From assembly GCA_028688415.1 (NCBI GenBank), contig JAQTYF010000001.1, positions 577,895 to 641,894 on the forward strand: DNA of 64,000 nucleotides, in the 5' to 3' direction. The position numbers and the translations under genes are program-made. Below the pieces are notes generated by a model, which made no database searches, had not been told where the DNA came from, and worked only from the letters and a program-made list of their open reading frames with translations. The DNA comes from Candidatus Moraniibacteriota bacterium (GTDB lineage: Bacteria > Patescibacteriota > Minisyncoccia > Moranbacterales > UBA1568). Of the stretch, positions 1 to 64,000 are shown piece by piece (within the stretch, counting starts at the first letter, position 1; every line of letters starts with the position of its first letter).

Positions 1-118
1 GGGCATCAGTGATGAAAACATCTTCTTTTTCCGCTGTTTCGATAGCCCTGTCAAAATACGCCCCAATTTTCGGATCAAGACGTTCTTTGAAAACCTTTAA
101 TTCATTCTCTATCTGCAT
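1..118 (-). CDS. Hypothetical protein; N-terminal 39 codons only, gene continues past the window start
   Basis: Reverse-complement ATG at 116-118 preceded by AAAGGGGA (SD-like); translation MQIENELKVFKERLDPKIGAYFDRAIETAEKEDVFITDA runs open to position 1. Not in the ORF track because it is truncated. Confidence 0.4.
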   Translation of the reverse strand, partial: MQIENELKVFKERLDPKIGAYFDRAIETAEKEDVFITDA

Positions 119-237
119 ATATTCCCCTTTTAGAGATAGTCAAACACGCTTGAAAGTATATCAAGAAAGAAAACCAAAAACAAGGGAAAAGTCTTCCACT
201 CTCATTTGAAGTACAATCCTCTTTTCTTTTTCAATAA

Positions 238-392
238 CCAAAAGAATTTTTCAGCATCCTTTCCACACTGACTGAGCAAGAGCTCTCAGATCGAAAAAAG
301 AAGTTATGATTGTGTAGATTGGGGACTACTTTTTTCGTAACACTGAAAGCTCTTGTGAGAGGTGGAACGATGATGAAAAATTGGCTTTTGGT
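238..392. repeat. Copy A of a ~155-bp imperfect palindromic (MITE/ERIC-like) intergenic element
   Basis: About 90 % identical to 41314..41470. Outer arms aaaagaatttttca(g)catcctttccac / gtggaacgatgatgaaaaattggctttt are reverse complements; internal arms gagcaagagctctcag / ctga(a)agctcttgtgagag; central hairpin cgaaaaaagaagt...actacttttttcg. Confidence 0.6.
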
Positions 393-457
393 TGTTGGAT
401 AGAAATATCCCTTCTATATGAGAGGTTACTTGTGAGAAAAAGATTTGAAAAAAGATA

Positions 458-1171
458 CTAAAATTGCAAAAAGTCTTTATATTTCTTGTAGAGCTCATGC
501 GTCGCTCGTACATCGCGAGCGTTATATCGTGCGATGTCTGATGATCTTCCATTTTCAAACAGTGTTTTCACATCATCACCATCGACTCCCTGTATTTTCG
601 GACTCTCGATGTCGAAAGCTCGACACCAGAGATGGAGGCTCCCCTTCTTTCTCATCGCGCCGTAAAATGTCAATTGATCAAAGAGGTCTATATGATGTGC
701 TCCTCTCGCCTGAGAATTCAGATACCGATTCGAGAGCAGATTTTTTGTCGGACGAATACCGTGTATAGCAGAACGCACCATGAGGAACGGCACATCGAAC
801 TGTCGACCATTGAATGTGACGAACGTATCGTACTTTCCAGCGATCTCCCAGAATCTCTGGAGCATTTCTTTTTCTGTCATCACGGTACACTTGCACTCTC
901 CTTCTTCGAAACTTTCTTCTACCTTCACTGATGAAGATTCAAAATATACCGCACTTTTTTCACGCTCACTATCATAAATACCGATAGCAACTATACGCCC
1001 TGTCAAAGGTGAGAATCCCATACCATTTTTCAGATCCGTCAATGCTCCGGCATATTCAGTCTCATTTTCTGATTCTCGTTTGATCCAACGAGTGAGTGCT
1101 TCCTGACTCGTCTCATCGAGCGTGTCAAAATCTTCTCCAACGGTTTCAATATCGAAAATGAGGGTGTGCAT
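458..1171 (-). CDS. Predicted 3'-5' exonuclease, RNase H-like/PolB-exonuclease-like (DnaQ superfamily)
   Basis: N-terminal IFDIETVG (Exo I-like DxE), FNGRQFDVPF (Exo II-like), YNARDV (Exo III-like Y..D); 237 aa. Confidence 0.6.
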   Translation of the reverse strand: MHTLIFDIETVGEDFDTLDETSQEALTRWIKRESENETEYAGALTDLKNGMGFSPLTGRIVAIGIYDSEREKSAVYFESSSVKVEESFEEGECKCTVMTEKEMLQRFWEIAGKYDTFVTFNGRQFDVPFLMVRSAIHGIRPTKNLLSNRYLNSQARGAHHIDLFDQLTFYGAMRKKGSLHLWCRAFDIESPKIQGVDGDDVKTLFENGRSSDIARYNARDVRATHELYKKYKDFLQF

Positions 1172-1179
1172 ACGCTTTC

Positions 1180-1524
1180 TTATAGTGGGTGTGTACGATT
1201 TCTGAAGGCGAGAAATGATTGAACGAGATTACTCATATCCTTTTCCTCTATAATTGCTTCGCTCTCATGTGTTTCGATATATGTGTTGAGAGCCTGCATA
1301 CCCTCCTTACTTTCATACCATTCTTCGAAAAGTGCTCCGTATTCCTCTACTTTTTTTTCCTGTTCTGATTCTGGAACCGTTTCTTCATCAGGATGGGTAT
1401 TTCTGTAATCCAATGAAGCAAAATAATACTGCACCAGATTCTTTGCTAAGAGGAATCTTTCTGCCCTTTCTTGTTCTTGCTCTTTCGATGGGAGAACGTA
1501 CTCTGGATGTTCGAGGATATTCAT
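1180..1524 (-). CDS. Hypothetical acidic protein
   Basis: 114-aa ORF, Glu-rich, no recognisable motif; tightly packed between the exonuclease and pyrE. Confidence 0.4.
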   Translation of the reverse strand: MNILEHPEYVLPSKEQEQERAERFLLAKNLVQYYFASLDYRNTHPDEETVPESEQEKKVEEYGALFEEWYESKEGMQALNTYIETHESEAIIEEKDMSNLVQSFLAFRNRTHPL

Positions 1525-1620
1525 AATAATTGTTTCTTTATCATTATCTCACCCATATTGTAGCATAAAAAAACAGGGCCCGTGGTGCATTTGCACTCGG
1601 TACCCTTTTGAACAAAAAAC

Positions 1621-2376
1621 TCAAGAGACGCCGTACTGCTCCCGGTAAGCAAGTATCTTCCTGAGTGCCTCAAATGGCGGTTCTGCGTTATTGTTGATGT
1701 CGCTTGGATCGTAGGAATCACAGTAGCACTGCAAAACCCCAATGAGATCAGAGAGTGTCGCAGCAGCACGAACAGGAATGCCGTAATTCTGTTCAAATTC
1801 CTGCACGGCCGACAAATTACCGTCTTTACTTCGTTCCTGCCGATCGAATGCAATCACACAACCGATAGGAGTACCACCATTGACACGAATAATTTCGACC
1901 GCTTCCCCAGAAGATGTTCCCGTCGTCATGACATCGTCGACGACAAGGACTTTTTTTCCTTGAAGCGATGTGCTACCGACAACAATACCACCTTCGCCAT
2001 GGTCTTTTTCTTCCTTGCGGTTAAAGGCGTACTCAATACTGTTGCCGAGAGTCGCCGCAACGGCAGCGACCAATGGAATGCCCTTATATGCTGGGCCGAA
2101 AATGACATCCGGACGACCATACTTGAGTTCGTCCTTATAGACATTGACAGCATACGCTTTGGCAAGTTCAGAGAGGGTGCCTCCGGTATTAAACAAACCA
2201 GAGTTGAAGAAGTAGGGCGAGGACCGCCCACTCTTCAGTTTGCGCCCCTCCGGAACCAACTCCAGAGCCCTGATGCGTAACGCGTAAGAAACGAATTCTT
2301 CAGCGGATGGGATAAGAGATTCTATCATGATAAGTCTTCTTTCTCTCGCGATGCGAGTTGGTTGGTTGAAATTCAA
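1621..2376 (-). CDS. pyrE: Orotate phosphoribosyltransferase
   Basis: PRTase motif VLVVDDVMTTGTS; OPRT-like layout; 4-nt overlap with the pyrF stop. Confidence 0.85.
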   Translation of the reverse strand: MNFNQPTRIARERRLIMIESLIPSAEEFVSYALRIRALELVPEGRKLKSGRSSPYFFNSGLFNTGGTLSELAKAYAVNVYKDELKYGRPDVIFGPAYKGIPLVAAVAATLGNSIEYAFNRKEEKDHGEGGIVVGSTSLQGKKVLVVDDVMTTGTSSGEAVEIIRVNGGTPIGCVIAFDRQERSKDGNLSAVQEFEQNYGIPVRAAATLSDLIGVLQCYCDSYDPSDINNNAEPPFEALRKILAYREQYGVS

Positions 2377-3344
2377 AATGGATACTTGCCAGCCCGTTTG
2401 AGACCAGCGTTCAGATCATCGCGTGAAAACTCGGCAGACTTCGCAGCTGCTTGTGCGAAATATTTCGAATCACAAGCAAATTGCCCCTTTGCCCAAGCGC
2501 CGGTCACACCACGTGATGAATTGATAACAGCACCAAAGCCATCGTCGTTGAACAGCGCTGCGCAGTCATTCGCCGTAGCGCCCTGACCACCATAACCCGG
2601 GCCAAGAAACAGTCCTTTCGGAAGAATTCTTCGCATTTTGACTGCGTCTTCAGGAAAAGTCGCTCCCATGACAACGCCCAAATTGCGATAGCCGTTCTGG
2701 CCCTCTGTACCTTCGCCCCACACACTAACGAGCTTGGCCAGCTCTTCCCAAACGGTAAAACAACTCTGTGTCACCAATTGCTCAACCGCAGAGTTAGGTG
2801 CAAACGATGTCTTGTCGACAACAAAAGCGCCCGTGCCATGAGTCTTGATTTGATTCACAAAATGCAGAACGCCAGCTTCGCCAATGTACCCGGCGCCAAC
2901 AGTCACAGCATCAGCACGAATTGAGGTTTCTTTTATTTCCCCATCGAAAAATGGGATTCCACCAATGTGTGCGCCCGCGTAGGCCTTTGCTGTTTCTCCG
3001 CCGTCAGTGCACTTAGCATCGTTGATGACGAGAAGGCCCTTGCTGTGAGCATAGGCGATAGTCGCCTCGAATGCCCAAGACAAAAAATGGCTGCCGGTGT
3101 AAAAAGCCAATTGCGGTTTCACGGCGACAGCAAATGGTTCAATGGCGTCGATGATTGCCACATTGGAATCATAGTACAAGTGCCCAAGAGCCTCCCATGT
3201 TTTCTCATGTTTGGCAACCACGACATCAACAAGATGCAATGGCATGAATTGAAACTGGGGATCGAGCCCGACGCAAAGTACGCTTTTTTTCGCAATCATT
3301 GCGGCTTGAAGCCGATCCACAAAAGTCGACGATTTGATATTCAT
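2373..3344 (-). CDS. pyrF: Orotidine 5'-phosphate decarboxylase (long, type 2)
   Basis: VGLDP and LVINDAK-type motifs of OMP decarboxylase; 323 aa; directly upstream of pyrE. Confidence 0.8.
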   Translation of the reverse strand: MNIKSSTFVDRLQAAMIAKKSVLCVGLDPQFQFMPLHLVDVVVAKHEKTWEALGHLYYDSNVAIIDAIEPFAVAVKPQLAFYTGSHFLSWAFEATIAYAHSKGLLVINDAKCTDGGETAKAYAGAHIGGIPFFDGEIKETSIRADAVTVGAGYIGEAGVLHFVNQIKTHGTGAFVVDKTSFAPNSAVEQLVTQSCFTVWEELAKLVSVWGEGTEGQNGYRNLGVVMGATFPEDAVKMRRILPKGLFLGPGYGGQGATANDCAALFNDDGFGAVINSSRGVTGAWAKGQFACDSKYFAQAAAKSAEFSRDDLNAGLKRAGKYPF

Positions 3345-3552
3345 TTTTAAATCTCCAGTTGTTAAGTTTACAAAAAATCAGCTCAAAGCTGATGTTACAG
3401 CATACAAATCTTCCCCGCTTTTGTCAAACGGGGAAATGGCCTCAAAAAGAGAAAATCCCCTACCAACAGGCGGAGAATTTTTACTAGACATGTGCCAAGC
3501 CCTGCCTGTCGGCAGACAGGAGTTGGCGTACTTTATGTCTTCAACTTCGTTG

Positions 3553-3624
3553 TAGCCCTAAGGGGAATCGGACCCCTGTTACCAGGATGAGAACCTGGTG
3601 TCCTAACCATTAGACGATAGGGCC
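3553..3624 (-). tRNA. tRNA-Glu (anticodon CTC)
   Basis: Reverse complement GGCCCTATCGTCTAATGGTTAGGACACCAGGTTCTCATCCTGGTAACAGGGGTCCGATTCCCCTTAGGGCTA folds as a cloverleaf. Anticodon stem CCAGG/CCTGG, loop TTCTCAT. Closely resembles E. coli tRNA-Glu. T-loop reads TCCGATT, i.e. C at the usually invariant U55. Confidence 0.6.
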
Positions 3625-3666
3625 GTAAAGAAACTTTTCCATAATAACTATGGAAAACCTTCTTAG

Positions 3667-3737
3667 CAGGAGCGGTAGGAATCGAACCTACGCAAGCGGA
3701 TTTGGAGGCCGCTGTACTACCATTATACGACGCTCCC
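3667..3737 (-). tRNA. tRNA-Trp (anticodon CCA)
   Basis: Reverse complement GGGAGCGTCGTATAATGGTAGTACAGCGGCCTCCAAATCCGCTTGCGTAGGTTCGATTCCTACCGCTCCTG. Acceptor GGGAGCG/CGCTCCT, anticodon loop CTCCAAA, T-arm GTAGG-TTCGATT-CCTAC. Confidence 0.75.
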
Positions 3738-3844
3738 GTGCCTTTTTTCTGAAAATTCAACAAACAAAAAACAGTTAACCATTTAACAAAAAGCAGATAC
3801 TATCATTCTATCGTGCTTACTGTTTTTTGTTAACTGTTGCTTGA

Positions 3845-4006
3845 TTATTTGCTCTCAGCGTGAGGAGTGTTCTTCTTACAAAAACGACAATATTTCGAAA
3901 GAGCAAGCTTTTCTTTCACCTTTTTCTTATTGCGCTTGGTGTAATGTGTGATACGACTACACAGAGAACACTTCAGTTTTACCATGGTATCTTTTATCTG
4001 TCCCAT
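3845..4006 (-). CDS. rpmG: 50S ribosomal protein L33
   Basis: Manual translation MGQIKDTMVKLKCSLCSRITHYTKRNKKKVKEKLALSKYCRFCKKNTPHAESK (53 aa) carries the L33 Cys4 zinc ribbon. Below the 60-aa ORF-track cutoff. Sits between tRNA genes, the usual tRNA/rpmG context. Confidence 0.8.
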   Translation of the reverse strand: MGQIKDTMVKLKCSLCSRITHYTKRNKKKVKEKLALSKYCRFCKKNTPHAESK

Positions 4007-4086
4007 AACACTCTTCTTTACTAGCTATTTACAAAGCCTTTCTACTCTACCTGAAAGAAGGCTATTCGTCAACCTGAGCCGTTGAT

Positions 4087-4159
4087 CGGGATTGAACCGA
4101 TGACCTCGTCATTACCAATGACGTGCTCTACCAACTGAGCTACAACGGCATACTTTCAA
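4087..4159 (-). tRNA. tRNA-Thr (anticodon GGT)
   Basis: Reverse complement GCCGTTGTAGCTCAGTTGGTAGAGCACGTCATTGGTAATGACGAGGTCATCGGTTCAATCCCGATCAACGGCT. Anticodon stem GTCAT/ATGAC, loop TGGTAAT. Confidence 0.8.
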
Positions 4160-4273
4160 AGCACTTTGTATAGACTATCAAGAAATGTGTGCTCTGGCAA
4201 GAAAAATCTTATGGACGAAGAGATTAATTCAGTTGTTTCATTCAGAGAAATATAGAAACTGATAATAAGTGTT

Positions 4274-4312
4274 TGAAAAAGAAAAAGGCCGATGAATGAT
4301 ATCATACGGCCT
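4274..4312 (-). terminator. Rho-independent terminator downstream of the GC-rich ORF
   Basis: Minus-strand transcript forms the hairpin ggccgtatgatatcattcatcggcc followed by tttttctttttc. Confidence 0.45.
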
Positions 4313-4348
4313 CAAGGCGAGTTTTCGCATGAAGGGAACAAGTGACGT

Positions 4349-4735
4349 CTACGCGTCATTGAAGCATTGCCAGAACTCCTGGCGGGTCTTGACCGGCTTC
4401 ACGACTTCCGCGGAGTTGTGATCAAAGAGAAACAGAGCGAATGCATGATTCGGAAAACCCTGTCTCATCCAGTACTCGGCCGCTTCAGGAGATTTTTGCT
4501 GAAGCGCTTCGATTGCGTGCGTCTGGAGCACGATGTAGCCGGGGTAGTCCAGGACTTCAAGTCCCGTCTCCACATCATGCATCGTGTCACCTGCGTTTGA
4601 TGGCACTCCGTCGTGTGAAAACAGACACGGCACCTCGACCCCGATCCACTGCTCACGGATCTGGAGTGGTGCTCCCCCGCGTGGGACGGAAATGAAGCGG
4701 ATCGTCCCCAGATCTTCCATTTGAATTTGGCGCAT
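4349..4735 (-). CDS. Hypothetical protein in an approximately 55 % GC islet (possible acquired gene; start uncertain, ORF open to 4795)
   Basis: The ~450 bp of coding sequence is about 55 % GC against ~38 % around it. Chosen start MRQIQMEDLG has gagagg 8 nt upstream. Has its own terminator. No recognised domain. Confidence 0.45.
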   Translation of the reverse strand: MRQIQMEDLGTIRFISVPRGGAPLQIREQWIGVEVPCLFSHDGVPSNAGDTMHDVETGLEVLDYPGYIVLQTHAIEALQQKSPEAAEYWMRQGFPNHAFALFLFDHNSAEVVKPVKTRQEFWQCFNDA

Positions 4736-4881
4736 GAAAAAACCTCTCATTCCAGAACACATGCCAACACAGGCAAGATGTAATAAGATAATCACGAATA
4801 AGACTAAGAGTCAATGGTCCATTCGAATCCTATCCTAAATAACAAAAACGAGGATTTTTAACCCATCATTATATATTATGG

Positions 4882-5046
4882 GATTCAGTCACAAATATTT
4901 TTCTTGCCGTCGCACTTCTCGAAAGCCAAACAAATTTGAAGAGGGATTCCTCCTCCACCATCGCTGTGCCGGAGGCACCGCGACTCCTCCAGAGCCTGGG
5001 TTTTTCAAAAGCCAAGCATATTTAGATTCGGTCACAAATATTTTTC
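4882..5046. repeat. Pair of 22-bp direct repeats gattc(a/g)gtcacaaatatttttc (4882..4903 and 5025..5046) in the non-coding stretch between the GC-rich ORF and tRNA-Tyr
   Basis: 21 of 22 positions identical, 143 bp apart. Additional hairpins ggaggcaccgcgactcctcc and gaaagccaagtagttggctttc. The overlapping ORF 4878..5315(+) runs across tRNA-Tyr and is judged spurious. Confidence 0.5.
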
Positions 5047-5165
5047 CTGACGGAAAAATTTCGCGTCCCCGTCTCACGGTATTCGCCTTGCTCTGCGAGC
5101 AAACTCATACATCGTTCCGACTTTCTCATCCCTCTCGAAAGCCAAGTAGTTGGCTTTCTCCTGCC

Positions 5166-5204
5166 AAAAATAAAAAAACTTCCTTTCGGAAGTTATTTTA
5201 TTTT
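5166..5204 (-). terminator. Intrinsic (bidirectional-type) terminator after tRNA-Tyr
   Basis: aaaaaaacttcctttcggaagttattttatttt: stem aacttcc/ggaagtt, A-run upstream, T-run downstream. Confidence 0.6.
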
Positions 5205-5205
5205 G

Positions 5206-5288
5206 TGGGCAGGGAGGGATTCGAACCCCCGAAGGCCGAAGCCGACAGATTTACAGTCTGTTGTAATAGACCACTCTACCACCTACCC
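5206..5288 (-). tRNA. tRNA-Tyr (anticodon GTA), long variable arm
   Basis: Reverse complement GGGTAGGTGGTAGAGTGGTCTATTACAACAGACTGTAAATCTGTCGGCTTCGGCCTTCGGGGGTTCGAATCCCTCCCTGCCCA. Anticodon stem ACAGA/TCTGT, loop CTGTAAA. Class II variable arm. Confidence 0.8.
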
Positions 5289-5314
5289 ATACCATATCTC
5301 TTGTCCTTCTTTTG

Positions 5315-5387
5315 AGCCACCTGTCAGACTTGAACTGACGACCCACGGTTTACAAAACCGTCGCTCTACCAACTGAGCTAAGGTGGC
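5315..5387 (-). tRNA. tRNA-Thr (anticodon TGT)
   Basis: Reverse complement GCCACCTTAGCTCAGTTGGTAGAGCGACGGTTTTGTAAACCGTGGGTCGTCAGTTCAAGTCTGACAGGTGGCT. Anticodon stem ACGGT/ACCGT, loop TTTGTAA. Confidence 0.8.
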
Positions 5388-5445
5388 ATCTCCTCTCTAA
5401 AACTCTACTCTGTAATCACATTTTTCCCACTTCATCTACCAACCC

Positions 5446-5495
5446 CGCCTGCATCGCTATGCGAAGCATTGCGGGCAGGTAAGCTAAGGTGGCAT
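5446..5495. repeat. Imperfect GC-rich hairpin plus a 14-bp duplicate of the tRNA-Thr(TGT) 5' end
   Basis: Hairpin cctgc-at-cgc-t-atgc-gaa-gcat-t-gcg-g-gcagg at 5446..5484. agctaaggtggcat at 5482..5495 repeats 5376..5389 (first 14 nt of the tRNA plus flank). Confidence 0.4.
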
Positions 5496-5539
5496 TTCAT
5501 TATTCTACTTCTTTTTTTCTTCCGAGACAAGTATAGCTT

Positions 5540-6352
5540 CTATACTTCTTTCTGAAGGAGAATTTTTTCCAAACGACGAATCTTGATTTTTGCCATGCGT
5601 TGGACAGGACTCAGTCGGAGCACTTGTCGGTAGCATTCTTTAGCATCTTTGATATTACCAATCTCGAGATAATAATCCCCGAGTTCTTCATACGCACTGA
5701 AGTCTTTTGGATTCACAGCGATATGTGCAATCAGGGTTTCTTCTTGTGCGACACTGACAGATTTTTTCTTGACAGATATTCTCTCAGGACGAACCATTGC
5801 CTCACTCACCATTGGGCGAAGAGCATCTTGTTCTTGTTCCTGTTCTACTGGAGCACTCAGCTGTATGTCCTTCACAACATCTGATTGCACATCGAGAGAA
5901 ACTCTGGTATTTTCCTGTTTTTCAAAAATACGAAAACGTTCAACTCGAGATCGTCTAATCACTGGGATTTCCGTATCATTTGTCTCGATCGTATCCCCAC
6001 TACCATCGGATACTTCTTCTTGTACCGATATTGGTTTCTGAAAATGTTTCTGCTTTTCTTTCAGAGACTGCGTCATATCACTTAGTGTATTGTGCATTCG
6101 AAGAGACATCACTTTGAAGCGATAGGTCATTTTTTCTAATAGATGTAGAGAAAAATGTTTTGTTCGAGAAAAAGCAATCTGCTCTCCTGCGGTACTTTCT
6201 AACTGAGAAATTTTGTCCACTACTACAGGATCAACACCCTTTCGAGAAAGATACCACAATGCAAACAGTACACTCAGCACGATGACAATTGGAGGGACAA
6301 TGAGATACCACATGAGAATTGAAGGACGAGGAGACGAGTTAAAGATTTTCAA
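5540..6352 (-). CDS. Membrane-anchored protein with C-terminal TPR-like repeat
   Basis: N-terminal hydrophobic segment WYLIVPPIVIVLSVLFALWYL; C-terminal YEELGDYYLEIGNIKDAKECYRQVLRLSP is TPR-like. Confidence 0.5.
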   Translation of the reverse strand: MKIFNSSPRPSILMWYLIVPPIVIVLSVLFALWYLSRKGVDPVVVDKISQLESTAGEQIAFSRTKHFSLHLLEKMTYRFKVMSLRMHNTLSDMTQSLKEKQKHFQKPISVQEEVSDGSGDTIETNDTEIPVIRRSRVERFRIFEKQENTRVSLDVQSDVVKDIQLSAPVEQEQEQDALRPMVSEAMVRPERISVKKKSVSVAQEETLIAHIAVNPKDFSAYEELGDYYLEIGNIKDAKECYRQVLRLSPVQRMAKIKIRRLEKILLQKEV

Positions 6353-6410
6353 CGAGGAAAGAGATGCGTATCTTGTATTCTTTTAGACAAAAAAGAGGTC
6401 AAACGAAACA

Positions 6411-6995
6411 TTATATTTCATATCGAACAAAACCACCTATCTGAATATTTTCCCCTATCTTATGGATTTTTTCAGTGAGCAATTCTCCGACGGTTTTGGT
6501 ACTATCTTTGATGAACACCTGGGTCAACAGTGCGTTTTCACTGCGGAATTTTGTTTCTTTACCCATCATAATCTTTTCCATCATTTCCTGTGGTTTGTTT
6601 TCTTTGATGAGCTGTTCTTTCCAGATATCACGTTCTTTCTTCACGAGTTCTTCCAGAACTTCTTCTGGTTTCACATACTGTGGAGCGGCGGCGGCGATAT
6701 GCATAGCGATATCATGACCCAACGAAAGGAATTCTTCATTGATAGCGACAAAATCTGTCTCGCAATACAATTTAAGAAGTACTCCGATACGATTATTGGA
6801 ATGAATATAAGAAATCACAATACCTTCGTGAGCTTCACGATCACTCTTGCCTTGTGCCTTTGATTGACCGCGTTTTCGAAGGAGAACAACTGCTTGTTCT
6901 TCATCGCCTTTTGCTTCATCCAGAGCTTTTTTTACATCGACAACACCTGCACCAGTCATTTCACGCAAGCGTTTTACTTGTTCCATTACACCCAT
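6411..6995 (-). CDS. tsf: Elongation factor Ts (short form)
   Basis: N-terminal UBA-like VKRLREMTGAGVVDVKKALDEA; directly downstream of rpsB. Confidence 0.85.
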   Translation of the reverse strand: MGVMEQVKRLREMTGAGVVDVKKALDEAKGDEEQAVVLLRKRGQSKAQGKSDREAHEGIVISYIHSNNRIGVLLKLYCETDFVAINEEFLSLGHDIAMHIAAAAPQYVKPEEVLEELVKKERDIWKEQLIKENKPQEMMEKIMMGKETKFRSENALLTQVFIKDSTKTVGELLTEKIHKIGENIQIGGFVRYEI

Positions 6996-7081
6996 AATTT
7001 TAGATGTTATTTTTGAGTTATTTCATTCTCAAAAAAAGAGTGTACTTTTTCTTGAGACATACAAGAATCATCTTGTTGCGA

Positions 7082-7915
7082 TTATGCCACTTGTGATTGA
7101 ACAGATCCTTTGACCATGTTTTTTGCCAATGCACTTTTTTCTTTTGTTTCGATCACCATCTTGCCAAGATAACCAAGCAAAATACGGAGAGAAGAAAGAG
7201 CATCATCATTTCCTGGAATAGGATAATCAACAAAACTCGGATCGGTATTTGTATCGACGATACCAATCACAGGAATATTCATTTTTCGAGCTTCAAAGAT
7301 AACCAAAGACGCTTCTTTGACATCAGCAATGACAATAGCCCCAGGCAACTGCCCCATACGCTTGATACCTCCGACTTTCTTCTCAAGCTTTTCAACTTCT
7401 TCATTTTTCTTTGCTTGTTCAAATTTGGTATATTTCTTGAAAGCACCCTGTTCCAACTTCTCATGAGTGTCATTCAAATATTTGGCACGAGAATTGATGC
7501 AAGAAAAGTTCGTGAGCGTACCTCCCAACCAACGATCGATCACATAGGATTCACCTAATCGAGTAGCGAGAGATTTCACTGTATCCTGAGTCTGGGTCTT
7601 CATCCCAACAAAAAGAATCGGTTTACCACTCTTGACCACTCCACTCAAAAATGTCCCTGCCGACTGAAGTTTCTCAGCAGTTCTCTCGAGATTGACGATA
7701 TTGATATTCTTGCGCGTCGTATAGATGTATTCTTCCATCTTCGGATGACGGCGAGATTTCAAATGTCCGAAATGGACACCTGCCTTGAGCAAATCTTCCA
7801 AACTCACGCTCACTTTCGAAAAATCAAATGAAGCGAAATAGGATTCACTTACTTGCTTTTCTGTCTCTTTCTTTACAACAACTGTACCTGTCTCTGCTAT
7901 AGCCGTTTCCGACAT
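7082..7915 (-). CDS. rpsB: 30S ribosomal protein S2, with ~35-aa N-terminal extension
   Basis: LLKAGVHFGHLKSRRHPKM is the S2 signature region; rpsB-tsf order conserved. Confidence 0.9.
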   Translation of the reverse strand: MSETAIAETGTVVVKKETEKQVSESYFASFDFSKVSVSLEDLLKAGVHFGHLKSRRHPKMEEYIYTTRKNINIVNLERTAEKLQSAGTFLSGVVKSGKPILFVGMKTQTQDTVKSLATRLGESYVIDRWLGGTLTNFSCINSRAKYLNDTHEKLEQGAFKKYTKFEQAKKNEEVEKLEKKVGGIKRMGQLPGAIVIADVKEASLVIFEARKMNIPVIGIVDTNTDPSFVDYPIPGNDDALSSLRILLGYLGKMVIETKEKSALAKNMVKGSVQSQVA

Positions 7916-8219
7916 AATATTACTTCCTTAAGAAATTAAGCTCTTCACAGAAAAGTGAAGATGCACATTTTGCTCACATGAGCCACCTATTTTCTCTTTT
8001 CTAAGCCTTGAAAGCACTGTAAGAACAGGCCAGGAACAGGCTCTTTGAGAAAATATGTCTGATTTTGTACTCCTGTTCGAAGAACAAGAGGAAAATACAG
8101 TTAGTATCGTATCAGAAGAAAAGCATTCTGACAACCCCCTTCTTTGGGGCTTGCCAATTCTACGAGCTCGTGATACACTCTTCCTACAACGCTCCATACG
8201 TAAATTTTATGCTGTTTTT

Positions 8220-8507
8220 ATGAAACAAGGAATACACCCAAACTATTTTGAAACCGCCACTATTACTTGCTCTTGCGGAGCAGTACTCGAGACTGGTTCA
8301 ACAACAGAAACGATGCACACAGAAATCTGTTCACAGTGCCATCCTTTTTATACTGGAAAAAAGAAGTTTATCGATGCTACAGGACGAGTTGATCGTTTCA
8401 AAAAACTTTCTCTCAAATCAGAAGAAAAACAAGCTCTCCGTCTCAAAGCTTCCAAAGCAAAAAAGGCAGAAACTCCTAAGAAAAAGAAAGAAGTTGCCGA
8501 AAAATAG
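8220..8507 (+). CDS. rpmE: 50S ribosomal protein L31 (Zn-ribbon type) with Lys-rich C-terminal tail
   Basis: [62 protein letters not shown] matches L31 from this internal Met. The track ORF (8055..) includes a spurious 55-aa N-terminal extension. Tail [20 protein letters not shown]. Confidence 0.85.
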
Positions 8508-8654
8508 CGTTCCTGGCGCTTCATTTGTGTTCCTTACTTTCTCTTCTTAACATGTGAAGCGTCATTTGATCCCATATCCGTTCTGCAATCAGTAGAAAAG
8601 AAATGGGATTTTTGCTTTTTTTACCGTATATGTTAGGCTTCAAGAAAGAAAACT

Positions 8655-9746
8655 ATGGAAAATCTCTTTCACGGAATTGAAAATGAATATCAGGAAATAA
8701 TGACGCTTCTCAGTGCGCCAGAAATTTTACATGACCAAAAAAAATATGCTGTTCTCGGAAGAAGAAAAACTGAACTCGAAATTATTATTGGTCATATCAC
8801 CCGTCTCCGTATCATAGAGAAGAATATGCGAGAGAATGCTGAACTCACACAGGGAGAAGATGATGCTGAACTCAAAGAAATGGCAATGAATGAGAATCTC
8901 GACCTTTCAGTTGAAAAAACAAAGCTCGAAGAAACACTCAAAAAACTCCTTCTCCCAAGAGACCCTTCGGATGAAAAAGATGTCATTGTAGAGATCCGTG
9001 GTGGTGCTGGAGGAGATGAATCAAGTCTCTTTGCTTCCGAACTCTTCCGTATGTATTCGCACTACACAGAGAAACAGGGTTGGAGAATTGTCATGCTCCA
9101 TTCTAATCAGACAGAGGTAGGTGGATTCAAAGAAGTAGTTTTTGAAATCAATCGTGGTTCGAGTGATATGCCTGTATATCAGAAAATGAAATACGAATCT
9201 GGAGTGCATCGAGTGCAACGCATCCCAGAAACAGAAAAATCTGGACGAATCCATACCTCGACTGCAACGGTCGTTGTTCTTCCGCAAGTCGAAGAAGTAG
9301 AAGTGGTTATTCGCAATGAAGATCTCCGTATTGATACATTTTGTTCATCTGGTCCTGGTGGACAATCCGTCAATACAACCTACAGTGCTGTTCGTATCAC
9401 TCATCTCCCTACAAATACCGTTGTTTCTTGTCAGGATGAGAAATCTCAAATCAAAAATAAAGAGAAGGCTCTCAAAGTCCTCCGTTCTCGCCTCTTTCAG
9501 CTTGAAGAAGACAAACAAAATCAAGCACTCGGGAATGCTCGTCGTACACAAATCGGCACAGGTGATCGAAGCGAAAAAATCCGTACATACAATTTCCCAC
9601 AAGATCGAATTACCGATCATCGAATAAAGATGTCTTGGAGTAATATTCCTCAGGTTCTCAGTGGAAACTTTGAACCAATTATCAATGCTCTCGAAACAGA
9701 AGATATGAGACTCAAACTCGAACAACAATCAGCCAACAACCAGTAA
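8655..9746 (+). CDS. prfA: Peptide chain release factor 1
   Basis: GGQ motif ([10 protein letters not shown]), PET (PxT) tripeptide, [13 protein letters not shown]. Confidence 0.9.
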
Positions 9747-9843
9747 TCACAAAACGTAAAATCTCAAAAAATTTTCAGAAGACCTGATGATAAAGTTTTA
9801 TCATCGTTTGATGAAAAATATTTGAGATTTTTTTTCAGAAAAT

Positions 9844-10752
9844 ATGACTATCAAAGAATTACAAAATGAATTTCTCTCTGCTGAGAAGAAATATATTGAT
9901 CCTATTGATTTTTTTCTCTTGATCGCTCATACGCTCAAGAAAGAAAAAATATTTATTCTTACTCATCCTGAATATGAAATAAATTCATCGGAAGAAAAAA
10001 ATATCAGAAACAACATACTCCGTAGAATACAACACGAACCCATAGCGTACATTACTGGATCCAAAGAATTCTATGGCTATGATTTTACTGTTACAAAAGA
10101 TACTCTCATACCGCGACCAGAAACAGAACAGATAGTTGAGTTAGTTATTGAATCAGTTCATAATCAACAATTAACAGAAAACAAGGAACAGAAAATTGCC
10201 ATTATCGATATTGGTACAGGAAGCGGAAACATTATTATTTCCATCGTAAAGGAAATAAAAAAACAATTCACCTCGTCTGTTTCAAATATATCCTTTTATG
10301 CTCTTGATATCTCTCTCCCTGCCCTTGTTGTCGCGAAAGAAAATGCGAAGAAACACGCTGTCGAGAACAATATAGAATTTTATACGAGTGATCTCCTCGA
10401 AGGAATGAAAGAAAAAATCCCTCAAACAGATATTCTCATTATCACTGCCAACCTCCCCTATGTCTCACATACTTTGTATGAGAATACGCCACCAGACGTA
10501 CATAACTTTGAACCAATGACCGCGCTTATAAGCGAAGAAGACGGTCTCGCTCATTATCATCGTCTCTTGAAAAAAATCAAACAACTCTCTTATACGAAAC
10601 AATCTTTTTTTCTTTTATTGGAGATGAGTCCTGAACAGTCGCTTCCTCTCTCACGTTTTATTTCCGATCTCTTTCCTCAAGCAACCGTACACATACACCA
10701 AGATCTTGCACAAAAAGATCGTATTGTTTCTATTATTCTCTCGCGTCTATAA
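9844..10752 (+). CDS. prmC: Release factor glutamine N5-methyltransferase (HemK/PrmC family)
   Basis: SAM-binding IDIGTGSGNI; NLPY variant of the NPPY motif; located immediately after prfA. Confidence 0.75.
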   Translation: MTIKELQNEFLSAEKKYIDPIDFFLLIAHTLKKEKIFILTHPEYEINSSEEKNIRNNILRRIQHEPIAYITGSKEFYGYDFTVTKDTLIPRPETEQIVELVIESVHNQQLTENKEQKIAIIDIGTGSGNIIISIVKEIKKQFTSSVSNISFYALDISLPALVVAKENAKKHAVENNIEFYTSDLLEGMKEKIPQTDILIITANLPYVSHTLYENTPPDVHNFEPMTALISEEDGLAHYHRLLKKIKQLSYTKQSFFLLLEMSPEQSLPLSRFISDLFPQATVHIHQDLAQKDRIVSIILSRL

Positions 10753-10785
10753 AATTTCCTTATTATAAGCTACACCACAAAAAAA

Positions 10786-10818
10786 CAAAAACTCCGATAA
10801 ACGGAGTTTTTGTTTTTT
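10786..10818. terminator. Bidirectional intrinsic terminator (prmC / lysine-rich gene)
   Basis: aaaaactccgataaacggagtttttgtttttt: stem actccg/cggagt flanked by A- and T-runs. Confidence 0.65.
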
Positions 10819-10847
10819 GAACCAAAAGAAATGGAACAGAAAAACGA

Positions 10848-11006
10848 TTATCGTTTCTTTGTTACTTTCTTAGCGGCCTTCTTGACTACTTTTTTTACAG
10901 CTTTTTTTGTAACTTTCTTAGCTACTTTTTTTACAGCTTTTTTTGTAACTTTCTTAGCTACTTTTTTTACAGCTTTTTTTACTGTTTTCTTTTTTGCTAC
11001 TGCCAT
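10848..11006 (-). CDS. Small lysine-rich repeat protein (52 aa), histone H1-like/basic nucleoid-protein-like composition
   Basis: Manual translation MAVAKKKTVKKAVKKVAKKVTKKAVKKVAKKVTKKAVKKVVKKAAKKVTKKR with strong SD aaggaggtga 5 nt upstream. The track ORF 10810..11025(+) is the opposite strand of the same repeats. Confidence 0.6.
   Translation of the reverse strand: MAVAKKKTVKKAVKKVAKKVTKKAVKKVAKKVTKKAVKKVVKKAAKKVTKKR
10861..10980. repeat. About 3.3 tandem copies of a 36-bp unit (gtaactttcttagctactttttttacagcttttttt) inside the lysine-rich CDS
   Basis: Two perfect units at 10909..10944 and 10945..10980, plus a diverged unit with a 12-nt insertion. Units keep the frame and encode KKAVKKVAKKVT. 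Not CRISPR-like. Confidence 0.6.
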
Positions 11007-11408
11007 AGTACTCACCTCCTTCTAACCACTCTTCTTTTGTTTCATATGTTTATGAAACAGAAAAAAGAAATATGGAATTATTTATTTTTGTTTCACACAA
11101 TAATTTTTGTGCGTATTACAGAAAATTATTTCTGCATACTTTTATTATACTCTTTTTTTAGAAATTGCAAAGGAAAAAAATATCTGTCAACCCCCTCATT
11201 CTCTTTTTTTGTAAAAATAATTTTTTATTTTTTCTTATAAAAATATTTCTTCTTTTATTCTGAAAAAATAAAAGAGAAAAATATTCATTCAATTATAAAA
11301 AAGAGTACACACTCATAAAAATAAAAAGAAGAAAAATAATTACCAAGAAAAATATTTTTCTATATTATCTTCCCTTTTATTACGCCAAAAATAGAATGAT
11401 TTGTCCAG

Positions 11409-11437
11409 TTGACAGCTGTTTTTCGAAGACGTAGTAT
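11409..11437 (+). promoter_or_regulatory. Consensus sigma70-type promoter TTGACA-17-TAGTAT upstream of the 11559 gene
   Basis: ttgaca at 11409-11414, 17-nt spacer, tagtat at 11432-11437; about 120 nt before the ATG; in a ~550-bp AT-rich divergent intergenic region. Confidence 0.5.
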
Positions 11438-11558
11438 GAGAGGCAGAGCGGTCGATTAACTTATCGATGACACAAAAGATAGGTAAGTTAAAAGAAGCTT
11501 CAACGTAAGCCAGTACCTTATTAATCTTCATAAAAACTAGAAAGAGGGGTGAAAAGAT

Positions 11559-12143
11559 ATGGAACAACAAGATCCTATGTTCGAAGAATCTCCTGCTGAT
11601 CAAGCAAAAGCTTGGGTGCAAGAAAATCTTCGTATCATTGTCAGCGTCTTCATTGTTGCGGCAATCGCTCTGGGCATTTACTCCTACTCACAACGTACGG
11701 CAGTAATCTCAGACGACGAGAATACCCTTCTCGAAACCAAGCAAGGTGAAACAAGTATTCTGACAGGAGATACGAAATCAGAAGGCTCCGTAAAAGCAGA
11801 TGTGAAAAACAACGTTATTGTCACTCCGGAACTTAGTCGAGAAACCGAAACATCTTTCGTGGAACAGGCGGAACTCGGAAACGGAACAACACATTTGGCT
11901 CGTCGAGCCCTTGCTCATTACCTGGAAAAGAATCAAGACTCATCACTCACAGCGGAACACAAAGTATATATCGAAGATTATCTTCGAAAAAATGTTCGCT
12001 TTGAAGGAGCGGTTATCCCTCAGACATCTCTCGAATTTTCGAAAGACTTGATCAAACAAGGCATTGAGAAATCAAAGATGTTGAATGAAAAACAATTACA
12101 GAACTTAAAAAAATATTCTTCTCGTGTCAGCGCTTACCGCTAA
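11559..12143 (+). CDS. Hypothetical membrane-anchored protein
   Basis: SD agaggggtga; single TM IIVSVFIVAAIALGIYSY; otherwise hydrophilic. Confidence 0.5.
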   Translation: MEQQDPMFEESPADQAKAWVQENLRIIVSVFIVAAIALGIYSYSQRTAVISDDENTLLETKQGETSILTGDTKSEGSVKADVKNNVIVTPELSRETETSFVEQAELGNGTTHLARRALAHYLEKNQDSSLTAEHKVYIEDYLRKNVRFEGAVIPQTSLEFSKDLIKQGIEKSKMLNEKQLQNLKKYSSRVSAYR

Positions 12144-12176
12144 TACATCAGGAAGAGTCAGTTGTTCTTTCTTTTC

Positions 12177-12214
12177 AAAAACACAGCCCCGTAACACGGG
12201 GCTGTGTTTTGTTT
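12177..12214. terminator. Bidirectional intrinsic terminator
   Basis: aaaaacacagccccgtaacacggggctgtgttttgttt: perfect 11-bp GC-rich stem. Confidence 0.65.
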
Positions 12215-12220
12215 ATCTCT

Positions 12221-13249
12221 TTAATTCCTTTGTTTGAGTCGTATACGCCAATCTACGAAAAGAAGAAACCCAAAAATAATTATTGCTACAATAAACAAAG
12301 CAAAGAATTTTCCTAGAGCCTGGGTGTTCAGAGCAATCACTGCTATAACGGAAGTAATAAAGAAAAAAAATACCGCTATCTGACGCTCAGACCAACCAAT
12401 TTCAAGCAATCGAAAATGCAAATGTCTTTTATCAGGTAAGAAAAGAGATGATCCTTCGCGAAAACGTTGCCAAATGACAAAGAGAGCATCCAAAATCGGT
12501 AGAGAAAGCACTAAAAGAGCAGTCGCGATCTTCGTTCCCGCAATTACTGCCAAAATAGCGATGAGAAAACCAAGAAACATAGAGCCTACCGTACCAGCAA
12601 GAATACGCGCTGGATAAAAATTGAAGAACAAGAACCCAATTGTTATCCCCATACCAACGACTGCGAGAATAGCGATTGGCGGTTGATATACTTCTGGTTT
12701 AAGACTGAGGAAAAAAATAGTGATAAACGTAATGAGCGAAATACTCCCGCAAAGCCCATCAAGCCCATCAAGCCAATTCAAAGCGTTCATTACAAGAAAC
12801 ATCCAAAAAAACAGAAGAAGAAATCCTGGTAGCACGAAAATTTCATAAGGAACAATCCATACTCCACCAAAAGGATTCGAGAGAGAGTGTATGTGAATAC
12901 CAAAAATAAAAACGAGGGCAGTAAGAGCAATTTGAAAAAATATCTGTACTTTCCACTCTATTTCTTTCAGATCATCCCAAAGACCAAAGAAAAGTATGAG
13001 CAAGCCTCCACACAACACTCCATACAATTCTCGCGTCAATACAAGATGCGAATCAAAAAAAAGGGTGAAGAGAAAAGCAAAAAGCATTGCCACTCCTCCT
13101 AAACGAGAAAGTGTTTTCCTCTGTGCATGACGGCTCTCTGTTCGCCATACAGATCGCTTAAAAAGAGGTACCAAGAGAAAAAGGAGAATACAGCCTACAG
13201 TCAGTGCAAACGCTATAAAAAAAGGGGTGAGGAAAAGATCTATCGTCAT
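12221..13249 (-). CDS. Polyprenyl-phosphate N-acetylhexosamine-1-phosphate transferase, MraY/WecA (GT4 PNPT) family
   Basis: About 10 TM helices; NALNWLDGLDGL (DDxxD-like); WecA-like HLHF region. Confidence 0.75.
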   Translation of the reverse strand: MTIDLFLTPFFIAFALTVGCILLFLLVPLFKRSVWRTESRHAQRKTLSRLGGVAMLFAFLFTLFFDSHLVLTRELYGVLCGGLLILFFGLWDDLKEIEWKVQIFFQIALTALVFIFGIHIHSLSNPFGGVWIVPYEIFVLPGFLLLFFWMFLVMNALNWLDGLDGLCGSISLITFITIFFLSLKPEVYQPPIAILAVVGMGITIGFLFFNFYPARILAGTVGSMFLGFLIAILAVIAGTKIATALLVLSLPILDALFVIWQRFREGSSLFLPDKRHLHFRLLEIGWSERQIAVFFFFITSVIAVIALNTQALGKFFALFIVAIIIFGFLLFVDWRIRLKQRN

Positions 13250-13261
13250 AAACAGAGCACT

Positions 13262-13681
13262 TCAGTAATTAATCACCGCGACACTGATACTGACTATTAC
13301 GATACCGAAAGAGAGAAGGCAACCACCAAGGAGCATGAGATACGAGGCAATACGTTCAGACTTCTGATAAAAATGATAGGAGAGGAAAGTATGCAGTAAA
13401 GTAAAAAAGATACTCGCCAGTGGAAAAAGATATGCTTGCCACCAAGATCCCTGGATATCTACCCCGAAATACACGTTGTAATGTAAGATAATAATATTCT
13501 CTTCTTGTCTAACAAAATATCCAAGCAGTCCGAGACTTAAAAGACAGAGAAGGATATTCGTGATGAGCAAAATTTGTACAATATCATTGGCAAAAAAAGA
13601 ATGCTTCGCTTCTGATTGCAGAGTAACAGCATCCCAAGACAATTCATTTGTATTTTCTTGATATGGCATAGAGAAAATCAA
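13262..13681 (-). CDS. Hypothetical integral membrane protein
   Basis: 139 aa with 3-4 hydrophobic segments; 4-nt overlap with rmuC. Confidence 0.45.
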   Translation of the reverse strand: MIFSMPYQENTNELSWDAVTLQSEAKHSFFANDIVQILLITNILLCLLSLGLLGYFVRQEENIIILHYNVYFGVDIQGSWWQAYLFPLASIFFTLLHTFLSYHFYQKSERIASYLMLLGGCLLSFGIVIVSISVAVINY

Positions 13682-14745
13682 TTTGGAGTATCGAGCAAAG
13701 CATCGGAATGTTCTTGTTCTACACCAAGACGAGCATGATCAAGTTGATTTGTTACTTTGAAAAGACGCTTCTCTACCTCATCATATTTTTTATGGGCATT
13801 GCCGATATGACCACCGAGCACAGCAAATTCTTGTTCAAATTTCTCATGCTCACGAGCTAATTTATCTAATTGCCCCATAATCTCTTTCGCTCTTTTTTCT
13901 ATTTGAAGACCCTGCAATCCAAAAAGAATCGTCCTCATATAGGCATAAAAAGAGTTCGGGGAAACAGGCATAATACGTCGCTGTGTCAGATAATCAAGCA
14001 ATCCTTGTTCGTCATCGTCTTTGATAATAATTTCATAATAAACATTTTCCGCAGGAACATACATCAATGCGAAATCAAGCGTCCCCTCTTCGGGAACAAT
14101 ATATTTGTTTGCTATAGCATCCACATGCTTCTTCACATCAGTATAAAACTGTTTTCGTGCGATACGCTTTTCATCATCAGTTTTTGCGGTAATAATCTTT
14201 TTGAAATTCTCTAAAGGAAATTTAGAATCCACACTGACTAATCCCCCTTTGAGCTTGATAATCGCATCTACCGCTTCACCACTCTTGAACATATATTGCA
14301 AAGCAAAATTTTCCTTAGGAAGCATCTGAGACAAGAGGTCTTGAAGCATCAATTCACCAAATCCACCACGAATTTTTGGAGCTTTCAAAATCTCTTGTAA
14401 TGAAGCCACCTCTTTTCCTACTTCAAGAATTTTTTCACTCGAATAACGCAATTGTTCCAAATCTTTCTGAACATCAGCATACGAACGAGCCGCTTTATCC
14501 AAACGATCATCGAGACGCTTCCCATTCTCTGAAAGACGATTATCGAGCATATGCTGAAAATTCGAAAGTTGCTGATTGAATGCATTGGCAATAGAATGAA
14601 TCTCCGAATCAAAATGACGACTCATGTTGATCATCTCTATTCGCGAAGCATCAGAATCAGTATTTTTCTTTTGCAAAGAAAAAACCAGCCATAAAACGAG
14701 ACTGGTTACAAAGAACAAAAGAAGAACGACTATCCAAGATATCAT
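13678..14745 (-). CDS. rmuC: DNA recombination protein RmuC
   Basis: N-terminal TM and coiled coil; PKIRGGFGELMLQDLL matches the RmuC signature; C-terminal nuclease-like region. Confidence 0.8.
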   Translation of the reverse strand: MISWIVVLLLFFVTSLVLWLVFSLQKKNTDSDASRIEMINMSRHFDSEIHSIANAFNQQLSNFQHMLDNRLSENGKRLDDRLDKAARSYADVQKDLEQLRYSSEKILEVGKEVASLQEILKAPKIRGGFGELMLQDLLSQMLPKENFALQYMFKSGEAVDAIIKLKGGLVSVDSKFPLENFKKIITAKTDDEKRIARKQFYTDVKKHVDAIANKYIVPEEGTLDFALMYVPAENVYYEIIIKDDDEQGLLDYLTQRRIMPVSPNSFYAYMRTILFGLQGLQIEKRAKEIMGQLDKLAREHEKFEQEFAVLGGHIGNAHKKYDEVEKRLFKVTNQLDHARLGVEQEHSDALLDTPN

Positions 14746-14775
14746 ATATGCTTATTGAAAAAAATTGTCTTTTTT

Positions 14776-15381
14776 TTATTTATTCAATCCAGAAATGAAT
14801 CGTTTCAGTTCAGGGACTTTGTTCGAAACTTCTTCATATGGTCCTTCAAGAAACTCAATAAAAAAACGATCCAGCATATTTAATCGATAGTGGAGTTCTT
14901 CGCTATTCATAAGTACAAAACGAATTTCCTTACCCACTTCTGCTTCCAAATGAGCGATAGCATGCTTGAGCTTAGTACGATTGATATTGTTCACCACAAG
15001 AATCATATCGACTTTGCTTTTTGGATAATTGAGAAATAAGCCACTAATGAGAATAAGTTTCACTTCACCTATAATCTTCAGTTTACGAAAAACCTGTGAT
15101 TGAGCATGGACATTGAGTTTCGAGACAAGACTTTTCAGTTCGGTATAGAAAGGAAAATCTTCATTGACTGAGAATTGTTTTTTCCCTTTACGTGAATGTT
15201 CAATAACCATCTTCATTTTCGTCAGACGTACTATCTCACGACTCACTTCTGGTCTCGAAATAAGTGTTTTCTCTGATATGGTAACAGTCCCAAACTCTAC
15301 TCCGGGATTGAGAATGAAAAATCGTATAAGTCGAGCGCGAGCCTTCGATCCAAACAGCGAGTCAAACAATGCAAGTGACAT
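14776..15381 (-). CDS. Hypothetical protein
   Basis: 201-aa ORF, first gene of the 14776-12221 minus-strand run; no motif recognised. Confidence 0.4.
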   Translation of the reverse strand: MSLALFDSLFGSKARARLIRFFILNPGVEFGTVTISEKTLISRPEVSREIVRLTKMKMVIEHSRKGKKQFSVNEDFPFYTELKSLVSKLNVHAQSQVFRKLKIIGEVKLILISGLFLNYPKSKVDMILVVNNINRTKLKHAIAHLEAEVGKEIRFVLMNSEELHYRLNMLDRFFIEFLEGPYEEVSNKVPELKRFISGLNK

Positions 15382-15647
15382 AGGAATACAATCGTTACGA
15401 ATAGAGCCAGAAAAGAGTTATTTTCCCCTTTTTTCCAGTATAGAAAGAAAAAGGCGAAAAGTCAAAAAGAGCTTTCTTCTTCCCAAAAAGAAAAGAGGCG
15501 TTGTTGAGTGCATAAAAGAGGCTGTATCTCACGAGATATGCTATAATAAGTATATTCTTTTTCTTTCTGACAAGATTTTTTCATCTTGATAAGAAAAGGT
15601 ACGTTATTCTTTATGTTTTCTCTTTCAAAACAAGCATCAAAAAAAGT

Positions 15648-18122
15648 ATGCTCAACAAAAAACAACAAGAAAAGGTTCAAGGAGTTCCCGATTTGAAAAA
15701 AATTATCACTGAAATTCCTGTTACCAAAGGACGCGGCACAGAGCCTTTTGTAAAAGTCTTCAACTATAGTGATCAAAACATCGCCAAAAGTTCTCTCGGG
15801 TCTCTTGTGGGTGTTTTTGAAATTTCCGATAAAGATGAAAATTCTGTCTTCATTGTCAATTTCCTTACTTCTGTAGCAAAAAAAGAATATTTCAGCAATC
15901 TCCGTCGTGGATCTATCGAAAGTTTCGAAGCATCTCTCCATAAAATCAATCTTGCACTAGCAGAACTCGTCAAAGACGGTCATATCGCATGGCTTGGTAA
16001 GTTTCATGGTGCTATCGGCGTACTCGAAAAAAATAATTTGCATTTTTCCGTTACTGGACAGGCACAGATACTCCTCTTACGGAACGGTAACCTTTCAGAA
16101 ATAAGTGATGGAATAACTTCTCCAGAGTCTAACACTCATCCTCTTAAAACGTTTATTGAAATATCGAGCGGACGACTCGTTCCCCAAGATAAAATCATAC
16201 TCACGTCTCCCGAACTTTTTGAACTTCTCTCTACCGAAGAGCTTGAGAAAAATGCTCTCCGTATGGACAACGAGCAGTTTTCTCAGTTTTTACGAACGGT
16301 ACTCGTAAATAAACTCGATATGGGAGGATCTCTTATCGTCGATTTTGAAGAAACTGAACAAATACAAGAAGTAAAGAAAGAGGTAAAAAAGGTTATTAAA
16401 ACGTCACAGAATTTTTTCAGTCAAGAGCCATTTGAAACTGCTCAAAAAGAAAAGAATGCTATCATCGTAAACGGCGTACTCAATAATCATGAAGTTTCTG
16501 ATGCCGAAAAAGAATATACCGATCCTCGTACTCGACATATTTATGTCCATGGCGACACTGAACAGATAGATGAAAGTCATCCATTTCAAGAAAATATGCA
16601 GTCCTTTTTGCAAGACATCGCTCATTCGTTGGAAGGCATACTTATTGCTCAAAAAAAATTACTCCGTAAATTTGGAAAGAGAATAACCCTTTCTTTTGTC
16701 TTCCTGACGGAAAGAACCCTTACAGCATTCTCTACTTTTTTCTCTCTCATTCATAAACAATGGATCAAAGGAAGCGCCGTTCTCGTATCCAAAATACGGT
16801 CTGTCCAAATCATATCACCTATCAAAAAGAAGATTCAGAAAACCTCTCCTATACATATAGAGTACAAACAATCCTTCCCAAGTGATATCAAAATCGTGCC
16901 AACACAAAAAATTTCCCCTGAAAATGAAGAGCCTTCCTCGGATCTTCCTCCGTTTATAAAGGAAAAATTGGTTGCTTTTTATAAGAAAAAAGAACTGTCT
17001 CATCCAGAACATCTCTTTTGGGAACGCTTTATTACTCTGTTTTCACCTCTTTTTTCTTTCTTTATATCATCGTTTACAAAAGTATCCCGAGCATTATTCA
17101 AATTTTTTGTCTTTATCATAGCATTCGCTAAACCAAAGATTCAGCGTCTTTTTGCCCTCTCATTTCTTTTTCTCAGAACGAAATTAAATCAGTATGAAAA
17201 AAAACAGATCATCCTTGCATCTGGTATTGTTGTCACCCTCATTCTGGGAAGTGTTTTTCTAGTGAAATTTTTCAATAAACAAGAAGCTTCCCCAGTGGTT
17301 GAGGTGCCAATTGAAAATGCTCTTCCCTTTTCCTCTTCTCTCGAAACAGAGAAAAATATCCACTTGGTGCAAGACATGCAATCCATCATGACCACGGAAG
17401 ACACCATTATTACTTCAGTACTACTCGATGATGAAATATACCTCATCACTCCCACTGCTGTTCTTAGTGTGAACGAAAAGAAAAGTTTTCTCTTACCAGA
17501 AAAAAGTGGTTCTGTGACACTCGCTACTCCGATGAATGACTTGCGCCTTATTTTCATCTCTACAGATACCAACGAGCTTTTCTCTTTTGCTCCAAGCAAT
17601 GGAAAATTCACAAAAAATACCCTCAATCTCTTGGACGGAACTATCATACAGTCTATCGGCACTTATCTGACATATCTTTATGTATTGGATGCCAATACCA
17701 ATCACATCTATCGTTTTCCACGTGCAGAAGGTGGTTTTGGAACAGGCTCTCTCTGGACCAAATCCCCCCTCGCTCTTGGAAACTCTCCTCAAATAGCAGT
17801 AAGCGAGACAATTTTTGTTGCTCCAGATACAACTCACATTTCAGCTTTTTTCCGTGGTATATCTACCAAGGATTTTGAATCGCCTCTCGCACCCCTTTCT
17901 CTTTCTTCTCTTCTCGCTTCACCTGATCTCGAGAATATCTATGCAATCGATACTAACGAGAAACGCATACTGATATGGAATCAGGAAGGAATGCTCATTG
18001 CTCAGTATTTCTCCGAACAATTTTCTACTCTCAAAAGTATTTCGGTTGATGAAAAAAAGAATACGGTGTTTATCACAACCGAGAAGGAACTTCTGTCATT
18101 CACCCTTGATTCAAAAAAATAA
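15648..18122 (+). CDS. Large membrane protein: PP2C/SpoIIE-like (apparently non-catalytic) N-terminal domain, two TM segments, extracytoplasmic repeat-rich C-terminal half
   Basis: Residues 1-230 show a PPM-fold-like alternation (LGSLVGVFEISD...ILLLRNGN...IILTSPELFELL) without the DGHGG metal motif. TMs FKFFVFIIAFA and IILASGIVVTLILGSVFLV. C-terminal YVLD/IYAID-type repeats. Confidence 0.55.
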   Translation: MLNKKQQEKVQGVPDLKKIITEIPVTKGRGTEPFVKVFNYSDQNIAKSSLGSLVGVFEISDKDENSVFIVNFLTSVAKKEYFSNLRRGSIESFEASLHKINLALAELVKDGHIAWLGKFHGAIGVLEKNNLHFSVTGQAQILLLRNGNLSEISDGITSPESNTHPLKTFIEISSGRLVPQDKIILTSPELFELLSTEELEKNALRMDNEQFSQFLRTVLVNKLDMGGSLIVDFEETEQIQEVKKEVKKVIKTSQNFFSQEPFETAQKEKNAIIVNGVLNNHEVSDAEKEYTDPRTRHIYVHGDTEQIDESHPFQENMQSFLQDIAHSLEGILIAQKKLLRKFGKRITLSFVFLTERTLTAFSTFFSLIHKQWIKGSAVLVSKIRSVQIISPIKKKIQKTSPIHIEYKQSFPSDIKIVPTQKISPENEEPSSDLPPFIKEKLVAFYKKKELSHPEHLFWERFITLFSPLFSFFISSFTKVSRALFKFFVFIIAFAKPKIQRLFALSFLFLRTKLNQYEKKQIILASGIVVTLILGSVFLVKFFNKQEASPVVEVPIENALPFSSSLETEKNIHLVQDMQSIMTTEDTIITSVLLDDEIYLITPTAVLSVNEKKSFLLPEKSGSVTLATPMNDLRLIFISTDTNELFSFAPSNGKFTKNTLNLLDGTIIQSIGTYLTYLYVLDANTNHIYRFPRAEGGFGTGSLWTKSPLALGNSPQIAVSETIFVAPDTTHISAFFRGISTKDFESPLAPLSLSSLLASPDLENIYAIDTNEKRILIWNQEGMLIAQYFSEQFSTLKSISVDEKKNTVFITTEKELLSFTLDSKK

Positions 18123-18134
18123 ATCCTGATTCCT

Positions 18135-18173
18135 AAAAAAGAGTAACAGTGATCCCGTTACTCTTTTTTGTTT
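18135..18173. terminator. Bidirectional terminator between convergent genes
   Basis: aaaaaagagtaacagtgatcccgttactcttttttg: stem gagtaac/gttactc. Confidence 0.65.
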
Positions 18174-18184
18174 CCTGATATTTT

Positions 18185-20677
18185 TTAGAGAGGTTTTTCT
18201 GCAAGCCTCATACGATTCATAATTTCACGATTGACAATAGTCGCATCACGACCATACCGGAGACGCGAGAGTTCTTTGAGAGCATTCGCTATCTCTTGAC
18301 TCCCATTCGTTGGAGCGTATGTTTTCATATTGAATGGCTTGGTAAGCTCATTGTTCATAAGGAGTCTCGCAAAACAATTCCGATTGTCGACATTCATCAG
18401 ATCGCGGGCTGAAAATACAGGAAGAAATTGCTTCTCAAGAAATTCAGCGTCTTCTGATCCGATACGGAACGAAACAAGCGATCCGACATTCCCAAACACT
18501 GCCTTGGAAATTTCTTCTTTGAGCTGAGCAATAAACTGATGCGCCATTGTGAGCACCAATCGATATTTACGAGCCTCTGAGAGGATTTGAGCAATAGAAT
18601 TTGTGGTTACATTCTGGAACTCATCCATATAGAGATAGAAGTCGGTCCGCTCCTCTTCTGGTGTGTCTACACGTGACAGCGCTGCCATCAAGATCTTTCC
18701 GACAATGACCATGCCGAGCAGTTTCGCATTGATTTCACCGATTTTTCCTTTGGAAAGATTGACGAGAAGAATCTTCTTTCCGTCCATAATTTCACGGAAA
18801 TTGAGCGTGCTTTTCTGCTGTCCAATGATTGGGCGCATCATATCATTGGAAATGAACGTTGTAAGCTTGGAAGTAATATACGGCACCATGTTGGCAAGCG
18901 CCGCTTCTCCACCTGCCTTCTCTGCTTCTTTGGTCCAAAAATCGTATGCGATAGGGTTATTACACTTGGAAAGTTTGTACTTGCGAAAATCTTCATCTGC
19001 TAATACTTTGGAAATTTCCATGAGCGTTGATCCGCTCTCAGGATCCTCCATGATAAGCAACATTGCATTACGCATATATTGTTCAAACATTGGTCCACCA
19101 GTGGCTTTCAGATCATAGAGTTGATCAAATATACCAATCATTTCATTGATAACGAACGTTTTTTGCTCTGGATGTTGTGCATCGTACTCGAGCATATTGA
19201 GCCCAATAGGACGTTCGGTATCCGAAGGATCAAAGAGAATGACGTCTTCTGCTCGTTCTTTGGGAATAGCGGTCAAAATATCTTCAATAGCATCTCCGTG
19301 AGGATCAATAAAACAAAAACCATGTCCCGCAAGAGCGTCTTTCTTGGCCATTTCCTGAAGATACACCGACTTACCAACACCCGTCTGTCCAATAACATAC
19401 ATATGACGTCGACGATCATTTTCAGTAATACGAATATCTGTCTTCGTACCGCGATAATCATTGTATCCGAGAAGCAGTCCTTCTTCTGGAATGTTCACTG
19501 GTGGAGGAGCAGCTCCTGCTTTGAGCCACTTGATTTTTGGTGTAGCCGTCGTCGAAATCGGGAAATGGAAAATACTCGCCAATTCTTCGACCGAAAGGAT
19601 CATCTGCTGTTCATCATTAAAGTTACGGAAAATAAAATCATACACTGCTTGTTTTTCACTGATGCGTTTTTTGATACGAAACGTATTTACTTCTGGATTC
19701 TCGAATTGACCAAAAGCATTTTCCAAATGACCCAGGATTTCTTCCGCACGCTCTTGAGTCCCTGCTGATGCAATCAGTCGTATATTGGCACGAAAAGCTC
19801 CTTTATTCGTTTTTTCATCGATAGATTTTACCAATTCTTGTTCTTCGGGAGTAAGGTTGACTTGTTTTTTATCATCTAGAATTGAATTCTTCTCTTTAGA
19901 ACTTGTCAGTGTCTTCATCATTTCTTTTCCAAACGAAGCAGAGGCCTCACGAAGCATTGATTGATGTTTAGCATCCTTGAGACGCTTCCCTTCTTGCATC
20001 CTCTGGGCAATCTTTTTCCCTTCACTACGCCACGCAGTATTCGTACGAGTGAGGAGTATCTGAAGCGAGATGCCTTCTTCGATAGAATTCAACTTACTTA
20101 AAGCATTGGAAATAACATTGAGTGGATCAACATCGAGTCCACGATAGGTACGAAGAGGAAGAGCATGGCTATGAACGAGATCGAGTACAGAAACTGCCGT
20201 ATAGCCACCCGGCGAAAAGATAGTGTATTCCGTCGCTTTTTCAATCACTGCATGAGGGAAAAAACTATGTATTTGTTTCTCTGCACTCTCCCTGAAACGC
20301 TTTGGAACAGAAAGGTAGAAAAATATTTCTTCACTCGAAGAAGGATTGGCAATTTCAAAAATGATTGTTGGAGTATCAAAAAAAAGTCCTTTGAAAAAAC
20401 CTCCCTTGGGCTTCAGAACAGTCAGTGAAGCAAGTAACTGCTCCATAGCAAAAATCTCTTCTTTCCATGCCTCAGCATTCGGAGCCTGTTGCGCTCCCTC
20501 TGGAATTTCTTTACGTGTCACGCGTATCATTTCCAGATCCATATTCATAGACTGATTGATCTGATAACGAAAACGAAAAAAACTTCGAATAACGAGAAAT
20601 GTTCCGCTGATGATAGCGACAGACGCCAAAAGATACACCAACGGTATCAAAAGGATATTCAAATCAAGACCGGTCAT
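18185..20677 (-). CDS. Membrane-anchored type IV secretion ATPase, VirB4/VirD4 (TraG/TraD)-like, FtsK-HerA superfamily
   Basis: N-terminal TM LIPLVYLLASVAIISGTFLVI; Walker A HMYVIGQTGVGKS; IDPHGD; Walker B FYLYMDEFQNV; RKY-type motif EARKYRLVLTMAHQFIAQL as in VirB4 motif C / TraG-D_C. Confidence 0.7.
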   Translation of the reverse strand: MTGLDLNILLIPLVYLLASVAIISGTFLVIRSFFRFRYQINQSMNMDLEMIRVTRKEIPEGAQQAPNAEAWKEEIFAMEQLLASLTVLKPKGGFFKGLFFDTPTIIFEIANPSSSEEIFFYLSVPKRFRESAEKQIHSFFPHAVIEKATEYTIFSPGGYTAVSVLDLVHSHALPLRTYRGLDVDPLNVISNALSKLNSIEEGISLQILLTRTNTAWRSEGKKIAQRMQEGKRLKDAKHQSMLREASASFGKEMMKTLTSSKEKNSILDDKKQVNLTPEEQELVKSIDEKTNKGAFRANIRLIASAGTQERAEEILGHLENAFGQFENPEVNTFRIKKRISEKQAVYDFIFRNFNDEQQMILSVEELASIFHFPISTTATPKIKWLKAGAAPPPVNIPEEGLLLGYNDYRGTKTDIRITENDRRRHMYVIGQTGVGKSVYLQEMAKKDALAGHGFCFIDPHGDAIEDILTAIPKERAEDVILFDPSDTERPIGLNMLEYDAQHPEQKTFVINEMIGIFDQLYDLKATGGPMFEQYMRNAMLLIMEDPESGSTLMEISKVLADEDFRKYKLSKCNNPIAYDFWTKEAEKAGGEAALANMVPYITSKLTTFISNDMMRPIIGQQKSTLNFREIMDGKKILLVNLSKGKIGEINAKLLGMVIVGKILMAALSRVDTPEEERTDFYLYMDEFQNVTTNSIAQILSEARKYRLVLTMAHQFIAQLKEEISKAVFGNVGSLVSFRIGSEDAEFLEKQFLPVFSARDLMNVDNRNCFARLLMNNELTKPFNMKTYAPTNGSQEIANALKELSRLRYGRDATIVNREIMNRMRLAEKPL

Positions 20678-20724
20678 TTTTTGTATGTGTTATATATTTT
20701 TTTGATATTTGCTGGGATAGATTC

Positions 20725-21150
20725 TCAGTCTTTCTTGATCAGACCTTTGGCGAGCAGTCCTTCATACAGATTATCTACGAGTTCATCATGCATCTTATCA
20801 AGTGCATAATAATCTCCGAGAGAACGGGCAACTTTCACCGCATAGACAACTCCTCTTGTCTCAGCGAGCTCAATAAGTTTCTGTACTTTACTCTCCTCAT
20901 CTATCGTCGCACTGATACTCTTTGCATCCAATTGATGATCCGTGTTGTCAGACGGTACTGATGATTGTGATTCGGGTGCCACCTGAGCGAGAATTTCATC
21001 GTATTTTCTTTCTTTCTGTTCACTCGAACCTTCAATGTGTGTATCGATCTGTTCCGATGGAACTGTCAATACATTCTCTGCTGATGTTTCTGAGGTACGT
21101 TCTGGCGTAATAGACATATTCTCCGTTCCAATCGTTTTTTCGTCGGCCAT
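20725..21150 (-). CDS. Hypothetical acidic protein
   Basis: Start taken at MADEKTIG. The longer track ORF reads through the upstream 21-bp repeats, giving an implausible YYLSSII-repeat N-terminus. Confidence 0.45.
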   Translation of the reverse strand: MADEKTIGTENMSITPERTSETSAENVLTVPSEQIDTHIEGSSEQKERKYDEILAQVAPESQSSVPSDNTDHQLDAKSISATIDEESKVQKLIELAETRGVVYAVKVARSLGDYYALDKMHDELVDNLYEGLLAKGLIKKD

Positions 21151-21172
21151 AATTATTGAAGATAAATAATAA

Positions 21173-21223
21173 AAGATAATTGATGATAGATAAGTAACTA
21201 AGAAGATAATTGATGATAGATAA
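21173..21223. repeat. Two 21-bp direct repeats aagataattgatgatagataa (21173..21193, 21203..21223), candidate regulator-binding site
   Basis: Exact copies 30 bp centre to centre, between the 101-aa and 141-aa genes inside the minus-strand operon. Confidence 0.5.
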
Positions 21224-21298
21224 TAGATACTCGATAAAAAAACATTCAACACCCCATCATTTATCACTCATCATGTATCCTGCATCTTCGGTATCTCT

Positions 21299-21604
21299 CT
21301 AGACTGCTCCTTCTGTGAGTTCTTCTTTGAATTTGTCGACAACACCACGTACAAATATATTGTACCCTGGAATCTTGTTTTCGAAAAACGATTCAAGTTC
21401 TTCTTGCTTCGCCTCTCTGTTAAGCAGAGATTCATACTCTGCGACATTTTCATCGCCCAACTTCTCCATCGTTTCAATAAAAATACGCTTCACCAAAGCT
21501 TCTCCTATCTTTGCGAGCAGTTCTTCTTTCTTGTCTTCTGGGACATTTTCCAAATGAAACGCCTCGATGAGTTCTGTCTTCAATGCTTCCTGGTCAAGTG
21601 CCAT
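21299..21604 (-). CDS. Hypothetical small acidic protein
   Basis: 101-aa ORF between the LysM-like protein and the 141-aa gene. Confidence 0.45.
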   Translation of the reverse strand: MALDQEALKTELIEAFHLENVPEDKKEELLAKIGEALVKRIFIETMEKLGDENVAEYESLLNREAKQEELESFFENKIPGYNIFVRGVVDKFKEELTEGAV

Positions 21605-21647
21605 AGATGTATGTAATAAATTGTATTAGTTCAAAAAAAATGAAAAA

Positions 21648-24614
21648 TTATTGAGTGGTCGTATAGAGACCGAGGCGTTGTCCTGGAGTAACCAGCGTCG
21701 ATATCTTCTTGAGATAATCCATGACCGTGACGTTCGGGTGTTCACGCAAAAATGCTATCCTATCGAAAGCAATCTTGTTATCCTCTACACCCTGAAAAAA
21801 TTGCGTAAAATTTTTGATTTGTTCGTGATTCAAACCTGTTTTGTATCCCGTAAAAGATCCTGCTTTGTAGAGTTTTGCATCTTTGAATATATCCATCAGC
21901 TTGATAGAACTCATTTCTTTTTTATCCACAATCCAGTCTTGGCCCAAAGCAGGGTTTTCCATTCGAAATATCTGCATATACCAATCATTCACACGAGGGA
22001 TGAGTTCTGCTGTAAATACTGGTTCACGCGAAACAGATGGTGATTCTACAGGAACAACATTGCTCACAGGAGACTCGGTGACCCGTTCCAATGGAGGAGT
22101 ATTTTCTCCAACAGATTGTGTGGCAATCTTTCCACTCAGAATTTCATCCACTTTGGCATTGGTCAGTGTCGTACCAGGATGCGAGGCGACATAGTCTGCT
22201 ATTTTTGCATCATTGGCAGTGATGGAAACTATCTGATCAGGAGAAAGAGACTGAGCTTGAGAAAGAGCATTCTCAACAAATGCTTTATCAATACCATGAT
22301 CAGAAAACTTAATTGTTTCGCCAGCCTTCAATTGTACGTCACCGTATTTATCTTTCAGCGCATCGATAAAATGAGTTTTTTCTGCCCCTTCGAGTTTCAG
22401 CGTGTCAGCTACCCCTCCTGCTATTTTCCACACTGAGTCACCTGGCTTCACGACATAATCCTGATTGAATACACCTGTGAGAGGGTCTGTATCTGGTTGA
22501 GGAACCTGAGGTGCTTCAATGGGCGCTTCTGATGGTACAGGAACAGACGGAATCGCTAGCGGTGACACTTCTCCAGGAGTCGGAATCTGTGCGGATGCCT
22601 GAGGAGTATTTCCTATTTGATCTTTCACCCAGTCCACTGCCTGATTGCCACCCAGATGATCCATAGCGACCTGAGTCAGCCAGCCAGATCCGACAAGTCC
22701 ACCGACACCCAGGGCCGATACCTTACGCCATGTCTTCGCTCGTTTCTCATTTTGCAATTTCGTATTGAGAGCATTGATATCTTGATCAAGGAGGGTATTG
22801 AGCGCATCAAAAGTAACTTCTGGTTTCATGCCAAGACTTTCTGTCTTGAGTCTCTCCATCTCTTGAGCTATTTCCCCTTCTGCTTGATCAACTCTTTTTC
22901 TCTCTCCGAAACTCTCGAGGAGCGCCTCTGTACCAACAGCCATACCCGCTCCACTGGCCACTTTGCGAATAACTGAAGCAAAAGCAAGTGCTCCTGCTGC
23001 GGTTCCGCTCCCACCAGACAAAGCAATTCCTGCGGTAATGCCCAAGAAAGCTGCTGTAATAGCGAGTTTTCTTGTAAGTGGGATGCGATTATAGGCACGG
23101 CCCAAGTTTCCTAACAGAACAGTTACTTTCTCGATACCACTCGCATCTTTCAGATGTTCTGACTTGTATTGTGTTCGTTCATTGATGAGATTGGTGGATT
23201 CATCGAGCTTGTAATAACGCATGATACGCTCTATCTCTTTTGTTCTTTCCTCTGGAGTCAGTTGTTCTTCATCGATTCTCTTTTGAAGCAGTGCCACTTC
23301 TGCATTCTGAAGATTCTTCACCGCTGTCTCATAATAAACCTGTGCGTCATCTTTTCTCGCATCTTGCTCAATACCAAACATACTCTTGAATTTCTTCCAA
23401 GCATCCCTATTCTTGACATCCGTCTCCACCCAACGAGCACGCATCTCACCAACCATCGTTCGAAGACTATCTATGTTTGCTTGTTCTGCTTCTCGATCTG
23501 TCTCTAATGTTTTTTCTTCGGATGTTTGTAACTCAATTATCGGTTCATTTTTGATAGTCTCAGAAGCTTTTATCTCTTTTGGTTCTTCTTTTTCATCTGT
23601 TGGCACTGTATCAAAACTTCCTTCTTCCTCTTGATCAAGAAGCTCTCGCAATCTGGCTTCATGTCCTGCTCTCACCGATGCCAATCGATCATTTTCTGCT
23701 TTTTTCTCTGTTTTTTGTCTTTCGAGTTCTTCTTGTTCCGCTTTCTGCCACGCTTCTGCAGATACAGAATCCACAACAGGGATTGAAGATATTTTTTGTC
23801 CCTGTGCCTCTCTGACATAACCCTCTGTAGAAAGTTTTTCCTGTAATGCTTCAATAGAGAGACTGTGCGCTGTCATATCGCCTTCATCCTCTTCTCGTGG
23901 TTCTGAAAGCAATTCCTCAGCATTTGCACCCTGTCGAACATCCATCATCCCTTCTGTAAGTGCGGTTACAAAAATTCTCGACTGAGTTCCATCTGCATTT
24001 GTCTTCACCCACATATCTCCCACTTGTGGCACGAAATCTTCAAGACCACCCTCATTGTCTGAAGGTGGAACTATCGGTGGCTCGTCCGGTGGAATCGATC
24101 CTCTACCTCCCCCATTATTTCTACCTCCACGATCGCTTCCGGTCTGTGTTTGTGGCTTGCTTGATGTTTCTGCGTTCTTTCCGCTAGATTTTTTCTTCTG
24201 TGCAGATTCTTGATCAGAGATATTTTTTCTCTTTTTTTCAAGTGTCCTCACCATTTCTTCTCTTGATATGACTTCGGCATCCTCGACTTTCTCTCCTTGT
24301 TTTGCTTTCAGTTCTAATGCTTGTATTTCCTTTCTTAAGAAAGTAATTCTCTCATTAAGATGCTCTTTCTCTTTTAAATCAAGTGATCTGAGCACTATAT
24401 CATTCCCATTATTCTGAGGCTCAGAAATGCCGATATTGTTTTCGTTGTTTCGCCTGCGTTGATTCACAATCTTTCCTGATGTGGTACCAGCATCAAGACT
24501 AGCTGATACTATCGGTTGACTCCTTTCGTTCGAAATGCCTTTTCGAGCCTCAATAGCTGCTGCATTAGCACCTGCCATTATTATTTTTTTTTGTACACTG
24601 AACCTTTCCGCCAT
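21648..24614 (-). CDS. Large membrane protein with coiled-coil N-terminal region, TM segments, Pro-rich linker and LysM-like domain
   Basis: Coiled-coil/low-complexity N-terminal ~500 aa; TMs LAITAAFLGITAGIALSGG and ALGVGGLVGSGWL; Pro-rich QIPTPGEVSPLAIPSVPVPSEAPIEAPQVPQP; LysM-like YVVKPGDSVWKIAGGVAD...AGETIKF. Confidence 0.55.
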   Translation of the reverse strand: MAERFSVQKKIIMAGANAAAIEARKGISNERSQPIVSASLDAGTTSGKIVNQRRRNNENNIGISEPQNNGNDIVLRSLDLKEKEHLNERITFLRKEIQALELKAKQGEKVEDAEVISREEMVRTLEKKRKNISDQESAQKKKSSGKNAETSSKPQTQTGSDRGGRNNGGGRGSIPPDEPPIVPPSDNEGGLEDFVPQVGDMWVKTNADGTQSRIFVTALTEGMMDVRQGANAEELLSEPREEDEGDMTAHSLSIEALQEKLSTEGYVREAQGQKISSIPVVDSVSAEAWQKAEQEELERQKTEKKAENDRLASVRAGHEARLRELLDQEEEGSFDTVPTDEKEEPKEIKASETIKNEPIIELQTSEEKTLETDREAEQANIDSLRTMVGEMRARWVETDVKNRDAWKKFKSMFGIEQDARKDDAQVYYETAVKNLQNAEVALLQKRIDEEQLTPEERTKEIERIMRYYKLDESTNLINERTQYKSEHLKDASGIEKVTVLLGNLGRAYNRIPLTRKLAITAAFLGITAGIALSGGSGTAAGALAFASVIRKVASGAGMAVGTEALLESFGERKRVDQAEGEIAQEMERLKTESLGMKPEVTFDALNTLLDQDINALNTKLQNEKRAKTWRKVSALGVGGLVGSGWLTQVAMDHLGGNQAVDWVKDQIGNTPQASAQIPTPGEVSPLAIPSVPVPSEAPIEAPQVPQPDTDPLTGVFNQDYVVKPGDSVWKIAGGVADTLKLEGAEKTHFIDALKDKYGDVQLKAGETIKFSDHGIDKAFVENALSQAQSLSPDQIVSITANDAKIADYVASHPGTTLTNAKVDEILSGKIATQSVGENTPPLERVTESPVSNVVPVESPSVSREPVFTAELIPRVNDWYMQIFRMENPALGQDWIVDKKEMSSIKLMDIFKDAKLYKAGSFTGYKTGLNHEQIKNFTQFFQGVEDNKIAFDRIAFLREHPNVTVMDYLKKISTLVTPGQRLGLYTTTQ

Positions 24615-24643
24615 AATCGTACTATATATAATTAAAGACTTTT

Positions 24644-26188
24644 TTATTGTATACGATCAGTAAAATACTTCTCGATAAACAGATGAGCAAACAATTGTTT
24701 CTCAGAGGCGTCCATCGGTAATTGGTCGAGGCGGATCATAATACTTAAAGAGAGTGCTTGTATAATATCGTTTTTGTTTTCTTCTATAAATTCGACGAGA
24801 TTTCGACCTTCTAACAAAGTATTCATTTCTTGCAGACCAGCCGCAAGAGTACTTTTGAGACGGTCTTCTTCGAATGCGATTTCTAGAGTATTCTTTCCAA
24901 GTTTTTGAAAGATTTTTTCATACACTTCGCCAGCATTTTCTGTTTTCGTCTTTTCTGGTGTTTTTGTGGTATCTACCACTGGTTCTGTAGATAGAGGCGA
25001 GACTTTTTTTGCTCGGGGCATTATTAATTTCCACTGAAACTCGTCATCCAGAAATTGCAAAAATTTCTTTACATATTTCGGCGTCACTTTCAAACCTTTC
25101 TTCTCGCCATAATGATACTTTATTTCCGTACCAGATTCAGAAATCTCTTCAATAACAAGTTCTTCTCCCTCTTTGTCTTTTCCAAACGGTCTCCGCTTGC
25201 TCCGTAAGGCTTCTACAAGCACAGCAAACAACTCTTCACCAGAATATTCTTTCTTTTTTTCTGATGCCACTTTCTTTCCTTCTCGTATAACAAATTTCGC
25301 TTCATTAACATCGGAAAGAGCTCGTTTGAGATCATCAATATTTCTTTTTTCAAAAGCGTCCTTGGCAGCACTCCGTAATGAGTAAAGATAAGAAGAAAAC
25401 TTACTAAAATTCCCTTGTTGTTTTCCTTTTTTATCGCCAGGGAGAACTTCGACAAGAATTTTGGCTTCTGATTCTTTTTCTTTGCATTTTTTCCTAATAG
25501 AATCCATCATATCTTGCAGTGGTTTGAGTAATTCTTCTCGTTTTTCTCGAATAACTCTATTCACAGCTTCCACACATTTTAAGAATTCAGTATCTGCTAT
25601 TCTTTTATCTATTCTTGCTTCTCTTTCCGGTATTTGATCCAAGAGAACATCACTCAATGTGTGGGTGATTTGTAATTTCTCTACTAACGCATCAAGATCC
25701 TTCTCATTTGTCACTGTATTAATTTCTGTTTCTCTATAATTAAACTGTATCAACAAATCAGTCCGAACAAGTTCATGCAATTTTTTTTGAACTGCTTGTT
25801 CAATCTCTCTTTTCAACTGACTTATCACAGTAACTTCATCATTAGTGAGGTCTCTCTGCAATGAATCCTTAATTTCGTCTAAAGGAAAAAATCGAATATC
25901 GGTCGGCCCTTCACCCTCCTTGGTCTTCTCGGTGATCACTATACTTTTTCGAAGGCGTACGTACTCTTCTGGCGTTTGAACCTTCTCAATAATAATCATC
26001 CAGTCTTTTTGAATTTCATCAAGAGCTCCTGAAAGATCAGCCGAAATCTCTGATTCTGCATTTTTTTCAGATCGAATATCAGCAGAACTATTTCTCTGTC
26101 CAGTATCAGCTGATGCTCTCAATTCTGCTACGACTTTATCTCCTGCTGTAGCAATTATATTTTCCAAGCTCGAATGAGGTTCTGCCAT
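24644..26188 (-). CDS. Hypothetical acidic protein, paralog of the 26199..27845 product over the C-terminal ~100 aa
   Basis: The C-terminus ...EKIFQKLGKNTLEIAFEEDRLKSTLAAGLQEM... aligns with ...ETLYQSLGHDDKEIFSEEQRLADALRDGLNDI... of the upstream gene. Confidence 0.5.
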   Translation of the reverse strand: MAEPHSSLENIIATAGDKVVAELRASADTGQRNSSADIRSEKNAESEISADLSGALDEIQKDWMIIIEKVQTPEEYVRLRKSIVITEKTKEGEGPTDIRFFPLDEIKDSLQRDLTNDEVTVISQLKREIEQAVQKKLHELVRTDLLIQFNYRETEINTVTNEKDLDALVEKLQITHTLSDVLLDQIPEREARIDKRIADTEFLKCVEAVNRVIREKREELLKPLQDMMDSIRKKCKEKESEAKILVEVLPGDKKGKQQGNFSKFSSYLYSLRSAAKDAFEKRNIDDLKRALSDVNEAKFVIREGKKVASEKKKEYSGEELFAVLVEALRSKRRPFGKDKEGEELVIEEISESGTEIKYHYGEKKGLKVTPKYVKKFLQFLDDEFQWKLIMPRAKKVSPLSTEPVVDTTKTPEKTKTENAGEVYEKIFQKLGKNTLEIAFEEDRLKSTLAAGLQEMNTLLEGRNLVEFIEENKNDIIQALSLSIMIRLDQLPMDASEKQLFAHLFIEKYFTDRIQ

Positions 26189-26198
26189 AATACTTCTT

Positions 26199-27845
26199 TT
26201 ATTTCACGAATTCCTCAACACATTTTCTGACAAATGTATTTGAAAAGAGATTCTTCTCTGATGCGGTCCAGGAAAATTTCTCCAAGCCATCGACAAATTT
26301 TTGAGAGAAAGCTGTAATAATCTTTTCTTTGTGTTCAATAATACTTTCAACTCCGATTTGATCTCTGATATCGTTCAGACCATCCCTGAGAGCGTCTGCT
26401 AATCTCTGTTCTTCAGAAAAGATTTCTTTGTCATCATGACCGAGACTCTGGTAGAGAGTTTCATACGATCGCTCTTCTGATTCTACACTATTATTCTGCA
26501 TTGAGGAAACGATTTGTTCGCTCTCATCCTGAAAAATGATTTGTTTTCCTCGTTTTGGTTTTTTTGTATCAAACTTTTTCTTTCCTTCTTCTGTTTTCTG
26601 TTCGGTATATCCTGATTTTTTTGGTGATATTTGTTTCACCCGACCGCCGATAGATTCATCATCTTCTCCGATGCCTCCATCGTTTTTGTCTTTTTTCCCG
26701 AGGAATATTCTTTTTTCGAATGCGTCCAATTTTTCCCAGACCTCCATAATTTCTGCGGATGATGAATGTTCATCTACTGATTGAGCCCATTCATCTACTT
26801 GTCTGACGAATTCTGGTGGACTCGGAGCATCGTCTGCTATATCGCCACTAAAGGCGATCGTCGATTGTTCACATTTCTTCTTCAGTGCATCTACTTTTCT
26901 GTCGAGAAGAACTTTTTGGTATCCTTTTTCTACCAATTCAATATCTGGTTTATCATCTCCCTGTTCGTTTTCCAACGACTTCAACTCTGATATTTTGAGT
27001 TCCAGGGCATAATCTGGCAAAGAAGCTTCAAGGGCATGGAGCTCAGCAAACAAAAGGAATCCTTGACGTCCCTGTTCTACAATATGATCATCAAGTTTGT
27101 TCCATTCTTCCCCAATTGTTTCAATCTTCTCGTGTATTGATTGAGATTGCTGTAATATTTCTTCTCCCTCTTTTTTCTTTTCTGGATCATCAATCTCTCC
27201 AGAGAGATATGGTCCATATTCTTCATCAACAAATGCATTCCATGATTCTATCATTGTACGACTTGCCTCGAATTCACGAATAAAAGCATTTTCCAGCTTC
27301 ATCATTTCTCCTTCATACAGGGCATAAAATTCTGGATACTGTTCTTTTATTGGATCCGTTTTTTCCATTCCCGCAACCAATACACGGAAGTTTTCCAGGT
27401 GTTTTTTCTCTCCCTGCGCCCTCCTGTTCTTCTCTATCCCGTGAATATCGGTTCTTGTGTAATAAATCTGTGGTTTTCCTCCTTTGGTCTTCGCTATTGT
27501 TCCTACGGCAATACGATCACCGCTTGTGGCATCCTGAAAAACGTCACCTTTCTGTGGAAACGGAAAATCTTCTTCTGGAATGACATCGTTATTTTGTTTT
27601 TTCGGCGGTTCGAGAACAGTCTGGGCGTCTGATTTGTCTCCGGCAACCGCTGTATCTGGAGGAATATTCGACTGAACAGACTCAGACTCCCTTTCCTTAT
27701 CAAGAATGATTGGTGGTTGTACAATCATTTCTTCACGAGGGAGCGACTGAAGAACAAACTGTCCATCTTTGAGCGGAGGGAGTGGTTTCTGTAAAAGGTT
27801 TCCGACCTGTTCAAAAAAAGGAAATTTCATAATTTTTCTTTTCAA
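26199..27845 (-). CDS. Hypothetical acidic protein, first gene of the T4SS-ATPase operon; shares a C-terminal domain with 24644..26188
   Basis: 548-aa soluble, Glu/Asp-rich; short divergent intergenic to the GT-C gene. Confidence 0.5.
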   Translation of the reverse strand: MKRKIMKFPFFEQVGNLLQKPLPPLKDGQFVLQSLPREEMIVQPPIILDKERESESVQSNIPPDTAVAGDKSDAQTVLEPPKKQNNDVIPEEDFPFPQKGDVFQDATSGDRIAVGTIAKTKGGKPQIYYTRTDIHGIEKNRRAQGEKKHLENFRVLVAGMEKTDPIKEQYPEFYALYEGEMMKLENAFIREFEASRTMIESWNAFVDEEYGPYLSGEIDDPEKKKEGEEILQQSQSIHEKIETIGEEWNKLDDHIVEQGRQGFLLFAELHALEASLPDYALELKISELKSLENEQGDDKPDIELVEKGYQKVLLDRKVDALKKKCEQSTIAFSGDIADDAPSPPEFVRQVDEWAQSVDEHSSSAEIMEVWEKLDAFEKRIFLGKKDKNDGGIGEDDESIGGRVKQISPKKSGYTEQKTEEGKKKFDTKKPKRGKQIIFQDESEQIVSSMQNNSVESEERSYETLYQSLGHDDKEIFSEEQRLADALRDGLNDIRDQIGVESIIEHKEKIITAFSQKFVDGLEKFSWTASEKNLFSNTFVRKCVEEFVK

Positions 27846-27888
27846 TGTATCTTTGTTATAATTCTATCATACAAAACAAAAAAAATAT

Positions 27889-29508
27889 ATGTCTCTCTTT
27901 CGTAAATATTCATCTCATCAGATTGCAACAGGATTTCTTCTTTTTGGTATTCTCGTACTCGCATTTTCTGTGAGAATATACCACATCGAAAGTATTCCGG
28001 CCGGTATCTATCCAGACGAAGCTGCGAACGGTGTCGATGCGCTCCATGCGCTCGAGACCGGAGTATATCAACTCTTCTACACAGCCAATTATGGACGGGA
28101 AGGGCTCTTCATCAACCTTCAGGCACTCTCGATATCTCTTTTCGGTAATACCATCCTCGGACTCAAGCTCTGGTCCATCATTTTTGGAACCCTCTCAGTA
28201 CTCGGCATCTACCTTCTTGGCAAAGAACTCTTCCACAGACGAATTGCTGGCTTATTTGCATCCTTCATGCTCGCGACATCCTACTGGGCAATCAATTTCT
28301 CCCGCATCGGATTTCGAGCCATCATGACTACATTCCTTCTCACTTTCTCATTTTATTACTTTTTTCGAGGTCTTCGCACGAGAAAATTCAGAGATTTTTT
28401 CATCTCTGGTATCCTTTTCGGAACTGGAATGCATACGTATATTGCATTCCGTGTTGCCCCTCTCATACTTCTTCTCCTCCTTCCAGCGCTGATACTTTCC
28501 TATGAACGTTTTTTCGCACGTTATTACAAACACGCACTCCTATTCATACTTGGTGCATTCATTTCTGCATTACCAATGTTCTATCATTTTTTTGTTTCTC
28601 ATCCAGAAAATTTCGAATCACGTTCTGATGAAATATCCATCTTTTCTCCGAAAATCAATCATGGCAGTATTTCACAAACACTCGCTCGTACATTCTCCCT
28701 TTCTCTCATAAAATACAATTTCTTTGGTGATCAGAATTGGCGTCACAACTATCCACCCTATCCGATACTCAGTCCTTTCGTTGGAACATTTTTCCTTGCC
28801 GGATTCCTTTTTGTTCTCTGGCAAACAGGAGCACTTCTCATACGTCGTATTCGTTATCATAATCGAGATACCAGGCTCGTTCTATATTTCTTTCTGCTTG
28901 GATCTTTTTTTACGATGCTTCTTCCGGAATTCCTCTCTGGAGAAGGGCTTCCTCACGCTCTCCGTTCGATCGGAACACAGATGCCAGTATTTCTCATCGC
29001 TACTCTCCCAGCGCTCTGGATATTTCATCAAGCTCTGCGTTCTCGAACAGGTTCGCGTATTGCACTGCTCTTCGTTCTGTTTATCGCTTTGAGTGGAAGT
29101 ATGGCATTTGATCTGACAAAATACTTTGTTTTCTTTGCAAAAAGTCCAAATGCTGGAGGATCATTCAACGAAAACTATACCAATATGGGACGATACCTCC
29201 TCACACTTTCTCCTGAAACAAAAAAATACGTACTCTTTTCTGATGAAGGAAACAATGACCGCTTCAGACTCCCTGTCTTTGCTCATCCTGTTTACTATCT
29301 TACTTATGGACGCGTCGCCAATATGGAAATTATCGGAGAAAACACTCTAATCCAAAGTCCAGCTATCTTTCTCATGGTGAATTACAACGAAGAAATAGCG
29401 AAAAAGATATTTGAGCGTGTGCCGAATACAAGGATAGAACGTATCGATATGAACGGACCTGATCGTACTGGTGGAGATTTCAATGTCATTTTTTTATCTG
29501 AAAACTAA
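27889..29508 (+). CDS. GT-C fold glycosyltransferase, PMT/ArnT-like (GT39/GT83)
   Basis: More than 10 TMs; first-loop motif YPDEAANG (DE motif); C-terminal soluble domain. Confidence 0.7.
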   Translation: MSLFRKYSSHQIATGFLLFGILVLAFSVRIYHIESIPAGIYPDEAANGVDALHALETGVYQLFYTANYGREGLFINLQALSISLFGNTILGLKLWSIIFGTLSVLGIYLLGKELFHRRIAGLFASFMLATSYWAINFSRIGFRAIMTTFLLTFSFYYFFRGLRTRKFRDFFISGILFGTGMHTYIAFRVAPLILLLLLPALILSYERFFARYYKHALLFILGAFISALPMFYHFFVSHPENFESRSDEISIFSPKINHGSISQTLARTFSLSLIKYNFFGDQNWRHNYPPYPILSPFVGTFFLAGFLFVLWQTGALLIRRIRYHNRDTRLVLYFFLLGSFFTMLLPEFLSGEGLPHALRSIGTQMPVFLIATLPALWIFHQALRSRTGSRIALLFVLFIALSGSMAFDLTKYFVFFAKSPNAGGSFNENYTNMGRYLLTLSPETKKYVLFSDEGNNDRFRLPVFAHPVYYLTYGRVANMEIIGENTLIQSPAIFLMVNYNEEIAKKIFERVPNTRIERIDMNGPDRTGGDFNVIFLSEN

Positions 29509-29678
29509 TAATCAAGAAAGATTTCCTCATAAGTAATCTTTCTCAGAACCAGTCGTTTGCTCCAGCGAGCAACTCCTTGCGTGAACTTTTTTTGATCTGA
29601 CGAAGCGTCGGAACCATGCTCAAAAAAACTTCAGGCCTCTGAGAAAAATTCTTATGAGAAACTCTCAAAAAAAACAGT

Positions 29679-31571
29679 ATGGACTTTTTGAAAAAACACG
29701 CATATCTCATTGTTGCAGGGATTCTCGTATCACATTTTGTTCTTGGTCTCGTGATTTCCAGTCAAGAATCGATGATCTATGATGAACGAGCGCATATCCC
29801 CGCTGCCTATAGCTATGTCCGTTACGGCGATATGCGTCTCAATCCCGAACACCCCCCTCTCCTCAAAGACCTCGCTGGGCTCCCACTTCTCGCATTCAAT
29901 CTTTCTTTCCCTCTCGCTTCTCCCGAATGGCAGACAGGCACCAATGAACAGTGGACTGTCGGTGATATGTTCGTCAACTGTTCCAATCCTGAAATGAGTT
30001 GCAACAATGCTGATACGATTCTTTTCTGGTCTCGTCTCCCTATTACGCTCGTCGCTGTATTACTCGGCATCGCGATCTTTCTTTGGACACGTGAACTTTC
30101 AGGAACGCTCGCAGGCCTCTTTGCAGTTACTCTCTACGCTTTTGACCCAAACATCATTGCTCACAACCATTATGTTACGACCGATATCGGTATCGCCACA
30201 TTCCTTTTCCTGGCATTCTATTTCTTTGTTCGTTTCTTGAAAAATCCTTCGTACACGAATATCATCACAGCCGGACTTTTCCTCGGATTCGCTGAAGTGA
30301 CCAAATTTTCTGCCGTACTTCTCTTTCCTCTTTTTGGACTCTTTGTCATTCTCTACGCTCTCACCAAAGAGAAGAGACCGACAGACAGACGAACCGTATC
30401 TCTCTTTAAAATGCAAACCTTATTCGAATATGTTCTCAAATTTGGAGGCAGTGTTGTTGTTTGTTTTATTCTTATCTGGTCCTTGTATGCCTGGAATACG
30501 ATCAATATGCCGGGTGAAAAAATCGTTGCCTCAGCTGATTTCTATCTCTCTCAACAAAATGCACCGGCGATATTCATCCACGACCTCATTGTAAATACGA
30601 GTGAGAATGCATTTCTCAAGCCACTCAGTCAATACATTCTCGGTGCTGGTATGATCTTTGCTCGTGTCGCCAGTGGTAATCCTCATTATTTCCTCGGCGA
30701 AGTGACTATGGATCCCTCACGCTGGTATTTTCCTGTCGTTTTCATCCTGAAAGAAACCCTGCCCTTTCTCATGCTTCTTTCCTTCGCTCTCATCTATACG
30801 CTCTCGCGTATTGGAAAAGTGCTCTTGCGAACAAAAAAACAAACTCTTTTTTCTTTCATATCTCAGTCTATCCAACAGAAGCCAGCACAATACCTCATTT
30901 TCGGATTTATTCTCCTCTATAGTGTGGTCAGTATCAATGGAAAATTGAATATCGGTTTCCGTCATCTCTTCCCTCTTCTTCCGTTCCTTTATATGCTTAT
31001 TGCAAAGACGGTATTTGATTTCTGGAGACATCTCAAGAAAAATGAATCGACTCAGAAACTCTTCTCAATTCTCTTTTCTGGTATCATCTTTTCTATTATT
31101 TCTATACCCATTCTCGCTTATCCGAACTATCTCTCGTATTTCAATATCGCTGTTGGTGGTCATAGCAATGGCTACAAATATGTGACTGATTCCAACTACG
31201 ATTGGGGACAAGATTTGAAAAGAGTACAACGATTCATCGATATTCACAATCGATGCAAAACAGGACAAGTGGACCTCTGGGAATCCAAAGAATGTATAGT
31301 CACGGTCGATTATCCTTCTATCAATAAGATCCGTATAGATTATTTTGGTGGGTCAAATCCTGGAACGATGTTTGATGATGTGTTCATCCCCTGGTGGGGT
31401 GAAAGGGAACCAGAAGCTGGCTGGTATGCCATCTCCTCATTCTTCTACCAAGAGAGTTTGTACAAGAAAAAACCCATCGGAACAAGAGATTATTCTTGGC
31501 TCGAAGATTATACTCCAGTGACTCGAGTCGGTGATTCTTTCTTCATCTATTATATTCCCGAAAAGAGATAA
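29679..31571 (+). CDS. GT-C fold glycosyltransferase, PMT_2-like
   Basis: YDERAHIPAAYSY...NPEHPPLLKDLAGLPL is the PMT_2 (bacterial GT39-like) signature; multi-TM; C-terminal soluble domain. Confidence 0.7.
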   Translation: MDFLKKHAYLIVAGILVSHFVLGLVISSQESMIYDERAHIPAAYSYVRYGDMRLNPEHPPLLKDLAGLPLLAFNLSFPLASPEWQTGTNEQWTVGDMFVNCSNPEMSCNNADTILFWSRLPITLVAVLLGIAIFLWTRELSGTLAGLFAVTLYAFDPNIIAHNHYVTTDIGIATFLFLAFYFFVRFLKNPSYTNIITAGLFLGFAEVTKFSAVLLFPLFGLFVILYALTKEKRPTDRRTVSLFKMQTLFEYVLKFGGSVVVCFILIWSLYAWNTINMPGEKIVASADFYLSQQNAPAIFIHDLIVNTSENAFLKPLSQYILGAGMIFARVASGNPHYFLGEVTMDPSRWYFPVVFILKETLPFLMLLSFALIYTLSRIGKVLLRTKKQTLFSFISQSIQQKPAQYLIFGFILLYSVVSINGKLNIGFRHLFPLLPFLYMLIAKTVFDFWRHLKKNESTQKLFSILFSGIIFSIISIPILAYPNYLSYFNIAVGGHSNGYKYVTDSNYDWGQDLKRVQRFIDIHNRCKTGQVDLWESKECIVTVDYPSINKIRIDYFGGSNPGTMFDDVFIPWWGEREPEAGWYAISSFFYQESLYKKKPIGTRDYSWLEDYTPVTRVGDSFFIYYIPEKR

Positions 31572-31611
31572 GGGACGAGAGATGAGTGATAATGGATAAA
31601 TGATAAAAAAG

Positions 31612-31655
31612 AAAAGAAAAAGATTCCGGATACTCTATCGGAATCTTTTTCGTTT
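31612..31655. terminator. Bidirectional terminator between GT-C #2 and the FtsQ-like gene
   Basis: aaaaagattccggatactctatcggaatctttttcgttt: stem gattccg/cggaatc. Confidence 0.6.
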
Positions 31656-31724
31656 CAGATCTTTTTACTTCCTTTTTATCTCTTATCGCTCATCCATTAT
31701 CATGTATCTTTCACCGTCCCCCAC

Positions 31725-32693
31725 TCACTTTTTCTTTTTCTCTTTCTTATCTTTTTCTGTCTGCTTTACAGTGCTCTGTTCTTTTTCGGTTACATACTCC
31801 TCTGGAAGATTGTCACGAAAAGTATAATAGATACGATTCTCGACACGCATATCAATATACTCGAGCTTCTCACGTTTTGATGCCGATAACTCTTTGTCAA
31901 AAAGAAGACGGAGTGTTCTCAAAGATTTTTCCAGAGGAAAGGACGTGCTGAAATATACTTCCCAGCCATCTGTTGTTCTCACTCGAAGTTCATCGGAAAA
32001 TTGAGAAACAACACTGTATTGTGGCAAGAGGTCAATATTCAATTGCTGAGAAAACTTCTGATCAAGATCGAGGAGAAATGCCATGAAATCTGTATCCATA
32101 ACCCTACTCCCTTCATTGACAGCAGTATGACTCATATCACTGATCGTCAAAGCAAACTTTTGATATGCCTCTGTCGTCGCAACAGCATTTATTTTGAGTG
32201 CACCTTGTTCATCAATCATATACGTCGTCTCTGGAGTCGCCCAAAGGAGAATTTTCTTCTTTTCATGAAGAGAGAGGGTGAGCGTATTTGGAAAAGAACG
32301 AATGAGAGAAGCTTCAGAAACAAGAGGAAATGATTCATATACATCACGTACTATAGTCGCCATTGGAATGACGGGATACGCTCGTTTTGGAAAGATCCCC
32401 CAGTATTTCCCCATAATTCTTTCTTCCACAAACTGCTCCACGTCTTGCTGGGATAGTGTCTCTGTCCCGAGCACGAGAGGGTGCTCTACTAAAACAAACG
32501 ATGAGAAGAAAAAAAGATAAAATAATGTACCTGCAAATACGAACCAGAGCAACAATACTCCATTGGTTATTTTTGTTGGTTGATTCTTCTTTTCTATCCG
32601 TTGTCTGCGTTTTTCTGGTAACGCTTTCCGAAGAAAAGGAGTGTGTTGTTTTTCTCCCTTTTTTCTTTTATTGTATTTTGAAAAAAACCACAT
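31725..32693 (-). CDS. Cell division protein FtsQ/DivIB-like (TM plus POTRA-like region)
   Basis: Basic N-terminus, single TM LLLWFVFAGTLFYLFFF; FPNTLTLSLHEKKKILLW...YMIDEQGAL resembles the FtsQ POTRA/beta region. Confidence 0.5.
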   Translation of the reverse strand: MWFFSKYNKRKKGEKQHTPFLRKALPEKRRQRIEKKNQPTKITNGVLLLWFVFAGTLFYLFFFSSFVLVEHPLVLGTETLSQQDVEQFVEERIMGKYWGIFPKRAYPVIPMATIVRDVYESFPLVSEASLIRSFPNTLTLSLHEKKKILLWATPETTYMIDEQGALKINAVATTEAYQKFALTISDMSHTAVNEGSRVMDTDFMAFLLDLDQKFSQQLNIDLLPQYSVVSQFSDELRVRTTDGWEVYFSTSFPLEKSLRTLRLLFDKELSASKREKLEYIDMRVENRIYYTFRDNLPEEYVTEKEQSTVKQTEKDKKEKKKK

Positions 32694-32704
32694 AATAAAA
32701 GATA

Positions 32705-33616
32705 TTACAATGAAAGAAAGAGTTTTTCGAGAAGTAATCGGGCATTACTTTGCGTATTTCTCAAGAGAGAAAGAGCTTGTTCTACTGTTTCCAGTAGCAA
32801 AAAAAATCGTTTCGTCTGAGGAATATTTTCACCCTTCAATGCCTGCCTATACAGTCCTGGCAACCACCATTCGAGAAGATGTATGGTCTCAGGGACATTT
32901 TTTGCCAACTCTTCCGCAAGCACGAGTCGCTCACCAAGCGAGAGTGAGGTCAAACGAAAGAGTCGACTCAATTTCTCTTGTTCTCCTACAAATTTCTCAG
33001 GATGAGAAAGTAAACGCAAGATCATCCCTGGGCGACCGAGAGTGAAGAAAAATGGTGCAATCACTGTTTCCTTGTTTCTCTCCACTACTGAAGCAAGGCC
33101 AGACTGCATATCTTCTGGTGAAACATAGCTGAATCGTACACGCTCAATACGAGAAAGAATAGTTGGTATGATATTTCCTATCTGATGTGTCACCAGAATA
33201 ATAACAGCACTCGGGTTCGGTTCTTCAAGCGTTTTTAGAAGAACGTTCTGAGCTGATGATGAGAGTTTATGAGCATCTTCTATAATAATCACGCGATACT
33301 TTCCATGAATCGGAAATTGTCCCAAAAACAACAATGCTTCTCGTATCTCGTCTACACCAATATTTTTTTGTTTAGTCACGCTACGTTTCGTCTCTTCTTG
33401 TGGAGTAATCACTCGCACATCAAAAGGATATGGTTTATCTGTGGTAGGCACAAAGTCAGGCTCAGAAACAAGCTCTGATGCAAATGCGAGTGCACAGAAA
33501 CTTTTTCCGACAGATTCTGGTCCGACAAAAAGATATCCCTGAGAGATAGAGTCTTCTCGGACGAGTCTCTCAAGTCGTTTTCTTTCTTTGTGGTGACCAA
33601 TAATATGCATAGGCAA
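32705..33616 (-). CDS. holB: DNA polymerase III delta' subunit
   Basis: YLFVGPESVGKS Walker-like motif; IIEDAHKL; SRIERVRF sensor 2 region. Confidence 0.8.
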   Translation of the reverse strand: MPMHIIGHHKERKRLERLVREDSISQGYLFVGPESVGKSFCALAFASELVSEPDFVPTTDKPYPFDVRVITPQEETKRSVTKQKNIGVDEIREALLFLGQFPIHGKYRVIIIEDAHKLSSSAQNVLLKTLEEPNPSAVIILVTHQIGNIIPTILSRIERVRFSYVSPEDMQSGLASVVERNKETVIAPFFFTLGRPGMILRLLSHPEKFVGEQEKLSRLFRLTSLSLGERLVLAEELAKNVPETIHLLEWWLPGLYRQALKGENIPQTKRFFLLLETVEQALSLLRNTQSNARLLLEKLFLSL

Positions 33617-33699
33617 GGAATTTTCAATTTCTAATTTTCAATTTTCAAAGAATGATTTAGTTTTAAAAATTTCAAAATTGTTTAAAAACGAGAAGTGTA

Positions 33700-34857
33700 T
33701 CAAATATATTTTTCAATCACTGTTTGCAATTCATTCTGAAAATGTTGTTTTGTGAAATGTGCTACTGATTGTCGCATCAAAGATTCATCATACTGACCTT
33801 CGTGTTCAAGAAACCTCCTCACTCCTTCTGCGATGATTTCTGGTGTTTGTGCATGAAACAATTCCCCTGTTTTTCTTTCTTGTATGATTTCTTTGATACC
33901 ACCATATTCATACGCGATCACTGGCGTACCAAATGAAAGTGCTTCGACGGCCACCATACCAAAATCTTCTTCTGACGGAAGAATGATCGCTCGGGCACTA
34001 CGATACAGTTCGACAAGCTCATCGTCTCTAACAAACCCTCGAAAAGAAATATTCTTCTCTGCTCTTTCTTCGAGTGCATGTTGTTCTGGTCCACAACCAA
34101 CAATGACGAGAGGCAGATCGAGTTTATTGAATGCTTCAACCACTCTATCAATTTTTTTGGATCGAGTCAGTCGAGAAACAACAAGAAAAAAGGATCGTTT
34201 GGATGGAGCTGTAAGGACACCCTCTGTAGTACTTGCTTTTTCAGACAAATCGAGAGCTCCTGGATACAAGAGCGTGCTTTCTCTTCGATAATATTTTCTC
34301 ACTCGTTCTTGCGTGAATCGCGAATTGACGAGGAGAAAATCTGGGCGATCAGCTGATTGTCTATCCCATATACGGAGATAACTCATCACCATTCGTAAAA
34401 AAATATTCCTTTTCCCTTGTGCACCAAGTTCTCCGAGATACTGCTCATGATAATCCCACGCATACCGCATTGGGGAATGAATATAGGCAATGTGCTTTGT
34501 ATGAAGACGTGTGATAATTCCCTTGCTCCACGCACCAGAAGAAGAAATGACGATATCAAAATCACGCAAATCAAATGATTCCACAGCAACCGGAAAAAAT
34601 GGCAGAAAAAATCGATAGCGTTTCTTCAGAAAATTCGGCAACCGAGACAACCATGACACACGAATATCTCGTTTCACAAAGTGCTCTCCTATCTGTTTCT
34701 GATCATACAACAGTGTATAAATCGGCGCTTCTGGGAAAAGCTCTGCCATTGATTCGAAAACCCGTTCCGCTCCTCCGTATGACACCAAGAAATCATGCAC
34801 CAAAGCTACTTTTTTCTTTGTTCTTTCTGATGATTTGTCTACATTTTGTTCTTGCAT
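33700..34857 (-). CDS. Glycosyltransferase family 4 (GT-B), RfaG-like
   Basis: C-terminal EDFGMVAVEALSFGTPVIAYEYGGIKEII (EX7E-type region). Start set at MQEQN to avoid a 59-nt overlap; the track ORF extends to 34917. Confidence 0.75.
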   Translation of the reverse strand: MQEQNVDKSSERTKKKVALVHDFLVSYGGAERVFESMAELFPEAPIYTLLYDQKQIGEHFVKRDIRVSWLSRLPNFLKKRYRFFLPFFPVAVESFDLRDFDIVISSSGAWSKGIITRLHTKHIAYIHSPMRYAWDYHEQYLGELGAQGKRNIFLRMVMSYLRIWDRQSADRPDFLLVNSRFTQERVRKYYRRESTLLYPGALDLSEKASTTEGVLTAPSKRSFFLVVSRLTRSKKIDRVVEAFNKLDLPLVIVGCGPEQHALEERAEKNISFRGFVRDDELVELYRSARAIILPSEEDFGMVAVEALSFGTPVIAYEYGGIKEIIQERKTGELFHAQTPEIIAEGVRRFLEHEGQYDESLMRQSVAHFTKQHFQNELQTVIEKYI

Positions 34858-34858
34858 A

Positions 34859-36076
34859 TCAGGAAAATAATACATGTATATCATCTGCGCATTTCTGCCA
34901 ACTGAAACGACGTACATTCTCAGTCGCTTTTGCTATTATATCATCTCTTTGCTGTTTGTCCGAAATTACACGATATATGCCCTCTGCGAGAGATTCTGCA
35001 TTCAGAGGATCGATATATATCGCCCCTGCTCCGCCCACTTCGGGAAGAGAAGCAATATCCGATGTCACCACAGGTACGCCGACAGACTGTGCTTCGAGTA
35101 CTGGGATACCAAACCCCTCGTAGAGAGATGGAAAAAGAAACACATCGGCATTTTTGAACAATGCCCATTTTTCTTCTTCTGAAATATACCCTAATTCTTT
35201 GATATCAAGCTTGTGGCTTGTAGCTTGTAGCTTATAGCGAATTTGATCATAGCCGTATCCAGGCTTCCCTGCAAGTACAAGTATATGAGGAATCACATAT
35301 TTCTTTTTCAATATTTCAAATGCCTCAATCATTCTCACGATATTTTTCCTTTCTTCCAATCTCCCTATGAACAAAAGATATGGCGATGTCTGTTTTTTTG
35401 TTCTTTGTTGACTGTTCTCTGTTGACTGCTGTTCGTATCCCTCATAAATCACCTGTATTTTTTTCTCTGGGACGCTATAGAGTTTCATTACATCACGTTT
35501 GGTATTTTCTGAAACACAAATCACCGTACTAGCAACGCGACACGAAAAACGAATAGACAACCGCATGTAGAGACGATCCAGAAATGCATAACTCTCTTTG
35601 CAAAACTCATATTCAAGACCGTGAATCGTCACGATTGTTTTCTTGGGCCCGCCTGCAACGCTATGCTCGAATGTACAAGAAGAAGCTTTGTGAAAAATTT
35701 TCCTCACAAATAGAGCTACACTACTATACAAAAACGTAGCATTGTGGGCAGGATGGATCAAGGGCACAGTGTGTGCTGGTACGAAAAGAACATCAGGAGT
35801 GTGAAAGAGCATTTCGAGAGAAAGTGCTATTTGTGTCCAGAAACGCGGTGCCCAGACACCTCTCACGTGCCAATTGTTTGGCAAAGAAAAGTCAATCTCT
35901 GGAACGACGAAACGTATTCTTCCTTTTTCCCAGGAGATTTTCCGTCGGACATAAAGAATTACCGTATCTGTCGGGCTGATACATGTACGCAGATGTTTGA
36001 TTGTTTGATATGCATATTCCTCAATTCCTGTCCGTCTCTTGAGGAAGGCTCTCGATGCATCAATACCTATGATCAT
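34859..36076 (-). CDS. Glycosyltransferase family 4 (GT-B)
   Basis: FPSLYEGFGIPVLEAQSVGVPVVTSDIASLPEVGG. Confidence 0.8.
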   Translation of the reverse strand: MIIGIDASRAFLKRRTGIEEYAYQTIKHLRTCISPTDTVILYVRRKISWEKGRIRFVVPEIDFSLPNNWHVRGVWAPRFWTQIALSLEMLFHTPDVLFVPAHTVPLIHPAHNATFLYSSVALFVRKIFHKASSCTFEHSVAGGPKKTIVTIHGLEYEFCKESYAFLDRLYMRLSIRFSCRVASTVICVSENTKRDVMKLYSVPEKKIQVIYEGYEQQSTENSQQRTKKQTSPYLLFIGRLEERKNIVRMIEAFEILKKKYVIPHILVLAGKPGYGYDQIRYKLQATSHKLDIKELGYISEEEKWALFKNADVFLFPSLYEGFGIPVLEAQSVGVPVVTSDIASLPEVGGAGAIYIDPLNAESLAEGIYRVISDKQQRDDIIAKATENVRRFSWQKCADDIHVLFS

Positions 36077-36122
36077 AAAGTTTCAGTGGGTAGAAATTCT
36101 TATCAGAAATATTTTCTTTTTT

Positions 36123-36265
36123 CATTCTTCGTATTTCTCGAACATTTCTGACTCGTTCTGTCGAACAGGGAGCTGTCCTGTCGAGACCATCCGTCACGCT
36201 CTCCGCCAGCTGGCGGATGTTACCGACTCACTTATCACAAATGTGACCGATAAATACGAAGAATG
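36123..36265 (-). other. Candidate structured RNA/leader in the mreB-GT4 intergenic region
   Basis: 14-bp closing inverted repeat cattcttcgtattt (36123..36136) / aaatacgaagaatg (36252..36265) encloses a perfect palindrome ccgccagctggcgg (36203..36216) and further imperfect helices. Local GC is higher than the surroundings. Confidence 0.3.
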
Positions 36266-36309
36266 AAAAAAGGAAATATTCCTGATATCACACTTCTTTA
36301 TGACTAACA

Positions 36310-37326
36310 CTACTTCGCCAACATAATACTCCGCTTATAGAGTTCGAGGTTTTCGAGCACAATGCCAGTTCCCTTCACAACGCAAAATGCAGGATCTTCC
36401 GCTACATAACATGGGACATTGATCGTCCTTGAAATCAATTGATCGAGATATTTGAGCTGAGCTGTTCCTCCAGAAAGCACCATCCCCTTGTCCATGATAT
36501 CAGCCGACAATTCTGGTGGCGTTTCCTGAAGCACTTGCTTGATGACGTTGATGATTTCACGAAGCTCGTCTTGGATAGCTTCTGTCACTTCATTTGAAGA
36601 AACGACGATCGTTTTTGGCAATCCTCCCATCAAGTCTCGTCCATGAATATCCATATGCTCTTCTTTTACCTGAGCAATAGCAGAGCCGATTTTCATTTTT
36701 ATTTCTTCTGCTGTCCGATCACCTATAGAGAGGCTGTATTTGCGCTTGATGTAATCCGATATAGCCTGATCGATACGATTGCCTCCGACGCGAGCACTAT
36801 GAGCAGAGACGATACCTCCAAGTGAAATCACAGCAATTTCTGATGTGCCTCCTCCAATATTGATAATCATATTCCCCTGCGCCGCATGAATTGGGATTCC
36901 TGCTCCTATCGCTGCAAGTATCGGCTCTTTCACGACATACGCGGATTTGGCACCCGCCTTGAGGGCAGCATCGATCACAGCACGACGCTCGGTCGATGTC
37001 ACTCCCGCAGGAATAGAAAGTACTACTTCAGGTCGAAAAAATCGGACACGTCCACTGACTCGATTGAGAAAATATCGGAGCATCGCTTCTGTCACACGAT
37101 AATCAGCGATAGCACCATCTTTGAGTGGTTGGCTCGCGACGATGGTGTCTGGGGTACGTCCCAACATTTCTCTCGCTTCATTACCGACAGCGATCACCTT
37201 GTTTTCGAGAAGTGAAATAGCTACCACGGAAGGCTCGTTCACTACCACACCTTTCCCAGGAACGAACACGAGTGTATTTTTCGTCCCGAGATCAATGCCT
37301 ATTTTTCGTAAAAACATTCCTTTCAT
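36310..37326 (-). CDS. mreB: Rod shape-determining protein MreB
   Basis: IGIDLGTKNTLVFVPGKGVVVNEPSVVA; actin-fold motifs throughout. Confidence 0.85.
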   Translation of the reverse strand: MKGMFLRKIGIDLGTKNTLVFVPGKGVVVNEPSVVAISLLENKVIAVGNEAREMLGRTPDTIVASQPLKDGAIADYRVTEAMLRYFLNRVSGRVRFFRPEVVLSIPAGVTSTERRAVIDAALKAGAKSAYVVKEPILAAIGAGIPIHAAQGNMIINIGGGTSEIAVISLGGIVSAHSARVGGNRIDQAISDYIKRKYSLSIGDRTAEEIKMKIGSAIAQVKEEHMDIHGRDLMGGLPKTIVVSSNEVTEAIQDELREIINVIKQVLQETPPELSADIMDKGMVLSGGTAQLKYLDQLISRTINVPCYVAEDPAFCVVKGTGIVLENLELYKRSIMLAK

Positions 37327-37359
37327 ATTTCTTCAATATATATTTTATCTCTTTCTTCT

Positions 37360-38637
37360 CTAGATCACACAATTTTCCACTGTCACTCTTTTGATCCGTG
37401 CTCCTATCTTTTGCAAGCGTTCCTCTATTCGTTCATATCCGCGATCGACTTGGTAAATATCTTCGATCACGGTCTTGCCTGACGCACAGAGCGCTGCGAT
37501 GATAAGCGCTGCACCTGCCCGCAAATCGAAACTCTTGATAAGTGTTCCTCGAAGAGGTGTCTTGCCATTGACGATTACCTGATGAGGATTGAGGACAGTT
37601 GCCCGAGCCCCCATCTTGATAAGTTCTGATACATAATTAAATCTTCCTTCAAAAATAGTATCGAAAAGAAGCGTGTCTCCGACTGCTTGCGAAGCAAGCA
37701 CTCCAAATGGAGCCTGGACATCAGTCGGGATACCTGGGTACGTTCTCGTATCGAGTTTGACAATCGCTTTCAATTTCTTCGCAGGAACAACAGTGATAGT
37801 ATTTTTTTCTATCACAAAATCAGCACCAAATTCTCGTAATTTTTCTAAAACAATATCAAGATGTTCTTCCCGGGCATTTTTGACAGTGATCGGACTTCCG
37901 GTAGCGACACCGAGAATAAGGAAGGTTCCCGCTTCATTGTGATCAGGAATAATCGTATGCTTTGCACCACGAAGCGTACCTGACCCAATAATCTCAAGTG
38001 TATGTGTACCAAGACCTTTGATCTTTGCTCCGAGAGCAATCAGGAATTTTCCCAAGTCTTCTACATGCGGTTCGGTTGCAGCAATCTTGATAATCGTTTT
38101 CCCTGGCATACTCGCAGCGAGCATCATCGCATTTTCAGTTGCAGTCACGGAAAATTCTTTGAGGATGATTTCAGCCGAATGTCGTTTGCTTGCATCGACA
38201 CGATACACTTTTCCATCGCTTTTGATATCAATACCCATTTTCTGTAGAGCGTCAAAATGTGTCCCTACTGGTCGAGCTCCGATAACACAGCCGCCAGGAT
38301 GATGGAAAGTAAATTTTGCAAAACGTGCTGACAGTGATCCAAGAAGGAGAATCGATGAACGGATTTTCTTCACGGCTTCGATATCTATTTTTGATGGATC
38401 GATATCTCGAGTAGTGATCGCCACCGTGCGCTTTCCTCGCCACTCTATCAGAGCACCCATACTCTCGAGAATCTCGATCATTCGAAAGACATCTTCGATC
38501 AGCGGAAGATTTGAGATGACGCAGGTTTCCTCGGTCAAGAGTGTTGCTGCAAGTATTGGTGTCGTTGCATTCTTGGATCCGCTCACAGTGATTTCTCCAC
38601 GCATTTTTTTCCCTCCCTCAATTTCAAAAAGTTCCAT
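37360..38637 (-). CDS. murA: UDP-N-acetylglucosamine 1-carboxyvinyltransferase
   Basis: N-terminal GEITVSGSKNATTPILAATLL; EPSP-synthase fold; 425 aa. Confidence 0.9.
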   Translation of the reverse strand: MELFEIEGGKKMRGEITVSGSKNATTPILAATLLTEETCVISNLPLIEDVFRMIEILESMGALIEWRGKRTVAITTRDIDPSKIDIEAVKKIRSSILLLGSLSARFAKFTFHHPGGCVIGARPVGTHFDALQKMGIDIKSDGKVYRVDASKRHSAEIILKEFSVTATENAMMLAASMPGKTIIKIAATEPHVEDLGKFLIALGAKIKGLGTHTLEIIGSGTLRGAKHTIIPDHNEAGTFLILGVATGSPITVKNAREEHLDIVLEKLREFGADFVIEKNTITVVPAKKLKAIVKLDTRTYPGIPTDVQAPFGVLASQAVGDTLLFDTIFEGRFNYVSELIKMGARATVLNPHQVIVNGKTPLRGTLIKSFDLRAGAALIIAALCASGKTVIEDIYQVDRGYERIEERLQKIGARIKRVTVENCVI

Positions 38638-39045
38638 AAACTCCGTTCAATAAAAAATAAATATCTCTCTGTGCTACGTTCTGGTTCTTATACACTTACA
38701 GAGTACATACCACATGAGTATAGCCCAAAAGAGCCTAAGAATCAATAAAGACCATATCAATACGAGGTATCGGTATGGTCTCTTATGCTTCTTTACTGAG
38801 AAGCGAAGGCAAAGGAATTTGCCTTATGTAAATACAAGAAAACATTGTTTGTTTTTCTTTTTGTTTTGATTTTGATTTTTAAAGAGCATTTTTCCTTTTT
38901 TTAGAGAAGAATCATCTTTTGAATGATTTTCTCTCCCAAAAAAAGAAAACGGGCACTTCCCGAAGGAAACACCCGTCTTAATTCACTACCTTACTAGTAT
39001 AGCACGCTTTTCCCCTTTTGTCAAAGGTTTTTTTTGGTTTACTTA

Positions 39046-39078
39046 GCGGTTGAACCGCTAAGTAAACCATTAGATAAA
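39046..39078. repeat. Perfect 14-bp-stem palindrome ggtttacttagcgg-ttgaa-ccgctaagtaaacc, downstream of the trxB stop
   Basis: T-run lies 5' of the hairpin on + and an A-run 3' of it on -, the reverse of a canonical terminator for either strand. Core resembles the motif at 48830..48854. Confidence 0.5.
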
Positions 39079-39090
39079 CAATCTGGAATA

Positions 39091-40011
39091 TTACCTCTGC
39101 TTCTTGATATATTCATACACAGCAAGAGCTGCGACGACACCGTCACCAGCAGAAATGTTATTTTGTTTGTAGGGAGCATCAGTAGCATCCCCAACTGCAA
39201 AGATTCCTACTTTCGATGTCGCTTTGGTTCGATGATCGAGGACGATTTCTCCTCGTTCATTGAGAGTGATAAGATCTTTGATAAATTCTGTATTCGGTAC
39301 CATTCCGATTTCCACGAAGACACCATCAGTTGACAGTGTTTTTTCTTCGCCAGTGAGAGCATCTTTGTAGAGGACGCCTGTGACGGCCGTTTCTCCGAGT
39401 ATCACTTGTGGTACAGCGTTATAGAGAGTATGTACTTTTTCATTCGTGAGAATTCTGTCTTGGGTCACGGCATCTCCACGAAGAACATCCGAACGAATCA
39501 TGAGGGTGATGGATGAAGCATATGGCAAGAGATCTTCTACTGCTTCGAGTCCAGCATTACCTCCTCCAACCACCACCACATTTTTATTACGGAAGAATGG
39601 TGCATCACAGGTCGAACAATACACGACACCCTTGCCATTGAATGTTTCTTCTCCAGGAATATCGAGATGACGATGTCGTCCGCCGGTAGCCACGATCACT
39701 GCTTTGGTCTCATGTTGTGTCCCATCAGAGAGTACAATAGTATAGCGTCCATCCTGTTCTGTCACAGCAGTTGCTTTCACTCCTGTCAAAATCTCGATCC
39801 CCTCTTGTGCACGGAGATGTCTCTCGAGTGACTGAGCGAATTCAAATCCAGGGATAGTCACCGTACCAATCCAATTTTCGATACTTGCAGAGACCGTCGA
39901 CTGACTGAGGAAATTTTCTGTCACAAAAAGCGTCTTCATTTGTTTGCGAGCAGAATATACTCCTGCAGCCACTCCACCCGGACCTCCACCGATGATGATC
40001 ACATCGTACAT
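39091..40011 (-). CDS. trxB: Thioredoxin-disulfide reductase
   Basis: MYDVIIIGGGPGG FAD motif; redox-active CSTCDAPFF; second GGGNAG NADPH motif. Start set at MYDV; the track ORF adds 21 aa. Confidence 0.85.
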   Translation of the reverse strand: MYDVIIIGGGPGGVAAGVYSARKQMKTLFVTENFLSQSTVSASIENWIGTVTIPGFEFAQSLERHLRAQEGIEILTGVKATAVTEQDGRYTIVLSDGTQHETKAVIVATGGRHRHLDIPGEETFNGKGVVYCSTCDAPFFRNKNVVVVGGGNAGLEAVEDLLPYASSITLMIRSDVLRGDAVTQDRILTNEKVHTLYNAVPQVILGETAVTGVLYKDALTGEEKTLSTDGVFVEIGMVPNTEFIKDLITLNERGEIVLDHRTKATSKVGIFAVGDATDAPYKQNNISAGDGVVAALAVYEYIKKQR

Positions 40012-40088
40012 ATTTTTTTTCTTATTGAAATTATTTTTGAAAAAAGAAAGGGTCTTGTATTTTTTCAAACACAAAACCCTCTTTTACA

Positions 40089-40898
40089 TCAGCCTCGATA
40101 ACCACCATCCACCAGAATATTCTGGCCCGTGATATACGATGCTCCAGATCCAAGGAGAAATACAACAACCGTCGCCACTTCACTCGGCTCTGCGAAATGT
40201 CCGAGCCAAATCTTGGCACATTCACTTTCATACTCACCGTCTGGCAAGGTATCATTCATACCCGTATTGATCCACCCTGGAGCAACACCGTTCACGCGGA
40301 TGCCATACTTGGCATAATGAGAGGCAAACCCGAGTATCTGCATCGCCATTGCCGCCTTGGACGAATCGTAATGCATCGAATACTCTGCCCACGAATTGAT
40401 ACCGTTCGTCGAAGTAATGAGAACAACAGCGCCTTTTACTTCTTTGGCTTTCATACGCTCGAGGACGGCACGAGTGGAAATAAATGATCCCATCACATTC
40501 ACCGCATAGACATCGTTCCAACCAGGGATTTTTTTTCTATCGGCATCAATACGTGTCTTGAGTGTTTGTTCTGTCAAATCAGTGTTCGGTGAAATACCAA
40601 TACTGTCGACTAACAGTGTAATTTCTTCTCCAAGTGTCGTCACAGATTCTTCGAGCATTTGCTCAAATGATGATTTTGTCTCATCGGTACGGTCCGAGAC
40701 CTGTGCAAGAAAGATGTCCGCACCAAGCGTTTTGAGTTCTTCGGCGACCGCTTCTGCTTTAGAACGATTACCGCTGTAGGTCAGCGTGAGCTTCTTCACA
40801 CCATGTACTACAAGTGCACGAGCAATCTCAGATCCGATACCACCACTGCCACCCAAGACGAGTGCGTGACCAGATACATTGAAAAGGTACTTATTCAT
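40089..40898 (-). CDS. Short-chain dehydrogenase/reductase (SDR) family oxidoreductase
   Basis: N-terminal LVLGGSGGIGSEIA Rossmann motif; YDSSK (YxxxK) catalytic motif. Confidence 0.75.
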   Translation of the reverse strand: MNKYLFNVSGHALVLGGSGGIGSEIARALVVHGVKKLTLTYSGNRSKAEAVAEELKTLGADIFLAQVSDRTDETKSSFEQMLEESVTTLGEEITLLVDSIGISPNTDLTEQTLKTRIDADRKKIPGWNDVYAVNVMGSFISTRAVLERMKAKEVKGAVVLITSTNGINSWAEYSMHYDSSKAAMAMQILGFASHYAKYGIRVNGVAPGWINTGMNDTLPDGEYESECAKIWLGHFAEPSEVATVVVFLLGSGASYITGQNILVDGGYRG

Positions 40899-40934
40899 AA
40901 ATTTCTCCTCTATTGGTTTAGATAAACAAAAGAA

Positions 40935-41183
40935 CTACTGCATTTTGAAAAGGGATTTCAGATATGCTTCGCTGATTTTTTTCTTGCCATCCCATTTGCA
41001 AGATATATCATCCTTGAGAAGCTCTACTCCGAGCATCGCCACCGCTTCGCGAATAGCGGTGATCTGCGTGATGACAGCGAGACAATCTTTTTCTTCTTCC
41101 ACCATACGACGTACGCCTTTCAATTGTCCTTCGATGCGCGCAATACGCGAGAGCACCGGCGATGTTTTCTTCGGAATCGTCAT
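40935..41183 (-). CDS. CsoR/RcnR/FrmR-family (DUF156) transcriptional repressor, two-Cys, no-His (CstR-like) variant
   Basis: LSRIARIEGQLKGVRRMVEEEKDCLAVITQITAIREAVAML fits the DUF156 helix bundle. Cys34 and Cys62 present, but residue 58 is Asp rather than the His of Cu-CsoR. Confidence 0.75.
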   Translation of the reverse strand: MTIPKKTSPVLSRIARIEGQLKGVRRMVEEEKDCLAVITQITAIREAVAMLGVELLKDDISCKWDGKKKISEAYLKSLFKMQ

Positions 41184-41202
41184 AATGATTGTTTCAGAAA
41201 AA

Positions 41203-41247
41203 TATACCCTACAGGGGTATATTATATCTTTTACGAAAATGTGTCAA
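41203..41247 (-). promoter_or_regulatory. CsoR-type operator TATACCCTACAGGGGTATA (41203..41221) overlapping a -35/-10 promoter of the csoR-SDR-trxB operon
   Basis: Palindrome 20 nt upstream of the csoR start, near-identical to the B. subtilis CsoR operator TACCCTACGGGGGTA. Minus-strand TATAAT at 41221..41226 and TTGACA at 41242..41247 with a 15-nt spacer. Confidence 0.6.
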
Positions 41248-41313
41248 CCCTGCGCATTCAATTCCATTCTAAAGCGCGACATTCAGACAGAATGAATGTT
41301 TTTTTTCAACGAA

Positions 41314-41470
41314 CAAAAGAATTTTTCATCATCCTTTCCACTCTGACTGAGCAAGAGCTCTCAGATCGAAAAAAGAAGCTAAGAGTGTGTTGATTGGAGG
41401 CTTCTTTTTTCGTTTTACTGAGAGCTCTTGTGAGAGGTGGAACGATGATGAAAAATTGGCTTTTGGTTGT
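41314..41470. repeat. Copy B of the ~155-bp palindromic MITE/ERIC-like element
   Basis: About 90 % identical to 238..392. Central hairpin cgaaaaaagaagc / gcttcttttttcg is perfect here. Lies between the csoR promoter and the stop of the giant surface-protein gene. Confidence 0.6.
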
Positions 41471-41509
41471 TGAAAAGAGAAAGCTTCATTTCAAGAGAGA
41501 CTGTAGTCC

Positions 41510-44500
41510 TTAAAACTTCGCCCATCCAAACATATCATTGAAGTTCCCGATAATCATCTGTACAACATTTTCAGTTTGTTGTGGAGTAATAATCATTTTT
41601 TCTCTTGAGATGCTTTCATTACCTGCTTTATCGATAGACTTGGCCTTGAGAAAATAGACAGAACCAATCTTGAATGATGTGAGCACTATCACGTGTGAAG
41701 TCGATGGATCGGTCGGCATATCAATCGTCTTTTCTTCTCCATTCGATCCTTCTTTGTAAGCAATGGAAGTGGTGGCTGGTTCATCAGTGTACCACGAAAC
41801 AATAGCCTGGACTTTGCCATCTTGAGCGAGAGCCATATCAGTTTTGAGTTGGTCAATTTCTGGAGCAGTGGTATCTTGACTCGTTGTGAAGTTTTTGGCA
41901 TCCTGAGTCACCTTGTTCCCTGCTTCATCTGTCGCAACGATCTTGGCATTGTACACCGACCCTGGTTTCAGTCCCTTGAGGACGACAGTGTGCGAGAGGG
42001 AAAGATCAGGCTTACCCTGAGACCCGGTATCAGAACTCTCCTTGGTATTCGTATAGGAGACGGATGCATCGGTCGGAACGCTCGTATTGAAACTCACTTC
42101 GACTTCCGTATCAGAAAGTACTTTGGTCGTGACATTACTAATTCCCGGAAGAGAACGGGGCGAGAATGTGTAATCAGAAGAAGCGAAAAGGTTGTTTAAT
42201 TTATCCTTACCTTTGACACGAAAATGATAAAGTTGATTGCTCTCGAGCTTGTTGACAGTCATTGTGTGCGTCTTCGTTTGGGTATTACTTTCTTGTTTGT
42301 CTCCGTACGTTTCTGAGAGACCGTATTCCACAATAGAAGACATAAGTGTACTCGTTTTCCAAGCGAGAACTGCTTCGCCGATTTTGTTCGAAACGATATT
42401 GATAGAAGAAATGGTCGAAGGAGAAGTAGTAGTGAAAGAGGATTCGGAGGAAGTAGTGAGATTGCCTCTCGCATCGGAAGAAAGGACGACAAAATAATAT
42501 TTGGTACTCGGGATGAGATTCTTGAGAAAAATCGTATGTTCGACAGCGTACGTCTCGATAGCTGAATTGATCACATCTTCTCCGGACATATCTCCATAAT
42601 CCGTCGTGATGCCGTACCTCACGTACCCATTACTGACCTCATCCGTACTCCATGTCACCGTTGCATTCTCTCCTGTCACATCTGACACATTCACACTCGA
42701 GATTGTCGGGGATATCAGATCACCCCCTTCGCTTCCGCTGTCTACCTGTATCGGTTTGGTCGTGAAACTCGCTTCATCAGAAACAACCACTGTGTCGAGA
42801 TTATCGATACAGGTTGCCTGGTAATAATAAATCGTCGAAAAGAGAAGTGATGGAAGCGTGATAGAGTGGCGCTTGTTTTCGAGAGTCTCAGTGACTGGAG
42901 TGGCTGCATAATTGCTCGGGGCAGTGCCGTACTCGATCGTACAGAGAGCAGGCTGGTCTGTAACAAGTGAGATGACGGCATTCGTATCAGTGATAAGTAC
43001 CGTATTCATCCCTGTGATACTCGTCAGTGGATCGTGCTGGAAACTCGGATCCGGAAGTGTCTTGAAAGAGTTTTGTGAGGAAAGTGTCGTATTTCCAGAA
43101 AGATCAGCAGAGTAGGCTTTGAAATAATAAGTAGTGTCAGCGACGAGAGAGGGAAGGATAACAAAATGATCCTGTCCATAAGTGACAGTTTCTGTAGTAC
43201 TGGTATACGGTCCTCCTCCAGTAGTAGCATATCGTATCTGACTCGTACTTTGTTCATCGGTGAGCCAAGTGATAGCTACTCGATCATACGTGATGACAGA
43301 AGCTCCGAGAGTGGAAATGACAGGACTTGTATTGTCCGTGGTAGTAGTGAATTGATAGAAAACGCCTCCATTGGTATCGAGAGCCATATTACTATCCGTA
43401 TCTTCTGATTTCACAAAGAAATAGTAAACCGTACCAGGTTGCAATCCTGATATTGTCTGAATATGACTCGTCGTGAGTGGAGTGGTACCGACTTCGGTAG
43501 GAGCGACGAGAGCAGTTTCTGATTTTTCTGTTGAGTAAGAAATATAAGTAGAGGCAGGAATATCCGTGTTCCAACCTATTGTTGCCTGAGTATTCGCGGC
43601 GCTCGAGAGAGCAACATTGGAAATAGCTGGACCTGGATTGGTAGTGAACGTATATCCTGTTCCCCCGTTATTATCAGTACCTTCGTTGCCTGCTGGATCA
43701 GAAGATTTGACCTGATAGAAATACGTTGTAGCAGGAGTGAGACCGGTAAGTACGACGCTATGGATACCACTTCCTCCAGTGTTATCCGCATAGTTGAACA
43801 CGCCGATTTCATCAGTGAAAAATCCACTGTTAACGGAAAAACCGACCGTCGAAGTAGAGAGTTCGTTGGTATCCCAAGTGATAGTGACTTGAGTTGTCGA
43901 AACTGCAGAATGAATAACATTGGAAATAGCAGGCGGAGTGGTCTCTGATCCCCCTCCTCCTTCTCCAGAATCTTGAGTACCATTTGGCTTTCCTTGAAGA
44001 GTCGACGACATCCAAGAAACGTTTCCGACGTTGTCTGTCATCTTGACCTTGTAGTAACGAATCGTGTCAAAAGTGACAGTCTCATCAATATAGTAATTAG
44101 TACTTCTGGAATTGATAGTAGCGACGAGAGAAAAATTGACATTGTCTCCTGACGCATAAAGTTTGTAATTGGCGAATCCATAAAAAGGTTCGGCAACCGT
44201 TCTCCAAGAGATGAAGAGTTTCCAATCATTATTCAGAGCATTCGACACATCTTGAATAATCATAAGAGTCGGAGTTTCTGTCGAAGTGACAGAGGAAATG
44301 ATTGTTTCATTGTTGTAGACATCTCGATACTGAACATAGACGATGTCTGGATTGGTAGCGAGTGTGAGGAGCTTCGTTCCATTATAGGCTTCGTAGGTGG
44401 ATCCAGAGAGATCAGAATTCAATCCAACTTTCATTTCAATCGTGGAATCATCAGTCGCAGAGAGAGTGACACTCGCTGGAGTGAGCGATGCATCAACCAA

Positions 44501-46927
44501 AACAGGATAGGATCCGAGCGTTGGCGCCTTGGAATCAAATGTGATGGTATCAGTCGCTGTGGCAGTATTGTTGGCAGCTTCATTGTCATTCACGGTCACT
44601 TTCACTGAAAGAGTCGTGCTATAGGTATTGGTAATATCAGTCTTCGCGTCCCAGATAGCTTCGTACTGTGTGTAGTTTGCAATATCGACACTCTTGTTAG
44701 CTGTGGCATTGATAGAAAGATTGGCACTATTGATGGTAACGAAACCAGACCCATTGTCATAGGCAAAGGAAGGAGTGATGTATCCAGGAGTGTTCGTTCC
44801 ATCGGTAGTATCGAAATCTTTCACTCGATAGATGATACGGATTTTTCCCCAGTCAGAATCGAGATTATCAGAAATCTGTGAGACTGCGAGACCATTAGTA
44901 TTGTAAGCAGTGTCAAATTCTGGAGCAGCATTCACCACATATTGTGATGTCACACTTGTGAGGATCGGGGTGATAGCACCGCCTGAGGTAAGAGTCACTC
45001 GGTATTGGAAATATTGATCATCCGATCCTGTCATGAGTGGATGCGTCGGAGAGAGTGTCACCCCATTGTCACTCTCGGTGAAATATGTAGATCCTGAACA
45101 ATCAGTGTATCCACACCAGGAAGCAGATGTGAGACCTCCGAGAGTAGACGCAGAACGCACTTGAAGTTTCACAGTATCACTGGCACTCGTATTTGTCGCT
45201 GTCCAACTCATTTTGGAGAGAAGATTGGCATTCGAGGAAGAGTCGTACGGAGAAGAAAGAATCTCTCCTGATGTGTACTGGGAGTAGTCGATGGTAACAG
45301 AGTCAAGAGTGGGTGAAACAGACGGATCAGTTGTCGAAAAATTCGCACGATACTGCATGTATTGATTGCCTGATAATGATGAGATGTCTCCACCATTCGC
45401 GACACCAGTTGTCCAGGAAGTCCACGAACCATCTGGCGTCGCAGTATTACCCGCCCGGACGTCCATCGTTATGGTTTGTCCGTTGAGTGTCGTAGCATAA
45501 CCAAAAGTGGAAAAGGAGGCAGACGCTCCGAGGTTAATAACGGCAGAAGTGAAAGTACCAGAAGCTACTTCGGGAAAACGATTATATTGAGATACAGTAA
45601 CATTACCATAATTAGTCACGTAGACCGATGTTCCATCAGGAGAAATCGTTATACCGATAGGACTTGCTCCTGCCGATATTGTTTCGGGGGTAAGTGGAGT
45701 AAGAATTCCAGTACTGGTATTTCTGTTGTATTGAGATACATTTGAGCTTGATAAATTGGCAGTGTAAGCCGATGCTCCAGACGAAGAGATAACAATACCA
45801 TACGGACTATTAGATGTATTTATAGTATCTACATATGTAAGCAAACCAGTACCTATATTTCTGTTATATTGAAAAATGCGTTGATAATCATAATTAGTTA
45901 CATAGACCGATGTTCCATCAGGAGAAATTGTAATACTATAGGAACCATTCATTGTGGATATCGTTGCAGGGGTAAGTTGAGTAAGGAGGCCAGTGCTGGT
46001 ATTTCTGCTGTATTGAGATACTTCATTATAATTATTTACATAAACTGACATCCCATCGGAAGAAATTATAACATTATTCGGTTGGATTCCTGTAGATATC
46101 GTTGCGGGGGTAAGCGGAGTGAGGAGGCCAGTGCTGGTATTTCTACTGTATTGAGATAATGTATTACTACCATAATTAGCCACATAGACTGATGTTCCAT
46201 CAGAAGAAATTGTGATACCACGAGGACTCGTTTCTGCCGATATTGTTGCGGGGGTAAGCGGAGTGAGGAGGCCAGTGCTGGTATTTCTGCTGTATTGAGA
46301 TACGGTAGTGTTACCAGAATTAGTTACATAAACTGATATTCCATCGGGAGAAATCGTAATACCGATAGGATTTGCTCCTGCCGATATTGTTGCGGGGGTA
46401 AGCGGAGTGAGGAGGCCAGTGCTGGTATTTCTGCTGTATTGAGATAATGTATTACTACCATAATTAGCCACATAGACTGATGTTCCATCAGAAGAAATTG
46501 TGATATCACGAGGCTGTGTTCCTGTAGGTCTCGTTGCGGGACTGAGTGCTGTAAGCAATCCACTCTTTACAAATTCTACTCTCGCTCCACTGCCGCTTCC
46601 CGTCACCTGTGTTATATTATTCGTTCCATTCCCAAATCCCCCACCTGTTGCCAGTCCTTGTGGTATCGTCGTCCCATCATCGGTGAAAGTATAACCGGTA
46701 GCAGGGAGTTTCACATCAGTCCCAACCGTCAGTCCACTCTGACTCGTATACTCATTCCAGTTCGTCTGATTGCCAGGATGCACGGCAGTATTCACCGTCA
46801 CTCCACCACTCCAGCTATTCTGGGTAAATGTATATGTCGCTCCCTGTGAACCGAGTGGCAAGAGATAGGTACCACTGACGATCACAATGACGAGCAAGGC
46901 CGATACCTGTGCTTTCCAGCTGCCCAT
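41510..46927 (-). CDS. Giant surface protein (~1,806 aa): signal/TM anchor, ~8-9 YVTN-type beta-propeller repeats, multiple fibronectin type III-like domains
   Basis: Start taken at MGSWKAQVSALLVIVIVSGTYLL; the preceding 124 track codons are AT-rich, K/R-rich leader. Repeats SQYSRNTSTGLLTPLTPATISAGANPIGITISPDGTSVYVTN. FN3-like AISNVIHSAVSTTQVTITWDTNELSTSTV and similar. Confidence 0.75.
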   Translation of the reverse strand: MGSWKAQVSALLVIVIVSGTYLLPLGSQGATYTFTQNSWSGGVTVNTAVHPGNQTNWNEYTSQSGLTVGTDVKLPATGYTFTDDGTTIPQGLATGGGFGNGTNNITQVTGSGSGARVEFVKSGLLTALSPATRPTGTQPRDITISSDGTSVYVANYGSNTLSQYSRNTSTGLLTPLTPATISAGANPIGITISPDGISVYVTNSGNTTVSQYSRNTSTGLLTPLTPATISAETSPRGITISSDGTSVYVANYGSNTLSQYSRNTSTGLLTPLTPATISTGIQPNNVIISSDGMSVYVNNYNEVSQYSRNTSTGLLTQLTPATISTMNGSYSITISPDGTSVYVTNYDYQRIFQYNRNIGTGLLTYVDTINTSNSPYGIVISSSGASAYTANLSSSNVSQYNRNTSTGILTPLTPETISAGASPIGITISPDGTSVYVTNYGNVTVSQYNRFPEVASGTFTSAVINLGASASFSTFGYATTLNGQTITMDVRAGNTATPDGSWTSWTTGVANGGDISSLSGNQYMQYRANFSTTDPSVSPTLDSVTIDYSQYTSGEILSSPYDSSSNANLLSKMSWTATNTSASDTVKLQVRSASTLGGLTSASWCGYTDCSGSTYFTESDNGVTLSPTHPLMTGSDDQYFQYRVTLTSGGAITPILTSVTSQYVVNAAPEFDTAYNTNGLAVSQISDNLDSDWGKIRIIYRVKDFDTTDGTNTPGYITPSFAYDNGSGFVTINSANLSINATANKSVDIANYTQYEAIWDAKTDITNTYSTTLSVKVTVNDNEAANNTATATDTITFDSKAPTLGSYPVLVDASLTPASVTLSATDDSTIEMKVGLNSDLSGSTYEAYNGTKLLTLATNPDIVYVQYRDVYNNETIISSVTSTETPTLMIIQDVSNALNNDWKLFISWRTVAEPFYGFANYKLYASGDNVNFSLVATINSRSTNYYIDETVTFDTIRYYKVKMTDNVGNVSWMSSTLQGKPNGTQDSGEGGGGSETTPPAISNVIHSAVSTTQVTITWDTNELSTSTVGFSVNSGFFTDEIGVFNYADNTGGSGIHSVVLTGLTPATTYFYQVKSSDPAGNEGTDNNGGTGYTFTTNPGPAISNVALSSAANTQATIGWNTDIPASTYISYSTEKSETALVAPTEVGTTPLTTSHIQTISGLQPGTVYYFFVKSEDTDSNMALDTNGGVFYQFTTTTDNTSPVISTLGASVITYDRVAITWLTDEQSTSQIRYATTGGGPYTSTTETVTYGQDHFVILPSLVADTTYYFKAYSADLSGNTTLSSQNSFKTLPDPSFQHDPLTSITGMNTVLITDTNAVISLVTDQPALCTIEYGTAPSNYAATPVTETLENKRHSITLPSLLFSTIYYYQATCIDNLDTVVVSDEASFTTKPIQVDSGSEGGDLISPTISSVNVSDVTGENATVTWSTDEVSNGYVRYGITTDYGDMSGEDVINSAIETYAVEHTIFLKNLIPSTKYYFVVLSSDARGNLTTSSESSFTTTSPSTISSINIVSNKIGEAVLAWKTSTLMSSIVEYGLSETYGDKQESNTQTKTHTMTVNKLESNQLYHFRVKGKDKLNNLFASSDYTFSPRSLPGISNVTTKVLSDTEVEVSFNTSVPTDASVSYTNTKESSDTGSQGKPDLSLSHTVVLKGLKPGSVYNAKIVATDEAGNKVTQDAKNFTTSQDTTAPEIDQLKTDMALAQDGKVQAIVSWYTDEPATTSIAYKEGSNGEEKTIDMPTDPSTSHVIVLTSFKIGSVYFLKAKSIDKAGNESISREKMIITPQQTENVVQMIIGNFNDMFGWAKF
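45500..46540. repeat. Near-identical ~140-bp tandem DNA repeats encoding the YVTN blades inside the giant gene
   Basis: cgttgcgggggtaagcggagtgaggaggccagtgctggtatttct(g/a)ctgtattgagata recurs near 46103, 46240 and 46383; a further ~60-bp exact duplicate lies at 46158..46217 and 46447..46505. Confidence 0.6.
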
Positions 46928-47409
46928 CAATACTTGTCCTACTTCTTTAATTGATTTGGAAGCAAGGCTTCCAAAAGATGGAAACAAGCTTCCAAATCTC
47001 CTCTGTTTCTTATGCGATATGACATCAGAAAGTACTCTCTTCTTTTTCTTGGAGAGGAGAGCGACAAAAAAACCAGTTGTTTTTTTTATTGTTTCTAGGA
47101 GTACTACGAAGAAATTTTTCTTCCATTCCGAAAAATGACGTCTGAAGAAAGTGCTTCTTTTTCTCTGCATTCTCTGCGGTGCAACACTATCAAAACACCC
47201 TTTCTTTCTCTGAATGAGGGTTTGATATGGTTTTCTTTTTTCTTCTACAAAAGACACTCTTCGCATAGTGTTTCTTTTTGTTTCTTCGCGCTCAAACATG
47301 GGTGTTCAAAAAAGAAACATCCATTGAAAGTATACCATAGAAATCTTCTTTTTGAAGAGAAAAAAGCCGTCTCTCGAAAAGAGATAACGGCTTATAGGAA
47401 AAATGAGGG

Positions 47410-48813
47410 CTATAATGATTGGACTATTCGTCTGAATTGTTCACCACGATCGAATTCATTCTTGAAAACACCGAAACTCGCTGATCCCGGAGAAAGAAGG
47501 ACAATATCTCCCGGCTCCGCTGATCGGGACGCGATTTCTACTGCTTTATCCATACTGTCTACTACTGTGAATATCTGGTTTTTTTCTGTATCTGGGAGAT
47601 ACTTTCGAAGCGAAAGAATGAGTTTGTCGGTTGCTGTCCCTCGGAACAAAATGAGTCCTTTCACACGTGTCGCTATGGCTTCTGCAAATGCATCAAACTG
47701 AAGATTCTTGTCACTTCCTCCAGCGAGAAGGATGATCGGTTCGGAGAACGAACGGAGAGCGGAGAGAGATGCTTCAGGAATAGTCGCGGTGGTGTCATTG
47801 AAATACTGCACGCCTCGACTCTCCCCTACATATTCGAGACGATGCTCGACACCAGGGAAACTCTCGATACCTGACACAATCTGTTTCGCAGATAATCCAG
47901 AAGCGAGAACTGTAGAAACTGCAGAAAGAATATTACTTTGGTTGTGTTCTCCTCGAAGGGTACGATGTTTTATAGGCATGAGTTCGTGAGATTCACCTTG
48001 TTTACGAATCCATATCATCCCATCTTTGAGCCAGACTCCATCTCCATCGATTTCATCTCGTTCAGAAAACCAAACAATTGATCCAGGAGCATCTTGTACC
48101 ATATCACGCACCGCTTCATTGTCGAAATTAGCAATCACCACATCATTTTTTTTCTGAAAAAGAAAAATGTTTTTCTTATCCTCGATATAGTCAGCCATCG
48201 TCTTGTAATAATTGAGGTGATCAGGATAGATATTGGTAAGCACAGCAATATGAGGACTTTTCTTCATATATCGTAAAGCAGAGAGTCTCCAAGAAGAAAG
48301 TTCAAACACTACTGTGGTATCTGAAGTGATTTTTTTGAGCGAGGAAAGCACACCGACTTGTCCAATACCGATTCTCATCACTTTTTTTCCACTTTTTTCG
48401 AGTATGTGTGCGATCAGTGTCGATGTCGTTGTTTTTCCTTTACTTCCAGTAATGCCAATAATTGGCGCCTTACACAACGCAAAAAAAATACTCGAGTCCA
48501 TTTCGACTGGTATATTGTTCTTCTGTGCGAGCCTGATATATTCATTCGTCCAGGATATGACCGGGTTCTTTATCACCATATCGACATGGGAAAAATCTTC
48601 CGGACGATGTTGTCCGAGTATATAGGTGATATTCTTGTATTTGGCAAGTTTTTCTAAGGCAGGGCCAAGCTCTTCTCGTTTTTTGATATCGGTAACAATC
48701 ACTTCACGCACACCGTGCTCGAGAAGAAACACTACCGTACCAACACCGCCCATATTGAGACCAAGACCAAACACCGTCACTCGCTTGTTCTTGAAAAAAG
48801 ATTCTTGCAACAT
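47410..48813 (-). CDS. murD: UDP-N-acetylmuramoylalanine--D-glutamate ligase
   Basis: N-terminal VTVFGLGLNMGGVG; GITGSKGKTTTSTLIAHIL (Mur ligase P-loop); 467 aa. Confidence 0.85.
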   Translation of the reverse strand: MLQESFFKNKRVTVFGLGLNMGGVGTVVFLLEHGVREVIVTDIKKREELGPALEKLAKYKNITYILGQHRPEDFSHVDMVIKNPVISWTNEYIRLAQKNNIPVEMDSSIFFALCKAPIIGITGSKGKTTTSTLIAHILEKSGKKVMRIGIGQVGVLSSLKKITSDTTVVFELSSWRLSALRYMKKSPHIAVLTNIYPDHLNYYKTMADYIEDKKNIFLFQKKNDVVIANFDNEAVRDMVQDAPGSIVWFSERDEIDGDGVWLKDGMIWIRKQGESHELMPIKHRTLRGEHNQSNILSAVSTVLASGLSAKQIVSGIESFPGVEHRLEYVGESRGVQYFNDTTATIPEASLSALRSFSEPIILLAGGSDKNLQFDAFAEAIATRVKGLILFRGTATDKLILSLRKYLPDTEKNQIFTVVDSMDKAVEIASRSAEPGDIVLLSPGSASFGVFKNEFDRGEQFRRIVQSL

Positions 48814-48829
48814 ATTCTTAGGAAATGTC

Positions 48830-48854
48830 TACTGAGCGGTTGGACCGCCAAGTA
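48830..48854. repeat. Second copy of the agcggttg(a/g)accgc(t/c)aagta motif (diverged relative of the 39046..39078 palindrome)
   Basis: tactgagcggttggaccgccaagta versus tacttagcggttgaaccgctaagta (22 of 25 positions); sits between the murD start and the stop of the downstream gene. Confidence 0.35.
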
Positions 48855-48889
48855 CATAACAGAGGAAACAACGATGAATTATATATTCT

Positions 48890-50488
48890 CTACCATCCAA
48901 ACCAGTGTTTGTTTTTCTTTCGAAGAACCATGCCATATCGAGCATCTGGAATCAAGGTATCGTTAGCGAGAGCAAACTGTCCATTGATAATCACAAAAGA
49001 AATGCCCGTTGAGTATTGATATGGTTCTTCTATAGTGGCACGATCAGCAATATTGTCTGGCTGAAATATGACTATATCAGCGAAATACCCTTCCTGCAAG
49101 AGTCCTCTCTTCTCCAACTGAAATTGCTTAGCTGGTTTCCCGGTCATTTTGTGCACTGCCTCTTCCCAGCTGAGGGCTTTCTGATTACGGACATATTCTG
49201 CAAACACTTTAGGGAAAGTACCAAAATTACGTGGGTGCACAAGATTGCCAGACTTGGCATACTCGGTACTGTATCCAACGCCATTGCTACTAATAATAGA
49301 AAATGGATGTTGGATGGATTTCAAGACATTCTTCTCGGACAATGCTTCAAAAGAAACGATAGCCTGTCCTTCGCTCGCTATGAGAAAATCAAGCACTGTT
49401 TCTTCGGGCGTCTTCCCTTGAAGGAGAGCAATTTCAGAAATTTTTCGTCGCGAGAGCATTTTATTTAAGTGAGACGAAGAAATGGTAATCTGTGAATAAT
49501 CCGTATCGTTTTGCTTCATATCACGAAGTACCGTGCTTCGCACTCCAGCATCTTTGAGACGAGCAAGCATCATTTTGCGACCTTCTCCCGTAATCCATTC
49601 CGGAAGAAGAGTGTAGAGGACAGATCCTGTTGTTGTATACGGATAGACATCGAAACTTATCGGCACTTCATCGAGCGCGGCGGTTTCTATAAGATGAAAA
49701 ACATCGTCCATATAGTGCCAATTCTTCTTGCCGACAACTTTCAAATGAGAAATATGGAGAGAAGATTCCGCTTCACGAGCAACGAGAATAGCTTCTTCAA
49801 CCGCTTTGACGACATCTGCGCCTTCATCACGCACGTACGTTGCATAGATTCCCTGATGAGAGACAGCTGTTTTGGCAAGTGTCGACAATTCTCTCGTACG
49901 AGCACCTCTGGCGTGAGTATAAGCAAGTCCTGTCGAAAGCCCTATAGCACCTTCTTCTAGGGCTTTTTCGAGCATTGCATCCATTGCGTGGATTTCATCG
50001 GGTGTGATGGTACGCGTCTTGTCATCCATCGCTCCACGTCTCAGTGTTCCATGTCCGACAAGCGTCGCAAAATTGACCCCGATACGACGACGCTCTGTTT
50101 CTTTGAGAAAATCCTGCATCGATAACCAATTGAAATTTATTTTTTCGACATTGGTCCATTTCTGAATCGCACGGATATTTTCTGGAGAAAAAAGTGGCGC
50201 AAGCGATGCTCCTGAATTCCCACCGATGATTGTCGTCACGCCCTGAGAGACGAGACTCTCCATGCCCGGTTCGTTGAAAATTTGCCAATACGTATCAGAA
50301 TGATTGTTCACATCCACAAAACCTGGCGCCACATACTGTCCGTCTGCATCAATGATTCGCTCGGCCTGTGCTGATGCCAGATCTCCTATCGATGCAATAA
50401 TTCCTTCCTTGATAGCAATATCGGCACGAAACATCGGACGGCCACTTCCGTCGATGATAGTGCCATTTTTTATCACGATATCATACAT
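48890..50488 (-). CDS. N-acyl-D-amino-acid deacylase (D-aminoacylase), amidohydrolase superfamily
   Basis: IIDADGQYVAPGFVDVNNHSD metal-binding HxH region; 532 aa, typical of Amidohydro_3 D-aminoacylases. Confidence 0.75.
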   Translation of the reverse strand: MYDIVIKNGTIIDGSGRPMFRADIAIKEGIIASIGDLASAQAERIIDADGQYVAPGFVDVNNHSDTYWQIFNEPGMESLVSQGVTTIIGGNSGASLAPLFSPENIRAIQKWTNVEKINFNWLSMQDFLKETERRRIGVNFATLVGHGTLRRGAMDDKTRTITPDEIHAMDAMLEKALEEGAIGLSTGLAYTHARGARTRELSTLAKTAVSHQGIYATYVRDEGADVVKAVEEAILVAREAESSLHISHLKVVGKKNWHYMDDVFHLIETAALDEVPISFDVYPYTTTGSVLYTLLPEWITGEGRKMMLARLKDAGVRSTVLRDMKQNDTDYSQITISSSHLNKMLSRRKISEIALLQGKTPEETVLDFLIASEGQAIVSFEALSEKNVLKSIQHPFSIISSNGVGYSTEYAKSGNLVHPRNFGTFPKVFAEYVRNQKALSWEEAVHKMTGKPAKQFQLEKRGLLQEGYFADIVIFQPDNIADRATIEEPYQYSTGISFVIINGQFALANDTLIPDARYGMVLRKKNKHWFGW

Positions 50489-50514
50489 ATTGCTTGTGTT
50501 TTTTTAACAGTCGT

Positions 50515-51678
50515 CTATTGTGTTTCATTTTTCTTAATATGTTCCTTCAACTCTGTCATAAATTGTCTGTTCTGCTGAAGTATCTTGGGGATAAGCAAAT
50601 CAATATCCGCTGATTCTTTCAAATCATCGATTTTCTGTAAAGCACTTTTTTTGGCGATAGTCATCATTTCATCATAATCTGACATCTGCGACTCAATAAA
50701 TTTGATATTACGATAATCTCTTTTTACTGCGACAAGGAGTACTTTGGATGTCCGAGCATTGGGTAACATTTCAGCAAGTGCATTCCCAGAATTCCTTGGA
50801 TTATCGAGACTCGCAATACGCATATTGAAATCTTCATCTATCTTGAGTGTATCTGGATCAGCATAGTGCATCGCATACGCAGGGTCGATCTCTGCAACCT
50901 TGAGCATAAAGGCTTTATTTTGTTTTGCATCAACCGGAAGTTGTTGCAAGAACTCACCAAGAGAACCCGTGTTGTTATTGAGTTGGTCGAGATAACGTGA
51001 GAACTGACTATTCTTGTGTATACCCGTATCTTGAATAGATTCCATACCAAACTCATCATCTCGTTTTTTCGCAAGAGCAGGAGGGAAAGCATCCACAATA
51101 TCTTCTTTTTTGATTTCTTGTTTTTCCTCTTGTTTTTGTGGGACCACTACTTCTTCTTTCAAAGGTACTGAGGGGGTGATGATCGGTTCTGCCTGAGAAA
51201 TCAATTCCTCGGTAGGTACTTCTTGAGAAGTCTCTCCCGATGGTATTTCTTCCCCTTCTTCATCGCTGTCTTGTTTATCCAACGAGGCGATTTCATCCTC
51301 GAGAGCACGACGTTCCTGAATGAGTACCAACAAATCTTCATCCTTCTTCTCCGGAGAAATAGATTCATTCAATGCTTCAATTTTTTGTTTGATCAGTTTC
51401 TTCTTCTCATGACGAATTCTTGCCTCAGAAGCTTGTTGTTCTTTTTTCGCTTTCTCTTCGGCTTCTCTTTTTGCTTGCAACACCTTCTCTTCAGATTCTT
51501 GTTTTTCTTGAGTCAGACGTTCTTGTTCGTGTTCTTCCATCAACATGATTTCTTTTCGTTCTGCAAGAGTATGCAAAATATCATCATCAGAGAGTGATCC
51601 GAATTTCGTTTCGGAAATCTCTTGCAGACGTTTTCTATATTGTTCGATATCTTGCTTTTTTTGTGTTGTTTTCTTCAT
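50515..51678 (-). CDS. Coiled-coil protein with C-terminal DUF4116-like repeats
   Basis: About 130-aa E/K/Q-rich coiled coil; C-terminal AMHYADPDTLKIDEDFNMRIAS...LLVAVKRDYRNIKFIESQM resembles the DUF4116 pattern (AVkqnG.aLqyAs..Lk.D). Low-confidence family call. Confidence 0.45.
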   Translation of the reverse strand: MKKTTQKKQDIEQYRKRLQEISETKFGSLSDDDILHTLAERKEIMLMEEHEQERLTQEKQESEEKVLQAKREAEEKAKKEQQASEARIRHEKKKLIKQKIEALNESISPEKKDEDLLVLIQERRALEDEIASLDKQDSDEEGEEIPSGETSQEVPTEELISQAEPIITPSVPLKEEVVVPQKQEEKQEIKKEDIVDAFPPALAKKRDDEFGMESIQDTGIHKNSQFSRYLDQLNNNTGSLGEFLQQLPVDAKQNKAFMLKVAEIDPAYAMHYADPDTLKIDEDFNMRIASLDNPRNSGNALAEMLPNARTSKVLLVAVKRDYRNIKFIESQMSDYDEMMTIAKKSALQKIDDLKESADIDLLIPKILQQNRQFMTELKEHIKKNETQ

Positions 51679-51689
51679 AACCTTGTACG

Positions 51690-52697
51690 CTATTGTTTAC
51701 CGATAACAGTGACGAGTTCTACGAGACGATTCGAATATCCCCATTCATTATCATACCACGCAACAATCTTCACGAGATCACCATCGATTACTTTCGTCAG
51801 AGAGAGATCTATTGTACTCGAGTGTGGATCACCGATGAAATCAGAAGAGACAAGTGGTTCACGAGTCACTGCCAATACCTGACGATACCTAGCATCTTGA
51901 CTGGCCCGCTCAAGTACGGCATTGATTTCTTCGACGGTTGTTTTCTTCTTGAGAACAAACGTGAAATCAGTCAAAGAGACAACAATAGTCGGAACACGAA
52001 GTGAGAGCCCATCAAATAATCCAGAAAGTTCCGGGATGACTTGTGTCACAGCGATAGCCGCTCCGGTCGTCGTCGGAACGATATTGGACGCGGCTGCTCT
52101 CGCACGACGGAGATCTTTGTGTGGGCCATCCTGGAGATTCTGATCAGCGGTGTACGAATGTATTGTTGTCATCAATGCTTTGGCAATACCAAACTCTTCA
52201 TGAATGATTTTTGCAACTGGAGCAAGAGAATTTGTCGTACATGAAGCGTTGGAAATCACTTCTTCAGACTGATACGAAGATTCGTTGACGCCAACAAGAA
52301 TGGAAGGCACAACGTCTCCTGTCTTGGCAGGTGCTGAGAGAATTACTTTTTTGGCTCCGGCAGCGATGTGTTGTGAAGCAGAGACGCTATCCGTAAATCG
52401 ACCCGTGCACTCGAGTACGACATCAATCGCCAATTCTTTCCACGGCAGTTTCTTCGGATCAGGTTCAGCAAATACGAGACATTCTTTCCCATCGACGATA
52501 AGCTTCCCTTCACTCACTTCTATCCGTTTTCGGTATTGTCCGTACGCAGTATCGTATTTCAACAGGTGTGCCAAGATATCGACACTCGTCAAATCATTGA
52601 GAGCAACAATCTCGATATCTTTTTTCTCGAAAGCTATTTTGAACGCTGACCGTCCGATACGACCGAATCCATTGATGGCAATTCTCTGTTTTTGCAT
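51690..52697 (-). CDS. gap: Glyceraldehyde-3-phosphate dehydrogenase
   Basis: INGFGRIGR NAD motif; active-site SCTTNSLAP. Confidence 0.9.
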   Translation of the reverse strand: MQKQRIAINGFGRIGRSAFKIAFEKKDIEIVALNDLTSVDILAHLLKYDTAYGQYRKRIEVSEGKLIVDGKECLVFAEPDPKKLPWKELAIDVVLECTGRFTDSVSASQHIAAGAKKVILSAPAKTGDVVPSILVGVNESSYQSEEVISNASCTTNSLAPVAKIIHEEFGIAKALMTTIHSYTADQNLQDGPHKDLRRARAAASNIVPTTTGAAIAVTQVIPELSGLFDGLSLRVPTIVVSLTDFTFVLKKKTTVEEINAVLERASQDARYRQVLAVTREPLVSSDFIGDPHSSTIDLSLTKVIDGDLVKIVAWYDNEWGYSNRLVELVTVIGKQ

Positions 52698-52726
52698 ATT
52701 TGTATTTCTGTATATAAATAAATTTT

Positions 52727-53587
52727 TTATAAGGCTTTATGATCACTCCCAAAAGAAAGTATCTTTTGTTTTACCGCTTCCTTCGTCTGATTTCGTGCTT
52801 TGGTCAATATTTTACGAAGGTCAGTTTCATCTTCTGATAACAATGCTTCCCGAAGTCCACCAATGAAAGAAAGACGAAGAGCGGTATCAACATTGAAGCA
52901 ACTCACTCCTCGACGGATGACTTCAGCGACTCGATCACTCCCCCAGTCCGATGCTCCGTGCATCACAAGTGGAAGTGTCACACGCTCTCGTATAGCCGTC
53001 AGACGTTCATAATCAGGTGTTTCACGTTCCTGGAAAAATCCGTGAGCGTTTCCGATAGCAACCGCGAGAGTATCAATACCTGTTTCATTGACAAATTCTA
53101 CTGCCTGATCAGGATCGGTCATATAATTATTCCAATCGATATTTTCCATCTGTATTTCTCCGAGATATGGAACATTACCGAGTTCGGCTTGCACTACAAC
53201 GTTCTTGCTGTGAGCAATTTCCACAATTTTTTTGGTAGCGATGAGGTTGTCTGGATATTCCTTGCGTGATCCATCATACATCACCGAAAGAAAACCTATA
53301 CCCATGGCTCGTTCAACAACCTCAAAGTTCTTACCATGATCGAGATGAATACCGACAGGGATATCTTTGGAATAAAATTCAGCAAGATTTTTGATGAGAT
53401 GAAAAATAGCGCGACCACCCGCATAATCAAATGTTTTTTCGGTCAACTGAATAACAACAGGAGAGGACAGTTCTCGTGCTGTTTCGAGAATAGCCTGTGT
53501 CGTCTCGAGATTGATCGTATTGAAAGCGCCAATCGCATAGTGATTCGCTTGTGCTTCTTCAAGCATCGTTTTTACATTTGCCAACAT
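52727..53587 (-). CDS. fba: Class II fructose-bisphosphate aldolase
   Basis: AIGAFNTINLETTQAILETA; HLDHG Zn-binding motif; 286 aa. Confidence 0.85.
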   Translation of the reverse strand: MLANVKTMLEEAQANHYAIGAFNTINLETTQAILETARELSSPVVIQLTEKTFDYAGGRAIFHLIKNLAEFYSKDIPVGIHLDHGKNFEVVERAMGIGFLSVMYDGSRKEYPDNLIATKKIVEIAHSKNVVVQAELGNVPYLGEIQMENIDWNNYMTDPDQAVEFVNETGIDTLAVAIGNAHGFFQERETPDYERLTAIRERVTLPLVMHGASDWGSDRVAEVIRRGVSCFNVDTALRLSFIGGLREALLSEDETDLRKILTKARNQTKEAVKQKILSFGSDHKAL

Positions 53588-53608
53588 AATTTTCGTGCTA
53601 TCAAATTA

Positions 53609-54421
53609 TTATTGAGTTTTTCGTAATCGTCGTTTTGCTTCTTCTTCAAAGAGTCCCATCATTTTTATCAACTCATAAGGAAAGAGACTTTCTCTTCCTA
53701 CCAATACTCCATCCATTCCTGCCTCAAAAGAAACTGGTCCCAGAAGGGCGCTCTTCACCGATCCTCCATAGAGGAGACTGATCCTCTCTGCTGTCTGCAT
53801 ATCAAACATCTCTTTCAATATTTTTCGGAAGAGAATGCTGACACCGAGGATATCCTGCGTTGTAGGAAGTGCATCGGTACCGATAGCCCAACGTGGCTCG
53901 TAAGCAATAATAATTTTCTCAGCTTGCAACTTGGAAAGGTCAGAAAAAATTGTACGTATCTGACGGGATAAAACTTGTTCGGTATTTCCTGCCTGTTTGT
54001 CTTCTTCTGTTTCTCCAATACAGACAATCGGAGTCAGATAGTATTTGATAGCAAATATTGCTTTCTCACGTACTTTCTCATCCGTTTCTCCTGCGTATCG
54101 TCGCCGTTCACTATGACCAAGGATGACATATTCCACTCCATCATTTTTGAGCATCAAAGGTGAGATTTCTCCGGTATACGCACCACTTTTTTCTGGAAAA
54201 AAATTCTGTGCGCCTTTTTTTATTCCCTGAGGCAAACGATCAAATTGTGCGAGATACAAAAACGAAGGGCAAATCACCCCGAGAACGTGTTCGTAGTTCC
54301 TCTGCCCAGCTTCTCGATGAAGCACCGTAAGATACTGTGATACTTCTTCACGTGAGAGCATATTCATTTTGAGATTTCCGATCACATAAAATTTCCGCAT
54401 AGAAGTTTCATTTGTTTTCAT
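53609..54421 (-). CDS. tpiA: Triosephosphate isomerase
   Basis: GNLKMNM; ILGHSERR; 4-nt ATGA overlap with the galT stop. Confidence 0.85.
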   Translation of the reverse strand: MKTNETSMRKFYVIGNLKMNMLSREEVSQYLTVLHREAGQRNYEHVLGVICPSFLYLAQFDRLPQGIKKGAQNFFPEKSGAYTGEISPLMLKNDGVEYVILGHSERRRYAGETDEKVREKAIFAIKYYLTPIVCIGETEEDKQAGNTEQVLSRQIRTIFSDLSKLQAEKIIIAYEPRWAIGTDALPTTQDILGVSILFRKILKEMFDMQTAERISLLYGGSVKSALLGPVSFEAGMDGVLVGRESLFPYELIKMMGLFEEEAKRRLRKTQ

Positions 54422-55479
54422 GAATTCAGATGTCCTCGTAAATATTCTGCTGCCTTTTCTGGTTCTATGGTCGATATTTCTATTCCCGTAGAGAGTTCAA
54501 AACCAGCCCAAACAGATGTCCTCGGTAAAATCTCTATATGCCACTGGTAATGAGGGTAGTCTTTGCCATCACACGGAGCTGTATGAATATAGAAATTATA
54601 CGCTGGATCATTCAGACCGCTATAAAGGGCAAAAAGAGCTTTCTGCATCGCTTCCGCAAGGGCGAACTTTTCTTCATCGGTAATGCGTTCAAAATACGGA
54701 TTAGGACGCTTACCAATCACCCATATTTCGAAGGCGACACGGGAGGCAAAAGGGCAAAATACAATGAAATGTTCATTTTCGTAGAGTATCCGCTTTTTAA
54801 ATTTCTGCTCCGCTTTGATGACGATATCGTATACATTGCAGTGATTGCTTCTGTAATACCGTTCTGCTCCAGAGAGCTCAAGGTTGATATACGGGGAAAT
54901 AGCTGGAAGCGCAATAAGCTGAGAATGGGGATGCTCGATAGATGCACCTGCTTCTTTTCCATGATTATGGAAAATCTGAATGTAATTGATATCTGGTTTA
55001 CCCATGAGTGATAGATATCGTTCTTGATACGCATCAAAGAGCTCCGCTCCTTGCCATGTCTCAAGTAATGCCAGCGGTTTCTCTGCATCACGTGTCACAA
55101 AGAGTTCATGGTACCCGAAACCAGTCATCGAAAAATAAGGTCCCTCAGAGAGGTCTCGCACTTTTTCCTCCGAAGAGAAGGCTGGATATTTATTCGGAAA
55201 AACACGGAGACTCCACTCTCCGTCTTCCTGACGATACACAAGAATATCATCTTGTTCATTCGTTTTCTCTGGATCGACGAAAGGATCTTCAGGATTATCT
55301 GCACGGACACGTTCCAATGAAGCAAAAGCATCAGGACGCTTGGCACGGCCCGTCGCTATCACAACCCAATCTCCCGTAACAATGTCTTGACGAAGTTCTG
55401 AGGGAGTAGTATGTATTTTTTTTTCTGCTTGTGTCATTTTGTTTTGTTTTTTTATTGACGATAGATATTCAAGAAGCAT
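54418..55479 (-). CDS. galT: Galactose-1-phosphate uridylyltransferase-like (HIT superfamily, GalT family)
   Basis: HNHGKEAGASIEHPHSQLIALP (HPH.Q nucleotidyl-transfer motif); two-half GalT architecture. Start may be the internal MTQAEKK. Confidence 0.75.
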   Translation of the reverse strand: MLLEYLSSIKKQNKMTQAEKKIHTTPSELRQDIVTGDWVVIATGRAKRPDAFASLERVRADNPEDPFVDPEKTNEQDDILVYRQEDGEWSLRVFPNKYPAFSSEEKVRDLSEGPYFSMTGFGYHELFVTRDAEKPLALLETWQGAELFDAYQERYLSLMGKPDINYIQIFHNHGKEAGASIEHPHSQLIALPAISPYINLELSGAERYYRSNHCNVYDIVIKAEQKFKKRILYENEHFIVFCPFASRVAFEIWVIGKRPNPYFERITDEEKFALAEAMQKALFALYSGLNDPAYNFYIHTAPCDGKDYPHYQWHIEILPRTSVWAGFELSTGIEISTIEPEKAAEYLRGHLNS

Positions 55480-56248
55480 TGGCAGTTATTTTCTTCTTAG
55501 CATACTCACTAATATGATATGCACCCGTGATGAGACGCCATTTCGTTTTGAAAAGATCGATTAATACTTGAATAAATCCATTCGGACCAGTCAATTTCAC
55601 AGTAGACCCTTCTTCATTCATCCAGCGAACTGGCAATTGTTTCACCTGAAACCCGAGTCTCAGTGCCAATACTACCAACTCAAAATCAAATCCGAATCGA
55701 TCGACAACCATGCGTGAAGCGATCTCGTTGGAAGCTTTTTCTGAAAGCACCTTGAAACCACATTGTGTATCAGGATAATTCCATAAACCAAGAATGATAC
55801 GAATGAGCCAATTCCCTCCTTCACCCAAAATTTCTCGATGCTTGGGCTGATGTATCTGAACGAACGATCCTGCTATCTTACGTGAACCGATAATAACATC
55901 ATATTCTGACTTGAAATGTTCTTCGCAGGCATCGAGATGAGTGATAGAGGTCGAACCATCAGCATCGAGGAAAAGTCGCCACTTCCCTACCGCTTCGAGT
56001 AAACCCTGACGGACAACATACCCCTTGCCGTGATTTTCTGTATTCTCGATGACACGAATATGAGGTATCTGCAGTGCATAATTACGAGAAACGAGAGCAG
56101 TATTGTCAGGAGAACCATCTACGATCACCAGTATCTCATACGAATAATTCTTCCCTTTAAGATATTTGTCTATTTCGAGAAGATTCCGTCCGATACGCTC
56201 ACCTTCCTTATATGCAGGGATAATCACTGATAGAAAGATTTGTTCCAT
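55469..56248 (-). CDS. GT2 polyprenyl-phosphate glycosyltransferase, dolichyl-phosphate mannose synthase (DPM1/GtrB)-like
   Basis: LSVIIPAYKE; DGSPDNT; LDADGS (DxD); C-terminal QCGFK...FGFDFEL typical of DPM synthases. Confidence 0.8.
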   Translation of the reverse strand: MEQIFLSVIIPAYKEGERIGRNLLEIDKYLKGKNYSYEILVIVDGSPDNTALVSRNYALQIPHIRVIENTENHGKGYVVRQGLLEAVGKWRLFLDADGSTSITHLDACEEHFKSEYDVIIGSRKIAGSFVQIHQPKHREILGEGGNWLIRIILGLWNYPDTQCGFKVLSEKASNEIASRMVVDRFGFDFELVVLALRLGFQVKQLPVRWMNEEGSTVKLTGPNGFIQVLIDLFKTKWRLITGAYHISEYAKKKITANAS

Positions 56249-56333
56249 AAAAAAAATGAAGAATAGTAAACATCCTGTTAATTACGCTTCCACTATATCA
56301 CAAAACAGAGAAACCTGCACATCAGAAAAAGCA

Positions 56334-57647
56334 CTATTGAAAGAGAAGTTTATAATTTTTTGACCAATAGACGATACCTTCGTAGTAATTTTTATTGAAA
56401 GTACCAAGATAATTGATAGAAGCGCTCTTGATGACTGACTCTTTACTCGAGGTAGCGCCAGCGACACGAAGCTTGAGAGCCATCGCCATCACCCCATCCG
56501 TGATATTCCATGGATCAGGATTCTTATGTCCTGTATTGGCTGTAATGCGAGATTTATACCCCATCCATACATCAGACATAAACTGAGGTATACCCATCGC
56601 CCCGCCCTGCCCGATATACGCACTCGGAGAAGGAGAACAAGAGACTTTCTTGTCCTTACTGTACCCGAGAACATCGACAATATCATAGAAGAGAGCCTTT
56701 CGTTTATACAAAAGATCAATCGATTTTTGCCAATTCTTATTTTTCTTCAAGAGGGATTTGTATCGTGCAACAGAGACACTTTCTACTTGTTTATAGGTAC
56801 ACTGTCCCGTATTGACACCGATGTTCGTTTCTTTTTTCAAGAAACCATACAGCACTCCTACAGGCACTCCTGTTTTTTTGCTGGCAAACTCTACTGCTTC
56901 ACGGATATCTTTGGCATCATATGATTTCCCCGACAAAATATCCAAATCGCCCTGCAATTGATCCAGTTCTTTCTTGAGACGACTGATAATTGTTTGTTGA
57001 TCTTCTATATCACCCTGCGTGTCTACCTTATCCAATACCAAATTTTTCTTCTGCTGATTCTTGAGAGCGAGCAGTCGTTCCTGATCCTTTTTCATATCCT
57101 CCAATGTTTCTTTTTCACCAGTCACTTTTTCTTTCATGGTGTTGATCTCACCAATCACTCCCTGTATCTTTTCCTGTACCGAAAACAACGTATCATATTC
57201 ATGAAAAAAACGCATATCACTCTTTTCTGCAACAATGATTTCAGAAAAAGGGATACTGCTACTTTCATAAAGCTCTCGAAGGAGTCCTTTGAGAACAGAT
57301 TTTTCGAGGGTCAATTGTTGCTCCAGTCCAGCTACTTCTTTTTCTTTTTGTTCGATGGTTTGTGTGGACTCATTGAGAAGCACCTGTGTACGCTGAATCA
57401 CCTGCTGGGTAGAGGTGAGCGATGTATTGATCTGGTTTAAGTTCTTTTCCAACTCACTTTTTTTCTTACTTGCGTCTTTGAGTTTTTTCTCCAGACTATC
57501 GATACGATCATTGATACATCCAGTGTCTGTATCGTCACAATCCGACTGAGCCAAGACAACAGAAGACTCTGTTGGCACAACAAAACACAGCGCAGAGAAC
57601 GCGCCGAAAGAGAACAAAAGAAATAAGATGCGAATTTGTTTGTACAT
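56334..57647 (-). CDS. Secreted coiled-coil protein with C-terminal lytic transglycosylase (MltB/SLT_2-like) domain
   Basis: Start set at the signal peptide MYKQIRILFLLFSFGAFSALC; long coiled coil; C-terminal GQGGAMGIPQFMSDVW matches the MltB GAMG.QFMP.tW motif. Confidence 0.65.
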   Translation of the reverse strand: MYKQIRILFLLFSFGAFSALCFVVPTESSVVLAQSDCDDTDTGCINDRIDSLEKKLKDASKKKSELEKNLNQINTSLTSTQQVIQRTQVLLNESTQTIEQKEKEVAGLEQQLTLEKSVLKGLLRELYESSSIPFSEIIVAEKSDMRFFHEYDTLFSVQEKIQGVIGEINTMKEKVTGEKETLEDMKKDQERLLALKNQQKKNLVLDKVDTQGDIEDQQTIISRLKKELDQLQGDLDILSGKSYDAKDIREAVEFASKKTGVPVGVLYGFLKKETNIGVNTGQCTYKQVESVSVARYKSLLKKNKNWQKSIDLLYKRKALFYDIVDVLGYSKDKKVSCSPSPSAYIGQGGAMGIPQFMSDVWMGYKSRITANTGHKNPDPWNITDGVMAMALKLRVAGATSSKESVIKSASINYLGTFNKNYYEGIVYWSKNYKLLFQ

Positions 57648-57747
57648 ACACACAGTATAGCATATTTTTTTACTCCTATTGAACACAAAAATGCCCAAAA
57701 GAAAAAACTCCCGAAAGAGTCTTTTCTTTTTTGAAGAATGATTTGAT

Positions 57748-58800
57748 TTATTCTTCTGTTTCCGTTTTTCCACTGACTTTTTGAATTTCAGCCTTCCCGT
57801 CTTTTGATTGTGCGAGGATAGATTTTTCGATTTCTTTTGCCACTTTTGGATTTTCTTTCAGAAACACTTTAGCGGATTCACGTCCTGCGCCAAGCTTCAC
57901 TTCACCAAAAAGGAACGAGTTTCCTGATTTTTTGAGCGTTCCATAGATAACACCAGAGTCAAGGAGGTCTCCTGCAAGTGAAATACCTTCATTGTACATA
58001 ATATCAAATTCAGCAGTACGAAATGGTGCTGCGACCTTGTTCTTCACCACTTTGGCCTTCACACGATTCCCTACCACTTCTTCTCCTCGTTTGATCTGAG
58101 CACTCCGTCTCACTTCGATACGAACGGAAGAATAAAATTTGAGCGCCTGTCCTCCGGTAGTCGTCTCCGGATTACCAAACATCACACCAATCTTCATACG
58201 AATCTGATTGATAAAAATAACCACGACATTGGAACGAGCAATAATAGCGGTCAATTTTCGAAGAGCCTGCGACATAAGCCTCGCTTGACGGCCGACATGA
58301 TGATCGCCCATCTCACCTTCGATTTCTGCTTTTGGAACGAGGGCTGCGACAGAATCGACAACAATCACATCCACCATATTAGAACGAACGAGTGTTTCCA
58401 CGATATCGAGTGCCTGTTCGCCATTGTCTGGTTGAGAAATGAGGAGATCGTTGATATTCACCCCGATACGCTTGGCGTATTCTGGATCGAGTGCATGTTC
58501 TGCGTCGACAAAGGCAGCAATACCACCTGACTTCTGCGCATTGGCGATAATATGAAGCGACAGTGTCGTTTTACCAGATGATTCTGGACCATACACTTCT
58601 ACGACACGACCGCGTGGTACACCTCCGATACCGAGAGCGATATCGAGTGACACCGATCCCGTCGGAATCACCTCGACATCGACCTTACGGACGTCGCCAA
58701 GTTTCATCATCATTCCTTCACCAAATTTCTCTTGGATCGCATCCAAGACAGTATTGATTTTATCTTTCCCCTCACTTTTTGTCGTTTTGATCTTCGCCAT
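57748..58800 (-). CDS. recA: Recombinase RecA
   Basis: GPESSGKTT Walker A; IVVDSVAAL; GGQALKFY; full-length RecA pattern. Confidence 0.95.
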
Positions 58801-58886
58801 ATGAGTTATTACAATGATTTATATTTTTGAATTATGTCCTCTGTTGTTTACTTCTCTTACAGAATAACATACACAAAGAAATACGT

Positions 58887-59876
58887 CTAGAGCTGTCTCC
58901 CAAGTGGAGTAAAAACAACCGCGTCTTCGATTTTTTTCTCGATAGAAAGGGACTCTTCTTCTGCATCATTCCATCGGATGAATGTCTGTGATGGCTTATC
59001 AGAAAAAACTGTTACTCGCTCTTTTGATATGACACTCTGTGGCGTATCTTGACGTAGGATTCCATCAAATACTTTCTCATCATCTACTTCGATCATCACT
59101 TGTGCGGGATTTTCACGTACCGACACTTCGACACGGAACATCTGAGATTCCATATCAAGAGACACTGGTACTGCTTCTGGTATTGGCTGTATATGAGAAG
59201 ACTCTATTACAAGCACTTCGACTTTCTGTTTTTCGAAACGATCGACTGCCATCACTGTCAGCGTATTGATCCCTGACTGTAGAGGAAGAGTACTAGAGAA
59301 ATTTCCCTCTCCATCGACAAAGATTGATTGGTCATTGATAGACACCCGTGCTCCCTTGTCCGTCTTTCCTTGTATAACAGCCGTATCTGTGTCTACGACT
59401 GTGCCGTTCATCGGACTCAGTATGACGAGACGAGGAACGAGAGCGAACGTCTGAAATTCACGGAAAACGTATATAAAAGCACCAAAAACAAGCAATACAA
59501 CAAACGTGATAACAATCGATTGTGGAGTGATAACGAGCGAAGCAATGTTGATATGTTTTTTATGAACGGGCTGTTCCTTGGGTTTTTGATGGAGATTTTC
59601 TTGGATATGACGCTCACGTTCGTAGAGCTTCATAAACACACCTTCATCAATATTGAGATACAGTGCATAACTCTTGAGGAAACCACGGACATAGACATCC
59701 GCCGGCAGTTTTTCATATTCTCCGTTTTCGAGATGTTCGAGATATTTCACCTGTATTCTCGTCGCCTTGGAAATCTCTGTGAGACTCATACGAAAATCTC
59801 CGCGAAGTTTTTTCAACTTCTCTCCCAGTGTCAGTGATTCAACCTTTTTCCGTGTAAAACCTTCACTCATAAACAT
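58887..59876 (-). CDS. RodZ-like cytoskeleton protein (XRE HTH + TM + DUF4115-like C-terminus)
   Basis: LGEKLKKLRGDFRMSLTEISKATRIQVKYLEHLENGEY is an XRE HTH; TM IVITFVVLLVFGAFIYVF; beta-rich C-terminal domain. Confidence 0.65.
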   Translation of the reverse strand: MFMSEGFTRKKVESLTLGEKLKKLRGDFRMSLTEISKATRIQVKYLEHLENGEYEKLPADVYVRGFLKSYALYLNIDEGVFMKLYERERHIQENLHQKPKEQPVHKKHINIASLVITPQSIVITFVVLLVFGAFIYVFREFQTFALVPRLVILSPMNGTVVDTDTAVIQGKTDKGARVSINDQSIFVDGEGNFSSTLPLQSGINTLTVMAVDRFEKQKVEVLVIESSHIQPIPEAVPVSLDMESQMFRVEVSVRENPAQVMIEVDDEKVFDGILRQDTPQSVISKERVTVFSDKPSQTFIRWNDAEEESLSIEKKIEDAVVFTPLGRQL

Positions 59877-59902
59877 CCTTCATCTCTTATCAATTACTTT
59901 CC

Positions 59903-62290
59903 TTACAACTGCCATTTATTCCGTTCTGATTGCTCTGCGATCGGATCATCGCCGTATTGTCTTTCTTCATCTTCTGCAGAAGCAGAGGTGATATCACCTT
60001 TACCAATCAGTACTGTTTTCTTGCCATCCACCATACCAACAACTCCATTGTCTTCGAGAAGACGCATCAGTCTGGCCGCTCTTGGATACCCGACACTAAA
60101 CGCTGTCTGAAAAGAAGTGGTCGAGGCTCGTCCGGACTGAATAGTCATCGCCTTGGCCTGTTCATACAAAGCATCTTCTTTCGCACCTTCATCGATGAGA
60201 CTGAGTGCCTCTGTGATATCGTCCGATTCTCCTTCTATCACTCCTTCAATATCATCACCGATACCGTCCTCCTCCTCATGCGCTTTTTTCTGTGCACAAA
60301 GAAACGACGTTACCGCATTGATTTCTGCTTCAGAGACGAGTACGCCCTGTATACGACGCATTTCTTTGCCATCAGCAGCCGAGTAAAGCATATCGCCATT
60401 GCCGAGCAATTTCTCAGCGCCACTCGTATCGAGGATAGTACGGGAGTCGATCTGTGATTTCAATTGAAAAGAAATACGAGCTGGAATGTTTGCTTTGATA
60501 AGTCCCGTGATGACGGTTGCTTCCGGTCGCTGTGTCGCGAGCACGAGATGAATACCGATAGCACGCGAAAGAGAAGCAAGACGCACAATGAGTGGCTCCA
60601 CTTCTTTCTGATGAGTCACCATGAGATCCGCCATTTCATCGATCATAATCACGATATATGGCATAGCAGGATAGGGTTCTTGTTTCACGGTACCAGCTTC
60701 TGTATTGACGACCGTACGCTTCTCTCCTTTGGCGATCATTTCGTGATACCCTTGGATATCTTGTTTGCCTGCTTCTTCGAGGATTTTGTATCGGTGTTCC
60801 ATCTGACCGACTGCCCAACGAAGTACGTTGACAACTTTTTTGTTCTCAACGATAACATCCGCTTTCAAATGAGGGATGCCTTTGTAGCGTGCAAAAGAAA
60901 CTCTCTTCGGATCAATCAAAATGAGTTGCAACTCTTCAGGCGTATTTTGGTAGAGTAGTGAAAGAAGAAAAGTATTCATACACACACTTTTCCCTGAACC
61001 TGTGCGACCAGCGATAAGAATGTGAGGCATCTTGGCAAGATTGGCCATTACTTTTTTTCCATTCACATCTTGACCAAGAGCGACCATGAGATCGGAAGTA
61101 CGAGACTTGTATGTATCGCTCTCGAGCATTGATCGGAGACGGACAGTAGCTACAGATTCATTCGGCACTTCGATACCGATGAGCGCTTGCCCAGGAATAG
61201 GTGCTTCAATACGAATTGATTTGGCAGAGAGTGCAAGAGCGAGATTATCAGAGAGCGCTGTAATACGAGAGAGCTTGACTCCAGAAGCCGGATGAAACGT
61301 ATACTGAGCGACAGTCGGACCGAGACGGACGTCTCCTGGTTCCACTTCAATACCAAAATGTTTGAGCGTATTCTGAATAATATGTTTTTTTGCCTCTATG
61401 TCACCTCCTGTTGCATGACCCGTTGCCTGTTCCAAGAGACTTACATCCGGAACTTCCCACGGTGTCGTTCCTGAATTTTTCTTTTTCAGACTGAGTTTCT
61501 TGATCAATACGGTCTCTCCTTCTCGAAACTTCAGATTACTAATGTTATTCTCTGCGAGTTTTGCTGTATCTTCTGGAGAAAGAGCTGAGGACACCTCTGA
61601 TGATTCTTCTGTTTCTTCTGGTATTTCTTGTTTTTCTGCCTCTCCCTGTGGTGCGACTGATACCATCTCTGCTACAACAGGATCGACAGAAGGAGATGCT
61701 TCTGGTGATTCTGGTGTTTCTTCTTTGCTCGGAAATAGTCTCCTCTGCAACCGCTCGAATGATGCGATGAGAGAAACATTGAATGAAGCAATCACACCGA
61801 TAATAAAAAATGTGAGAAGAATAATCGTTCCAGCAACCATCCCAGTAAACTTGATGAGAACAGAGGCAAAAGCAAAACCAACATACCCACCACCCTGTCC
61901 ATTACTCGCTACCTTGAGAAGCTCCTTGGTCGTATCTCCACTGTAGAGATGGAACAATCCGAGCACGGAAAAAAACGCGGTAATAAGACCGATAAATTTC
62001 ACCGCATCCGAGAGCGTGGTCTTACGTCCCTTGAGAAACATGAGTCCTGCAATAACAAGAAGGAGAGGGAAGAGCCATTTGCCCCATCCGAGCATCATCC
62101 CGAGACCCGTATTGATCCATACACCTAAGAGTCCGGCTGAACGGAAATAGGCAAGGAGAAAAAGCAGTGAGAGCGCAAACAAAAAAACCGCTGCGATACT
62201 TCGCTTGGCATCACTGTGTAAAATAGTTTCAATGGTGAAATCATCTTCTTCTGATTCTTCTACGACTTTTTTCTTTCGTCCCATAAGCAA
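59903..62290 (-). CDS. ftsK: DNA translocase FtsK/SpoIIIE
   Basis: Four or more N-terminal TMs, acidic linker, motor domain with HILIAGRTGSGKSVCMN Walker A, C-terminal gamma wHTH. Confidence 0.9.
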   Translation of the reverse strand: MLMGRKKKVVEESEEDDFTIETILHSDAKRSIAAVFLFALSLLFLLAYFRSAGLLGVWINTGLGMMLGWGKWLFPLLLVIAGLMFLKGRKTTLSDAVKFIGLITAFFSVLGLFHLYSGDTTKELLKVASNGQGGGYVGFAFASVLIKFTGMVAGTIILLTFFIIGVIASFNVSLIASFERLQRRLFPSKEETPESPEASPSVDPVVAEMVSVAPQGEAEKQEIPEETEESSEVSSALSPEDTAKLAENNISNLKFREGETVLIKKLSLKKKNSGTTPWEVPDVSLLEQATGHATGGDIEAKKHIIQNTLKHFGIEVEPGDVRLGPTVAQYTFHPASGVKLSRITALSDNLALALSAKSIRIEAPIPGQALIGIEVPNESVATVRLRSMLESDTYKSRTSDLMVALGQDVNGKKVMANLAKMPHILIAGRTGSGKSVCMNTFLLSLLYQNTPEELQLILIDPKRVSFARYKGIPHLKADVIVENKKVVNVLRWAVGQMEHRYKILEEAGKQDIQGYHEMIAKGEKRTVVNTEAGTVKQEPYPAMPYIVIMIDEMADLMVTHQKEVEPLIVRLASLSRAIGIHLVLATQRPEATVITGLIKANIPARISFQLKSQIDSRTILDTSGAEKLLGNGDMLYSAADGKEMRRIQGVLVSEAEINAVTSFLCAQKKAHEEEDGIGDDIEGVIEGESDDITEALSLIDEGAKEDALYEQAKAMTIQSGRASTTSFQTAFSVGYPRAARLMRLLEDNGVVGMVDGKKTVLIGKGDITSASAEDEERQYGDDPIAEQSERNKWQL

Positions 62291-62436
62291 ATATATATTT
62301 TTATCTTACTTTTTGAGTATACCACAAAACAGATTTTTCTGGAGTTTCAAGCATTTGTCGACAGAAATCAAGACAAATAAAAAAAGGTCTTTCGACCCGT
62401 TTCTATATTATAGCACATTTTTCTCTTTCTGTCAAT

Positions 62437-62468
62437 GCACAAAAGAAGGGGCATTCCTTCTTTTGTGC
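62437..62468. terminator. Hairpin downstream of the Cys-rich gene (possible terminator)
   Basis: gcacaaaagaagg-ggcatt-ccttcttttgtgc, a perfect 13-bp stem containing A/T runs. Confidence 0.4.
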
Positions 62469-62477
62469 TCAAGATTT

Positions 62478-63536
62478 CTACTGACCAGGAGCTGTCTCCT
62501 TCCAGTTAAGATCACAATAACGAGTACCTCTACAGTTATTCACGCCACAACCTTTTATGTCATTGTATCGTTTTCCATCACACACATTGTTCGTGTCTCC
62601 ACAAGCTGGAATACCGGAACAATCATTCTGAATTTTGACATATACCGTTCTGTTGGTTACTCCTGAGGCATTCGAACAGGAGATGGTGAAGGAAGTGGTA
62701 GGAGCCGTAACAGAGACAGAAGTAGAGCCGTCTGCAGGATCGATTGGTGCATTAGTCCAGCTAGCCGTAGAACTACTATCATCACTCGAATGACGACAAC
62801 TCGTTGCATTGGCAATGGTCCATGTGAGAATGGTAGATCTTTCTGATGTAAGTACGAGTGGATTTGCTTTCAGTGATACTGTTGGTTTATTGGTGTTGTA
62901 TGCAGAGCAGGAAGCTGGTGAGGGAGTGAGTGCGGCACACGTACCACTACAATTGTAAGTTCCCAGATTCTGCTTTCCACACTGATTCGGAGCAGAGAGA
63001 CAGGTTACACCGGCAACTCTGTACCAACGTTCTTGAGCATTGGTAGGAGCTGGTGCATCGCACGTTCCATTGCACACAATCACACCCGAGGTAGTCGTTC
63101 CAGAATCTCCACAGGAGTTCACACTCCCTGTTTTCTGACAGGCAGTACCGTATCCTGTAGGGAGAGCGGGAGGAGTAGCACTACAAACACCTGCACAATT
63201 GTATGTACCAGAAGTGGTACCACAAGCATTGGCAACAGAAGTACAAGTTCTACCATTCAATGCGGAGCAAGGAGGAACGACTGGTCTCGAATTGCCACCA
63301 CCGCCGCTTCGAGCCCCAGATGTTGATCCTCCTACAGCATTACCGCAGTTATTATTATTTCCACGATTACCACTACCATCACGACTGCCACTTGTACCAC
63401 TACTACTACTCGTACCACTCGAACCATCACTCCATGCCATTGATCTTTCTATATGAAAGAATCTACCATTGCCCATCCCGAAAGAAACACCGATGCTAAC
63501 AATGAAAATTATGAGAAAAGTTTTAATAGTATTCAT
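62478..63536 (-). CDS. Secreted Cys/Gly/Ser/Thr-rich repeat protein of unknown function (composition about 50 % GC, above local background)
   Basis: Signal peptide MNTIKTFLIIFIVSIGVSFG; repeated C.(n)GTYNC.G.C modules (GTTSGTYNCAGVCSA, GKQNLGTYNCSGTCAA, GVIVCNGTCDA); 32 Cys. Confidence 0.55.
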   Translation of the reverse strand: MNTIKTFLIIFIVSIGVSFGMGNGRFFHIERSMAWSDGSSGTSSSSGTSGSRDGSGNRGNNNNCGNAVGGSTSGARSGGGGNSRPVVPPCSALNGRTCTSVANACGTTSGTYNCAGVCSATPPALPTGYGTACQKTGSVNSCGDSGTTTSGVIVCNGTCDAPAPTNAQERWYRVAGVTCLSAPNQCGKQNLGTYNCSGTCAALTPSPASCSAYNTNKPTVSLKANPLVLTSERSTILTWTIANATSCRHSSDDSSSTASWTNAPIDPADGSTSVSVTAPTTSFTISCSNASGVTNRTVYVKIQNDCSGIPACGDTNNVCDGKRYNDIKGCGVNNCRGTRYCDLNWKETAPGQ

Positions 63537-63539
63537 ATG

Positions 63540-64000
63540 TTATTTCCAATCATCTACAAATAAACTCAATTGATCAAATGAAGTAAGATCCAAGAGATTT
63601 CTTTTTTCCTGTGTTGCAAGATTCATAATAACAAGTCGAGCTTGGGTCGGAGGATCAGTCCAATCCACTTCTTCAAAGGCTATATATTTTTCATCTGGCG
63701 AGAAAATTGGCCAAAAAGCATGTGATTTAATATCATACATAAAAGTCGCTTCAAACGGACTCCAGGAAGAAACTTCAAAGACATAAATGTCTCCTCCATC
63801 TGGATATGACCAAGCAATATATTTCCCATTCGGAGAGAGAGAAAATTGTTGATTAAAACTCACACCATCAGATTCCGTCTTCCAAATATGCTCACTTGAT
63901 TTATCTTCTAAATCAATTTTATACAATCCATCATTTCGTAAAACAACAACTGATCTGCCATCCGGAGTCAATATCGGCATAGCACCTTGTGCAATTTTTT
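63540..64000 (-). CDS. PD40/TolB-like beta-propeller repeat protein, C-terminal part (gene continues past the window end)
   Basis: SPNGKYIAWSYPDGGDIYVF and SPDEKYIAFEEVDW PD40-type blades; reading frame stays open to position 64000. Confidence 0.55.
   Translation of the reverse strand, partial: KIAQGAMPILTPDGRSVVVLRNDGLYKIDLEDKSSEHIWKTESDGVSFNQQFSLSPNGKYIAWSYPDGGDIYVFEVSSWSPFEATFMYDIKSHAFWPIFSPDEKYIAFEEVDWTDPPTQARLVIMNLATQEKRNLLDLTSFDQLSLFVDDWK

Follow-up and report, generated by a model that had tools for sequence, protein, structure and literature searches.

A low-copy foldback-type palindromic repeat behind two stop codons of a Candidatus Moranbacteria genome, polymorphic between strains at one site

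The window, i.e. the whole stretch of 64,000 nucleotides that was analysed, belongs to the metagenome-assembled genome (~0.94 Mb) of a Candidatus Moranbacteria, a member of the CPR/Patescibacteria, whose genomes are very small and are thought to be poor in repetitive or mobile DNA. Two copies of a palindromic element, A and B, were located in intergenic regions of the window, and the four genes that flank them are all carried by the minus strand. The 41 kb between the copies are occupied by housekeeping genes (tRNAs, ribosomal protein S2, EF-Ts, RF1, MreB and EPSP synthase). The genes and repeat units of the two sites are the following:

1..118, minus strand: 5' end of a polyprenyl synthase gene, downstream of site A
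191..456, no strand: insertion A, 266 nt composed of the core, the outer arms (hairpin to ~197-427) and a ~30-nt tail
224..403, no strand: core of copy A, an imperfect long hairpin, more degraded than copy B
458..1171, minus strand: gene of an RNase H-like / PolB-type 3'-5' exonuclease, whose stop codon adjoins insertion A
40935..41183, minus strand: CsoR/FrmR-family repressor gene, downstream of copy B
41299..41478, no strand: copy B, the better-preserved palindrome (71 pairs on the plus strand), at the 3' end of the giant-gene insertion
41510..47299, minus strand: giant surface-type gene (1929 aa) with a lactonase propeller, a purple-acid-phosphatase N domain and fn3

The two copies were delimited by MAFFT, find_repeats, blastn (word size 7) and nhmmer (--max), and the four alignment and repeat methods agree on exactly two copies in the 64-kb window. 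Copy A (224-403) and copy B (41299-41478) have the same orientation and the same length of 180 nt, and they are separated by 19 mismatches and no gap (89.4% identity, blastn E 1e-65). These data are in agreement with the initial annotation, which had reported two direct copies about 90% identical, each located 3' of a minus-strand gene. The extent of ~155 bp which it had proposed (238-392 and 41314-41470) lies at the right positions but falls somewhat short of the 180 nt that can be aligned. Clear homology between the copies is limited to ~225-397 in A and ~41300-41472 in B, giving a shared unit of ~173-175 nt, outside of which the flanks of A and B are unrelated. The repeat is therefore duplicative DNA, and the alternative named in the initial annotation, two copies flanking a segmental duplication, is ruled out by these unrelated flanks. 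The core of copy A is 54 nt away from the exonuclease stop codon (458-460) and that of copy B 31 nt away from the stop codon of the giant gene (41510-41512), and both copies lie upstream of the start of the next minus-strand gene (118 at site A and 41183 at site B).

Further copies were searched for by blastn and nhmmer, the count which the initial annotation had proposed, and it yielded only the same two: no third copy was found in ~78 kb of the ~0.94-Mb genome (the window, 9.5 kb of contig L012 and 4.7 kb of contig L029), and the loci retrieved from relatives contained no copy at all. In the GTDB species representatives, an exact-pattern scan with GGAACGATGATGAAAAATTG returned five loci from Bacteroidota and Bacillota with only 21-25 nt matching; they were rejected as real copies and considered as chance gene-start look-alikes, the similarity being limited to the pattern region. 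A pattern designed for both outer arms gave 13 loci in JGI metagenomes with scant match outside the pattern, and three exact-pattern scans of IMG/VR viral contigs gave no match. Blastn in distant mode was likewise negative against plasmids, phages and 5,426 complete E. coli genomes. In Rfam, searched with gathering and E-value thresholds, no family was recovered for the element, the only hits being tRNAs and chance miRNA- or snoRNA-like hairpins far below the cut-offs. Full-text literature searches returned no publication in which palindromic or MITE-like repeats are described from CPR/Patescibacteria, and none on the source accessions.

The source being metagenome-assembled, and chimeric assembly being able to create palindromes, we considered that the repeat could be an assembly artefact or a chance similarity. 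The E value of 1e-65 over 180 nt excludes chance, and the same element sequence was found inside a 138-kb contig of a second assembly, GCA_028699965.1. Moreover, in Logan contigs of the same strain from two runs, the correct flanks continue into the element for its outer 36 or 45 nt. These contigs stop exactly at the start of the first 31-mer common to A and B, so that both junctions are independently confirmed and the probability of an artefact is practically negligible. Short-read assemblies are interrupted by the element at each of the two sites, which is of practical relevance for the binning and closing of these genomes. In GCA_028699965.1, two contigs (JAQVTP010000004.1 and JAQVTP010000008.1) overlap by ~219 nt at window 56541-56759 and were left unjoined; no copy of the element is present there.

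RNA folding of both strands showed that each copy is a single imperfect hairpin across its full length. The plus-strand folds have energies of -70.6 kcal/mol (A) and -85.5 kcal/mol (B) and the minus-strand folds of -61.0 kcal/mol (A) and -74.6 kcal/mol (B). For both copies and both strands the z-scores are comprised between -8.7 and -11.5, with 0/200 shuffled sequences equally stable, and copy B folded as DNA reached -54.3 kcal/mol (z -12.1). The long imperfect inverted repeat described beforehand is thus recovered on both strands. The arm sequences quoted with it are true of copy B, but copy A differs from them, with broken pairs: base pairing is disrupted in its outer arm by the variant cagcatcc and in its inner arm by ctgaaagctc. 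Three parts of the hairpin were distinguished:

292..337, no strand: central hairpin of A, A6-stem-loop-T6 (CGAAAAAAGAAGT...ACTACTTTTTTCG), with a weak stem and a loop of ~20 nt
348..397 (41423-41472 in B), plus strand: invariant block of 50 nt, 100% identical, GAGAGGTGG then ATGATG
41367..41412, no strand: central hairpin of B (CGAAAAAAGAAGC...GCTTCTTTTTTCG), with a perfect 14-bp stem

The layout of the central hairpin of A resembles that of a bidirectional terminator. The 19 differences between A and B are not evenly spread over the structure. The loops, which make up ~21% of the positions, are enriched in them (8/19), one stem pair of the central hairpin has been changed on both sides (U-A in A and C-G in B), and 5/19 differences break pairs in copy A only. 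The copy nearer to the ancestral palindrome is thus B, and A is decaying. The arm opposite the invariant block carries six A/B differences, and the chance of finding all six arm differences on one side is ~0.03. In both copies the plus-strand fold is ~10 kcal/mol more stable than the minus-strand fold because of a larger number of G-U pairs (5-7 against 0-1). As A and B share ancestry, this G-U asymmetry is effectively one observation (p ~0.06). Taken with the arm conservation, it hints weakly at the plus strand, antisense to the four flanking genes, the two p values (~0.03-0.06) being non-independent.

The open reading frames of the element were then considered, those of the plus strand being:

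370..402, plus strand: tiny ORF of copy A, MMKNWLLVVG*, 10 aa
41445..41513, plus strand: tiny ORF of copy B, MMKNWLLVVEKRKLHFKRDCSP*, 22 aa

The initial annotation had pointed out that a tiny ORF is possible on either strand, and ORFs were indeed found on both, those of the minus strand being MLKNSFGY* and MMKNSFVR*. All ORFs within the element are 8-22 aa long and unconserved between A and B, the two plus-strand frames having their first nine codons alone in common. The concatenated six-frame translation of the element had no homologue among 5.8 billion proteins. The element is thus without conserved coding capacity, and the tiny ORF of copy A is probably not a gene. A type I toxin was rejected, since the peptide is unconserved and its hydrophobic stretch is only 5 residues.

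A product of the plus strand, either an sRNA or a tiny peptide (MMKNWLLVV...) with its SD and start codon sequestered in the hairpin in the manner of a type I toxin or of a leader peptide, would be compatible with the more stable plus-strand fold of both copies and with the complete conservation of the GAGAGGTGG-N4-ATGATG arm over 50 nt. We regard it as very unlikely. The mirror-image SD and ATG on the other strand follow from the palindrome alone, the ORF changes from 10 to 22 aa between copies, and a hydrophobic stretch of 5 residues is too short for a membrane toxin. In addition, no sigma-70-like promoter was found on the plus strand upstream of either copy, though the genome uses TTGACA-17-TAATAT, and the G-U asymmetry counts once only.

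The fate of site A in related strains was analysed by comparison with a Logan contig of a sister strain (L013, SRR22315509), which is 98.0% identical to the window over 1,898 nt upstream of the site and 99.3% identical over 3,311 nt downstream. The sole gap in these 5.2 kb corresponds to window 191-456, where the sister strain has 1 nt instead of 266. The insertion begins 1 nt past the exonuclease stop codon, and the ancestral 74-nt spacer before the polyprenyl synthase gene is intact on its far side. In more distant relatives (L031-L036; ~74% nucleotide and ~82% protein identity) the element is absent, and the 68-nt spacer opens with TTTTCYCTTGTTTTTG right after the stop codon, as in the empty allele of the sister strain. 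Since distant relatives share this short empty spacer, the empty state is ancestral and insertion A is derived. At the level of sequence comparison, copy A is a recent insertion that is absent from the sister strain. Another relative (L030, 95% protein identity) has a different insert of ~630 nt at the same position (L030:1296-1940); this cassette contains a TTGACA-type promoter, a 130-aa ORF without Pfam match and an intrinsic terminator, and no copy of the element. Three alleles (empty at L013:1898-1900, the palindrome, and the L030 cassette) therefore occur at one nucleotide after the stop codon (window 457), which designates this position as an insertion hot spot.

The edges of insertion A were compared with the empty allele. 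No target-site duplication was found at A: in the alignment of the filled and empty alleles, 266 nt replace one T of a T-run, the nearest approach at the edges being an imperfect GAAAAG / GAAAAAAG. Copy B likewise shows no direct repeat on its flanks. This negative result is a weak one because the ends of the element are poorly defined: the indel spans 191-456 but the shared core 225-397, which leaves the exact termini uncertain. The extra sequence of insertion A lengthens the hairpin outward; no pairing occurs between the two flanks of B.

At site B, the MurD-like and CsoR-like genes were compared with those of relatives for which the contig includes the upstream gene (L037, L039-L047). In these the two genes are adjacent, with a spacer of ~70-115 nt, which indicates that the giant gene and copy B together form a strain-specific insertion of ~6.2 kb (window ~41260-47409), with copy B at its 3' end. 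The giant gene has its own terminator/promoter region upstream (47300-47409) and contains internal tandem repeats of 144 nt (45555-46562). The CsoR-like gene is preceded on the minus strand by a TTGACA-17-TAATAT promoter (41247-41219) close to the consensus. A palindrome, ATATACCC-N4-GGGTATAT, overlaps this promoter at 41201-41223 and is largely kept in four aligned relatives, L043 having a shortened form (TATACCC...GGGTAT). Owing to this conservation, it is presumably the operator of the repressor.

The location of copy B at the 3' edge of the 6.2-kb insertion, together with the three-allele hot spot of site A, could also be explained by an att-like or attC-like recombination site or scar, which would bound strain-specific insertions without being itself mobile. 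This explanation is given a low probability. The L030 cassette is devoid of the element, the opposite edge of the giant-gene insertion (47300-47409) has neither the element nor half of it, and the gene products checked in the window included no integrase or recombinase. Housekeeping DNA, and not an island, fills the 41 kb from one copy to the other, and the ends of the element do not fit the integron attC core, GTTRRRY. On similar grounds, an attL/attR pair of an integrative island was rejected (housekeeping interior of 41 kb, no integrase among the products checked), as was an integron attC site (no array, unfitting core motifs, no integrase among the products checked). A TR/VR pair of a diversity-generating retroelement (DGR) was rejected too: A is present at 8/19 differing positions in copy A and 4/19 in copy B, so that no adenine bias is seen, both copies are intergenic, and no RT domain is present in the window products checked.

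Each copy is preceded on the minus strand by a stop codon and followed by the next promoter, and should therefore be transcribed in the 3' UTR of the upstream gene, as a hairpin of ~85 bp. Such a hairpin would block 3'-5' exonucleases; it could also partly insulate the downstream promoter or be a substrate of RNase III. From the position of the copies, a role as terminator or as stabiliser is plausible. As a terminator, the element is unconvincing. A consensus terminator scan called no terminator-like site inside either copy, and neither copy combines the G+C-rich stem, short loop and U-tract of an intrinsic terminator: the full hairpin is followed by GAAAAGA on the plus strand and by an A-run on the minus strand, with no U-tract on either. 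A compact canonical terminator is present elsewhere in this genome, after the MurD-like gene (~47340-47375).

Given the above location, the element could instead have been selected as a cis-acting RNA module (a long 3'-UTR hairpin serving as terminator, insulator or mRNA stabiliser), and would owe its duplication, or its arrival together with the giant gene, to its usefulness. This is compatible with the A6-stem-T6 bidirectional-terminator layout of its centre and with the empty allele of site A, in which no terminator separates the exonuclease gene from the polyprenyl synthase gene. Other long hairpins (31577-31712 and 36101-36287) also suggest that such structures past stop codons are common here. 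Nevertheless, a selected module is unlikely: G-C pairs are few in the central stem, whose loop is of ~20 nt, the G-U pairs favour the plus strand, antisense to the flanking genes, and 175 nt far exceed what termination needs. Furthermore, the element is absent at site A from the sister strain and from all relatives examined. Any effect at the RNA level is regarded as a side-effect and not as the reason for the existence of the element.

The properties of the element were compared with those of known bacterial repeats. Bacterial MITEs, such as Correia/NEMIS of Neisseria, RUP of Streptococcus pneumoniae and bcr1 of the Bacillus cereus group, are repeated tens to hundreds of times, with a fixed target-site duplication and with terminal inverted repeats that match a parent IS. 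Like them, the element is small (175-266 nt, against an upper size of about 500 bp) and non-autonomous, with ORFs of 8-22 aa only, it is intergenic, it has inverted-repeat arms (the whole unit being an inverted repeat of uncertain exact termini), and it is polymorphic between strains, an empty site being found in L013 and L031-L036. It could in principle carry outward-facing signals (SD/ATG, hairpins) as they do. Unlike them, it is self-complementary throughout (foldback type) and not at its ends only. Parent-IS ends, a fixed target-site duplication and a high copy number could not be shown for it, two copies being present in ~78 kb of the genome. No transposase, integrase or reverse transcriptase was found among the window gene products scanned against Pfam or provided with a precomputed Pfam annotation. 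The element shows only some of the defining features of MITEs.

ERIC/IRU sequences are imperfect palindromes of ~127 bp known from Enterobacteriaceae and Vibrio. The element resembles them in being an imperfect palindrome over its whole length without coding capacity, in lying just past stop codons in intergenic DNA which, judging by the gene layout, is transcribed, in its presence or absence between close strains, in having no known transposase and in the RNA hairpin expected within the mRNA. It differs from them by its length (~175 nt, 266 nt at site A), the mere two copies shown, its CPR host and the lack of a TA or other target-site duplication. E. coli genomes carry ERIC copies, and as none of the 5,426 genomes searched by blastn matched the element, it does not belong to the ERIC family by sequence, a conclusion drawn from the comparison with these genomes. 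REP/BIME sequences, of 20-40 nt, are clustered, present in hundreds of copies and associated with a RAYT (TnpA-REP) transposase gene. They are likewise intergenic palindromes 3' of genes, and they can stabilise the upstream mRNA; the element is single, ~175 nt long and without a Y1-transposase gene among the window products checked. Like intrinsic bidirectional terminators, it lies between genes and is symmetrical at its centre (A-tract / stem / T-tract), but its stem is AT-rich and weak, its loop is of ~20 nt, and it is tenfold longer than needed. Concerning the MITE/ERIC-like assignment of the initial annotation, its core is retained, namely a palindromic, intergenic, non-coding repeat at two unrelated loci, polymorphic at A, whereas a high copy number in the ~78 kb covered, a target-site duplication, a partner transposase in the window and a similarity to ERIC were not recovered.

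Altogether, the data are best explained (probability of about 0.55) by a palindromic repeat of foldback type and low copy number, a non-coding DNA of the MITE/ERIC/Correia kind that is duplicative and probably mobile. Such an element may have been copied between sites by a transposase acting in trans from elsewhere in the genome. Alternatively, its copying could have proceeded by recombination or template-switch, favoured by the palindromic structure. It seems quite unlikely that the element belongs to an undescribed, CPR-specific class of hairpin DNA that inserts behind stop codons without target-site duplication, possibly by a palindrome-driven and transposase-free route, or that it encodes a hairpin-gated plus-strand antisense sRNA or micropeptide. 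The element is otherwise an ordinary kind of object, in which nothing should surprise a specialist of bacterial repeats. The insertion polymorphism of a foldback element offers a small and concrete view of strain-level variation in an uncultivated symbiont, and the spacers enlarged by hairpins and the three-allele site past a stop codon likewise illustrate strain variation in a reduced genome.

At least three unrelated long hairpins (191-456, 36101-36287 and 31577-31712) fill spacers that are much shorter in relatives, the equivalence of the gene pair around 31577-31712 being assumed by gene order. The hairpin at 36101-36287 has arms of 40 nt, 93% complementary, and a branched core of 107 nt that is more G+C-rich; its minus strand folds with an energy of -89.4 kcal/mol (z -9.8). 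The 233 nt that separate the MreB stop codon from the following glycosyltransferase gene are taken up by this hairpin; as the distance between the two genes is 10 nt in L043 and L044, it is probably an insertion as well. It had no match in Rfam, and a homology with the element was rejected, as none appeared in the alignment. The centre of this hairpin coincides with the end of a Logan contig from the same strain. The one at 31577-31712 is AT-rich and 136 nt long, and lies in a 153-nt spacer towards which a PMT-family gene and a 322-aa ORF without Pfam match converge, their ends being at 31571 and 31725, respectively; in L043, the spacer from a POTRA-domain gene to the PMT gene is 63 nt, the two pairs being taken as equivalent from gene order.

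Two other regions of the window were recorded. At 10854-11003, a repeat with a period of 12 nt comprises 8 overlapping copies of a 66-nt unit, and on the minus strand it is rich in codons that would specify Lys, Ala and Val. Between 15648 and 27845, large ORFs (514-988 aa) without Pfam match accompany an 830-aa protein with a weak TraG-D_C (coupling-protein) match, and this region may be a secretion or conjugation-like cluster.

Follow-up and report, generated by a model that had tools for sequence, protein, structure and literature searches.

We find that a GC-rich single-gene cassette, together with other additional DNA, lies beside a tRNA gene in the genome of a Candidatus Moraniibacteriota bacterium and that similar cassettes occupy unrelated sites in other genomes of the Candidate Phyla Radiation (CPR). 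The DNA analysed, here called the window, comprises 64,000 nt of assembly GCA_028688415.1 (contig JAQTYF010000001.1, forward-strand positions 577,895-641,894). Coordinates count from its first letter, (−) marks the minus strand, and comparison loci are designated L001 and so on. In the reading we favour, and consider probable, the segment at ~4207-5030 is DNA accreted at the 3' flank of tRNA-Tyr, and its main part, 4236-4860, is a cassette from a site-specifically mobile CPR pool that has lost its att copies here.

A relative without the gene delimits extra DNA beside tRNA-Tyr

The gene had been placed, from the sequence alone, between tRNA-Tyr and tRNA-Thr(GGT), and this was borne out. tRNA-Tyr(GTA) lies at 5205-5288 (−), as called by ARAGORN and Rfam, and is collinear with the tRNA-Tyr of L104, which has an intron. 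tRNA-Thr(GGT) lies at 4076-4149 (−) and is followed by rpmG (3845-4006), tRNA-Trp and tRNA-Glu. The sequence-only reading also proposed comparing this tRNA cluster in related genomes, and the comparison proved informative: L104 and L105 keep the tRNA/rpmG cluster at the same site and have no gene there. These relatives encode an identical L33 protein and an EF-Ts with 91% amino acid identity, and their tRNA order is the same. The window is collinear with L104/L105 except at ~4207-5030. Global alignment of 4206-4151 with L104 positions 1771-1825 shows that collinearity starts again at 4206 and identifies 4150-4206 (−) as the native upstream region of tRNA-Thr(GGT). The extra DNA starts past tRNA-Tyr and its trailer and stops before this upstream region. 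The 3' flank of tRNA-Tyr is where additional DNA has built up, and both the insertion 3' of a tRNA and the presence/absence polymorphism at the tRNA site are as expected of a tRNA-integrating island. The trailer (5167-5204, −) is a long terminator hairpin, detected as inverted repeat I2 and by terminator scan; the same arrangement is found in L104, where it is duplicated. Read by eye, the outer trailer arms could pair the tRNA-Tyr 3' acceptor strand CTCCCTGCC, within the tRNA gene, with GGCAGGAG (~5156-5163), within the structured element A described below.

The ORF is indeed GC-rich, at 55.6% against 41.6% for the 64-kb window (s.d. 4.3% for 387-nt windows), which places it in the top 0.08%. 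Codon usage, suggested as a further check, deviates as well: GC3 is 0.651 compared to 0.373 ± 0.047 (maximum 0.50) in 42 other long ORFs, a difference of +5.9 s.d. The local background had been put too low, at ~38%, when the two immediate flanks have 35.7% and 41.6% GC and the window the value given above. Similarly, the non-coding stretch described as ~300 bp spans ~470 nt (4736-5204). MITE or insertion-sequence features were absent: there is no target-site duplication, and the sole candidate inverted repeat (4189-4210/4894-4915, 82%) was rejected as a pair of transposon ends because one of its arms belongs to the native sequence upstream of tRNA-Thr, which L104 has too.

A promoter-gene-terminator unit recurs in unrelated contexts

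Within the region, DNA similarity to other genomes is restricted to the cassette itself (~4236-4860, −), which blastn delimits as a conserved series of leader, promoter, 5' UTR, gene, terminator and short tail, and which is found at ten or more loci. Identity to L016, L018, L106 and L108 is 77-87% across window positions 4860/4848 to 4236/4269, and the flanks are unrelated. Overall, more than 10 unrelated contexts contain a copy of the ~620-nt promoter-gene-terminator unit, with 70-87% DNA identity; elsewhere it is found with rpsO/NYN-pnp, a ParE toxin-antitoxin locus, ABC/FtsX, cupin, glycosyl hydrolase, fusA and tRNA-Asn. Even copies that are 89-91% identical occupy other sites. Some synteny is shared, by L003 and L011 (ABC/FtsX) and by L007 and L011 (fmt/PPIase/S30AE). 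More than 20 independent assemblies show the cassette surrounded by low-GC CPR DNA, and the ORFs of other cassettes have 52-55% GC within host flanks of 34-37%. A short-peptide-pattern scan of 185,579 species genomes, a search of limited sensitivity, returned only 8 matches. These unrelated contexts, the gene-less L104/L105 and the direct repeats in several relatives (see below) support the earlier suggestion that the segment is the remnant of a small mobile insertion.

The conserved signature of the cassette start is GGATTCGAAT at 4821-4830 (−), a T-loop-like motif that precedes the −35 box by 6-7 nt. Motif and spacing are also present in L018, L001, L021, L026 and L108, and in L108 they reappear where the next cassette starts. 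In the window the motif is single, and the loose search pattern used there was no commoner than chance. It is possibly the relic half of a recombination site. A promoter scan identified a sigma-70-type promoter at 4785-4814 (−), with TTGACT, an 18-nt spacer and TATCTT; the −35 box and spacing are kept in L001, L003, L008, L014, L016 and L018. Within the 5' UTR, a palindrome at 4762-4775 (−), TGCC-N6-GGCA inside CATCTTGCC..GGCATGTGTTC, has conserved arms and a variable loop in seven loci and could be an operator or a small hairpin. An intrinsic terminator read from the sequence (4276-4311, −) consists of a GGCCG..CGGCC hairpin and a T-run; it agrees with the prior observation that the gene has its own terminator and is conserved in L016, L018, L008 and L106.

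The cassette gene encodes an acidic protein of an uncharacterised family

The gene (4349-4735, −) starts at an ATG preceded by the ribosome-binding site GAGAGG (4743-4748) and encodes an acidic 128-aa protein of an uncharacterised family. A range of 128-148 aa had been proposed for the ORF. The 128-aa form stands, with homologues that begin MRQIQ; the 148-aa form does not, its GTG start falling in the promoter. The protein has 56 close homologues and, at E ≤ 1e-3, a family of 874 cluster representatives. A 939-kb contig of a Moranbacteria MAG is on record with a 100%-identical protein. An AlphaFold model has a pLDDT of 88. Values of dN/dS for the family gene are 0.07-0.15, and by this measure the ORF is a real gene under purifying selection. 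Family genes have 51-58% GC whatever the GC of their flanks (36-49%), and dS between copies is 0.45-1.7. Such large values indicate that the transfers were not recent and that the persistently high GC3 is not explained by a simple lack of amelioration.

Searches of Pfam, NCBIfam, PHROG and PADLOC returned no match for the protein or its distant relatives, and a fold search with the protein gave no significant match. The cassette is monocistronic and has no partner gene. The neighbourhoods of distant homologues, which include restriction-modification genes, a PIF1 helicase and NUDIX, contain no conserved partner either, and assignment of function from gene neighbourhood was abandoned for this reason. 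Neither an adjacent cognate partner nor a family match pointed to a toxin-antitoxin, immunity or defence system, and the earlier suggestion of an immunity-like or toxin-associated cargo gained no positive support. A phage origin was rejected as well: IMG/VR yielded no CPR-clade relatives, BFVD no fold matches and PHROG no match to the domain. Given the acidic character of the family, a protein-binding or inhibitor role is possible, and our best guess, offered with low confidence, is that the product would act as an acidic protein-binding accessory factor.

The 22-nt repeats belong to a separate structured element

Two 22-bp direct repeats had been described as flanking the gene. The repeats exist (4882-4903 and 5025-5046; none are expected by chance even at 3 mismatches), but they do not flank the gene: both lie upstream of it, 143 nt apart. 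Each forms the 3' end of a copy, complete in one case and internally deleted in the other, of a separate structured element, A, that is also present in gene-less L104, and they do not mark the boundaries of the insertion. Being one-sided and found without the gene, the 22-mers were rejected as its att sites or target duplications. The complete copy of element A, ~150 nt long (5014-5166, −), contains the first 22-mer (5025-5046) and was detected by covariance model R1 with 111 bits. The deleted copy (4882-4937, −) contains the second (4882-4903) and has its first ~14 nt fused to its last ~34 nt, as judged from repeat families D1 and D2 and alignment to full copies; R1 matches this region weakly (4872-4964, E 0.26). 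Between the two lies a GC-rich piece of ~75 nt (4938-5012, −) with two or three hairpins and a terminator-like end, as found from the D1 repeats and by terminator scan; the hairpins are the strong ones reported previously. The piece sits between two 'TTGGCTTT(C/T)GA' repeats (D1 copies 5002-5023 and 4916-4937), is missing from L104 and is possibly the tail of a lost insertion.

Compensatory changes are present in 22 of the 40 predicted pairs of element A (5 copies), and its MFE z-scores range from −3.5 to −5.5. Eight of ten distinct loci hit by R1 (E ≤ 0.005) place it 17-54 nt downstream of a same-strand tRNA. From these comparisons, element A is a separate structured, RNA-like element whose place in several CPR genomes is directly after a tRNA and terminator. 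Rfam 15, searched at E ≤ 1 for the window and at E ≤ 0.1 for L104, L011, L031 and L007, matched only tRNAs and chance-level sequences; hammerhead and other known ribozymes, tmRNA and SRP RNA were set aside for lack of Rfam support. A role as cis-regulator of the gene was also rejected, since L104 has element A but no gene, in L086 and L097 the element runs on the opposite strand, and terminators stand between it and the gene.

Relatives carry bracketing repeats and cassette arrays

For 15 loci, the self-score of the local alignment of upstream against downstream DNA was compared to the 95th percentile of a cross-locus null. Bracketing direct repeats were significant in five (L008, L011, L016, L021 and L027), and the other ten had no significant flanking repeat. 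The repeats are 17-78 nt long, differ in sequence between loci, and in two loci stand between tandem single-gene cassettes. The window copy has no bracketing direct repeat (score 10.5, null mean 10.7), and the window contains no second copy of the 3' end of tRNA-Tyr (up to 3 mismatches) or of tRNA-Glu. The case for the window copy is therefore purely comparative. The L011 repeats are three copies of the actual 3' end of the adjoining tRNA-Asn. In L082 a distant family member is preceded by tRNA-Arg, an A-like element and the partial 3' end of a tRNA, and there too direct repeats bracket the insertion. L104 carries a 75-nt duplication that reaches well past the tRNA, and direct repeats that include the tRNA 3' segment surround element A. 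By our own parsing of the motifs, the repeats outside L011 would resemble tRNA 3' ends; the L027 junction motif is non-canonical at position 61.

Same-strand arrays contain TCGAAC followed by CNCCTCCARYYCNGCGCAC in L021 (three times), L026 (four times) and L001 (twice). Here the motifs separate unrelated single ORFs, each with its own promoter and terminator. L021 and L001 have an upstream NYN gene in common, and in our reading of the two sequences L021 would contain one extra cassette, placed at a motif boundary.

Proposed recombination in trans and competing explanations

The single 128-aa ORF of the cassette has no recombinase domain, and tblastn of the 64-kb window with one tyrosine recombinase query found no match. 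The arrays in L021 and L026 have no adjoining integrase. A linked integrase was rejected, as a search of 104 sequences (103 loci and the window) placed a tyrosine recombinase within 3 kb at just three independent loci. Neither an excised circle nor an occupied and empty pair from a single population was seen. In the model we favour, a pool of GC-rich cassettes would move between CPR genomes, integrating and excising through a site-specific recombinase at short sites that are similar to the segment from T-loop to 3' end of a tRNA gene and have a TTCGAA-containing core. This enzyme would be supplied in trans, since the cassette has no gene for one. With successive integrations, tandem arrays would form beside tRNA genes or tRNA-like sites. 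In the window the att copies would have gone from both sides, and the cassette is therefore probably immobilised. A broader version, which we put forward tentatively and with clearly less confidence, envisages an integron-like CPR system. Its units would be promoter, single gene and terminator, GC-rich and ~0.4-0.9 kb long, moved by a trans-acting recombinase between sites that mimic the tRNA T-loop-to-3' end and arrayed at tRNA flanks and tRNA-like sites. Element A would be a non-coding member, closed by an acceptor-stem mimic and duplicated with the tRNA 3' end, and the window would contain one of each kind in decayed form.

Site-specific recombination is not the only process that could have produced these loci. 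Competent CPR cells might take up naked DNA and patch it in by RecA- or microhomology-dependent recombination, with the flanking repeats as by-products of single-crossover insertion or tandem duplication. The varied length and sequence of the repeats, the many loci without detectable ones, the missing linked integrase and the extent of the L104 duplication far beyond the tRNA are what such capture would leave. However, it does not account for identical cassette boundaries in unrelated contexts, for junction motifs with a common TTCGAA-type core that stand in one orientation and form arrays between unrelated ORFs, or for a difference between L021 and L001 that, by our own reading, falls at the motif; nor is a fixed cassette start, GGATTCGAAY-N6-TTGACT, expected from homology-driven capture. 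We regard this explanation as unlikely. Alternatively, the gene could be an old CPR resident, vertically inherited under strong selection and deleted in L104, with poor synteny typical of CPR genomes and a GC content set by mRNA or codon selection. Purifying selection, the large dS between copies, the partial synteny and a GC3 that stays high at dS >1, which fits selection on composition, are consistent with residence. This view is harder to reconcile with a position within the otherwise conserved tRNA-Thr/Tyr/Thr-rpmG cluster, with 89-91% identical copies at different sites, and with non-coding promoter and terminator DNA that travels along when the flanks share nothing. The repeats and arrays in relatives and the patchy distribution in the pattern scan also argue against it, and we consider it improbable.

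The recombinase acting in trans might be a housekeeping Xer-type enzyme that mobilises cassettes in the manner of IMEX (integrating mobile elements exploiting Xer) or pdif modules, a special case of the favoured model. There is no dedicated integrase, an XerC/D-type gene stands 1.4 kb from the L001 array, and the ..GCGCAC/GTGCGC.. motif can be likened to the XerC arm of dif: the reverse complement of the L021 motif (GGTGCGCCGAG) agrees with 8 of 11 positions of the E. coli arm in a comparison by eye. The 11-6-11 dyad symmetry of dif is nevertheless missing from the motif, the sites at the ends of pdif modules are inverted rather than direct, the window site is a tRNA flank and not the terminus, and the dif likeness is a judgement by eye only. 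This version strikes us as rather more doubtful still. Finally, a chimeric join during assembly or binning could have put foreign GC-rich DNA into a Moranbacteria contig, given the metagenome-assembled source and the abrupt change in composition. Collinearity of both flanks with an independent relative, the identical protein on a 939-kb contig of a Moranbacteria MAG and the low-GC CPR surroundings of the cassette in independent assemblies speak against an artefact, and we assign it a negligible probability.

Comparison with known mobile elements

Prochlorococcus tycheposons provide a model of island growth by tandem accumulation, with degenerate remnants that lack clear boundaries (Hackl et al., bioRxiv 10.1101/2020.12.28.424599). 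Like tycheposons and other tRNA-targeting islands, the cassette lies at a tRNA 3' flank and has relatives with partial-tRNA direct repeats (L011 and L082, and L104 for element A); tandem build-up beside the tRNA, degenerate remnants, atypical composition and presence/absence polymorphism are likewise shared. Unlike them, it is only ~0.6 kb long with one ORF and carries no integrase or other mobility gene, many copies lie beside tRNA-3'-like motifs rather than an intact tRNA, and the hosts are CPR bacteria. Direct repeats that include a tRNA 3' segment were not found in the window, and the cassette has no integrase of its own. Cis-mobilizable elements (CIMEs), as in the Streptococcus thermophilus ICESt family, are att-flanked and integrase-less and are mobilised by a related integrative element; most are several kb long and are products of ICE decay. 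The cassette resembles them in being integrase-less DNA with att-like direct repeats (in relatives) and tandem accretion at one site, and differs in having no identified cognate ICE or integrase and no detectable att sites in the window.

Single-ORF units of ~0.4-0.9 kb, same-orientation arrays with a conserved repeat at the 3' ends (L026 and L021) and a composition unlike that of the host recall integron cassettes and CALINs, clusters of attC sites without an integron-integrase. By contrast, the CPR junction motif is a tRNA-3'-end-like site without a GTTRRRY/RYYYAAC core, every CPR cassette brings a TTGAC(T/A) promoter and a terminator of its own, and no intI-type integrase or attI was seen. 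By inspection only, the junction motifs TCGAACCNCCTCCARYYCNGCGCAC, GGTTCGAACATCC.. and GAGAATCCGTCTCC.. contain no attC R''/R' cores (RYYYAAC ... GTTRRRY), and the usual integron layout, in which most ORFs lack promoters and depend on Pc and the array is headed by intI and attI, was not seen. In Acinetobacter, pdif modules have inverted XerC/D-XerD/C sites at their ends; IMEX insert at dif. These share with the cassettes the form of small gene modules without a recombinase of their own, presumably moved by a host tyrosine recombinase at short sites; the cassette sites differ in being direct, tRNA-like and away from the terminus.

Taken alone, the window is a modest result, a decayed horizontally acquired gene beside a tRNA. 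CPR bacteria have tiny genomes. We found little literature on gene exchange among them, and full-text searches on Patescibacteria turned up no relevant work on integrative elements or integrons. If integrase-less cassettes do move by way of tRNA-like recombination sites, they would give CPR bacteria a specific path for gene flow that can be put to the test and would explain GC-rich 'orphan' genes in AT-rich CPR genomes. The analysis also draws attention to two uncharacterised objects: the protein family, with its 874 cluster representatives that lack annotation or fold match, and a structured tRNA-flank element outside Rfam.

Organization and composition of the 128-aa gene locus

All window features described here lie on the minus strand. 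Read along this strand, tRNA-Thr(TGT) (5387-5314) and tRNA-Tyr(GTA) (5288-5205) are followed by about 470 nt lacking a credible ORF, the 128-aa ORF (4735-4349), a hairpin with a T-run (4311-4276), tRNA-Thr(GGT) (4149-4076), rpmG (4006-3845), tRNA-Trp and tRNA-Glu. The cassette, which comprises the gene and its expression signals, starts with GGATTCGAAT-N6-TTGACT (4830-4809), and the ORF is preceded by a promoter, TTGACT-18-TATCTT (4814-4785), a TGCC-N6-GGCA palindrome (4775-4762) and a ribosome-binding site, GAGAGG. The palindrome, with a variable spacer, lies just 3' of the -10 box and is conserved in the window and in L001, L003, L008, L014, L016, L018 and L106 (loci from other genomes compared with the window); it is predicted to be operator-like or to form a small 5'-UTR hairpin. 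The ORF has a GC content of 55.6% compared to 41.6% for the window, placing it in the top 0.08% among same-size windows, and its GC3 is 0.651 compared to 0.373 +/- 0.047 (maximum 0.50) for the 42 long ORFs of the window. Because both values are far above those of the window, the compositional anomaly is real and strong. The sequence-only reading had proposed a GC-rich islet with its own terminator; these values bear out the islet, and the hairpin and T-run at 4311-4276 provide the terminator.

The 128-aa ORF is a real gene. Comparison with six close homologues gave dN/dS ratios of 0.07-0.15 at dS values of 0.45-1.7. A hypothetical protein recorded in a Candidatus Moranbacteria MAG is 100% identical over residues 6-128, indicating that the window derives from a CPR (Candidate Phyla Radiation) bacterium. 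The 56 close homologues are 127-128 aa long and 55-91% identical, and their named sources are exclusively CPR MAGs. A profile search at E<=1e-3 recovered 874 cluster representatives, some of them duplicated or fused to other domains. No family match was found in Pfam, NCBIfam, PHROGs, PADLOC or PDB sequences, the distant homologues have no conserved neighbour gene, and no close relative of the gene was found in viral contigs. As a family these proteins are acidic: 78% of members have a pI <6, and net charge in the CPR clade ranges from -2 to -12. This speaks against binding to nucleic acids and would fit a protein-binding role. An immunity-like or toxin-associated role, raised in the sequence-only reading, is neither favoured nor contradicted by these results.

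An empty site in close relatives

Two JGI contigs from close relatives, L104 and L105, encode an L33 protein identical to that of the window and share with it the order EF-Ts, TPR protein, tRNA-Thr, tRNA-Tyr, tRNA-Thr, rpmG, tRNA-Trp, tRNA-Glu. Both keep the cluster order without the gene. In a global alignment, window 5392-5064 is collinear with L104 1125-1636 and window 4206-3546 with L104 1771-2500; window ~4207-5030, gene included, has no counterpart in L104. As aligned, the region carrying the 128-aa gene is an insertion. The tRNA-Tyr(GTA) of L104 (1228-1509) contains a 198-nt intron (1264-1461) after anticodon-loop position 37 that is absent from the tRNA-Tyr of the window; Rfam returned no group I intron match for it at E<=0.1.

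The cassette recurs in unrelated contexts

DNA similarity to every other gene-bearing locus is confined to window ~4236-4860, a stretch consisting of leader, promoter, UTR, gene, terminator and a short tail, and the flanks are unrelated. Identity over the cassette is 77-87% in the closest copies and about 70-82% in more distant ones, in some of which the match is limited to the coding part. Its contexts elsewhere include rpsO/NYN-pnp, a ParE toxin-antitoxin pair, ABC/FtsX, cupin, glycosyl hydrolase, fusA and tRNA-Asn, and copies with 89-91% identity also lie at sites other than that of the window. On these comparisons, the cassette is a portable unit.

In all of these contexts the gene has a GC content of 51-58% compared to 36-49% for its flanks. 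The family gene keeps a GC3 of 0.48-0.66 in all CPR loci (for example window 4349-4735, L003 4001-4387 and L022 5001-5381). Synonymous divergence between copies is saturated, with dS up to 1.7. Since GC3 is high despite dS >1, a lack of amelioration alone is not a sufficient explanation: either the cassettes never stay long in one host lineage, or the composition is itself selected.

Direct repeats and cassette arrays as possible traces of site-specific integration

We compared 540 nt upstream with 600 nt downstream of the gene at 15 independent loci, using all cross-locus pairs as the null (mean score 10.7, 95th percentile 14). Significant bracketing direct repeats were present at five loci, L008 (19.5), L011 (19), L016 (30.5), L021 (17) and L027 (26.5), and L001 was marginal (13). 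The window scored 10.5 against the null mean of 10.7 and has no bracketing repeat. The L011 repeat, present in three copies, is the genuine 3' end of the neighbouring tRNA-Asn (GATCCCTACCCACGGAGC), and by our reading each copy is followed by its own terminator. We parse the repeats of L008, L016, L021 and L027 as T-loop, 5 nt, 7 nt and discriminator, which would make them tRNA-3'-end-like.

The motif TCGAAC|CNCCTCCARYYCNGCGCAC recurs in same-strand arrays, three times in L021, four times in L026 and twice in L001. L026 consists of tandem unrelated single ORFs, each with a TTGACA promoter, a terminator and then this motif, and two of its cassette 3' ends look near-identical over ~75 nt. Its family gene (1333-1719) carries an in-frame stop (..DYPG*IVLQ..), which points to decay of this copy or to an error in sequencing. 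L021 and L001 share an upstream NYN gene; by our reading, L021 has one 80-aa cassette more than L001, and the two differ at the motif. Other cassette ORFs also have 52-55% GC, compared to 34-37% for adjoining host genes. In L108, the family cassette is directly followed by another unit with the same GGGATTCGAAC-N6-TTGACT start. No recombinase was found within the cassettes or consistently nearby. Three copies of a ~110-nt element, X, which contains a small covarying hairpin, GTTCGAAACGCGTCCCGCCAAGCGAG and a terminator, lie within 2.3 kb of L016 (4019-4130, 4723-4835 and 6223-6328). In other genomes, including L018 (5488-5609) and L106, X follows the cassette, and it may be the att-plus-terminator module of this cassette subgroup.

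A structured element downstream of tRNA genes

The 22-mers at 4882-4903 and 5025-5046 (none expected by chance) had been taken as repeats flanking the gene. This was wrong: both lie upstream of it and constitute the conserved 3' end of a structured element, A. In L104, tRNA-Tyr is followed by a ~105-nt core ending in CTGTGACCGAATC and bracketed by a 75-nt direct repeat that comprises the final 12 nt of this tRNA together with its terminator and a hairpin (AACCAACTGCTTGGTT). The homologous element A of the window spans 5166-5014, and a second copy (4937-4882) retains only its first ~14 and last ~34 nt. The consensus fold has compensatory changes in 22 of 40 pairs (five copies, four tRNA contexts), and the folding z-scores of single copies range from -3.5 to -5.5.

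A covariance model built from these five copies found further ones. Eight of ten distinct loci-hits (E<=0.005) lie 17-54 nt 3' of a same-strand tRNA, the preceding tRNAs including Tyr, Asn (twice), Arg, Phe, Gly and His; in CPR contigs the element has this spacing behind tRNA genes of seven different specificities. Copies lie at L104 1546-1694, L011 3725-3862, L007 2894-3037, L082 1034-1162 and 2219-2307, L086 5102-5262 and L097 3551-3674. No Rfam family match was found. Element A recurs near family members even at 34-38% protein identity. By our reading, tRNA-Arg in L082 precedes an A-like element that terminates in part of a tRNA-Arg 3' end, and a family protein of 34% identity comes next, an order that mirrors the window and L011. 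The 5' end of element A seems to us to mimic a tRNA 5' acceptor strand and could pair with the 3' end of the preceding tRNA, spanning the terminator, or with the duplicate of that 3' end. The element may act at the RNA level or as a DNA structure in recombination.

A proposed tRNA-flank accretion site

A small mobile insertion at the tRNA cluster, as originally suggested, is supported by the empty L104 site, the portable unit and the repeats in relatives. In the simplest account, the tRNA-Tyr flank would be a small accretion site like tRNA-proximal islands, for which it has been modelled that successive integrations push older, decaying elements inward, leaving partial tRNAs (bioRxiv 10.1101/2020.12.28.424599). 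The unit is unusual in being ~0.6 kb, with one gene, its own expression signals and no integrase. It occurs in arrays with a short conserved site between units, which brings it closer in form to integron cassettes or CIMEs; unlike integron cassettes, it has tRNA-like sites instead of attC cores. Recognisable att copies are missing on both sides of the window copy, which is therefore probably fixed. Taken alone, the islet of the window is an ordinary case of horizontal acquisition. The wider pattern in CPR genomes, GC-rich cassettes that lack an integrase and have tRNA-like sites, along with a new structured element at tRNA flanks, deserves a systematic survey.

Two further features of the window were observed. 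Directly 3' of tRNA-Glu, two neighbouring genes (1621-3344) encode 235 and 323 aa. With GC3 at 0.50 and 0.485, they rank directly below the 128-aa gene in the window. The genes that L104 carries at the equivalent position are unrelated, and those beyond (window 458-1446) are conserved. This segment looks like a second variable islet of the same tRNA cluster; a tRNA-Glu 3'-end repeat was looked for there and not found. At about 10800-11550, the window has a sharp AT-rich trough, with a GC content of 0.20-0.29 in 300-nt windows compared to ~41% otherwise.

Follow-up and report, generated by a model that had tools for sequence, protein, structure and literature searches.

A conserved stand-alone gene for a lysine-repeat microprotein next to prfA-prmC in Moranbacteria, a probable polyanion binder

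Introduction

The locus described here raises two questions: which strand of a short tandem-repeat region carries a gene, and what a protein consisting largely of lysine-rich repeats would do in the cell. In the window, by which we mean the whole 64,000-nt stretch of Moraniibacteriota DNA analysed, the ORF track contained a plus-strand call at this position. A sequence-only reading had instead proposed that the track ORF lies on the wrong strand and that the minus strand encodes an unannotated 52-aa lysine-rich protein built from 36-bp repeats. It had also noted a strong Shine-Dalgarno sequence, a terminator and an AT-rich promoter region, and suggested an unstable repeat number and a likeness to Hc1/H1- or AlgP-type tails.

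Results

A polylysine reading frame on the minus strand

The minus-strand ORF translates as MAVAKKKTVKKAVKKVAKKVTKKAVKKVAKKVTKKAVKKVVKKAAKKVTKKR, a 52-aa protein (MAVAKKK…KKR) encoded in part by 36-bp repeats, as the sequence-only reading had described. With 25 lysines and one arginine (26 of 52 residues basic) and neither aspartate nor glutamate, it has a pI of 11.8, a mass of 5.7 kDa and a net charge of about +26. From residue 5 to its end it is composed of KKxx tetrads in which x is alanine, valine or threonine, giving a period of four. Inspection of the sequence revealed neither proline nor a KPAA motif nor an additional domain, and no signal peptide or hydrophobic segment can be read from it.

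At the DNA level, Tandem Repeats Finder delineated an array with a period of 36, 2.8 copies, 96% matches and a score of 190 (Table 1), which is perfectly periodic over 95 nt (10886..10980). A degenerate DNA pattern for three KK(A/V/T/I)2 units followed by KK matched the locus in nine overlapping registers and matched 0 of 100 shuffles; the locus is the sole site of this pattern in the 64 kb.

AlphaFold2, run on the single sequence, returned one continuous helix comprising residues 2–51 (pLDDT 86). The maximum of the hydrophobic moment falls at 90 degrees per residue, equal to a period of 4. Short windows of the protein are amphipathic as a helix, but at 100 degrees per residue the stripe is not sustained over the full length. 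As modelled, the helix would be amphipathic locally, with the hydrophobic stripe winding round it.

Table 1 Features of the microprotein locus in the window
Feature	Position	Strand	Details and basis
Polylysine microprotein CDS	10848..11006	-	ATG at 11006, TAA at 10848-10850; ORF and translation, positional orthologues, GenBank gene call
36-bp (12-codon) tandem repeat array within the CDS	10879..10980	-	Tandem Repeats Finder
Shine-Dalgarno AAGGAGGTGA	11012..11021	-	GGAGG 8 nt 5′ of ATG
Predicted promoter	11144..11171	-	-35-like TTTGCA 11166-11171, 16-nt spacer, -10 TATAAT 11144-11149; consensus scan
Conserved 5′UTR, putatively structured	11038..11137	-	Alignment and RNAalifold; ~135 nt from predicted transcription start
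Predicted 5′UTR hairpin 1	11118-11135	-	Orthologue alignment, RNAalifold
Predicted 5′UTR hairpin 2	11094-11113	-	Orthologue alignment, RNAalifold
Predicted 5′UTR hairpin 3	11038-11060	-	Orthologue alignment, RNAalifold
Pyrimidine tract, could pair with the ribosome-binding site	11061-11075	-	RNAalifold
Conserved 3′UTR	10819-10841	-	Orthologue comparison
Bidirectional intrinsic terminator (A-tract, 16-bp stem, U-tract)	10779-10818	-	Common to the convergent prmC; folding
ORF of the track, a shadow ORF and not a gene	10810..11025	+	71 aa, TTG start, F/T/A-rich

Positional orthologues in the Moranbacteria clade

In the window, the microprotein gene is flanked by prmC (9844..10752), with which it is convergent, and by genes for a 194-aa membrane protein without assigned function and a family-4 glycosyltransferase. 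The gene order at the locus is rpsB, tsf (tsf being seen in L125), rpmE, prfA, prmC, and it is conserved in the clade.

A pattern scan of one genome per species led to two further Moraniibacteriota species (L116 and L120), and a metagenome scan with the RF1 of the window as query yielded 47 related loci. In both species, a small K-rich ORF lies just downstream of prfA-prmC and is convergent with it, encoding 52 aa in L116 (MATKKKTAKKATKK…KKKK) and 31 aa in L120 (MAAKKKAAKKTAKK…KKKKKK). Where RF1 is ≥75% identical to that of the window, a K-rich ORF is present near prmC in 13/13 evaluable loci, convergent and about 100 bp past prmC. At 61–66% RF1 identity this holds for 6/8 evaluable loci; within this group the ORF is inverted in L138, and in L141/L142 it is inverted along with the 194-aa neighbour. 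At ≤56% identity the count drops to 0/7.

The orthologous products range from 23 to 53 aa, follow the pattern MA(A/V)KKK…KK(R)K and are encoded adjoining prfA-prmC. Two of them, in L167 and L135, share the form MAVAKKKTVKKAVKKVAKKATKK…KKRK with 53 and 37 aa, respectively, and the shortest, in L129–133, consist of 23–25 aa (MAKKKAAKRKKATKKKKGGKKRK). The first 19 residues are the same in the window, L167 and L135, although the first 21 codons differ at six nucleotide positions. Each of the 12 loci compared has a purine-rich ribosome-binding site (GGAGGTGA, GGATGGTGA, GGAAGGTGA or GAGAGGTGA) followed by ATGGC, and in the seven close orthologues of alignment A2 the ribosome-binding site TAGRAGGAGGTGA is nearly invariant, with a single A/G column. 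These comparisons show that the microprotein unit has been kept in position and reading frame across the Moranbacteria clade.

The plus-strand ORF as a shadow of the lysine frame

The ORF of the track is open and longer than the minus-strand ORF, and substitutions among the orthologues are nearly as silent in it as in the lysine frame: amino-acid changes number 2, 0 and 1 in the track's plus-strand frame versus 1, 0 and 1 in the lysine frame. Because the lysine frame and the +1 antisense frame share their wobble positions, these counts do not separate the two, and the call of the strand therefore rests on the start signals, the orientation of the promoter and the inconsistency of the antisense frame between species.

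On all three points the plus strand fares poorly. Its TTG start lies in the tail of the prmC terminator, with neither a free ribosome-binding site nor a promoter, and the ORF overruns the conserved ribosome-binding site and 5′UTR of the opposite gene. That it is open follows necessarily from the lysine-codon composition, since in the antisense of (AAR AAR GYN RYN)n stop codons are impossible in two of the three frames. The long antisense ORF uses the +1 frame in the window, L116 and L120, but the codon-aligned frame in L167, L135 and L131. As it sits in different frames, the plus-strand product would be wholly different between species, rich in F/T/A/V in one and an unrelated S/Y/F/L/C-rich peptide in another. 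The annotation in GenBank has picked the minus strand as well.

On the sequence evidence, the minus-strand lysine frame is thus confirmed as the real gene and the plus-strand ORF of the track as its shadow; that the latter is a gene is effectively refuted, with next to no probability left. The strand proposed in the sequence-only reading stands. Its term “unannotated” holds for the track that it had at hand but fails for public data. Contig JAQVTP010000004.1 (GCA_028699965.1) is 100% identical to the window over the 601 bp compared and carries a called minus-strand gene of 52 residues at exactly the position corresponding to 10848..11006. Furthermore, the PrmC of the window matches MDD2766687 and MDD3965161 exactly, and the 194-aa neighbour matches MDD2766689 and MDD3965159, all GenBank entries from Candidatus Moranbacteria metagenome-assembled genomes; the accession numbers skipped between the two are consistent with a called gene in between.

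Polylysine genes constitute an annotation trap, as they cast long stop-free antisense ORFs from which gene callers may choose the wrong strand, as in the track used here. Gene callers may also over-extend the true polylysine ORF, as seen in entries P0004–P0017, in which it was extended upstream into ordinary sequence.

The transcription unit

The intergenic region upstream of the microprotein gene (11007–11558) comprises 552 bp with a GC content of 26%, compared with 41.6% for the window. The promoter found there by a consensus scan is supported by the orthologues: the -10 block AAAAAAGAGTATAATAAAA is essentially invariant in the seven close orthologue sequences of alignment A2, with a TTGCAA-like -35 element 16–17 nt 5′ of it, and the upstream regions of L120 and L116 contain TTGCAT-N17-TATAAT and TTGCTT-N17-TATAAT, respectively. 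The Shine-Dalgarno sequence, the terminator and the AT-rich promoter region that had been noted for this gene are all present and conserved in the orthologues. An in-frame GTG at 11015 was considered as start codon but is not credible, as it falls within the ribosome-binding site.

The alignment of the upstream region contained seven orthologue sequences with RF1 75–85% identical to the window and a mean identity of 78%. In the six distinct sequences among them, 94.8% of the cells in the predicted leader stems were paired versus 39–63% in slid controls, and three pairs of hairpin 3 show compensatory changes. With few sequences (n = 6), this is suggestive of a structured RNA 5′ of the microprotein ORF. 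A convincing second site for the loop motif of hairpin 3, CATAAACWTATG, was not found within the window.

Downstream, the terminator has a perfect 16-bp stem (-23.7 kcal/mol, z = -6.2). It was overlooked by a simple promoter/terminator scan, apparently because the stem extends into the A and T tracts, and became visible only on folding. The terminators of the orthologues show compensatory changes in the stem (CTCCG/CGGAG, GCCCCG/CGGGG and ACCCC/GGGGT). Promoter, putatively structured 5′UTR, strong ribosome-binding site, ORF and terminator together show that the microprotein gene forms a complete transcription unit.

The 5′ and 3′ untranslated parts are conserved at least as well as the ORF, which would also be expected if the locus gave rise to a non-coding A-rich RNA or to a regulatory upstream ORF with an irrelevant peptide, for instance a stalling leader. 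In E. coli, secA is preceded by such a regulatory ORF, secM, and a similar K-rich ORF precedes secA in other lineages of the candidate phyla radiation (CPR; see below). A SecM-type leader has a co-transcribed target downstream, however, whereas the ORF of the window, like its close orthologues, is followed by the terminator and then the convergent gene, which leaves nothing to regulate in this lineage. Moreover, the peptide retains its start, stop, frame, termini and KKxx pattern although lengths and nucleotides differ, and a scan of 10600–11700 against Rfam gave no family, only sub-threshold matches centred on the terminator hairpin. We consider a non-coding or leader function highly improbable.

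Repeat number among close relatives

The loci L135 and L167, which come from different metagenomes, are 99.9% identical over 3.4 kb (three mismatches), and the sole further difference is one exact 48-bp in-frame indel. It falls in the repeat array and accounts for the 37 aa versus 53 aa of the two products, a unit of 16 aa. The repeat unit itself differs across the clade, with 36 bp in the window and 48 bp in L167. These data support a change of repeat number between near-identical genomes, with the reservation that the L135/L167 difference could be a short-read assembly collapse. The Logan k=31 short-read contigs L125 and L002 both break off inside the array of the window, and the copy number of the window is the same in two independent GenBank assemblies. 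Judging from the orthologous sequences, and with the same caveat of assembly collapse, protein length is shown to drift between 23 and 53 aa by gain or loss of whole repeat units. The copy-number instability anticipated from the perfect repeats is thus supported by the relatives.

Family searches and wider spread of the motif

Searches of the 52-aa protein against Pfam, NCBIfam and PDB sequences gave sub-threshold matches only (NNH2, DUF3349, a type III secretion translocon protein and cytochrome c). These searches matched no ribosomal protein family, and the Pfam search did not detect the winged-helix domain of linker histones (PF00538). For Hc1 (HctA; PF07432) there was no match to the window protein at E ≤ 0.1, nor to the orthologues and analogues at E ≤ 10. 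The window protein did not match Hc2 (HctB; PF07382) even at E ≤ 0.1; here the best score of any analogue was 20.4 bits, for a 129-aa verrucomicrobial protein, compared with a gathering cut-off of 40, and only longer, proline-containing analogues were concerned. The search for Hc1/H1-like families suggested by the sequence-only reading therefore remained without a match at threshold.

A phmmer-type search with the 52-aa protein found nothing at E ≤ 1e-3, and at E ≤ 10 only unnamed or “hypothetical” entries, of which the ten retrieved were all over-extended at the N-terminus. Exact look-ups of 12 sequences (the window protein in 52- and 55-aa forms plus ten relatives or analogues) found none of them in a collection of 15 billion proteins. 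A literature search joining CPR or Patescibacteria with lysine-rich or H1-like proteins gave nothing relevant. Because the sequence is of low complexity, homology to characterised families is not demonstrable. Homology tools and protein databases thus all but miss microproteins of the (KKxx)n type, whose real distribution is under-appreciated as a result.

The DNA pattern of the KKxx motif occurs at no fewer than 120 loci when one genome per species is considered. Among the matches listed are Bdellovibrionota, Bacteroidota, Planctomycetota, Verrucomicrobiota, Pseudomonadota, Actinomycetota, Acidobacteriota, many CPR groups and DPANN archaea. On crude automatic classification, the 120 matches listed comprise 26 stand-alone K-rich ORFs, 70 within a larger ORF and 24 cut by a contig end; three of the 26 “stand-alone” cases were mis-sorted tails on proteins of 209–230 aa. 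The stand-alone ORFs among these matches usually start with MA(A/V/K)KK or MP(A/V)KK. In 70 of the 120 the motif is read in the lysine frame, the recognisable cases being a tail on a bona fide protein. Translations inspected among the larger ORFs with the lysine-frame motif include TopA, adenylate kinase, sigma-70, DksA-like and SWIB-domain proteins, L24, archaeal S3 and succinyl-CoA synthetase alpha. As far as can be read from these sequences, (KKxx)n is a common, translated and portable polycationic module, and the window protein is this module alone. In Paceibacterota, Kaiserbacteria and Saccharibacteria, an analogous (KKxx)n ORF lies between murB and secA, directly upstream of secA.

Comparison with known lysine-rich proteins

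The C-terminal domain of histone H1, with its AKKA/KKxx tracts, is like the window protein in containing about 40–50% lysine and A/V/T spacers but no acidic residues, and KKAVKK strings are present in human H1.2 and in Leishmania H1 peptides. The free H1 tail is disordered, and on DNA it tends towards a helix. Unlike H1, the window protein has only 52 aa and lacks a winged-helix globular domain, proline and the S/TPKK motif. At the sequence level, the resemblance is one of composition and not of demonstrable homology.

Chlamydial Hc2 is a DNA-binding lysine-rich repeat protein whose length varies by gain and loss of intragenic repeats (PMC2848022). Strain-variable, lysine-rich intragenic repeats are likewise found in the window gene taken together with L135/L167, whose 48-bp indel parallels the length variation of Hc2, with the caveat that assembly collapse is possible for this indel. 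Hc2 differs from the window protein in its length of 165–237 aa and its pentamers of K, A, R and P.

In Pseudomonas, the lysine-rich repeat of AlgP binds polyphosphate granules and DNA (PMC9239181), and the KPAA region of PhaF binds specific mRNAs near the ribosome-binding site and activates their translation (PMC12818456); repeat numbers of both differ widely between orthologues (PMC9239181, PMC12818456). Their tails resemble the window protein as lysine-rich, low-complexity repeats that are predicted to be disordered. They are unlike it in that the KPAA unit contains proline and is joined to a folded N-terminal domain. Of the earlier suggestion of an Hc1/H1- or AlgP-like tail, the likeness in composition to the H1 tail is therefore retained, while family membership is not upheld, since there is neither an HMM match nor proline nor KPAA.

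Lysine repeats also stabilise the enzyme-DNA complex of TopA (PMC5714199) and modulate DNA binding by Ku (PMC3553676). In these tails (the C-terminal domain of actinobacterial TopA, and mycobacterial Ku and HupB with PAKKA) the motif is an appendage, whereas in the window it makes up the entire protein.

The window protein is best placed among the lysine-rich, histone-H1-like proteins of bacteria, a loosely defined class. The class is widespread and the gene already in GenBank; what is unusual is mainly the minimal stand-alone form kept in a CPR lineage. Current understanding is not overturned; a documented member with orthologues and repeat dynamics is added to the class.

Likely function of the microprotein

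The locus is a real and probably well expressed gene that stands on its own, and we propose, with somewhat better than even confidence, that its product is a sequence-nonspecific binder of polyanions. For a protein of 52 residues with a charge of about +26 and neither a hydrophobic core nor a signal peptide, binding to polyanions would hardly be avoidable, and by analogy to the proteins above we infer that nucleic-acid binding is the most likely function. The 5.7-kDa polycation would bind polyanions nonspecifically and neutralise their charge, most likely on DNA and possibly also on RNA. On DNA, its role would be nucleoid compaction in the manner of the C-terminal tail of linker histone H1 or of chlamydial Hc2. 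Lys/Ala peptides and the H1 tail are the basis for expecting a peptide of this type to be disordered when free and to become helical upon charge neutralisation, and the window protein would accordingly adopt its helix only once bound. Net charge and length should matter, the exact sequence less, and such a function is consistent with free variation of the repeat number while KKxx, the MA(A/V)KKK start and the KK(R)K end persist. That ultrasmall CPR bacteria retain such a conserved and carefully built unit suggests that an abundant polycation is of importance in very small cells, where it would pack or neutralise nucleic acids.

The neighbourhood argues against a view restricted to DNA, as it points equally to RNA and translation, with rpsB-tsf-rpmE-prfA-prmC here and secA in other CPR lineages. 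RNA or ribosome binding deserves as much consideration as DNA binding. The product of the same gene might act mainly on RNA or the ribosome, as a ribosome-associated basic microprotein comparable to bS22, bL37, eL41 or Sra, as an RNA chaperone or as a PhaF-like modulator of translation. This alternative, the main one, is less probable than nonspecific polyanion binding but deserves to be taken seriously. The translation genes beside the microprotein gene are conserved in the clade, the upstream neighbour in L120 encodes a DEAD-box RNA helicase, and the conserved, putatively structured leader might serve as a target of autoregulation, as in ribosomal-protein operons. The ribosomal microproteins bS22, bL37, eL41, bTHX and Sra are of a size similar to the 23–53 aa seen here, are more than 50% basic and have strong ribosome-binding sites, and the orthologues of 23–25 aa match them in size and composition. 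The binding of mRNAs and activation of translation by the KPAA region of PhaF (PMC12818456) adds to this side. However, the microprotein gene has its own promoter and terminator and is convergent with prfA-prmC, and so is not co-transcribed with them. Ribosomal microproteins are fixed in length and specific in sequence, whereas the window protein is a repeat of variable length without a match to them; a range of 23–53 aa and the change of a 16-aa unit at strain level are unlike proteins that occupy a fixed rRNA pocket. The lack of a match to ribosomal protein families in Pfam, NCBIfam and PDB points in the same direction.

An exported or released cationic peptide acting against host or competitor cells, antimicrobial or cell-penetrating, would fit the epibiotic lifestyle common among CPR bacteria. 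Antimicrobial peptides, both designed ones and ones derived from histones, contain KKAVKK and KKVAKK strings, short windows of the protein are amphipathic, and in several further CPR lineages the analogous ORF immediately precedes secA. Nevertheless, such a function is very unlikely. The locus contains no signal peptide, leader or processing site and no exporter, transporter or immunity gene, and the N-terminus MAVAKKK lacks a hydrophobic segment. Hydrophobicity is contributed by A, V and T only and is very low overall, the stripe is lost over the full length, and in many bacteria the motif is fused to cytoplasmic DNA or RNA enzymes.

A further reading concerns the stand-alone (KKxx)n microproteins of CPR bacteria as a whole. 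Their placement, beside prfA-prmC in some lineages and between murB and secA in others, and the conserved leader would fit a family with a specific, and not merely electrostatic, role in translation or secretion, a reading to which we give little, though not negligible, credence. The leader in Moranbacteria is possibly autoregulatory and may occlude the ribosome-binding site. If a specific role were to hold, the microproteins could represent a lineage-specific subunit associated with the ribosome or with SecA, or a genetically encoded substitute for polyamines in metabolically reduced cells.

Conserved surroundings of the microprotein gene

Across the orthologous loci, the microprotein gene has a conserved divergent partner encoding a 194-aa protein with an acidic N-terminus (MEQQDPMFEES…) and one transmembrane helix, for which Pfam contains no family. 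An AT-rich spacer of 550–960 bp separates the two genes. At two more distant loci next to prmC (L141 and L142), both genes are inverted as one unit relative to prmC.

The 5′UTR of the microprotein gene, ~135 nt long, is kept among the orthologues in both alignments of the upstream region (A2 and A3). Of its three hairpins, one shows compensatory changes; a pyrimidine tract in the same region is a potential pairing partner of the ribosome-binding site. No Rfam family matched this 5′UTR. It may act as a stabilising or autoregulatory leader RNA.

Within the coding sequence, the 36-bp repeat array interrupts short-read Logan contigs (k = 31) from the same samples: one (L125) ends near position 10914 of the window, and another (L002) begins at position 10951. 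L125 represents a slightly different strain, in which a substitution is synonymous in the lysine frame (AAA to AAG) and also in the frame of the listed plus-strand ORF, and the A-tract of the terminator is one A shorter than in the window.

Features in the window and at compared loci
Feature	Location	Strand	Remarks
Ribosomal protein L31 ORF as listed mechanically	window 8055-8507	+	150 aa; Pfam match begins at residue 56
Structured 5′UTR of microprotein gene	window 11038-11137	-	alignments A2 and A3
25-bp tandem repeat	window 11204-11271		2.7 copies, 80% matches; in AT-rich spacer between both divergent promoters
194-aa protein gene	window 11559-12143	+	divergent partner of microprotein gene
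Orthologue of 194-aa protein gene	L141:6280-6900	-
K-rich ORF upstream of secA	L041:1467-1577	+
K-rich ORF upstream of secA	L032:2766-2966	-
K-rich ORF upstream of secA	L061:2621-2851	+
K-rich ORF upstream of secA	L058:7089-7169	-
K-rich ORF upstream of secA	L075:832-1002	-
K-rich ORF upstream of secA	L173:4001-4270	+	212-aa gene between
K-rich ORF upstream of secA	L175:4001-4231	+

A second conserved position upstream of secA

In CPR lineages other than Moranbacteria (Paceibacterota, Kaiserbacteria, Parcubacteria, Saccharibacteria and unassigned metagenome contigs), secA is repeatedly preceded on the same strand by a stand-alone (KKxx)n ORF, frequently in the order murB, K-rich ORF, secA. The distance to secA is 65–250 bp, with the exception of L173, where the intervening 212-aa gene lies on the opposite strand. 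The site upstream of secA is a second conserved position for K-rich ORFs, distinct from the prmC-adjacent one in Moranbacteria.

Database representation and fusions

Exact look-ups of the window protein and 10 relatives or analogues in a collection of 15 billion proteins did not find pure (KKxx)n microproteins. The only resembling entries (P0004-P0017; ten sequences retrieved) are ORFs that were extended upstream into ordinary sequence by gene callers using a wrong start, and all are unnamed or “hypothetical”. The (KKxx)n microproteins are a database blind spot. One of these ORFs (P0017, L177:4001-4210, plus strand) directly follows two genes, one for a reverse transcriptase (RVT_1) and one for a bAvd accessory protein, which together resemble a diversity-generating retroelement; its position there is probably coincidental.

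Among the matches listed from the genome-wide scan (L005-L124), many proteins that are unrelated to one another and come from several phyla carry the lysine-repeat module as an in-frame fusion. Judged from translations, the carriers include the enzymes topoisomerase I, adenylate kinase and succinyl-CoA synthetase alpha, as well as primary sigma factor, DksA/TraR-like zinc-finger proteins, SWIB-domain proteins, ribosomal protein L24 and archaeal S3.

Other genes in the window

An 830-aa ORF (18185-20677, minus strand) matches the TraG/TraD C-terminal domain weakly (PF12696, E = 2e-6) and may encode a type IV secretion coupling protein; Pfam yielded no family for the large neighbouring ORFs at 15648-18122 and 21648-24614.

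At related loci, L31 ORFs are mostly about 95–110 aa long and start with MKQGIHP…; L136 has an additional, longer ORF overlapping the L31 ORF. The true L31 start in the window is probably internal to the listed ORF, and the 150-aa length would therefore be an artefact of the ORF listing rather than an N-terminal extension.

Follow-up and report, generated by a model that had tools for sequence, protein, structure and literature searches.

The locus lies in a 64,000-nucleotide stretch (the window) of the housekeeping chromosome of a Candidatus Moranbacteria MAG, and an open reading frame check agrees with the initial annotation in the position of all seven genes. Six are on the minus strand, and encode acidic proteins of 548 residues (26199..27845, from TTG 27845; the public call, 26199..27830, starts at ATG 27830 and gives 543 residues) and 514 residues (24644..26188), a 988-residue membrane protein (21648..24614), a 101-residue DUF5663 protein (21299..21604), a 141-residue acidic protein (20725..21150), and an 830-residue ATPase (18185..20677) with a TM helix, a DUF8128 (VirB4-NTD-like) domain and a T4CP-like motor. 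The seventh gene (15648..18122, plus strand) is convergent with these and encodes an 824-residue membrane protein. The cluster is as compact as had been claimed, with gaps of 10, 29, 43, 148, and 47 nt, and the arrangement is non-random, since gene order and orientation recur across 80 Moranbacteria loci surveyed by tblastn, with family HMMs used for the 988-residue protein gene.

The short gaps are consistent with the earlier proposal of a single transcript, although the 148-nt gap (21151..21298, minus strand) harbors a promoter-like site together with a perfect direct repeat of 21 nt, at 21173-21193 and 21203-21223 and with further degenerate copies, and there may thus be two transcription units, with this region as a possible internal promoter/operator for the 141-residue protein and ATPase genes. 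At the start of the cluster, a short divergent region (27831..27888) with one promoter-like match presumably acts as a promoter, and is shared with a PMT_2 glycosyltransferase gene (27889..29508) that is similarly adjacent and divergent in 58 of the 80 loci. The bidirectional terminator suggested between the ATPase and the convergent gene corresponds to a hairpin at 18134..18170 with a 14-bp stem and flanking A- and T-runs (dG -14.1 kcal/mol, z -5.5, with 0/200 shuffles as good).

The ATPase is composed of one TM helix, a VirB4-type N-terminal domain, and a RecA-like motor with an all-helical insert, all encoded on the minus strand. The TM helix (residues ~6-33; 20579..20662) has a hydropathy peak of 2.36 and corresponds to an AF2 helix at residues 6-44, and the basic residues immediately following it suggest that the remainder of the protein is cytoplasmic. 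The next domain (residues ~45-375; 19553..20545), which bears no annotation other than DUF8128, is structurally a VirB4 N-terminal domain, and the motor (residues ~405-750; 18428..19465), supported by motifs, Foldseek and a PDB-sequence profile, contains Walker A (GQTGVGKS, 19370-19393), IDPHGD, Walker B (DEFQN), the insert (~504-608) and a TraG-D_C region. The motifs quoted in the initial annotation are all present and are invariant in family alignments A2, A3, and A4. A full-length AF2 model of moderate quality (pLDDT 68) aligns with TrwK/VirB4 over ~857 columns (E 7e-14) and with TrwB over ~375. The VirB4-type N-terminal half had gone unseen in the earlier reading of the sequence.

By sequence, the motor is nearest to the type IV coupling proteins TrwB and DotL. 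Pfam TraG-D_C and TrwB_AAD_bind exceed their cut-offs, and TrwB (1.6e-7) and DotL (2.6e-6) are the best matches of the ATPase profile to PDB sequences, a search in which TrwK was not detected; the assignment to the VirB4/VirD4 branch of TM-anchored ATPases rather than to FtsK or HerA is therefore upheld. For the motor, Foldseek also finds TrwB (TM(target) ~0.58, E 7e-11), followed by DotL, Cag-beta and HerA. No VirB4, FtsK or HerA model in Pfam or NCBIfam scores above its cut-off, the VirB4 models CagE_TrbE_VirB, AAA_10 and TIGR VirB4 give no match at E<=0.1, and the NCBIfam T4CP models all fall far below theirs. The ATPase thus resembles the T4CPs VirD4, TrwB, TraD, and DotL (Pfam TrwB_AAD_bind, T4SS-DNA_transf, TraG-D_C) in its membrane-anchored P-loop motor, Walker A/B motifs, all-helical insert and TraG-D_C region, but it has one TM helix in place of their usual two-helix N-terminal membrane domain, carries a ~330-residue VirB4-type domain that they lack, and is encoded on the chromosome, conserved by vertical descent and found in nearly all CPR, with no relaxase or T4SS genes nearby. 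It differs from the VirB4/TrwK/TraC ATPases both in sequence and in having a locus without VirB3/6/8 neighbours.

The family comprises 5,641 clusters (50% identity, E<=1e-30). Identity is 65-86% among the ATPases of the 80 Moranbacteria species, whereas other representatives show 33-53% over the full length, and members carry the labels Kerfeld-, Doudna-, Uhr-, Parcu-, and Saccharibacteria. At every CPR locus examined the gene is in the housekeeping chromosome, with neighbours that include CysS, CorA, DnaX, the dnaK operon and RF1/PrmC, and no other T4SS Pfam families were recorded among these neighbours. The description of the system as undescribed fails for the ATPase family, which is publicly annotated as a 'type IV secretion system DNA-binding domain-containing protein'. 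In their passages on the T4SS repertoire, VirB4 and T4CPs, Quinonero-Coronel et al. 2025 (PMC12102498) report VirD4-type homologues, detected by HMM, in 2,918 of 3,035 (~96%) Patescibacteria genomes, only 148 of 5,713 of them near virB4, together with VirB4 in fewer genomes (2,417) and a separate, bona fide VirB4 clade in CPR; exaptation of the VirD4-type homologues is proposed, and the domain architecture, partners and operon of the t4cp are not described in these passages. The ATPase, like this orphan t4cp, is VirD4-type and mostly away from virB4, and it very probably falls within that set; if so, this class of ATPase has already been reported there.

Full-length relatives that include the N-terminal domain also occur in Bacillus phages. 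These coupling ATPases (0305phi8-36 orf201, SPO1 gp27.4 and phage G gp156) share ~20-23% identity with the ATPase, with matches to phrog_5156 (E 1.5e-87) over residues 101-825 and to gp156 (E 7e-33) over residues 103-776, and a non-TM N-terminal domain fused to a VirD4-like ATPase in phage was noted by Pathria et al. The SPO1 gp27.4 gene adjoins genes for a nicking replication initiator and a partition protein, an arrangement read as a 'DNA translocation operon' (PMC3357382) that is non-essential in the laboratory. The relaxase-like nickase and partition/MreB-like genes beside the phage genes are missing from the Moranbacteria locus.

The conserved Moranbacteria order is a 988-like gene, the DUF5663 gene, the 141-residue protein gene and the ATPase gene, all in the same orientation and preceded by zero to two genes for hypervariable acidic proteins. 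The 141-residue protein gene is directly upstream of the ATPase gene in 77/80 loci by tblastn, and the minimal loci L056 and L063 retain just these two genes. Its product has a disordered acidic N-terminus and a ~60-residue helical C-terminus that is conserved, and no relatives in Pfam, NCBIfam or the PDB; homologue lengths (129-192 residues, median ~145) favor a start at ATG 21150 over GTG 21267. The 101-residue protein, acidic and helical, passes the Pfam DUF5663 cut-off (E 1.8e-5), and its gene is found at the same position in 59 loci (tblastn). Members of the 988-residue family are detected at their position in most loci with the family HMM, and conservation and hydropathy delineate a variable, acidic/disordered N-terminal segment of ~380 residues and a region (~380-660) with a conserved helical segment and Gly-rich hydrophobic segments (22659-23072, residues 515-652). 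A Pro-rich linker, a weakly LysM-like stretch (~22305-22463) and a C-terminal domain of unrecognised fold are also present, and the LysM-like label is a weak one, with all matches below threshold (Pfam E 0.027 over 13 residues; E 0.062 for the family profile against LytE LysM).

The first two genes vary at the strain level and are BLAST-detectable in only 2-5 of the 80 loci. As had been suggested, the 548- and 514-residue proteins are acidic paralogs related solely at their C-termini (85 residues, 38% identity, E 2e-10), where modules of 93 residues (26202-26480) and 97 residues (24647-24937), respectively, are encoded. The module recurs in five positionally equivalent proteins (L001, L002, L024, L028, and L074), so that seven proteins in six genomes have it in common, and twelve other variable proteins align across a second C-terminal region. 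The position of these acidic proteins is conserved, and they are non-homologous apart from the C-terminal modules. A set of 5.8 billion proteins returned no match to the module, although the source proteins themselves were likewise missed.

Part of the gene order therefore recurs within Moranbacteria, but the notion of a conserved six-gene system is unsupported, given the variability of the first two genes and eight loci of other CPR groups, in which the Moranbacteria partners were undetectable beside the ATPase. No homologues of the partner proteins were detectable outside Moranbacteria; the ATPase alone is shared across the sampled CPR classes, and its partners are lineage-specific. Searches of the window also agree with the initial annotation in detecting no further component of a canonical T4SS and no relaxase, pilus or competence genes, and the cluster is not a canonical T4SS.

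We tentatively favor, with a probability of about 0.45, a reading in which the cluster represents, in Moranbacteria, an orphan ATPase module that spans the Patescibacteria, and in which the ATPase would be a stand-alone membrane translocation motor served by acidic adaptors. By comparison with its relatives, the ATPase may assemble into a hexameric ring, docked at the membrane, that threads a polymer, either protein or DNA, at the expense of ATP, with the TM helix and VirB4-type domain tethering it to membrane partners; the neighbours of the phage relatives, nickase and replication genes, would favor DNA. The 988-residue protein could be the partner of the ring in Moranbacteria, its long acidic cytoplasmic arm reaching the motor and its C-terminal part, past the hydrophobic segments, lying outside the membrane and perhaps touching the wall, and the 141-residue and DUF5663 proteins may be adaptors or gates. 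As clients, the likeliest candidates are the hypervariable proteins from the start of the cluster, which would be recognised through their conserved C-terminal modules of ~95 residues, by analogy with coupling-protein signals. Xanthomonas-type T4SS effectors have a C-terminal VirD4-interacting domain (XVIPCD), and the analogy is one of diverse proteins with a common C-terminal module of ~100 residues whose genes lie with or close to that of a coupling-type ATPase, although no toxin or enzyme domain is recognisable in the Moranbacteria proteins. The survey counts given above speak for a motor independent of the T4SS. Several considerations count against the stand-alone motor: the cluster encodes no polytopic VirB6-like channel protein, so the export route would have no obvious pore; Moranbacteria genomes generally bear a true VirB4 too, and the ATPase may co-operate with that T4SS; the partners lack homologues outside Moranbacteria, so the module may consist of unrelated neighbours; and the proposed signal draws on few sequences, from six genomes, with an empty large-scale search.

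In an alternative reading, the ATPase is the coupling protein of the canonical Patescibacteria T4SS, whose virB4 cluster lies elsewhere, often near dnaA, and passes substrates to a VirB4/VirB6 channel with the acidic neighbours as adaptors or effectors. T4CP genes are frequently encoded apart from virB4, the motor is T4CP-like in both sequence and fold, the Southlakia T4SS cluster has no recognisable coupling protein, variable proteins with conserved C-terminal modules recall T4SS effectors with C-terminal signals, and Moranbacteria genomes are mostly VirB4-positive in the survey cited above. We nonetheless regard this as rather unlikely, because canonical T4CPs lack the VirB4-type domain, the survey passages give more genomes with T4CP homologues than with VirB4, the Southlakia t4cp homologue is non-essential whereas its T4SS genes are essential, and the ATPase seems, in our judgement, more strongly conserved than would be expected of a coupling protein.

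The FtsK-HerA superfamily and T4CPs chiefly move DNA, and a (semi-)housekeeping DNA translocase acting in processing, segregation, repair or cell-to-cell transfer, with DNA mimics or regulators as its acidic partners, would account for the TrwB_AAD_bind match, for the phage relatives, SPO1 gp27.4 among them, and for the repeated occurrence of the CPR genes near dnaX, dnaB, RmuC or a PD-(D/E)XK gene. We consider this unlikely in that the window already includes a genuine FtsK gene (59903..62290), no relaxase or nickase is present in it or at the CPR loci examined, and the membrane anchor and possible wall-binding partner suggest an envelope role, while closeness to replication genes may mirror conserved CPR genome order. 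Derivation from an ICE, conjugative plasmid or prophage, or a role in anti-phage defence with a HerA/FtsK-like ATPase, is very improbable. In PADLOC the motor does partially match mad8 (E 3.9e-12) and, weakly, HerA; relatives are found in phages and IMG/VR viral contigs, and hypervariable neighbours are usual in conflict loci. However, this reading is largely refuted by synteny, as the locus is embedded in a conserved housekeeping gene order in 80 Moranbacteria species and shows no integrase, tRNA flank or compositional anomaly; in addition, few genes of the region are as conserved as that of the ATPase, the partners have no matches in PADLOC or PHROGs, and the viral-contig relatives are mostly motor-only (390-460 residues).

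The convergent gene is adjacent to the ATPase gene in 61 of the 80 Moranbacteria loci (tblastn), but it was not found beside the ATPase in the loci examined from other CPR groups. Much as is seen for g201 and RmuC, which are unrelated neighbours, it stays with the ATPase inside Moranbacteria only, and this limited pairing suggests that it is more likely a product of local synteny than a component. Its 824-residue product has a highly conserved N-terminal domain of 230 residues whose family is unassigned (alignment A1); the earlier PP2C-like label is unsupported, as neither the 53 family members nor the family profile against PDB sequences matches PP2C/SpoIIE. Hydrophobic segments follow at ~460-540, and the propeller-like exterior proposed previously finds weak support in NHL-repeat matches (E ~2e-3), consistent with a predicted NHL-like beta-propeller at the C-terminus.

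The 830-aa ATPase encoded by the last of the six minus-strand genes (18185..20677) consists of a TM helix, a VirB4-type N-terminal domain, and a motor that is type IV coupling protein (T4CP)-like by sequence. Residues ~45-375 are labelled PF26449 (DUF8128) in precomputed annotation, and an AF2 model of residues 40-405 alone, built from an 85-sequence alignment spanning the Patescibacteria (CPR), has a pLDDT of 88 and a pTM of 0.86. The VirB4-type fold of this domain is evident from a Foldseek search of the PDB, in which all 14 matches at E≤0.001 are TrwK/VirB4 chains, the best at 4.6e-7 and the next match only at 2.9e-2. The full-length model (pLDDT 68) aligns with TrwK/VirB4 over ~857 columns (E 7e-14) and with TrwB over ~375 columns (E 7e-11); an all-helical stretch (~504-608) separates its two Walker motifs, and the model as a whole superposes on TrwB.

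At the sequence level the motor resembles coupling proteins. Pfam recognizes the P-loop nucleotide-binding domain with its Walker A and B motifs through TraG-D_C (28.2 bits, cut-off 22) and TrwB_AAD_bind (23.4 bits, cut-off 20.5), with T4SS-DNA_transf just under its cut-off (19.7 and 20.1) and recorded on many homologues; all of the NCBIfam T4CP models also match, at scores far below cut-off. The top PDB sequence matches are TrwB and DotL, both for the single sequence and for a 40-member family profile, and TrwK/VirB4 is absent from the matches of either. None of the VirB4 models in Pfam and NCBIfam (CagE_TrbE_VirB, AAA_10, and TIGR VirB4/TraC) matches at E≤0.1, and no Pfam FtsK model matches; the FtsK encoded at 59903..62290 is a separate protein, complete in all four domains. 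A HerA helicase was considered and rejected, with DUF87 (16.6 bits, cut-off 23.2) and HerA_C (14.2 bits, cut-off 22) covering the P-loop only and with fold-search matches to VirB4, TrwB, and DotL ranking above HerA. The VirB4/VirD4-like assignment of the initial annotation is thus not displaced by a better score as FtsK or HerA. We file the ATPase under neither T4CP nor VirB4, because one defining feature of each fails. T4CPs have a membrane domain leading directly into the nucleotide-binding domain and are without a VirB4-type N-terminal domain, whereas here one TM helix is followed by such a domain of ~330 aa; VirB4 proteins are matched by VirB4 sequence models, none of which matches the ATPase in spite of its N-terminal domain. 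We instead treat it as a hybrid, or a third variant, and its architecture is relevant to the divergence of VirB4 and VirD4.

The ATPase family is broadly distributed. In an exhaustive HMMER search covering 1.84 billion representatives, 21,295 clusters matched at E≤1e-3, of which 5,641 reached E≤1e-30; many matches are full-length, with 33-53% identity. A profile search found DUF8128-bearing proteins labelled Kerfeld-, Doudna-, Uhr-, Parcu-, and Saccharibacteria. The ATPase itself is 100% identical to a protein of the Candidatus Moranbacteria MAG GCA_028699965.1. A recent survey counts 5,713 VirD4-type homologues, spread over 2,918 of the 3,035 Patescibacteria genomes (~96%), and notes their possible exaptation and their non-essentiality in Southlakia (Quinonero-Coronel et al. 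2025, PMC12102498); we infer that the ATPase family belongs to the surveyed set.

Relatives are also found in large phages. At E 1.5e-87, residues 101-825 resemble PHROGs family 5156 (function unknown), and in tblastn searches gp156 of Bacillus phage G matches residues 103-776 at E 7e-33, with further relatives at ~20-23% identity in SP-10, SPO1 (gp27.4), TP-84, and others. Those of SPO1, TP-84, SP-10, and phage G, which are large Bacillus/Geobacillus phages, are full-length. SPO1 gp27.4 adjoins gp27.3 ('replication initiation by nicking') and the partition protein gp27.9, and a 'VirB-like' gene lies directly upstream of phage G gp156. The homologous orf201 of phage 0305phi8-36 has been described as the coupling ATPase of a laboratory-dispensable 'DNA translocation operon' of relaxase, translocase, and membrane anchors, and its non-TM N-terminal domain has been pointed out (Pathria et al. 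2012); the phage relatives thus connect the ATPase family to these proposed operons. Fourteen viral or mobile-element contigs from IMG/VR, of varied GC content, encode mostly motor-only relatives of 390-460 aa with matches to the family profile up to E 1e-185, and one protein of 1,027 aa that also has the N-terminal domain.

Eleven family members are long-tailed (1,100-2,000 aa), with the full ATPase followed by a tail of 300-1,200 aa that is Pro/Ala-rich in most. No Pfam domain was found in the tails, which have the recurring motifs PPIGAPPVDL, IHFVDP, and HKVIQPLEPIVP, and a terminal GEV(F/Y)VDxxGNV(I/V)xGE. A Rosetta-stone link between the tails, considered for the members of 1,400-2,000 aa, and a partner protein was rejected: the strict GEV(F/Y)VDxxGNV motif occurs in none of 1,443 locus genes, and a loosened form only in the 548-aa (26199..27845) and 988-aa (21648..24614) proteins of the window.

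We compared 80 loci, each from a different Moranbacteria species, and the operon is partly conserved. By tblastn the ATPase is present in all 80 (65-86% identity), the 141-aa protein (20725..21150) in 77 (33-63%), the DUF5663 protein (21299..21604) in 59 (25-83%), the convergent 824-aa gene (15648..18122) in 61 (28-50%), and the divergent PMT_2 glycosyltransferase in 58 (41-77%); the 988-aa family is found in 39 by tblastn (23-46%) and in most loci by HMM. In two loci the 141-aa gene and the ATPase alone are retained. Adjacency within Moranbacteria is weak evidence of functional linkage, however, because unrelated neighbours are similarly syntenic (a 201-aa protein, g201, in 44 loci and RmuC in 41). 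The former, at 14776-15381 between the 824-aa gene and RmuC, is without a family match and at 47-89% identity is among the region's most conserved genes. The PMT_2 genes are two in tandem (27889-31571), encode GT-C, ArnT/PMT-like polytopic proteins, and adjoin the operon divergently in 56-58 of the 80 loci.

In other CPR classes the partners differ. The 141-aa, DUF5663, 988-aa, and 824-aa proteins have no significant homologue beside the ATPase in eight other-lineage loci, whether sought with HMMs, with BLAST, or with hhalign. The recurrent context there is a divergent CorA, an acidic protein of 157-219 aa whose C-terminus is conserved (in five of the eight loci), the ATPase, a ~140-aa protein in three loci, a 200-270-aa protein in six, and DnaX in four. 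The 200-270-aa family is unannotated, highly conserved (41-77% identity), and carries the motif EGVFDGQxMIGPDGKQYxVPANYASKSKLVEGD; several CPR lineages outside Moranbacteria have a common gene order that runs CysS, divergent CorA, small acidic protein, ATPase, (~140-aa protein), 200-270-aa protein, DnaX. Every locus examined has the ATPase and a small upstream ORF, acidic where its sequence was read. Only these two are invariant across classes. The six-gene system proposed initially is a lineage-specific elaboration.

The partner proteins have few recognizable relatives. The N-terminus of the 141-aa protein is acidic and probably disordered, its ~60-aa C-terminus is conserved and helical, and we found no known relatives, including with its family profile among PDB sequences. 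The 101-aa protein matches Pfam DUF5663 (PF18908; 25.7 bits, cut-off 23.7, 81 of 84 profile positions), as it does in precomputed annotation. The 988-aa protein has a variable acidic N-terminal ~380 aa followed by a conserved helical segment and Gly-rich hydrophobic stretches (~380-660), and because its C-terminal region lies downstream of these we infer that this region is extracellular. Its LysM similarity is sub-threshold (Pfam E 0.027 and 14.8 bits, under the cut-off of 20.9, along just 13 residues; family profile against the LytE LysM region, E 0.062). In the 824-aa protein a very conserved N-terminal domain of 230 aa is followed by hydrophobic segments and, at the C-terminus, by an NHL-like propeller (E ~2e-3). 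The N-terminal domain (15648-16340) has many invariant positions across 53 Moranbacteria species and no match among Pfam, NCBIfam, or PDB sequences. It had been termed PP2C-like, a description that the sequence does not support, with no PP2C/SpoIIE match in the protein, in 53 homologues, or with the family profile against the PDB. PPM enzymes have several metal-binding aspartates, more than the invariant D181 and nearly invariant D65 seen here. Against PDB sequences, the family profiles of the 988-aa, 141-aa, and 824-aa proteins give weak NHL and LysM hints only, and among all seven proteins PADLOC and PHROGs match the ATPase alone.

The two acidic paralogues are, as originally noted, alike only at their C-termini, with 38% identity over the last 85 residues (E 2e-10). 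The 548- and 514-aa (24644..26188) proteins are detectable in only two to five of the 80 loci, and the same position in most genomes has zero to two acidic proteins of 300-1,000 aa. The C-termini of these variable proteins are modular: a ~95-aa module ending roughly in GWSxxEKxxFxxxxVxKxIEKFLK is common to seven of them in six genomes, and a second C-terminal region aligns across twelve others. A relationship of the module to DUF5663 is unsupported: DUF5663 proteins dominate its sub-threshold hmmsearch matches (E 0.1-1.7), but the hhalign probability is <1%. It had no match in a collection of 5.8 billion proteins, a weak negative in that the source proteins were not matched either. The 548-aa (residues ~90-120) and 988-aa (~190-220) proteins also have a common N-terminal motif, EDFxxPxxGDxxxxxxxGxxxIxV, which bears a loose resemblance to the motif at the end of the long-tailed ATPases and may be due to chance because it occurs in this genome only among 81 loci.

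Several readings of these findings were ranked. We favor, at a probability of roughly 0.45, a stand-alone translocation module, in which the ATPase would, as its family membership suggests, form a hexameric ring that threads a polymer and would dock through its TM helix and VirB4-type domain, with the small acidic proteins as putative adaptors and the variable acidic proteins as candidate clients. It is somewhat unlikely that the ATPase is instead a distant coupling protein of a canonical CPR T4SS. In the survey, VirB4 is present in 2,417 genomes and the Moranbacteria genomes tabulated are mostly VirB4-positive, and only 148 of the 5,713 VirD4-type homologues lie near virB4 (PMC12102498). No relaxase or T4SS channel gene was found in the 64-kb window or in the eight loci from other CPR groups, and the 64 kb also contain no VirB4, pilin, or competence gene. 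No neighbour matches VirB3-, VirB6-, or VirB8-type families in Pfam or NCBIfam, and the partners have no PDB sequence relatives. A DNA-handling translocase is about as unlikely as the coupling-protein reading. The substrate may be protein or DNA; the phage context is in favor of DNA, and the lack of a nickase and the modular variable proteins speak for protein. A mobile-element or defence remnant, for which the viral relatives could be cited, is highly improbable, and the ATPase lies in a housekeeping context: the rest of the window is ordinary chromosome (tRNAs, RF1, PrmC, a GT4 (MraY-like) glycosyltransferase, RmuC, DNA polymerase III delta' subunit, MreB, an EPSP-synthase-family (MurA-like) enzyme, a MurD-like Mur ligase, glycolytic enzymes, and RecA), with no compositional island in its 64 kb.

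An extended form of the stand-alone module, which we regard as quite doubtful, proposes that DUF8128 ATPases make up a deep branch of their own, the third, within the VirB4/VirD4 family, are ancestral to and near-universal in Patescibacteria, and form a minimal translocon independent of the VirB4 T4SS and in Moranbacteria export fast-evolving acidic proteins by way of C-terminal modules, with a wall-tethered membrane partner. If so, ultra-small bacteria would have a new secretion route, and the third branch would be a possible evolutionary intermediate between VirB4 and the coupling proteins.

The initial description of an undescribed T4SS-like system does not hold, because public annotation names the ATPase family and its class apparently corresponds to the VirD4-type homologues already surveyed. 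DUF5663, PF26449, and DUF8128 were absent from the literature searched, and we believe that the identification of DUF8128 as a VirB4-type N-terminal domain and the hybrid architecture are new, as are the Moranbacteria partner set with its hypervariable, C-terminally modular proteins and the tie to the phage phrog_5156 family. Patescibacteria, which depend on host cells, account for a large part of bacterial diversity, and most of their envelope machinery is without assigned function. The ATPase, among the region's most conserved proteins and not tied to a known T4SS cluster, is a strong candidate for a core, lineage-defining activity, and membership in the VirD4-type class that the survey places in ~96% of genomes would support this (PMC12102498). 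The VirB4-type domain and coupling-type motor together offer a structural hypothesis, a hexameric, membrane-docked translocase, and the Moranbacteria operon is a source of testable partners and candidate clients.

Elsewhere in the window, a 1,929-aa protein (41510-47299) has lactonase/NHL-type beta-propeller repeats and multiple purple-acid-phosphatase-N and FN3 domains, domain types from which it may be a giant surface protein.

The positions of all seven ORFs are as first annotated, with the note that the public gene call starts the first minus-strand gene at ATG 27830, giving 543 rather than 548 aa, and that the 141-aa gene likely starts at ATG 21150 because homologues of this fifth gene have 129-192 aa (median ~145). 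Successive minus-strand genes are separated by 10, 29, 43, 148, and 47 nt. A promoter-like site lies in the 148-nt gap directly 5' of the 141-aa gene, along with a perfect direct repeat of 21 nt, AAGATAATTGATGATAGATAA, whose two copies are at 21173-21193 and 21203-21223; three further copies are degenerate, and the repeats together span 21149-21237. The repeat could be an operator or promoter element, and since the gap holds both features the 141-aa gene and the ATPase may have their own promoter. Between the convergent genes, a hairpin at 18134-18170 that a consensus terminator scan missed was assessed by folding, and has a 14-bp stem flanked by A and T runs (dG -14.1 kcal/mol, z -5.5).
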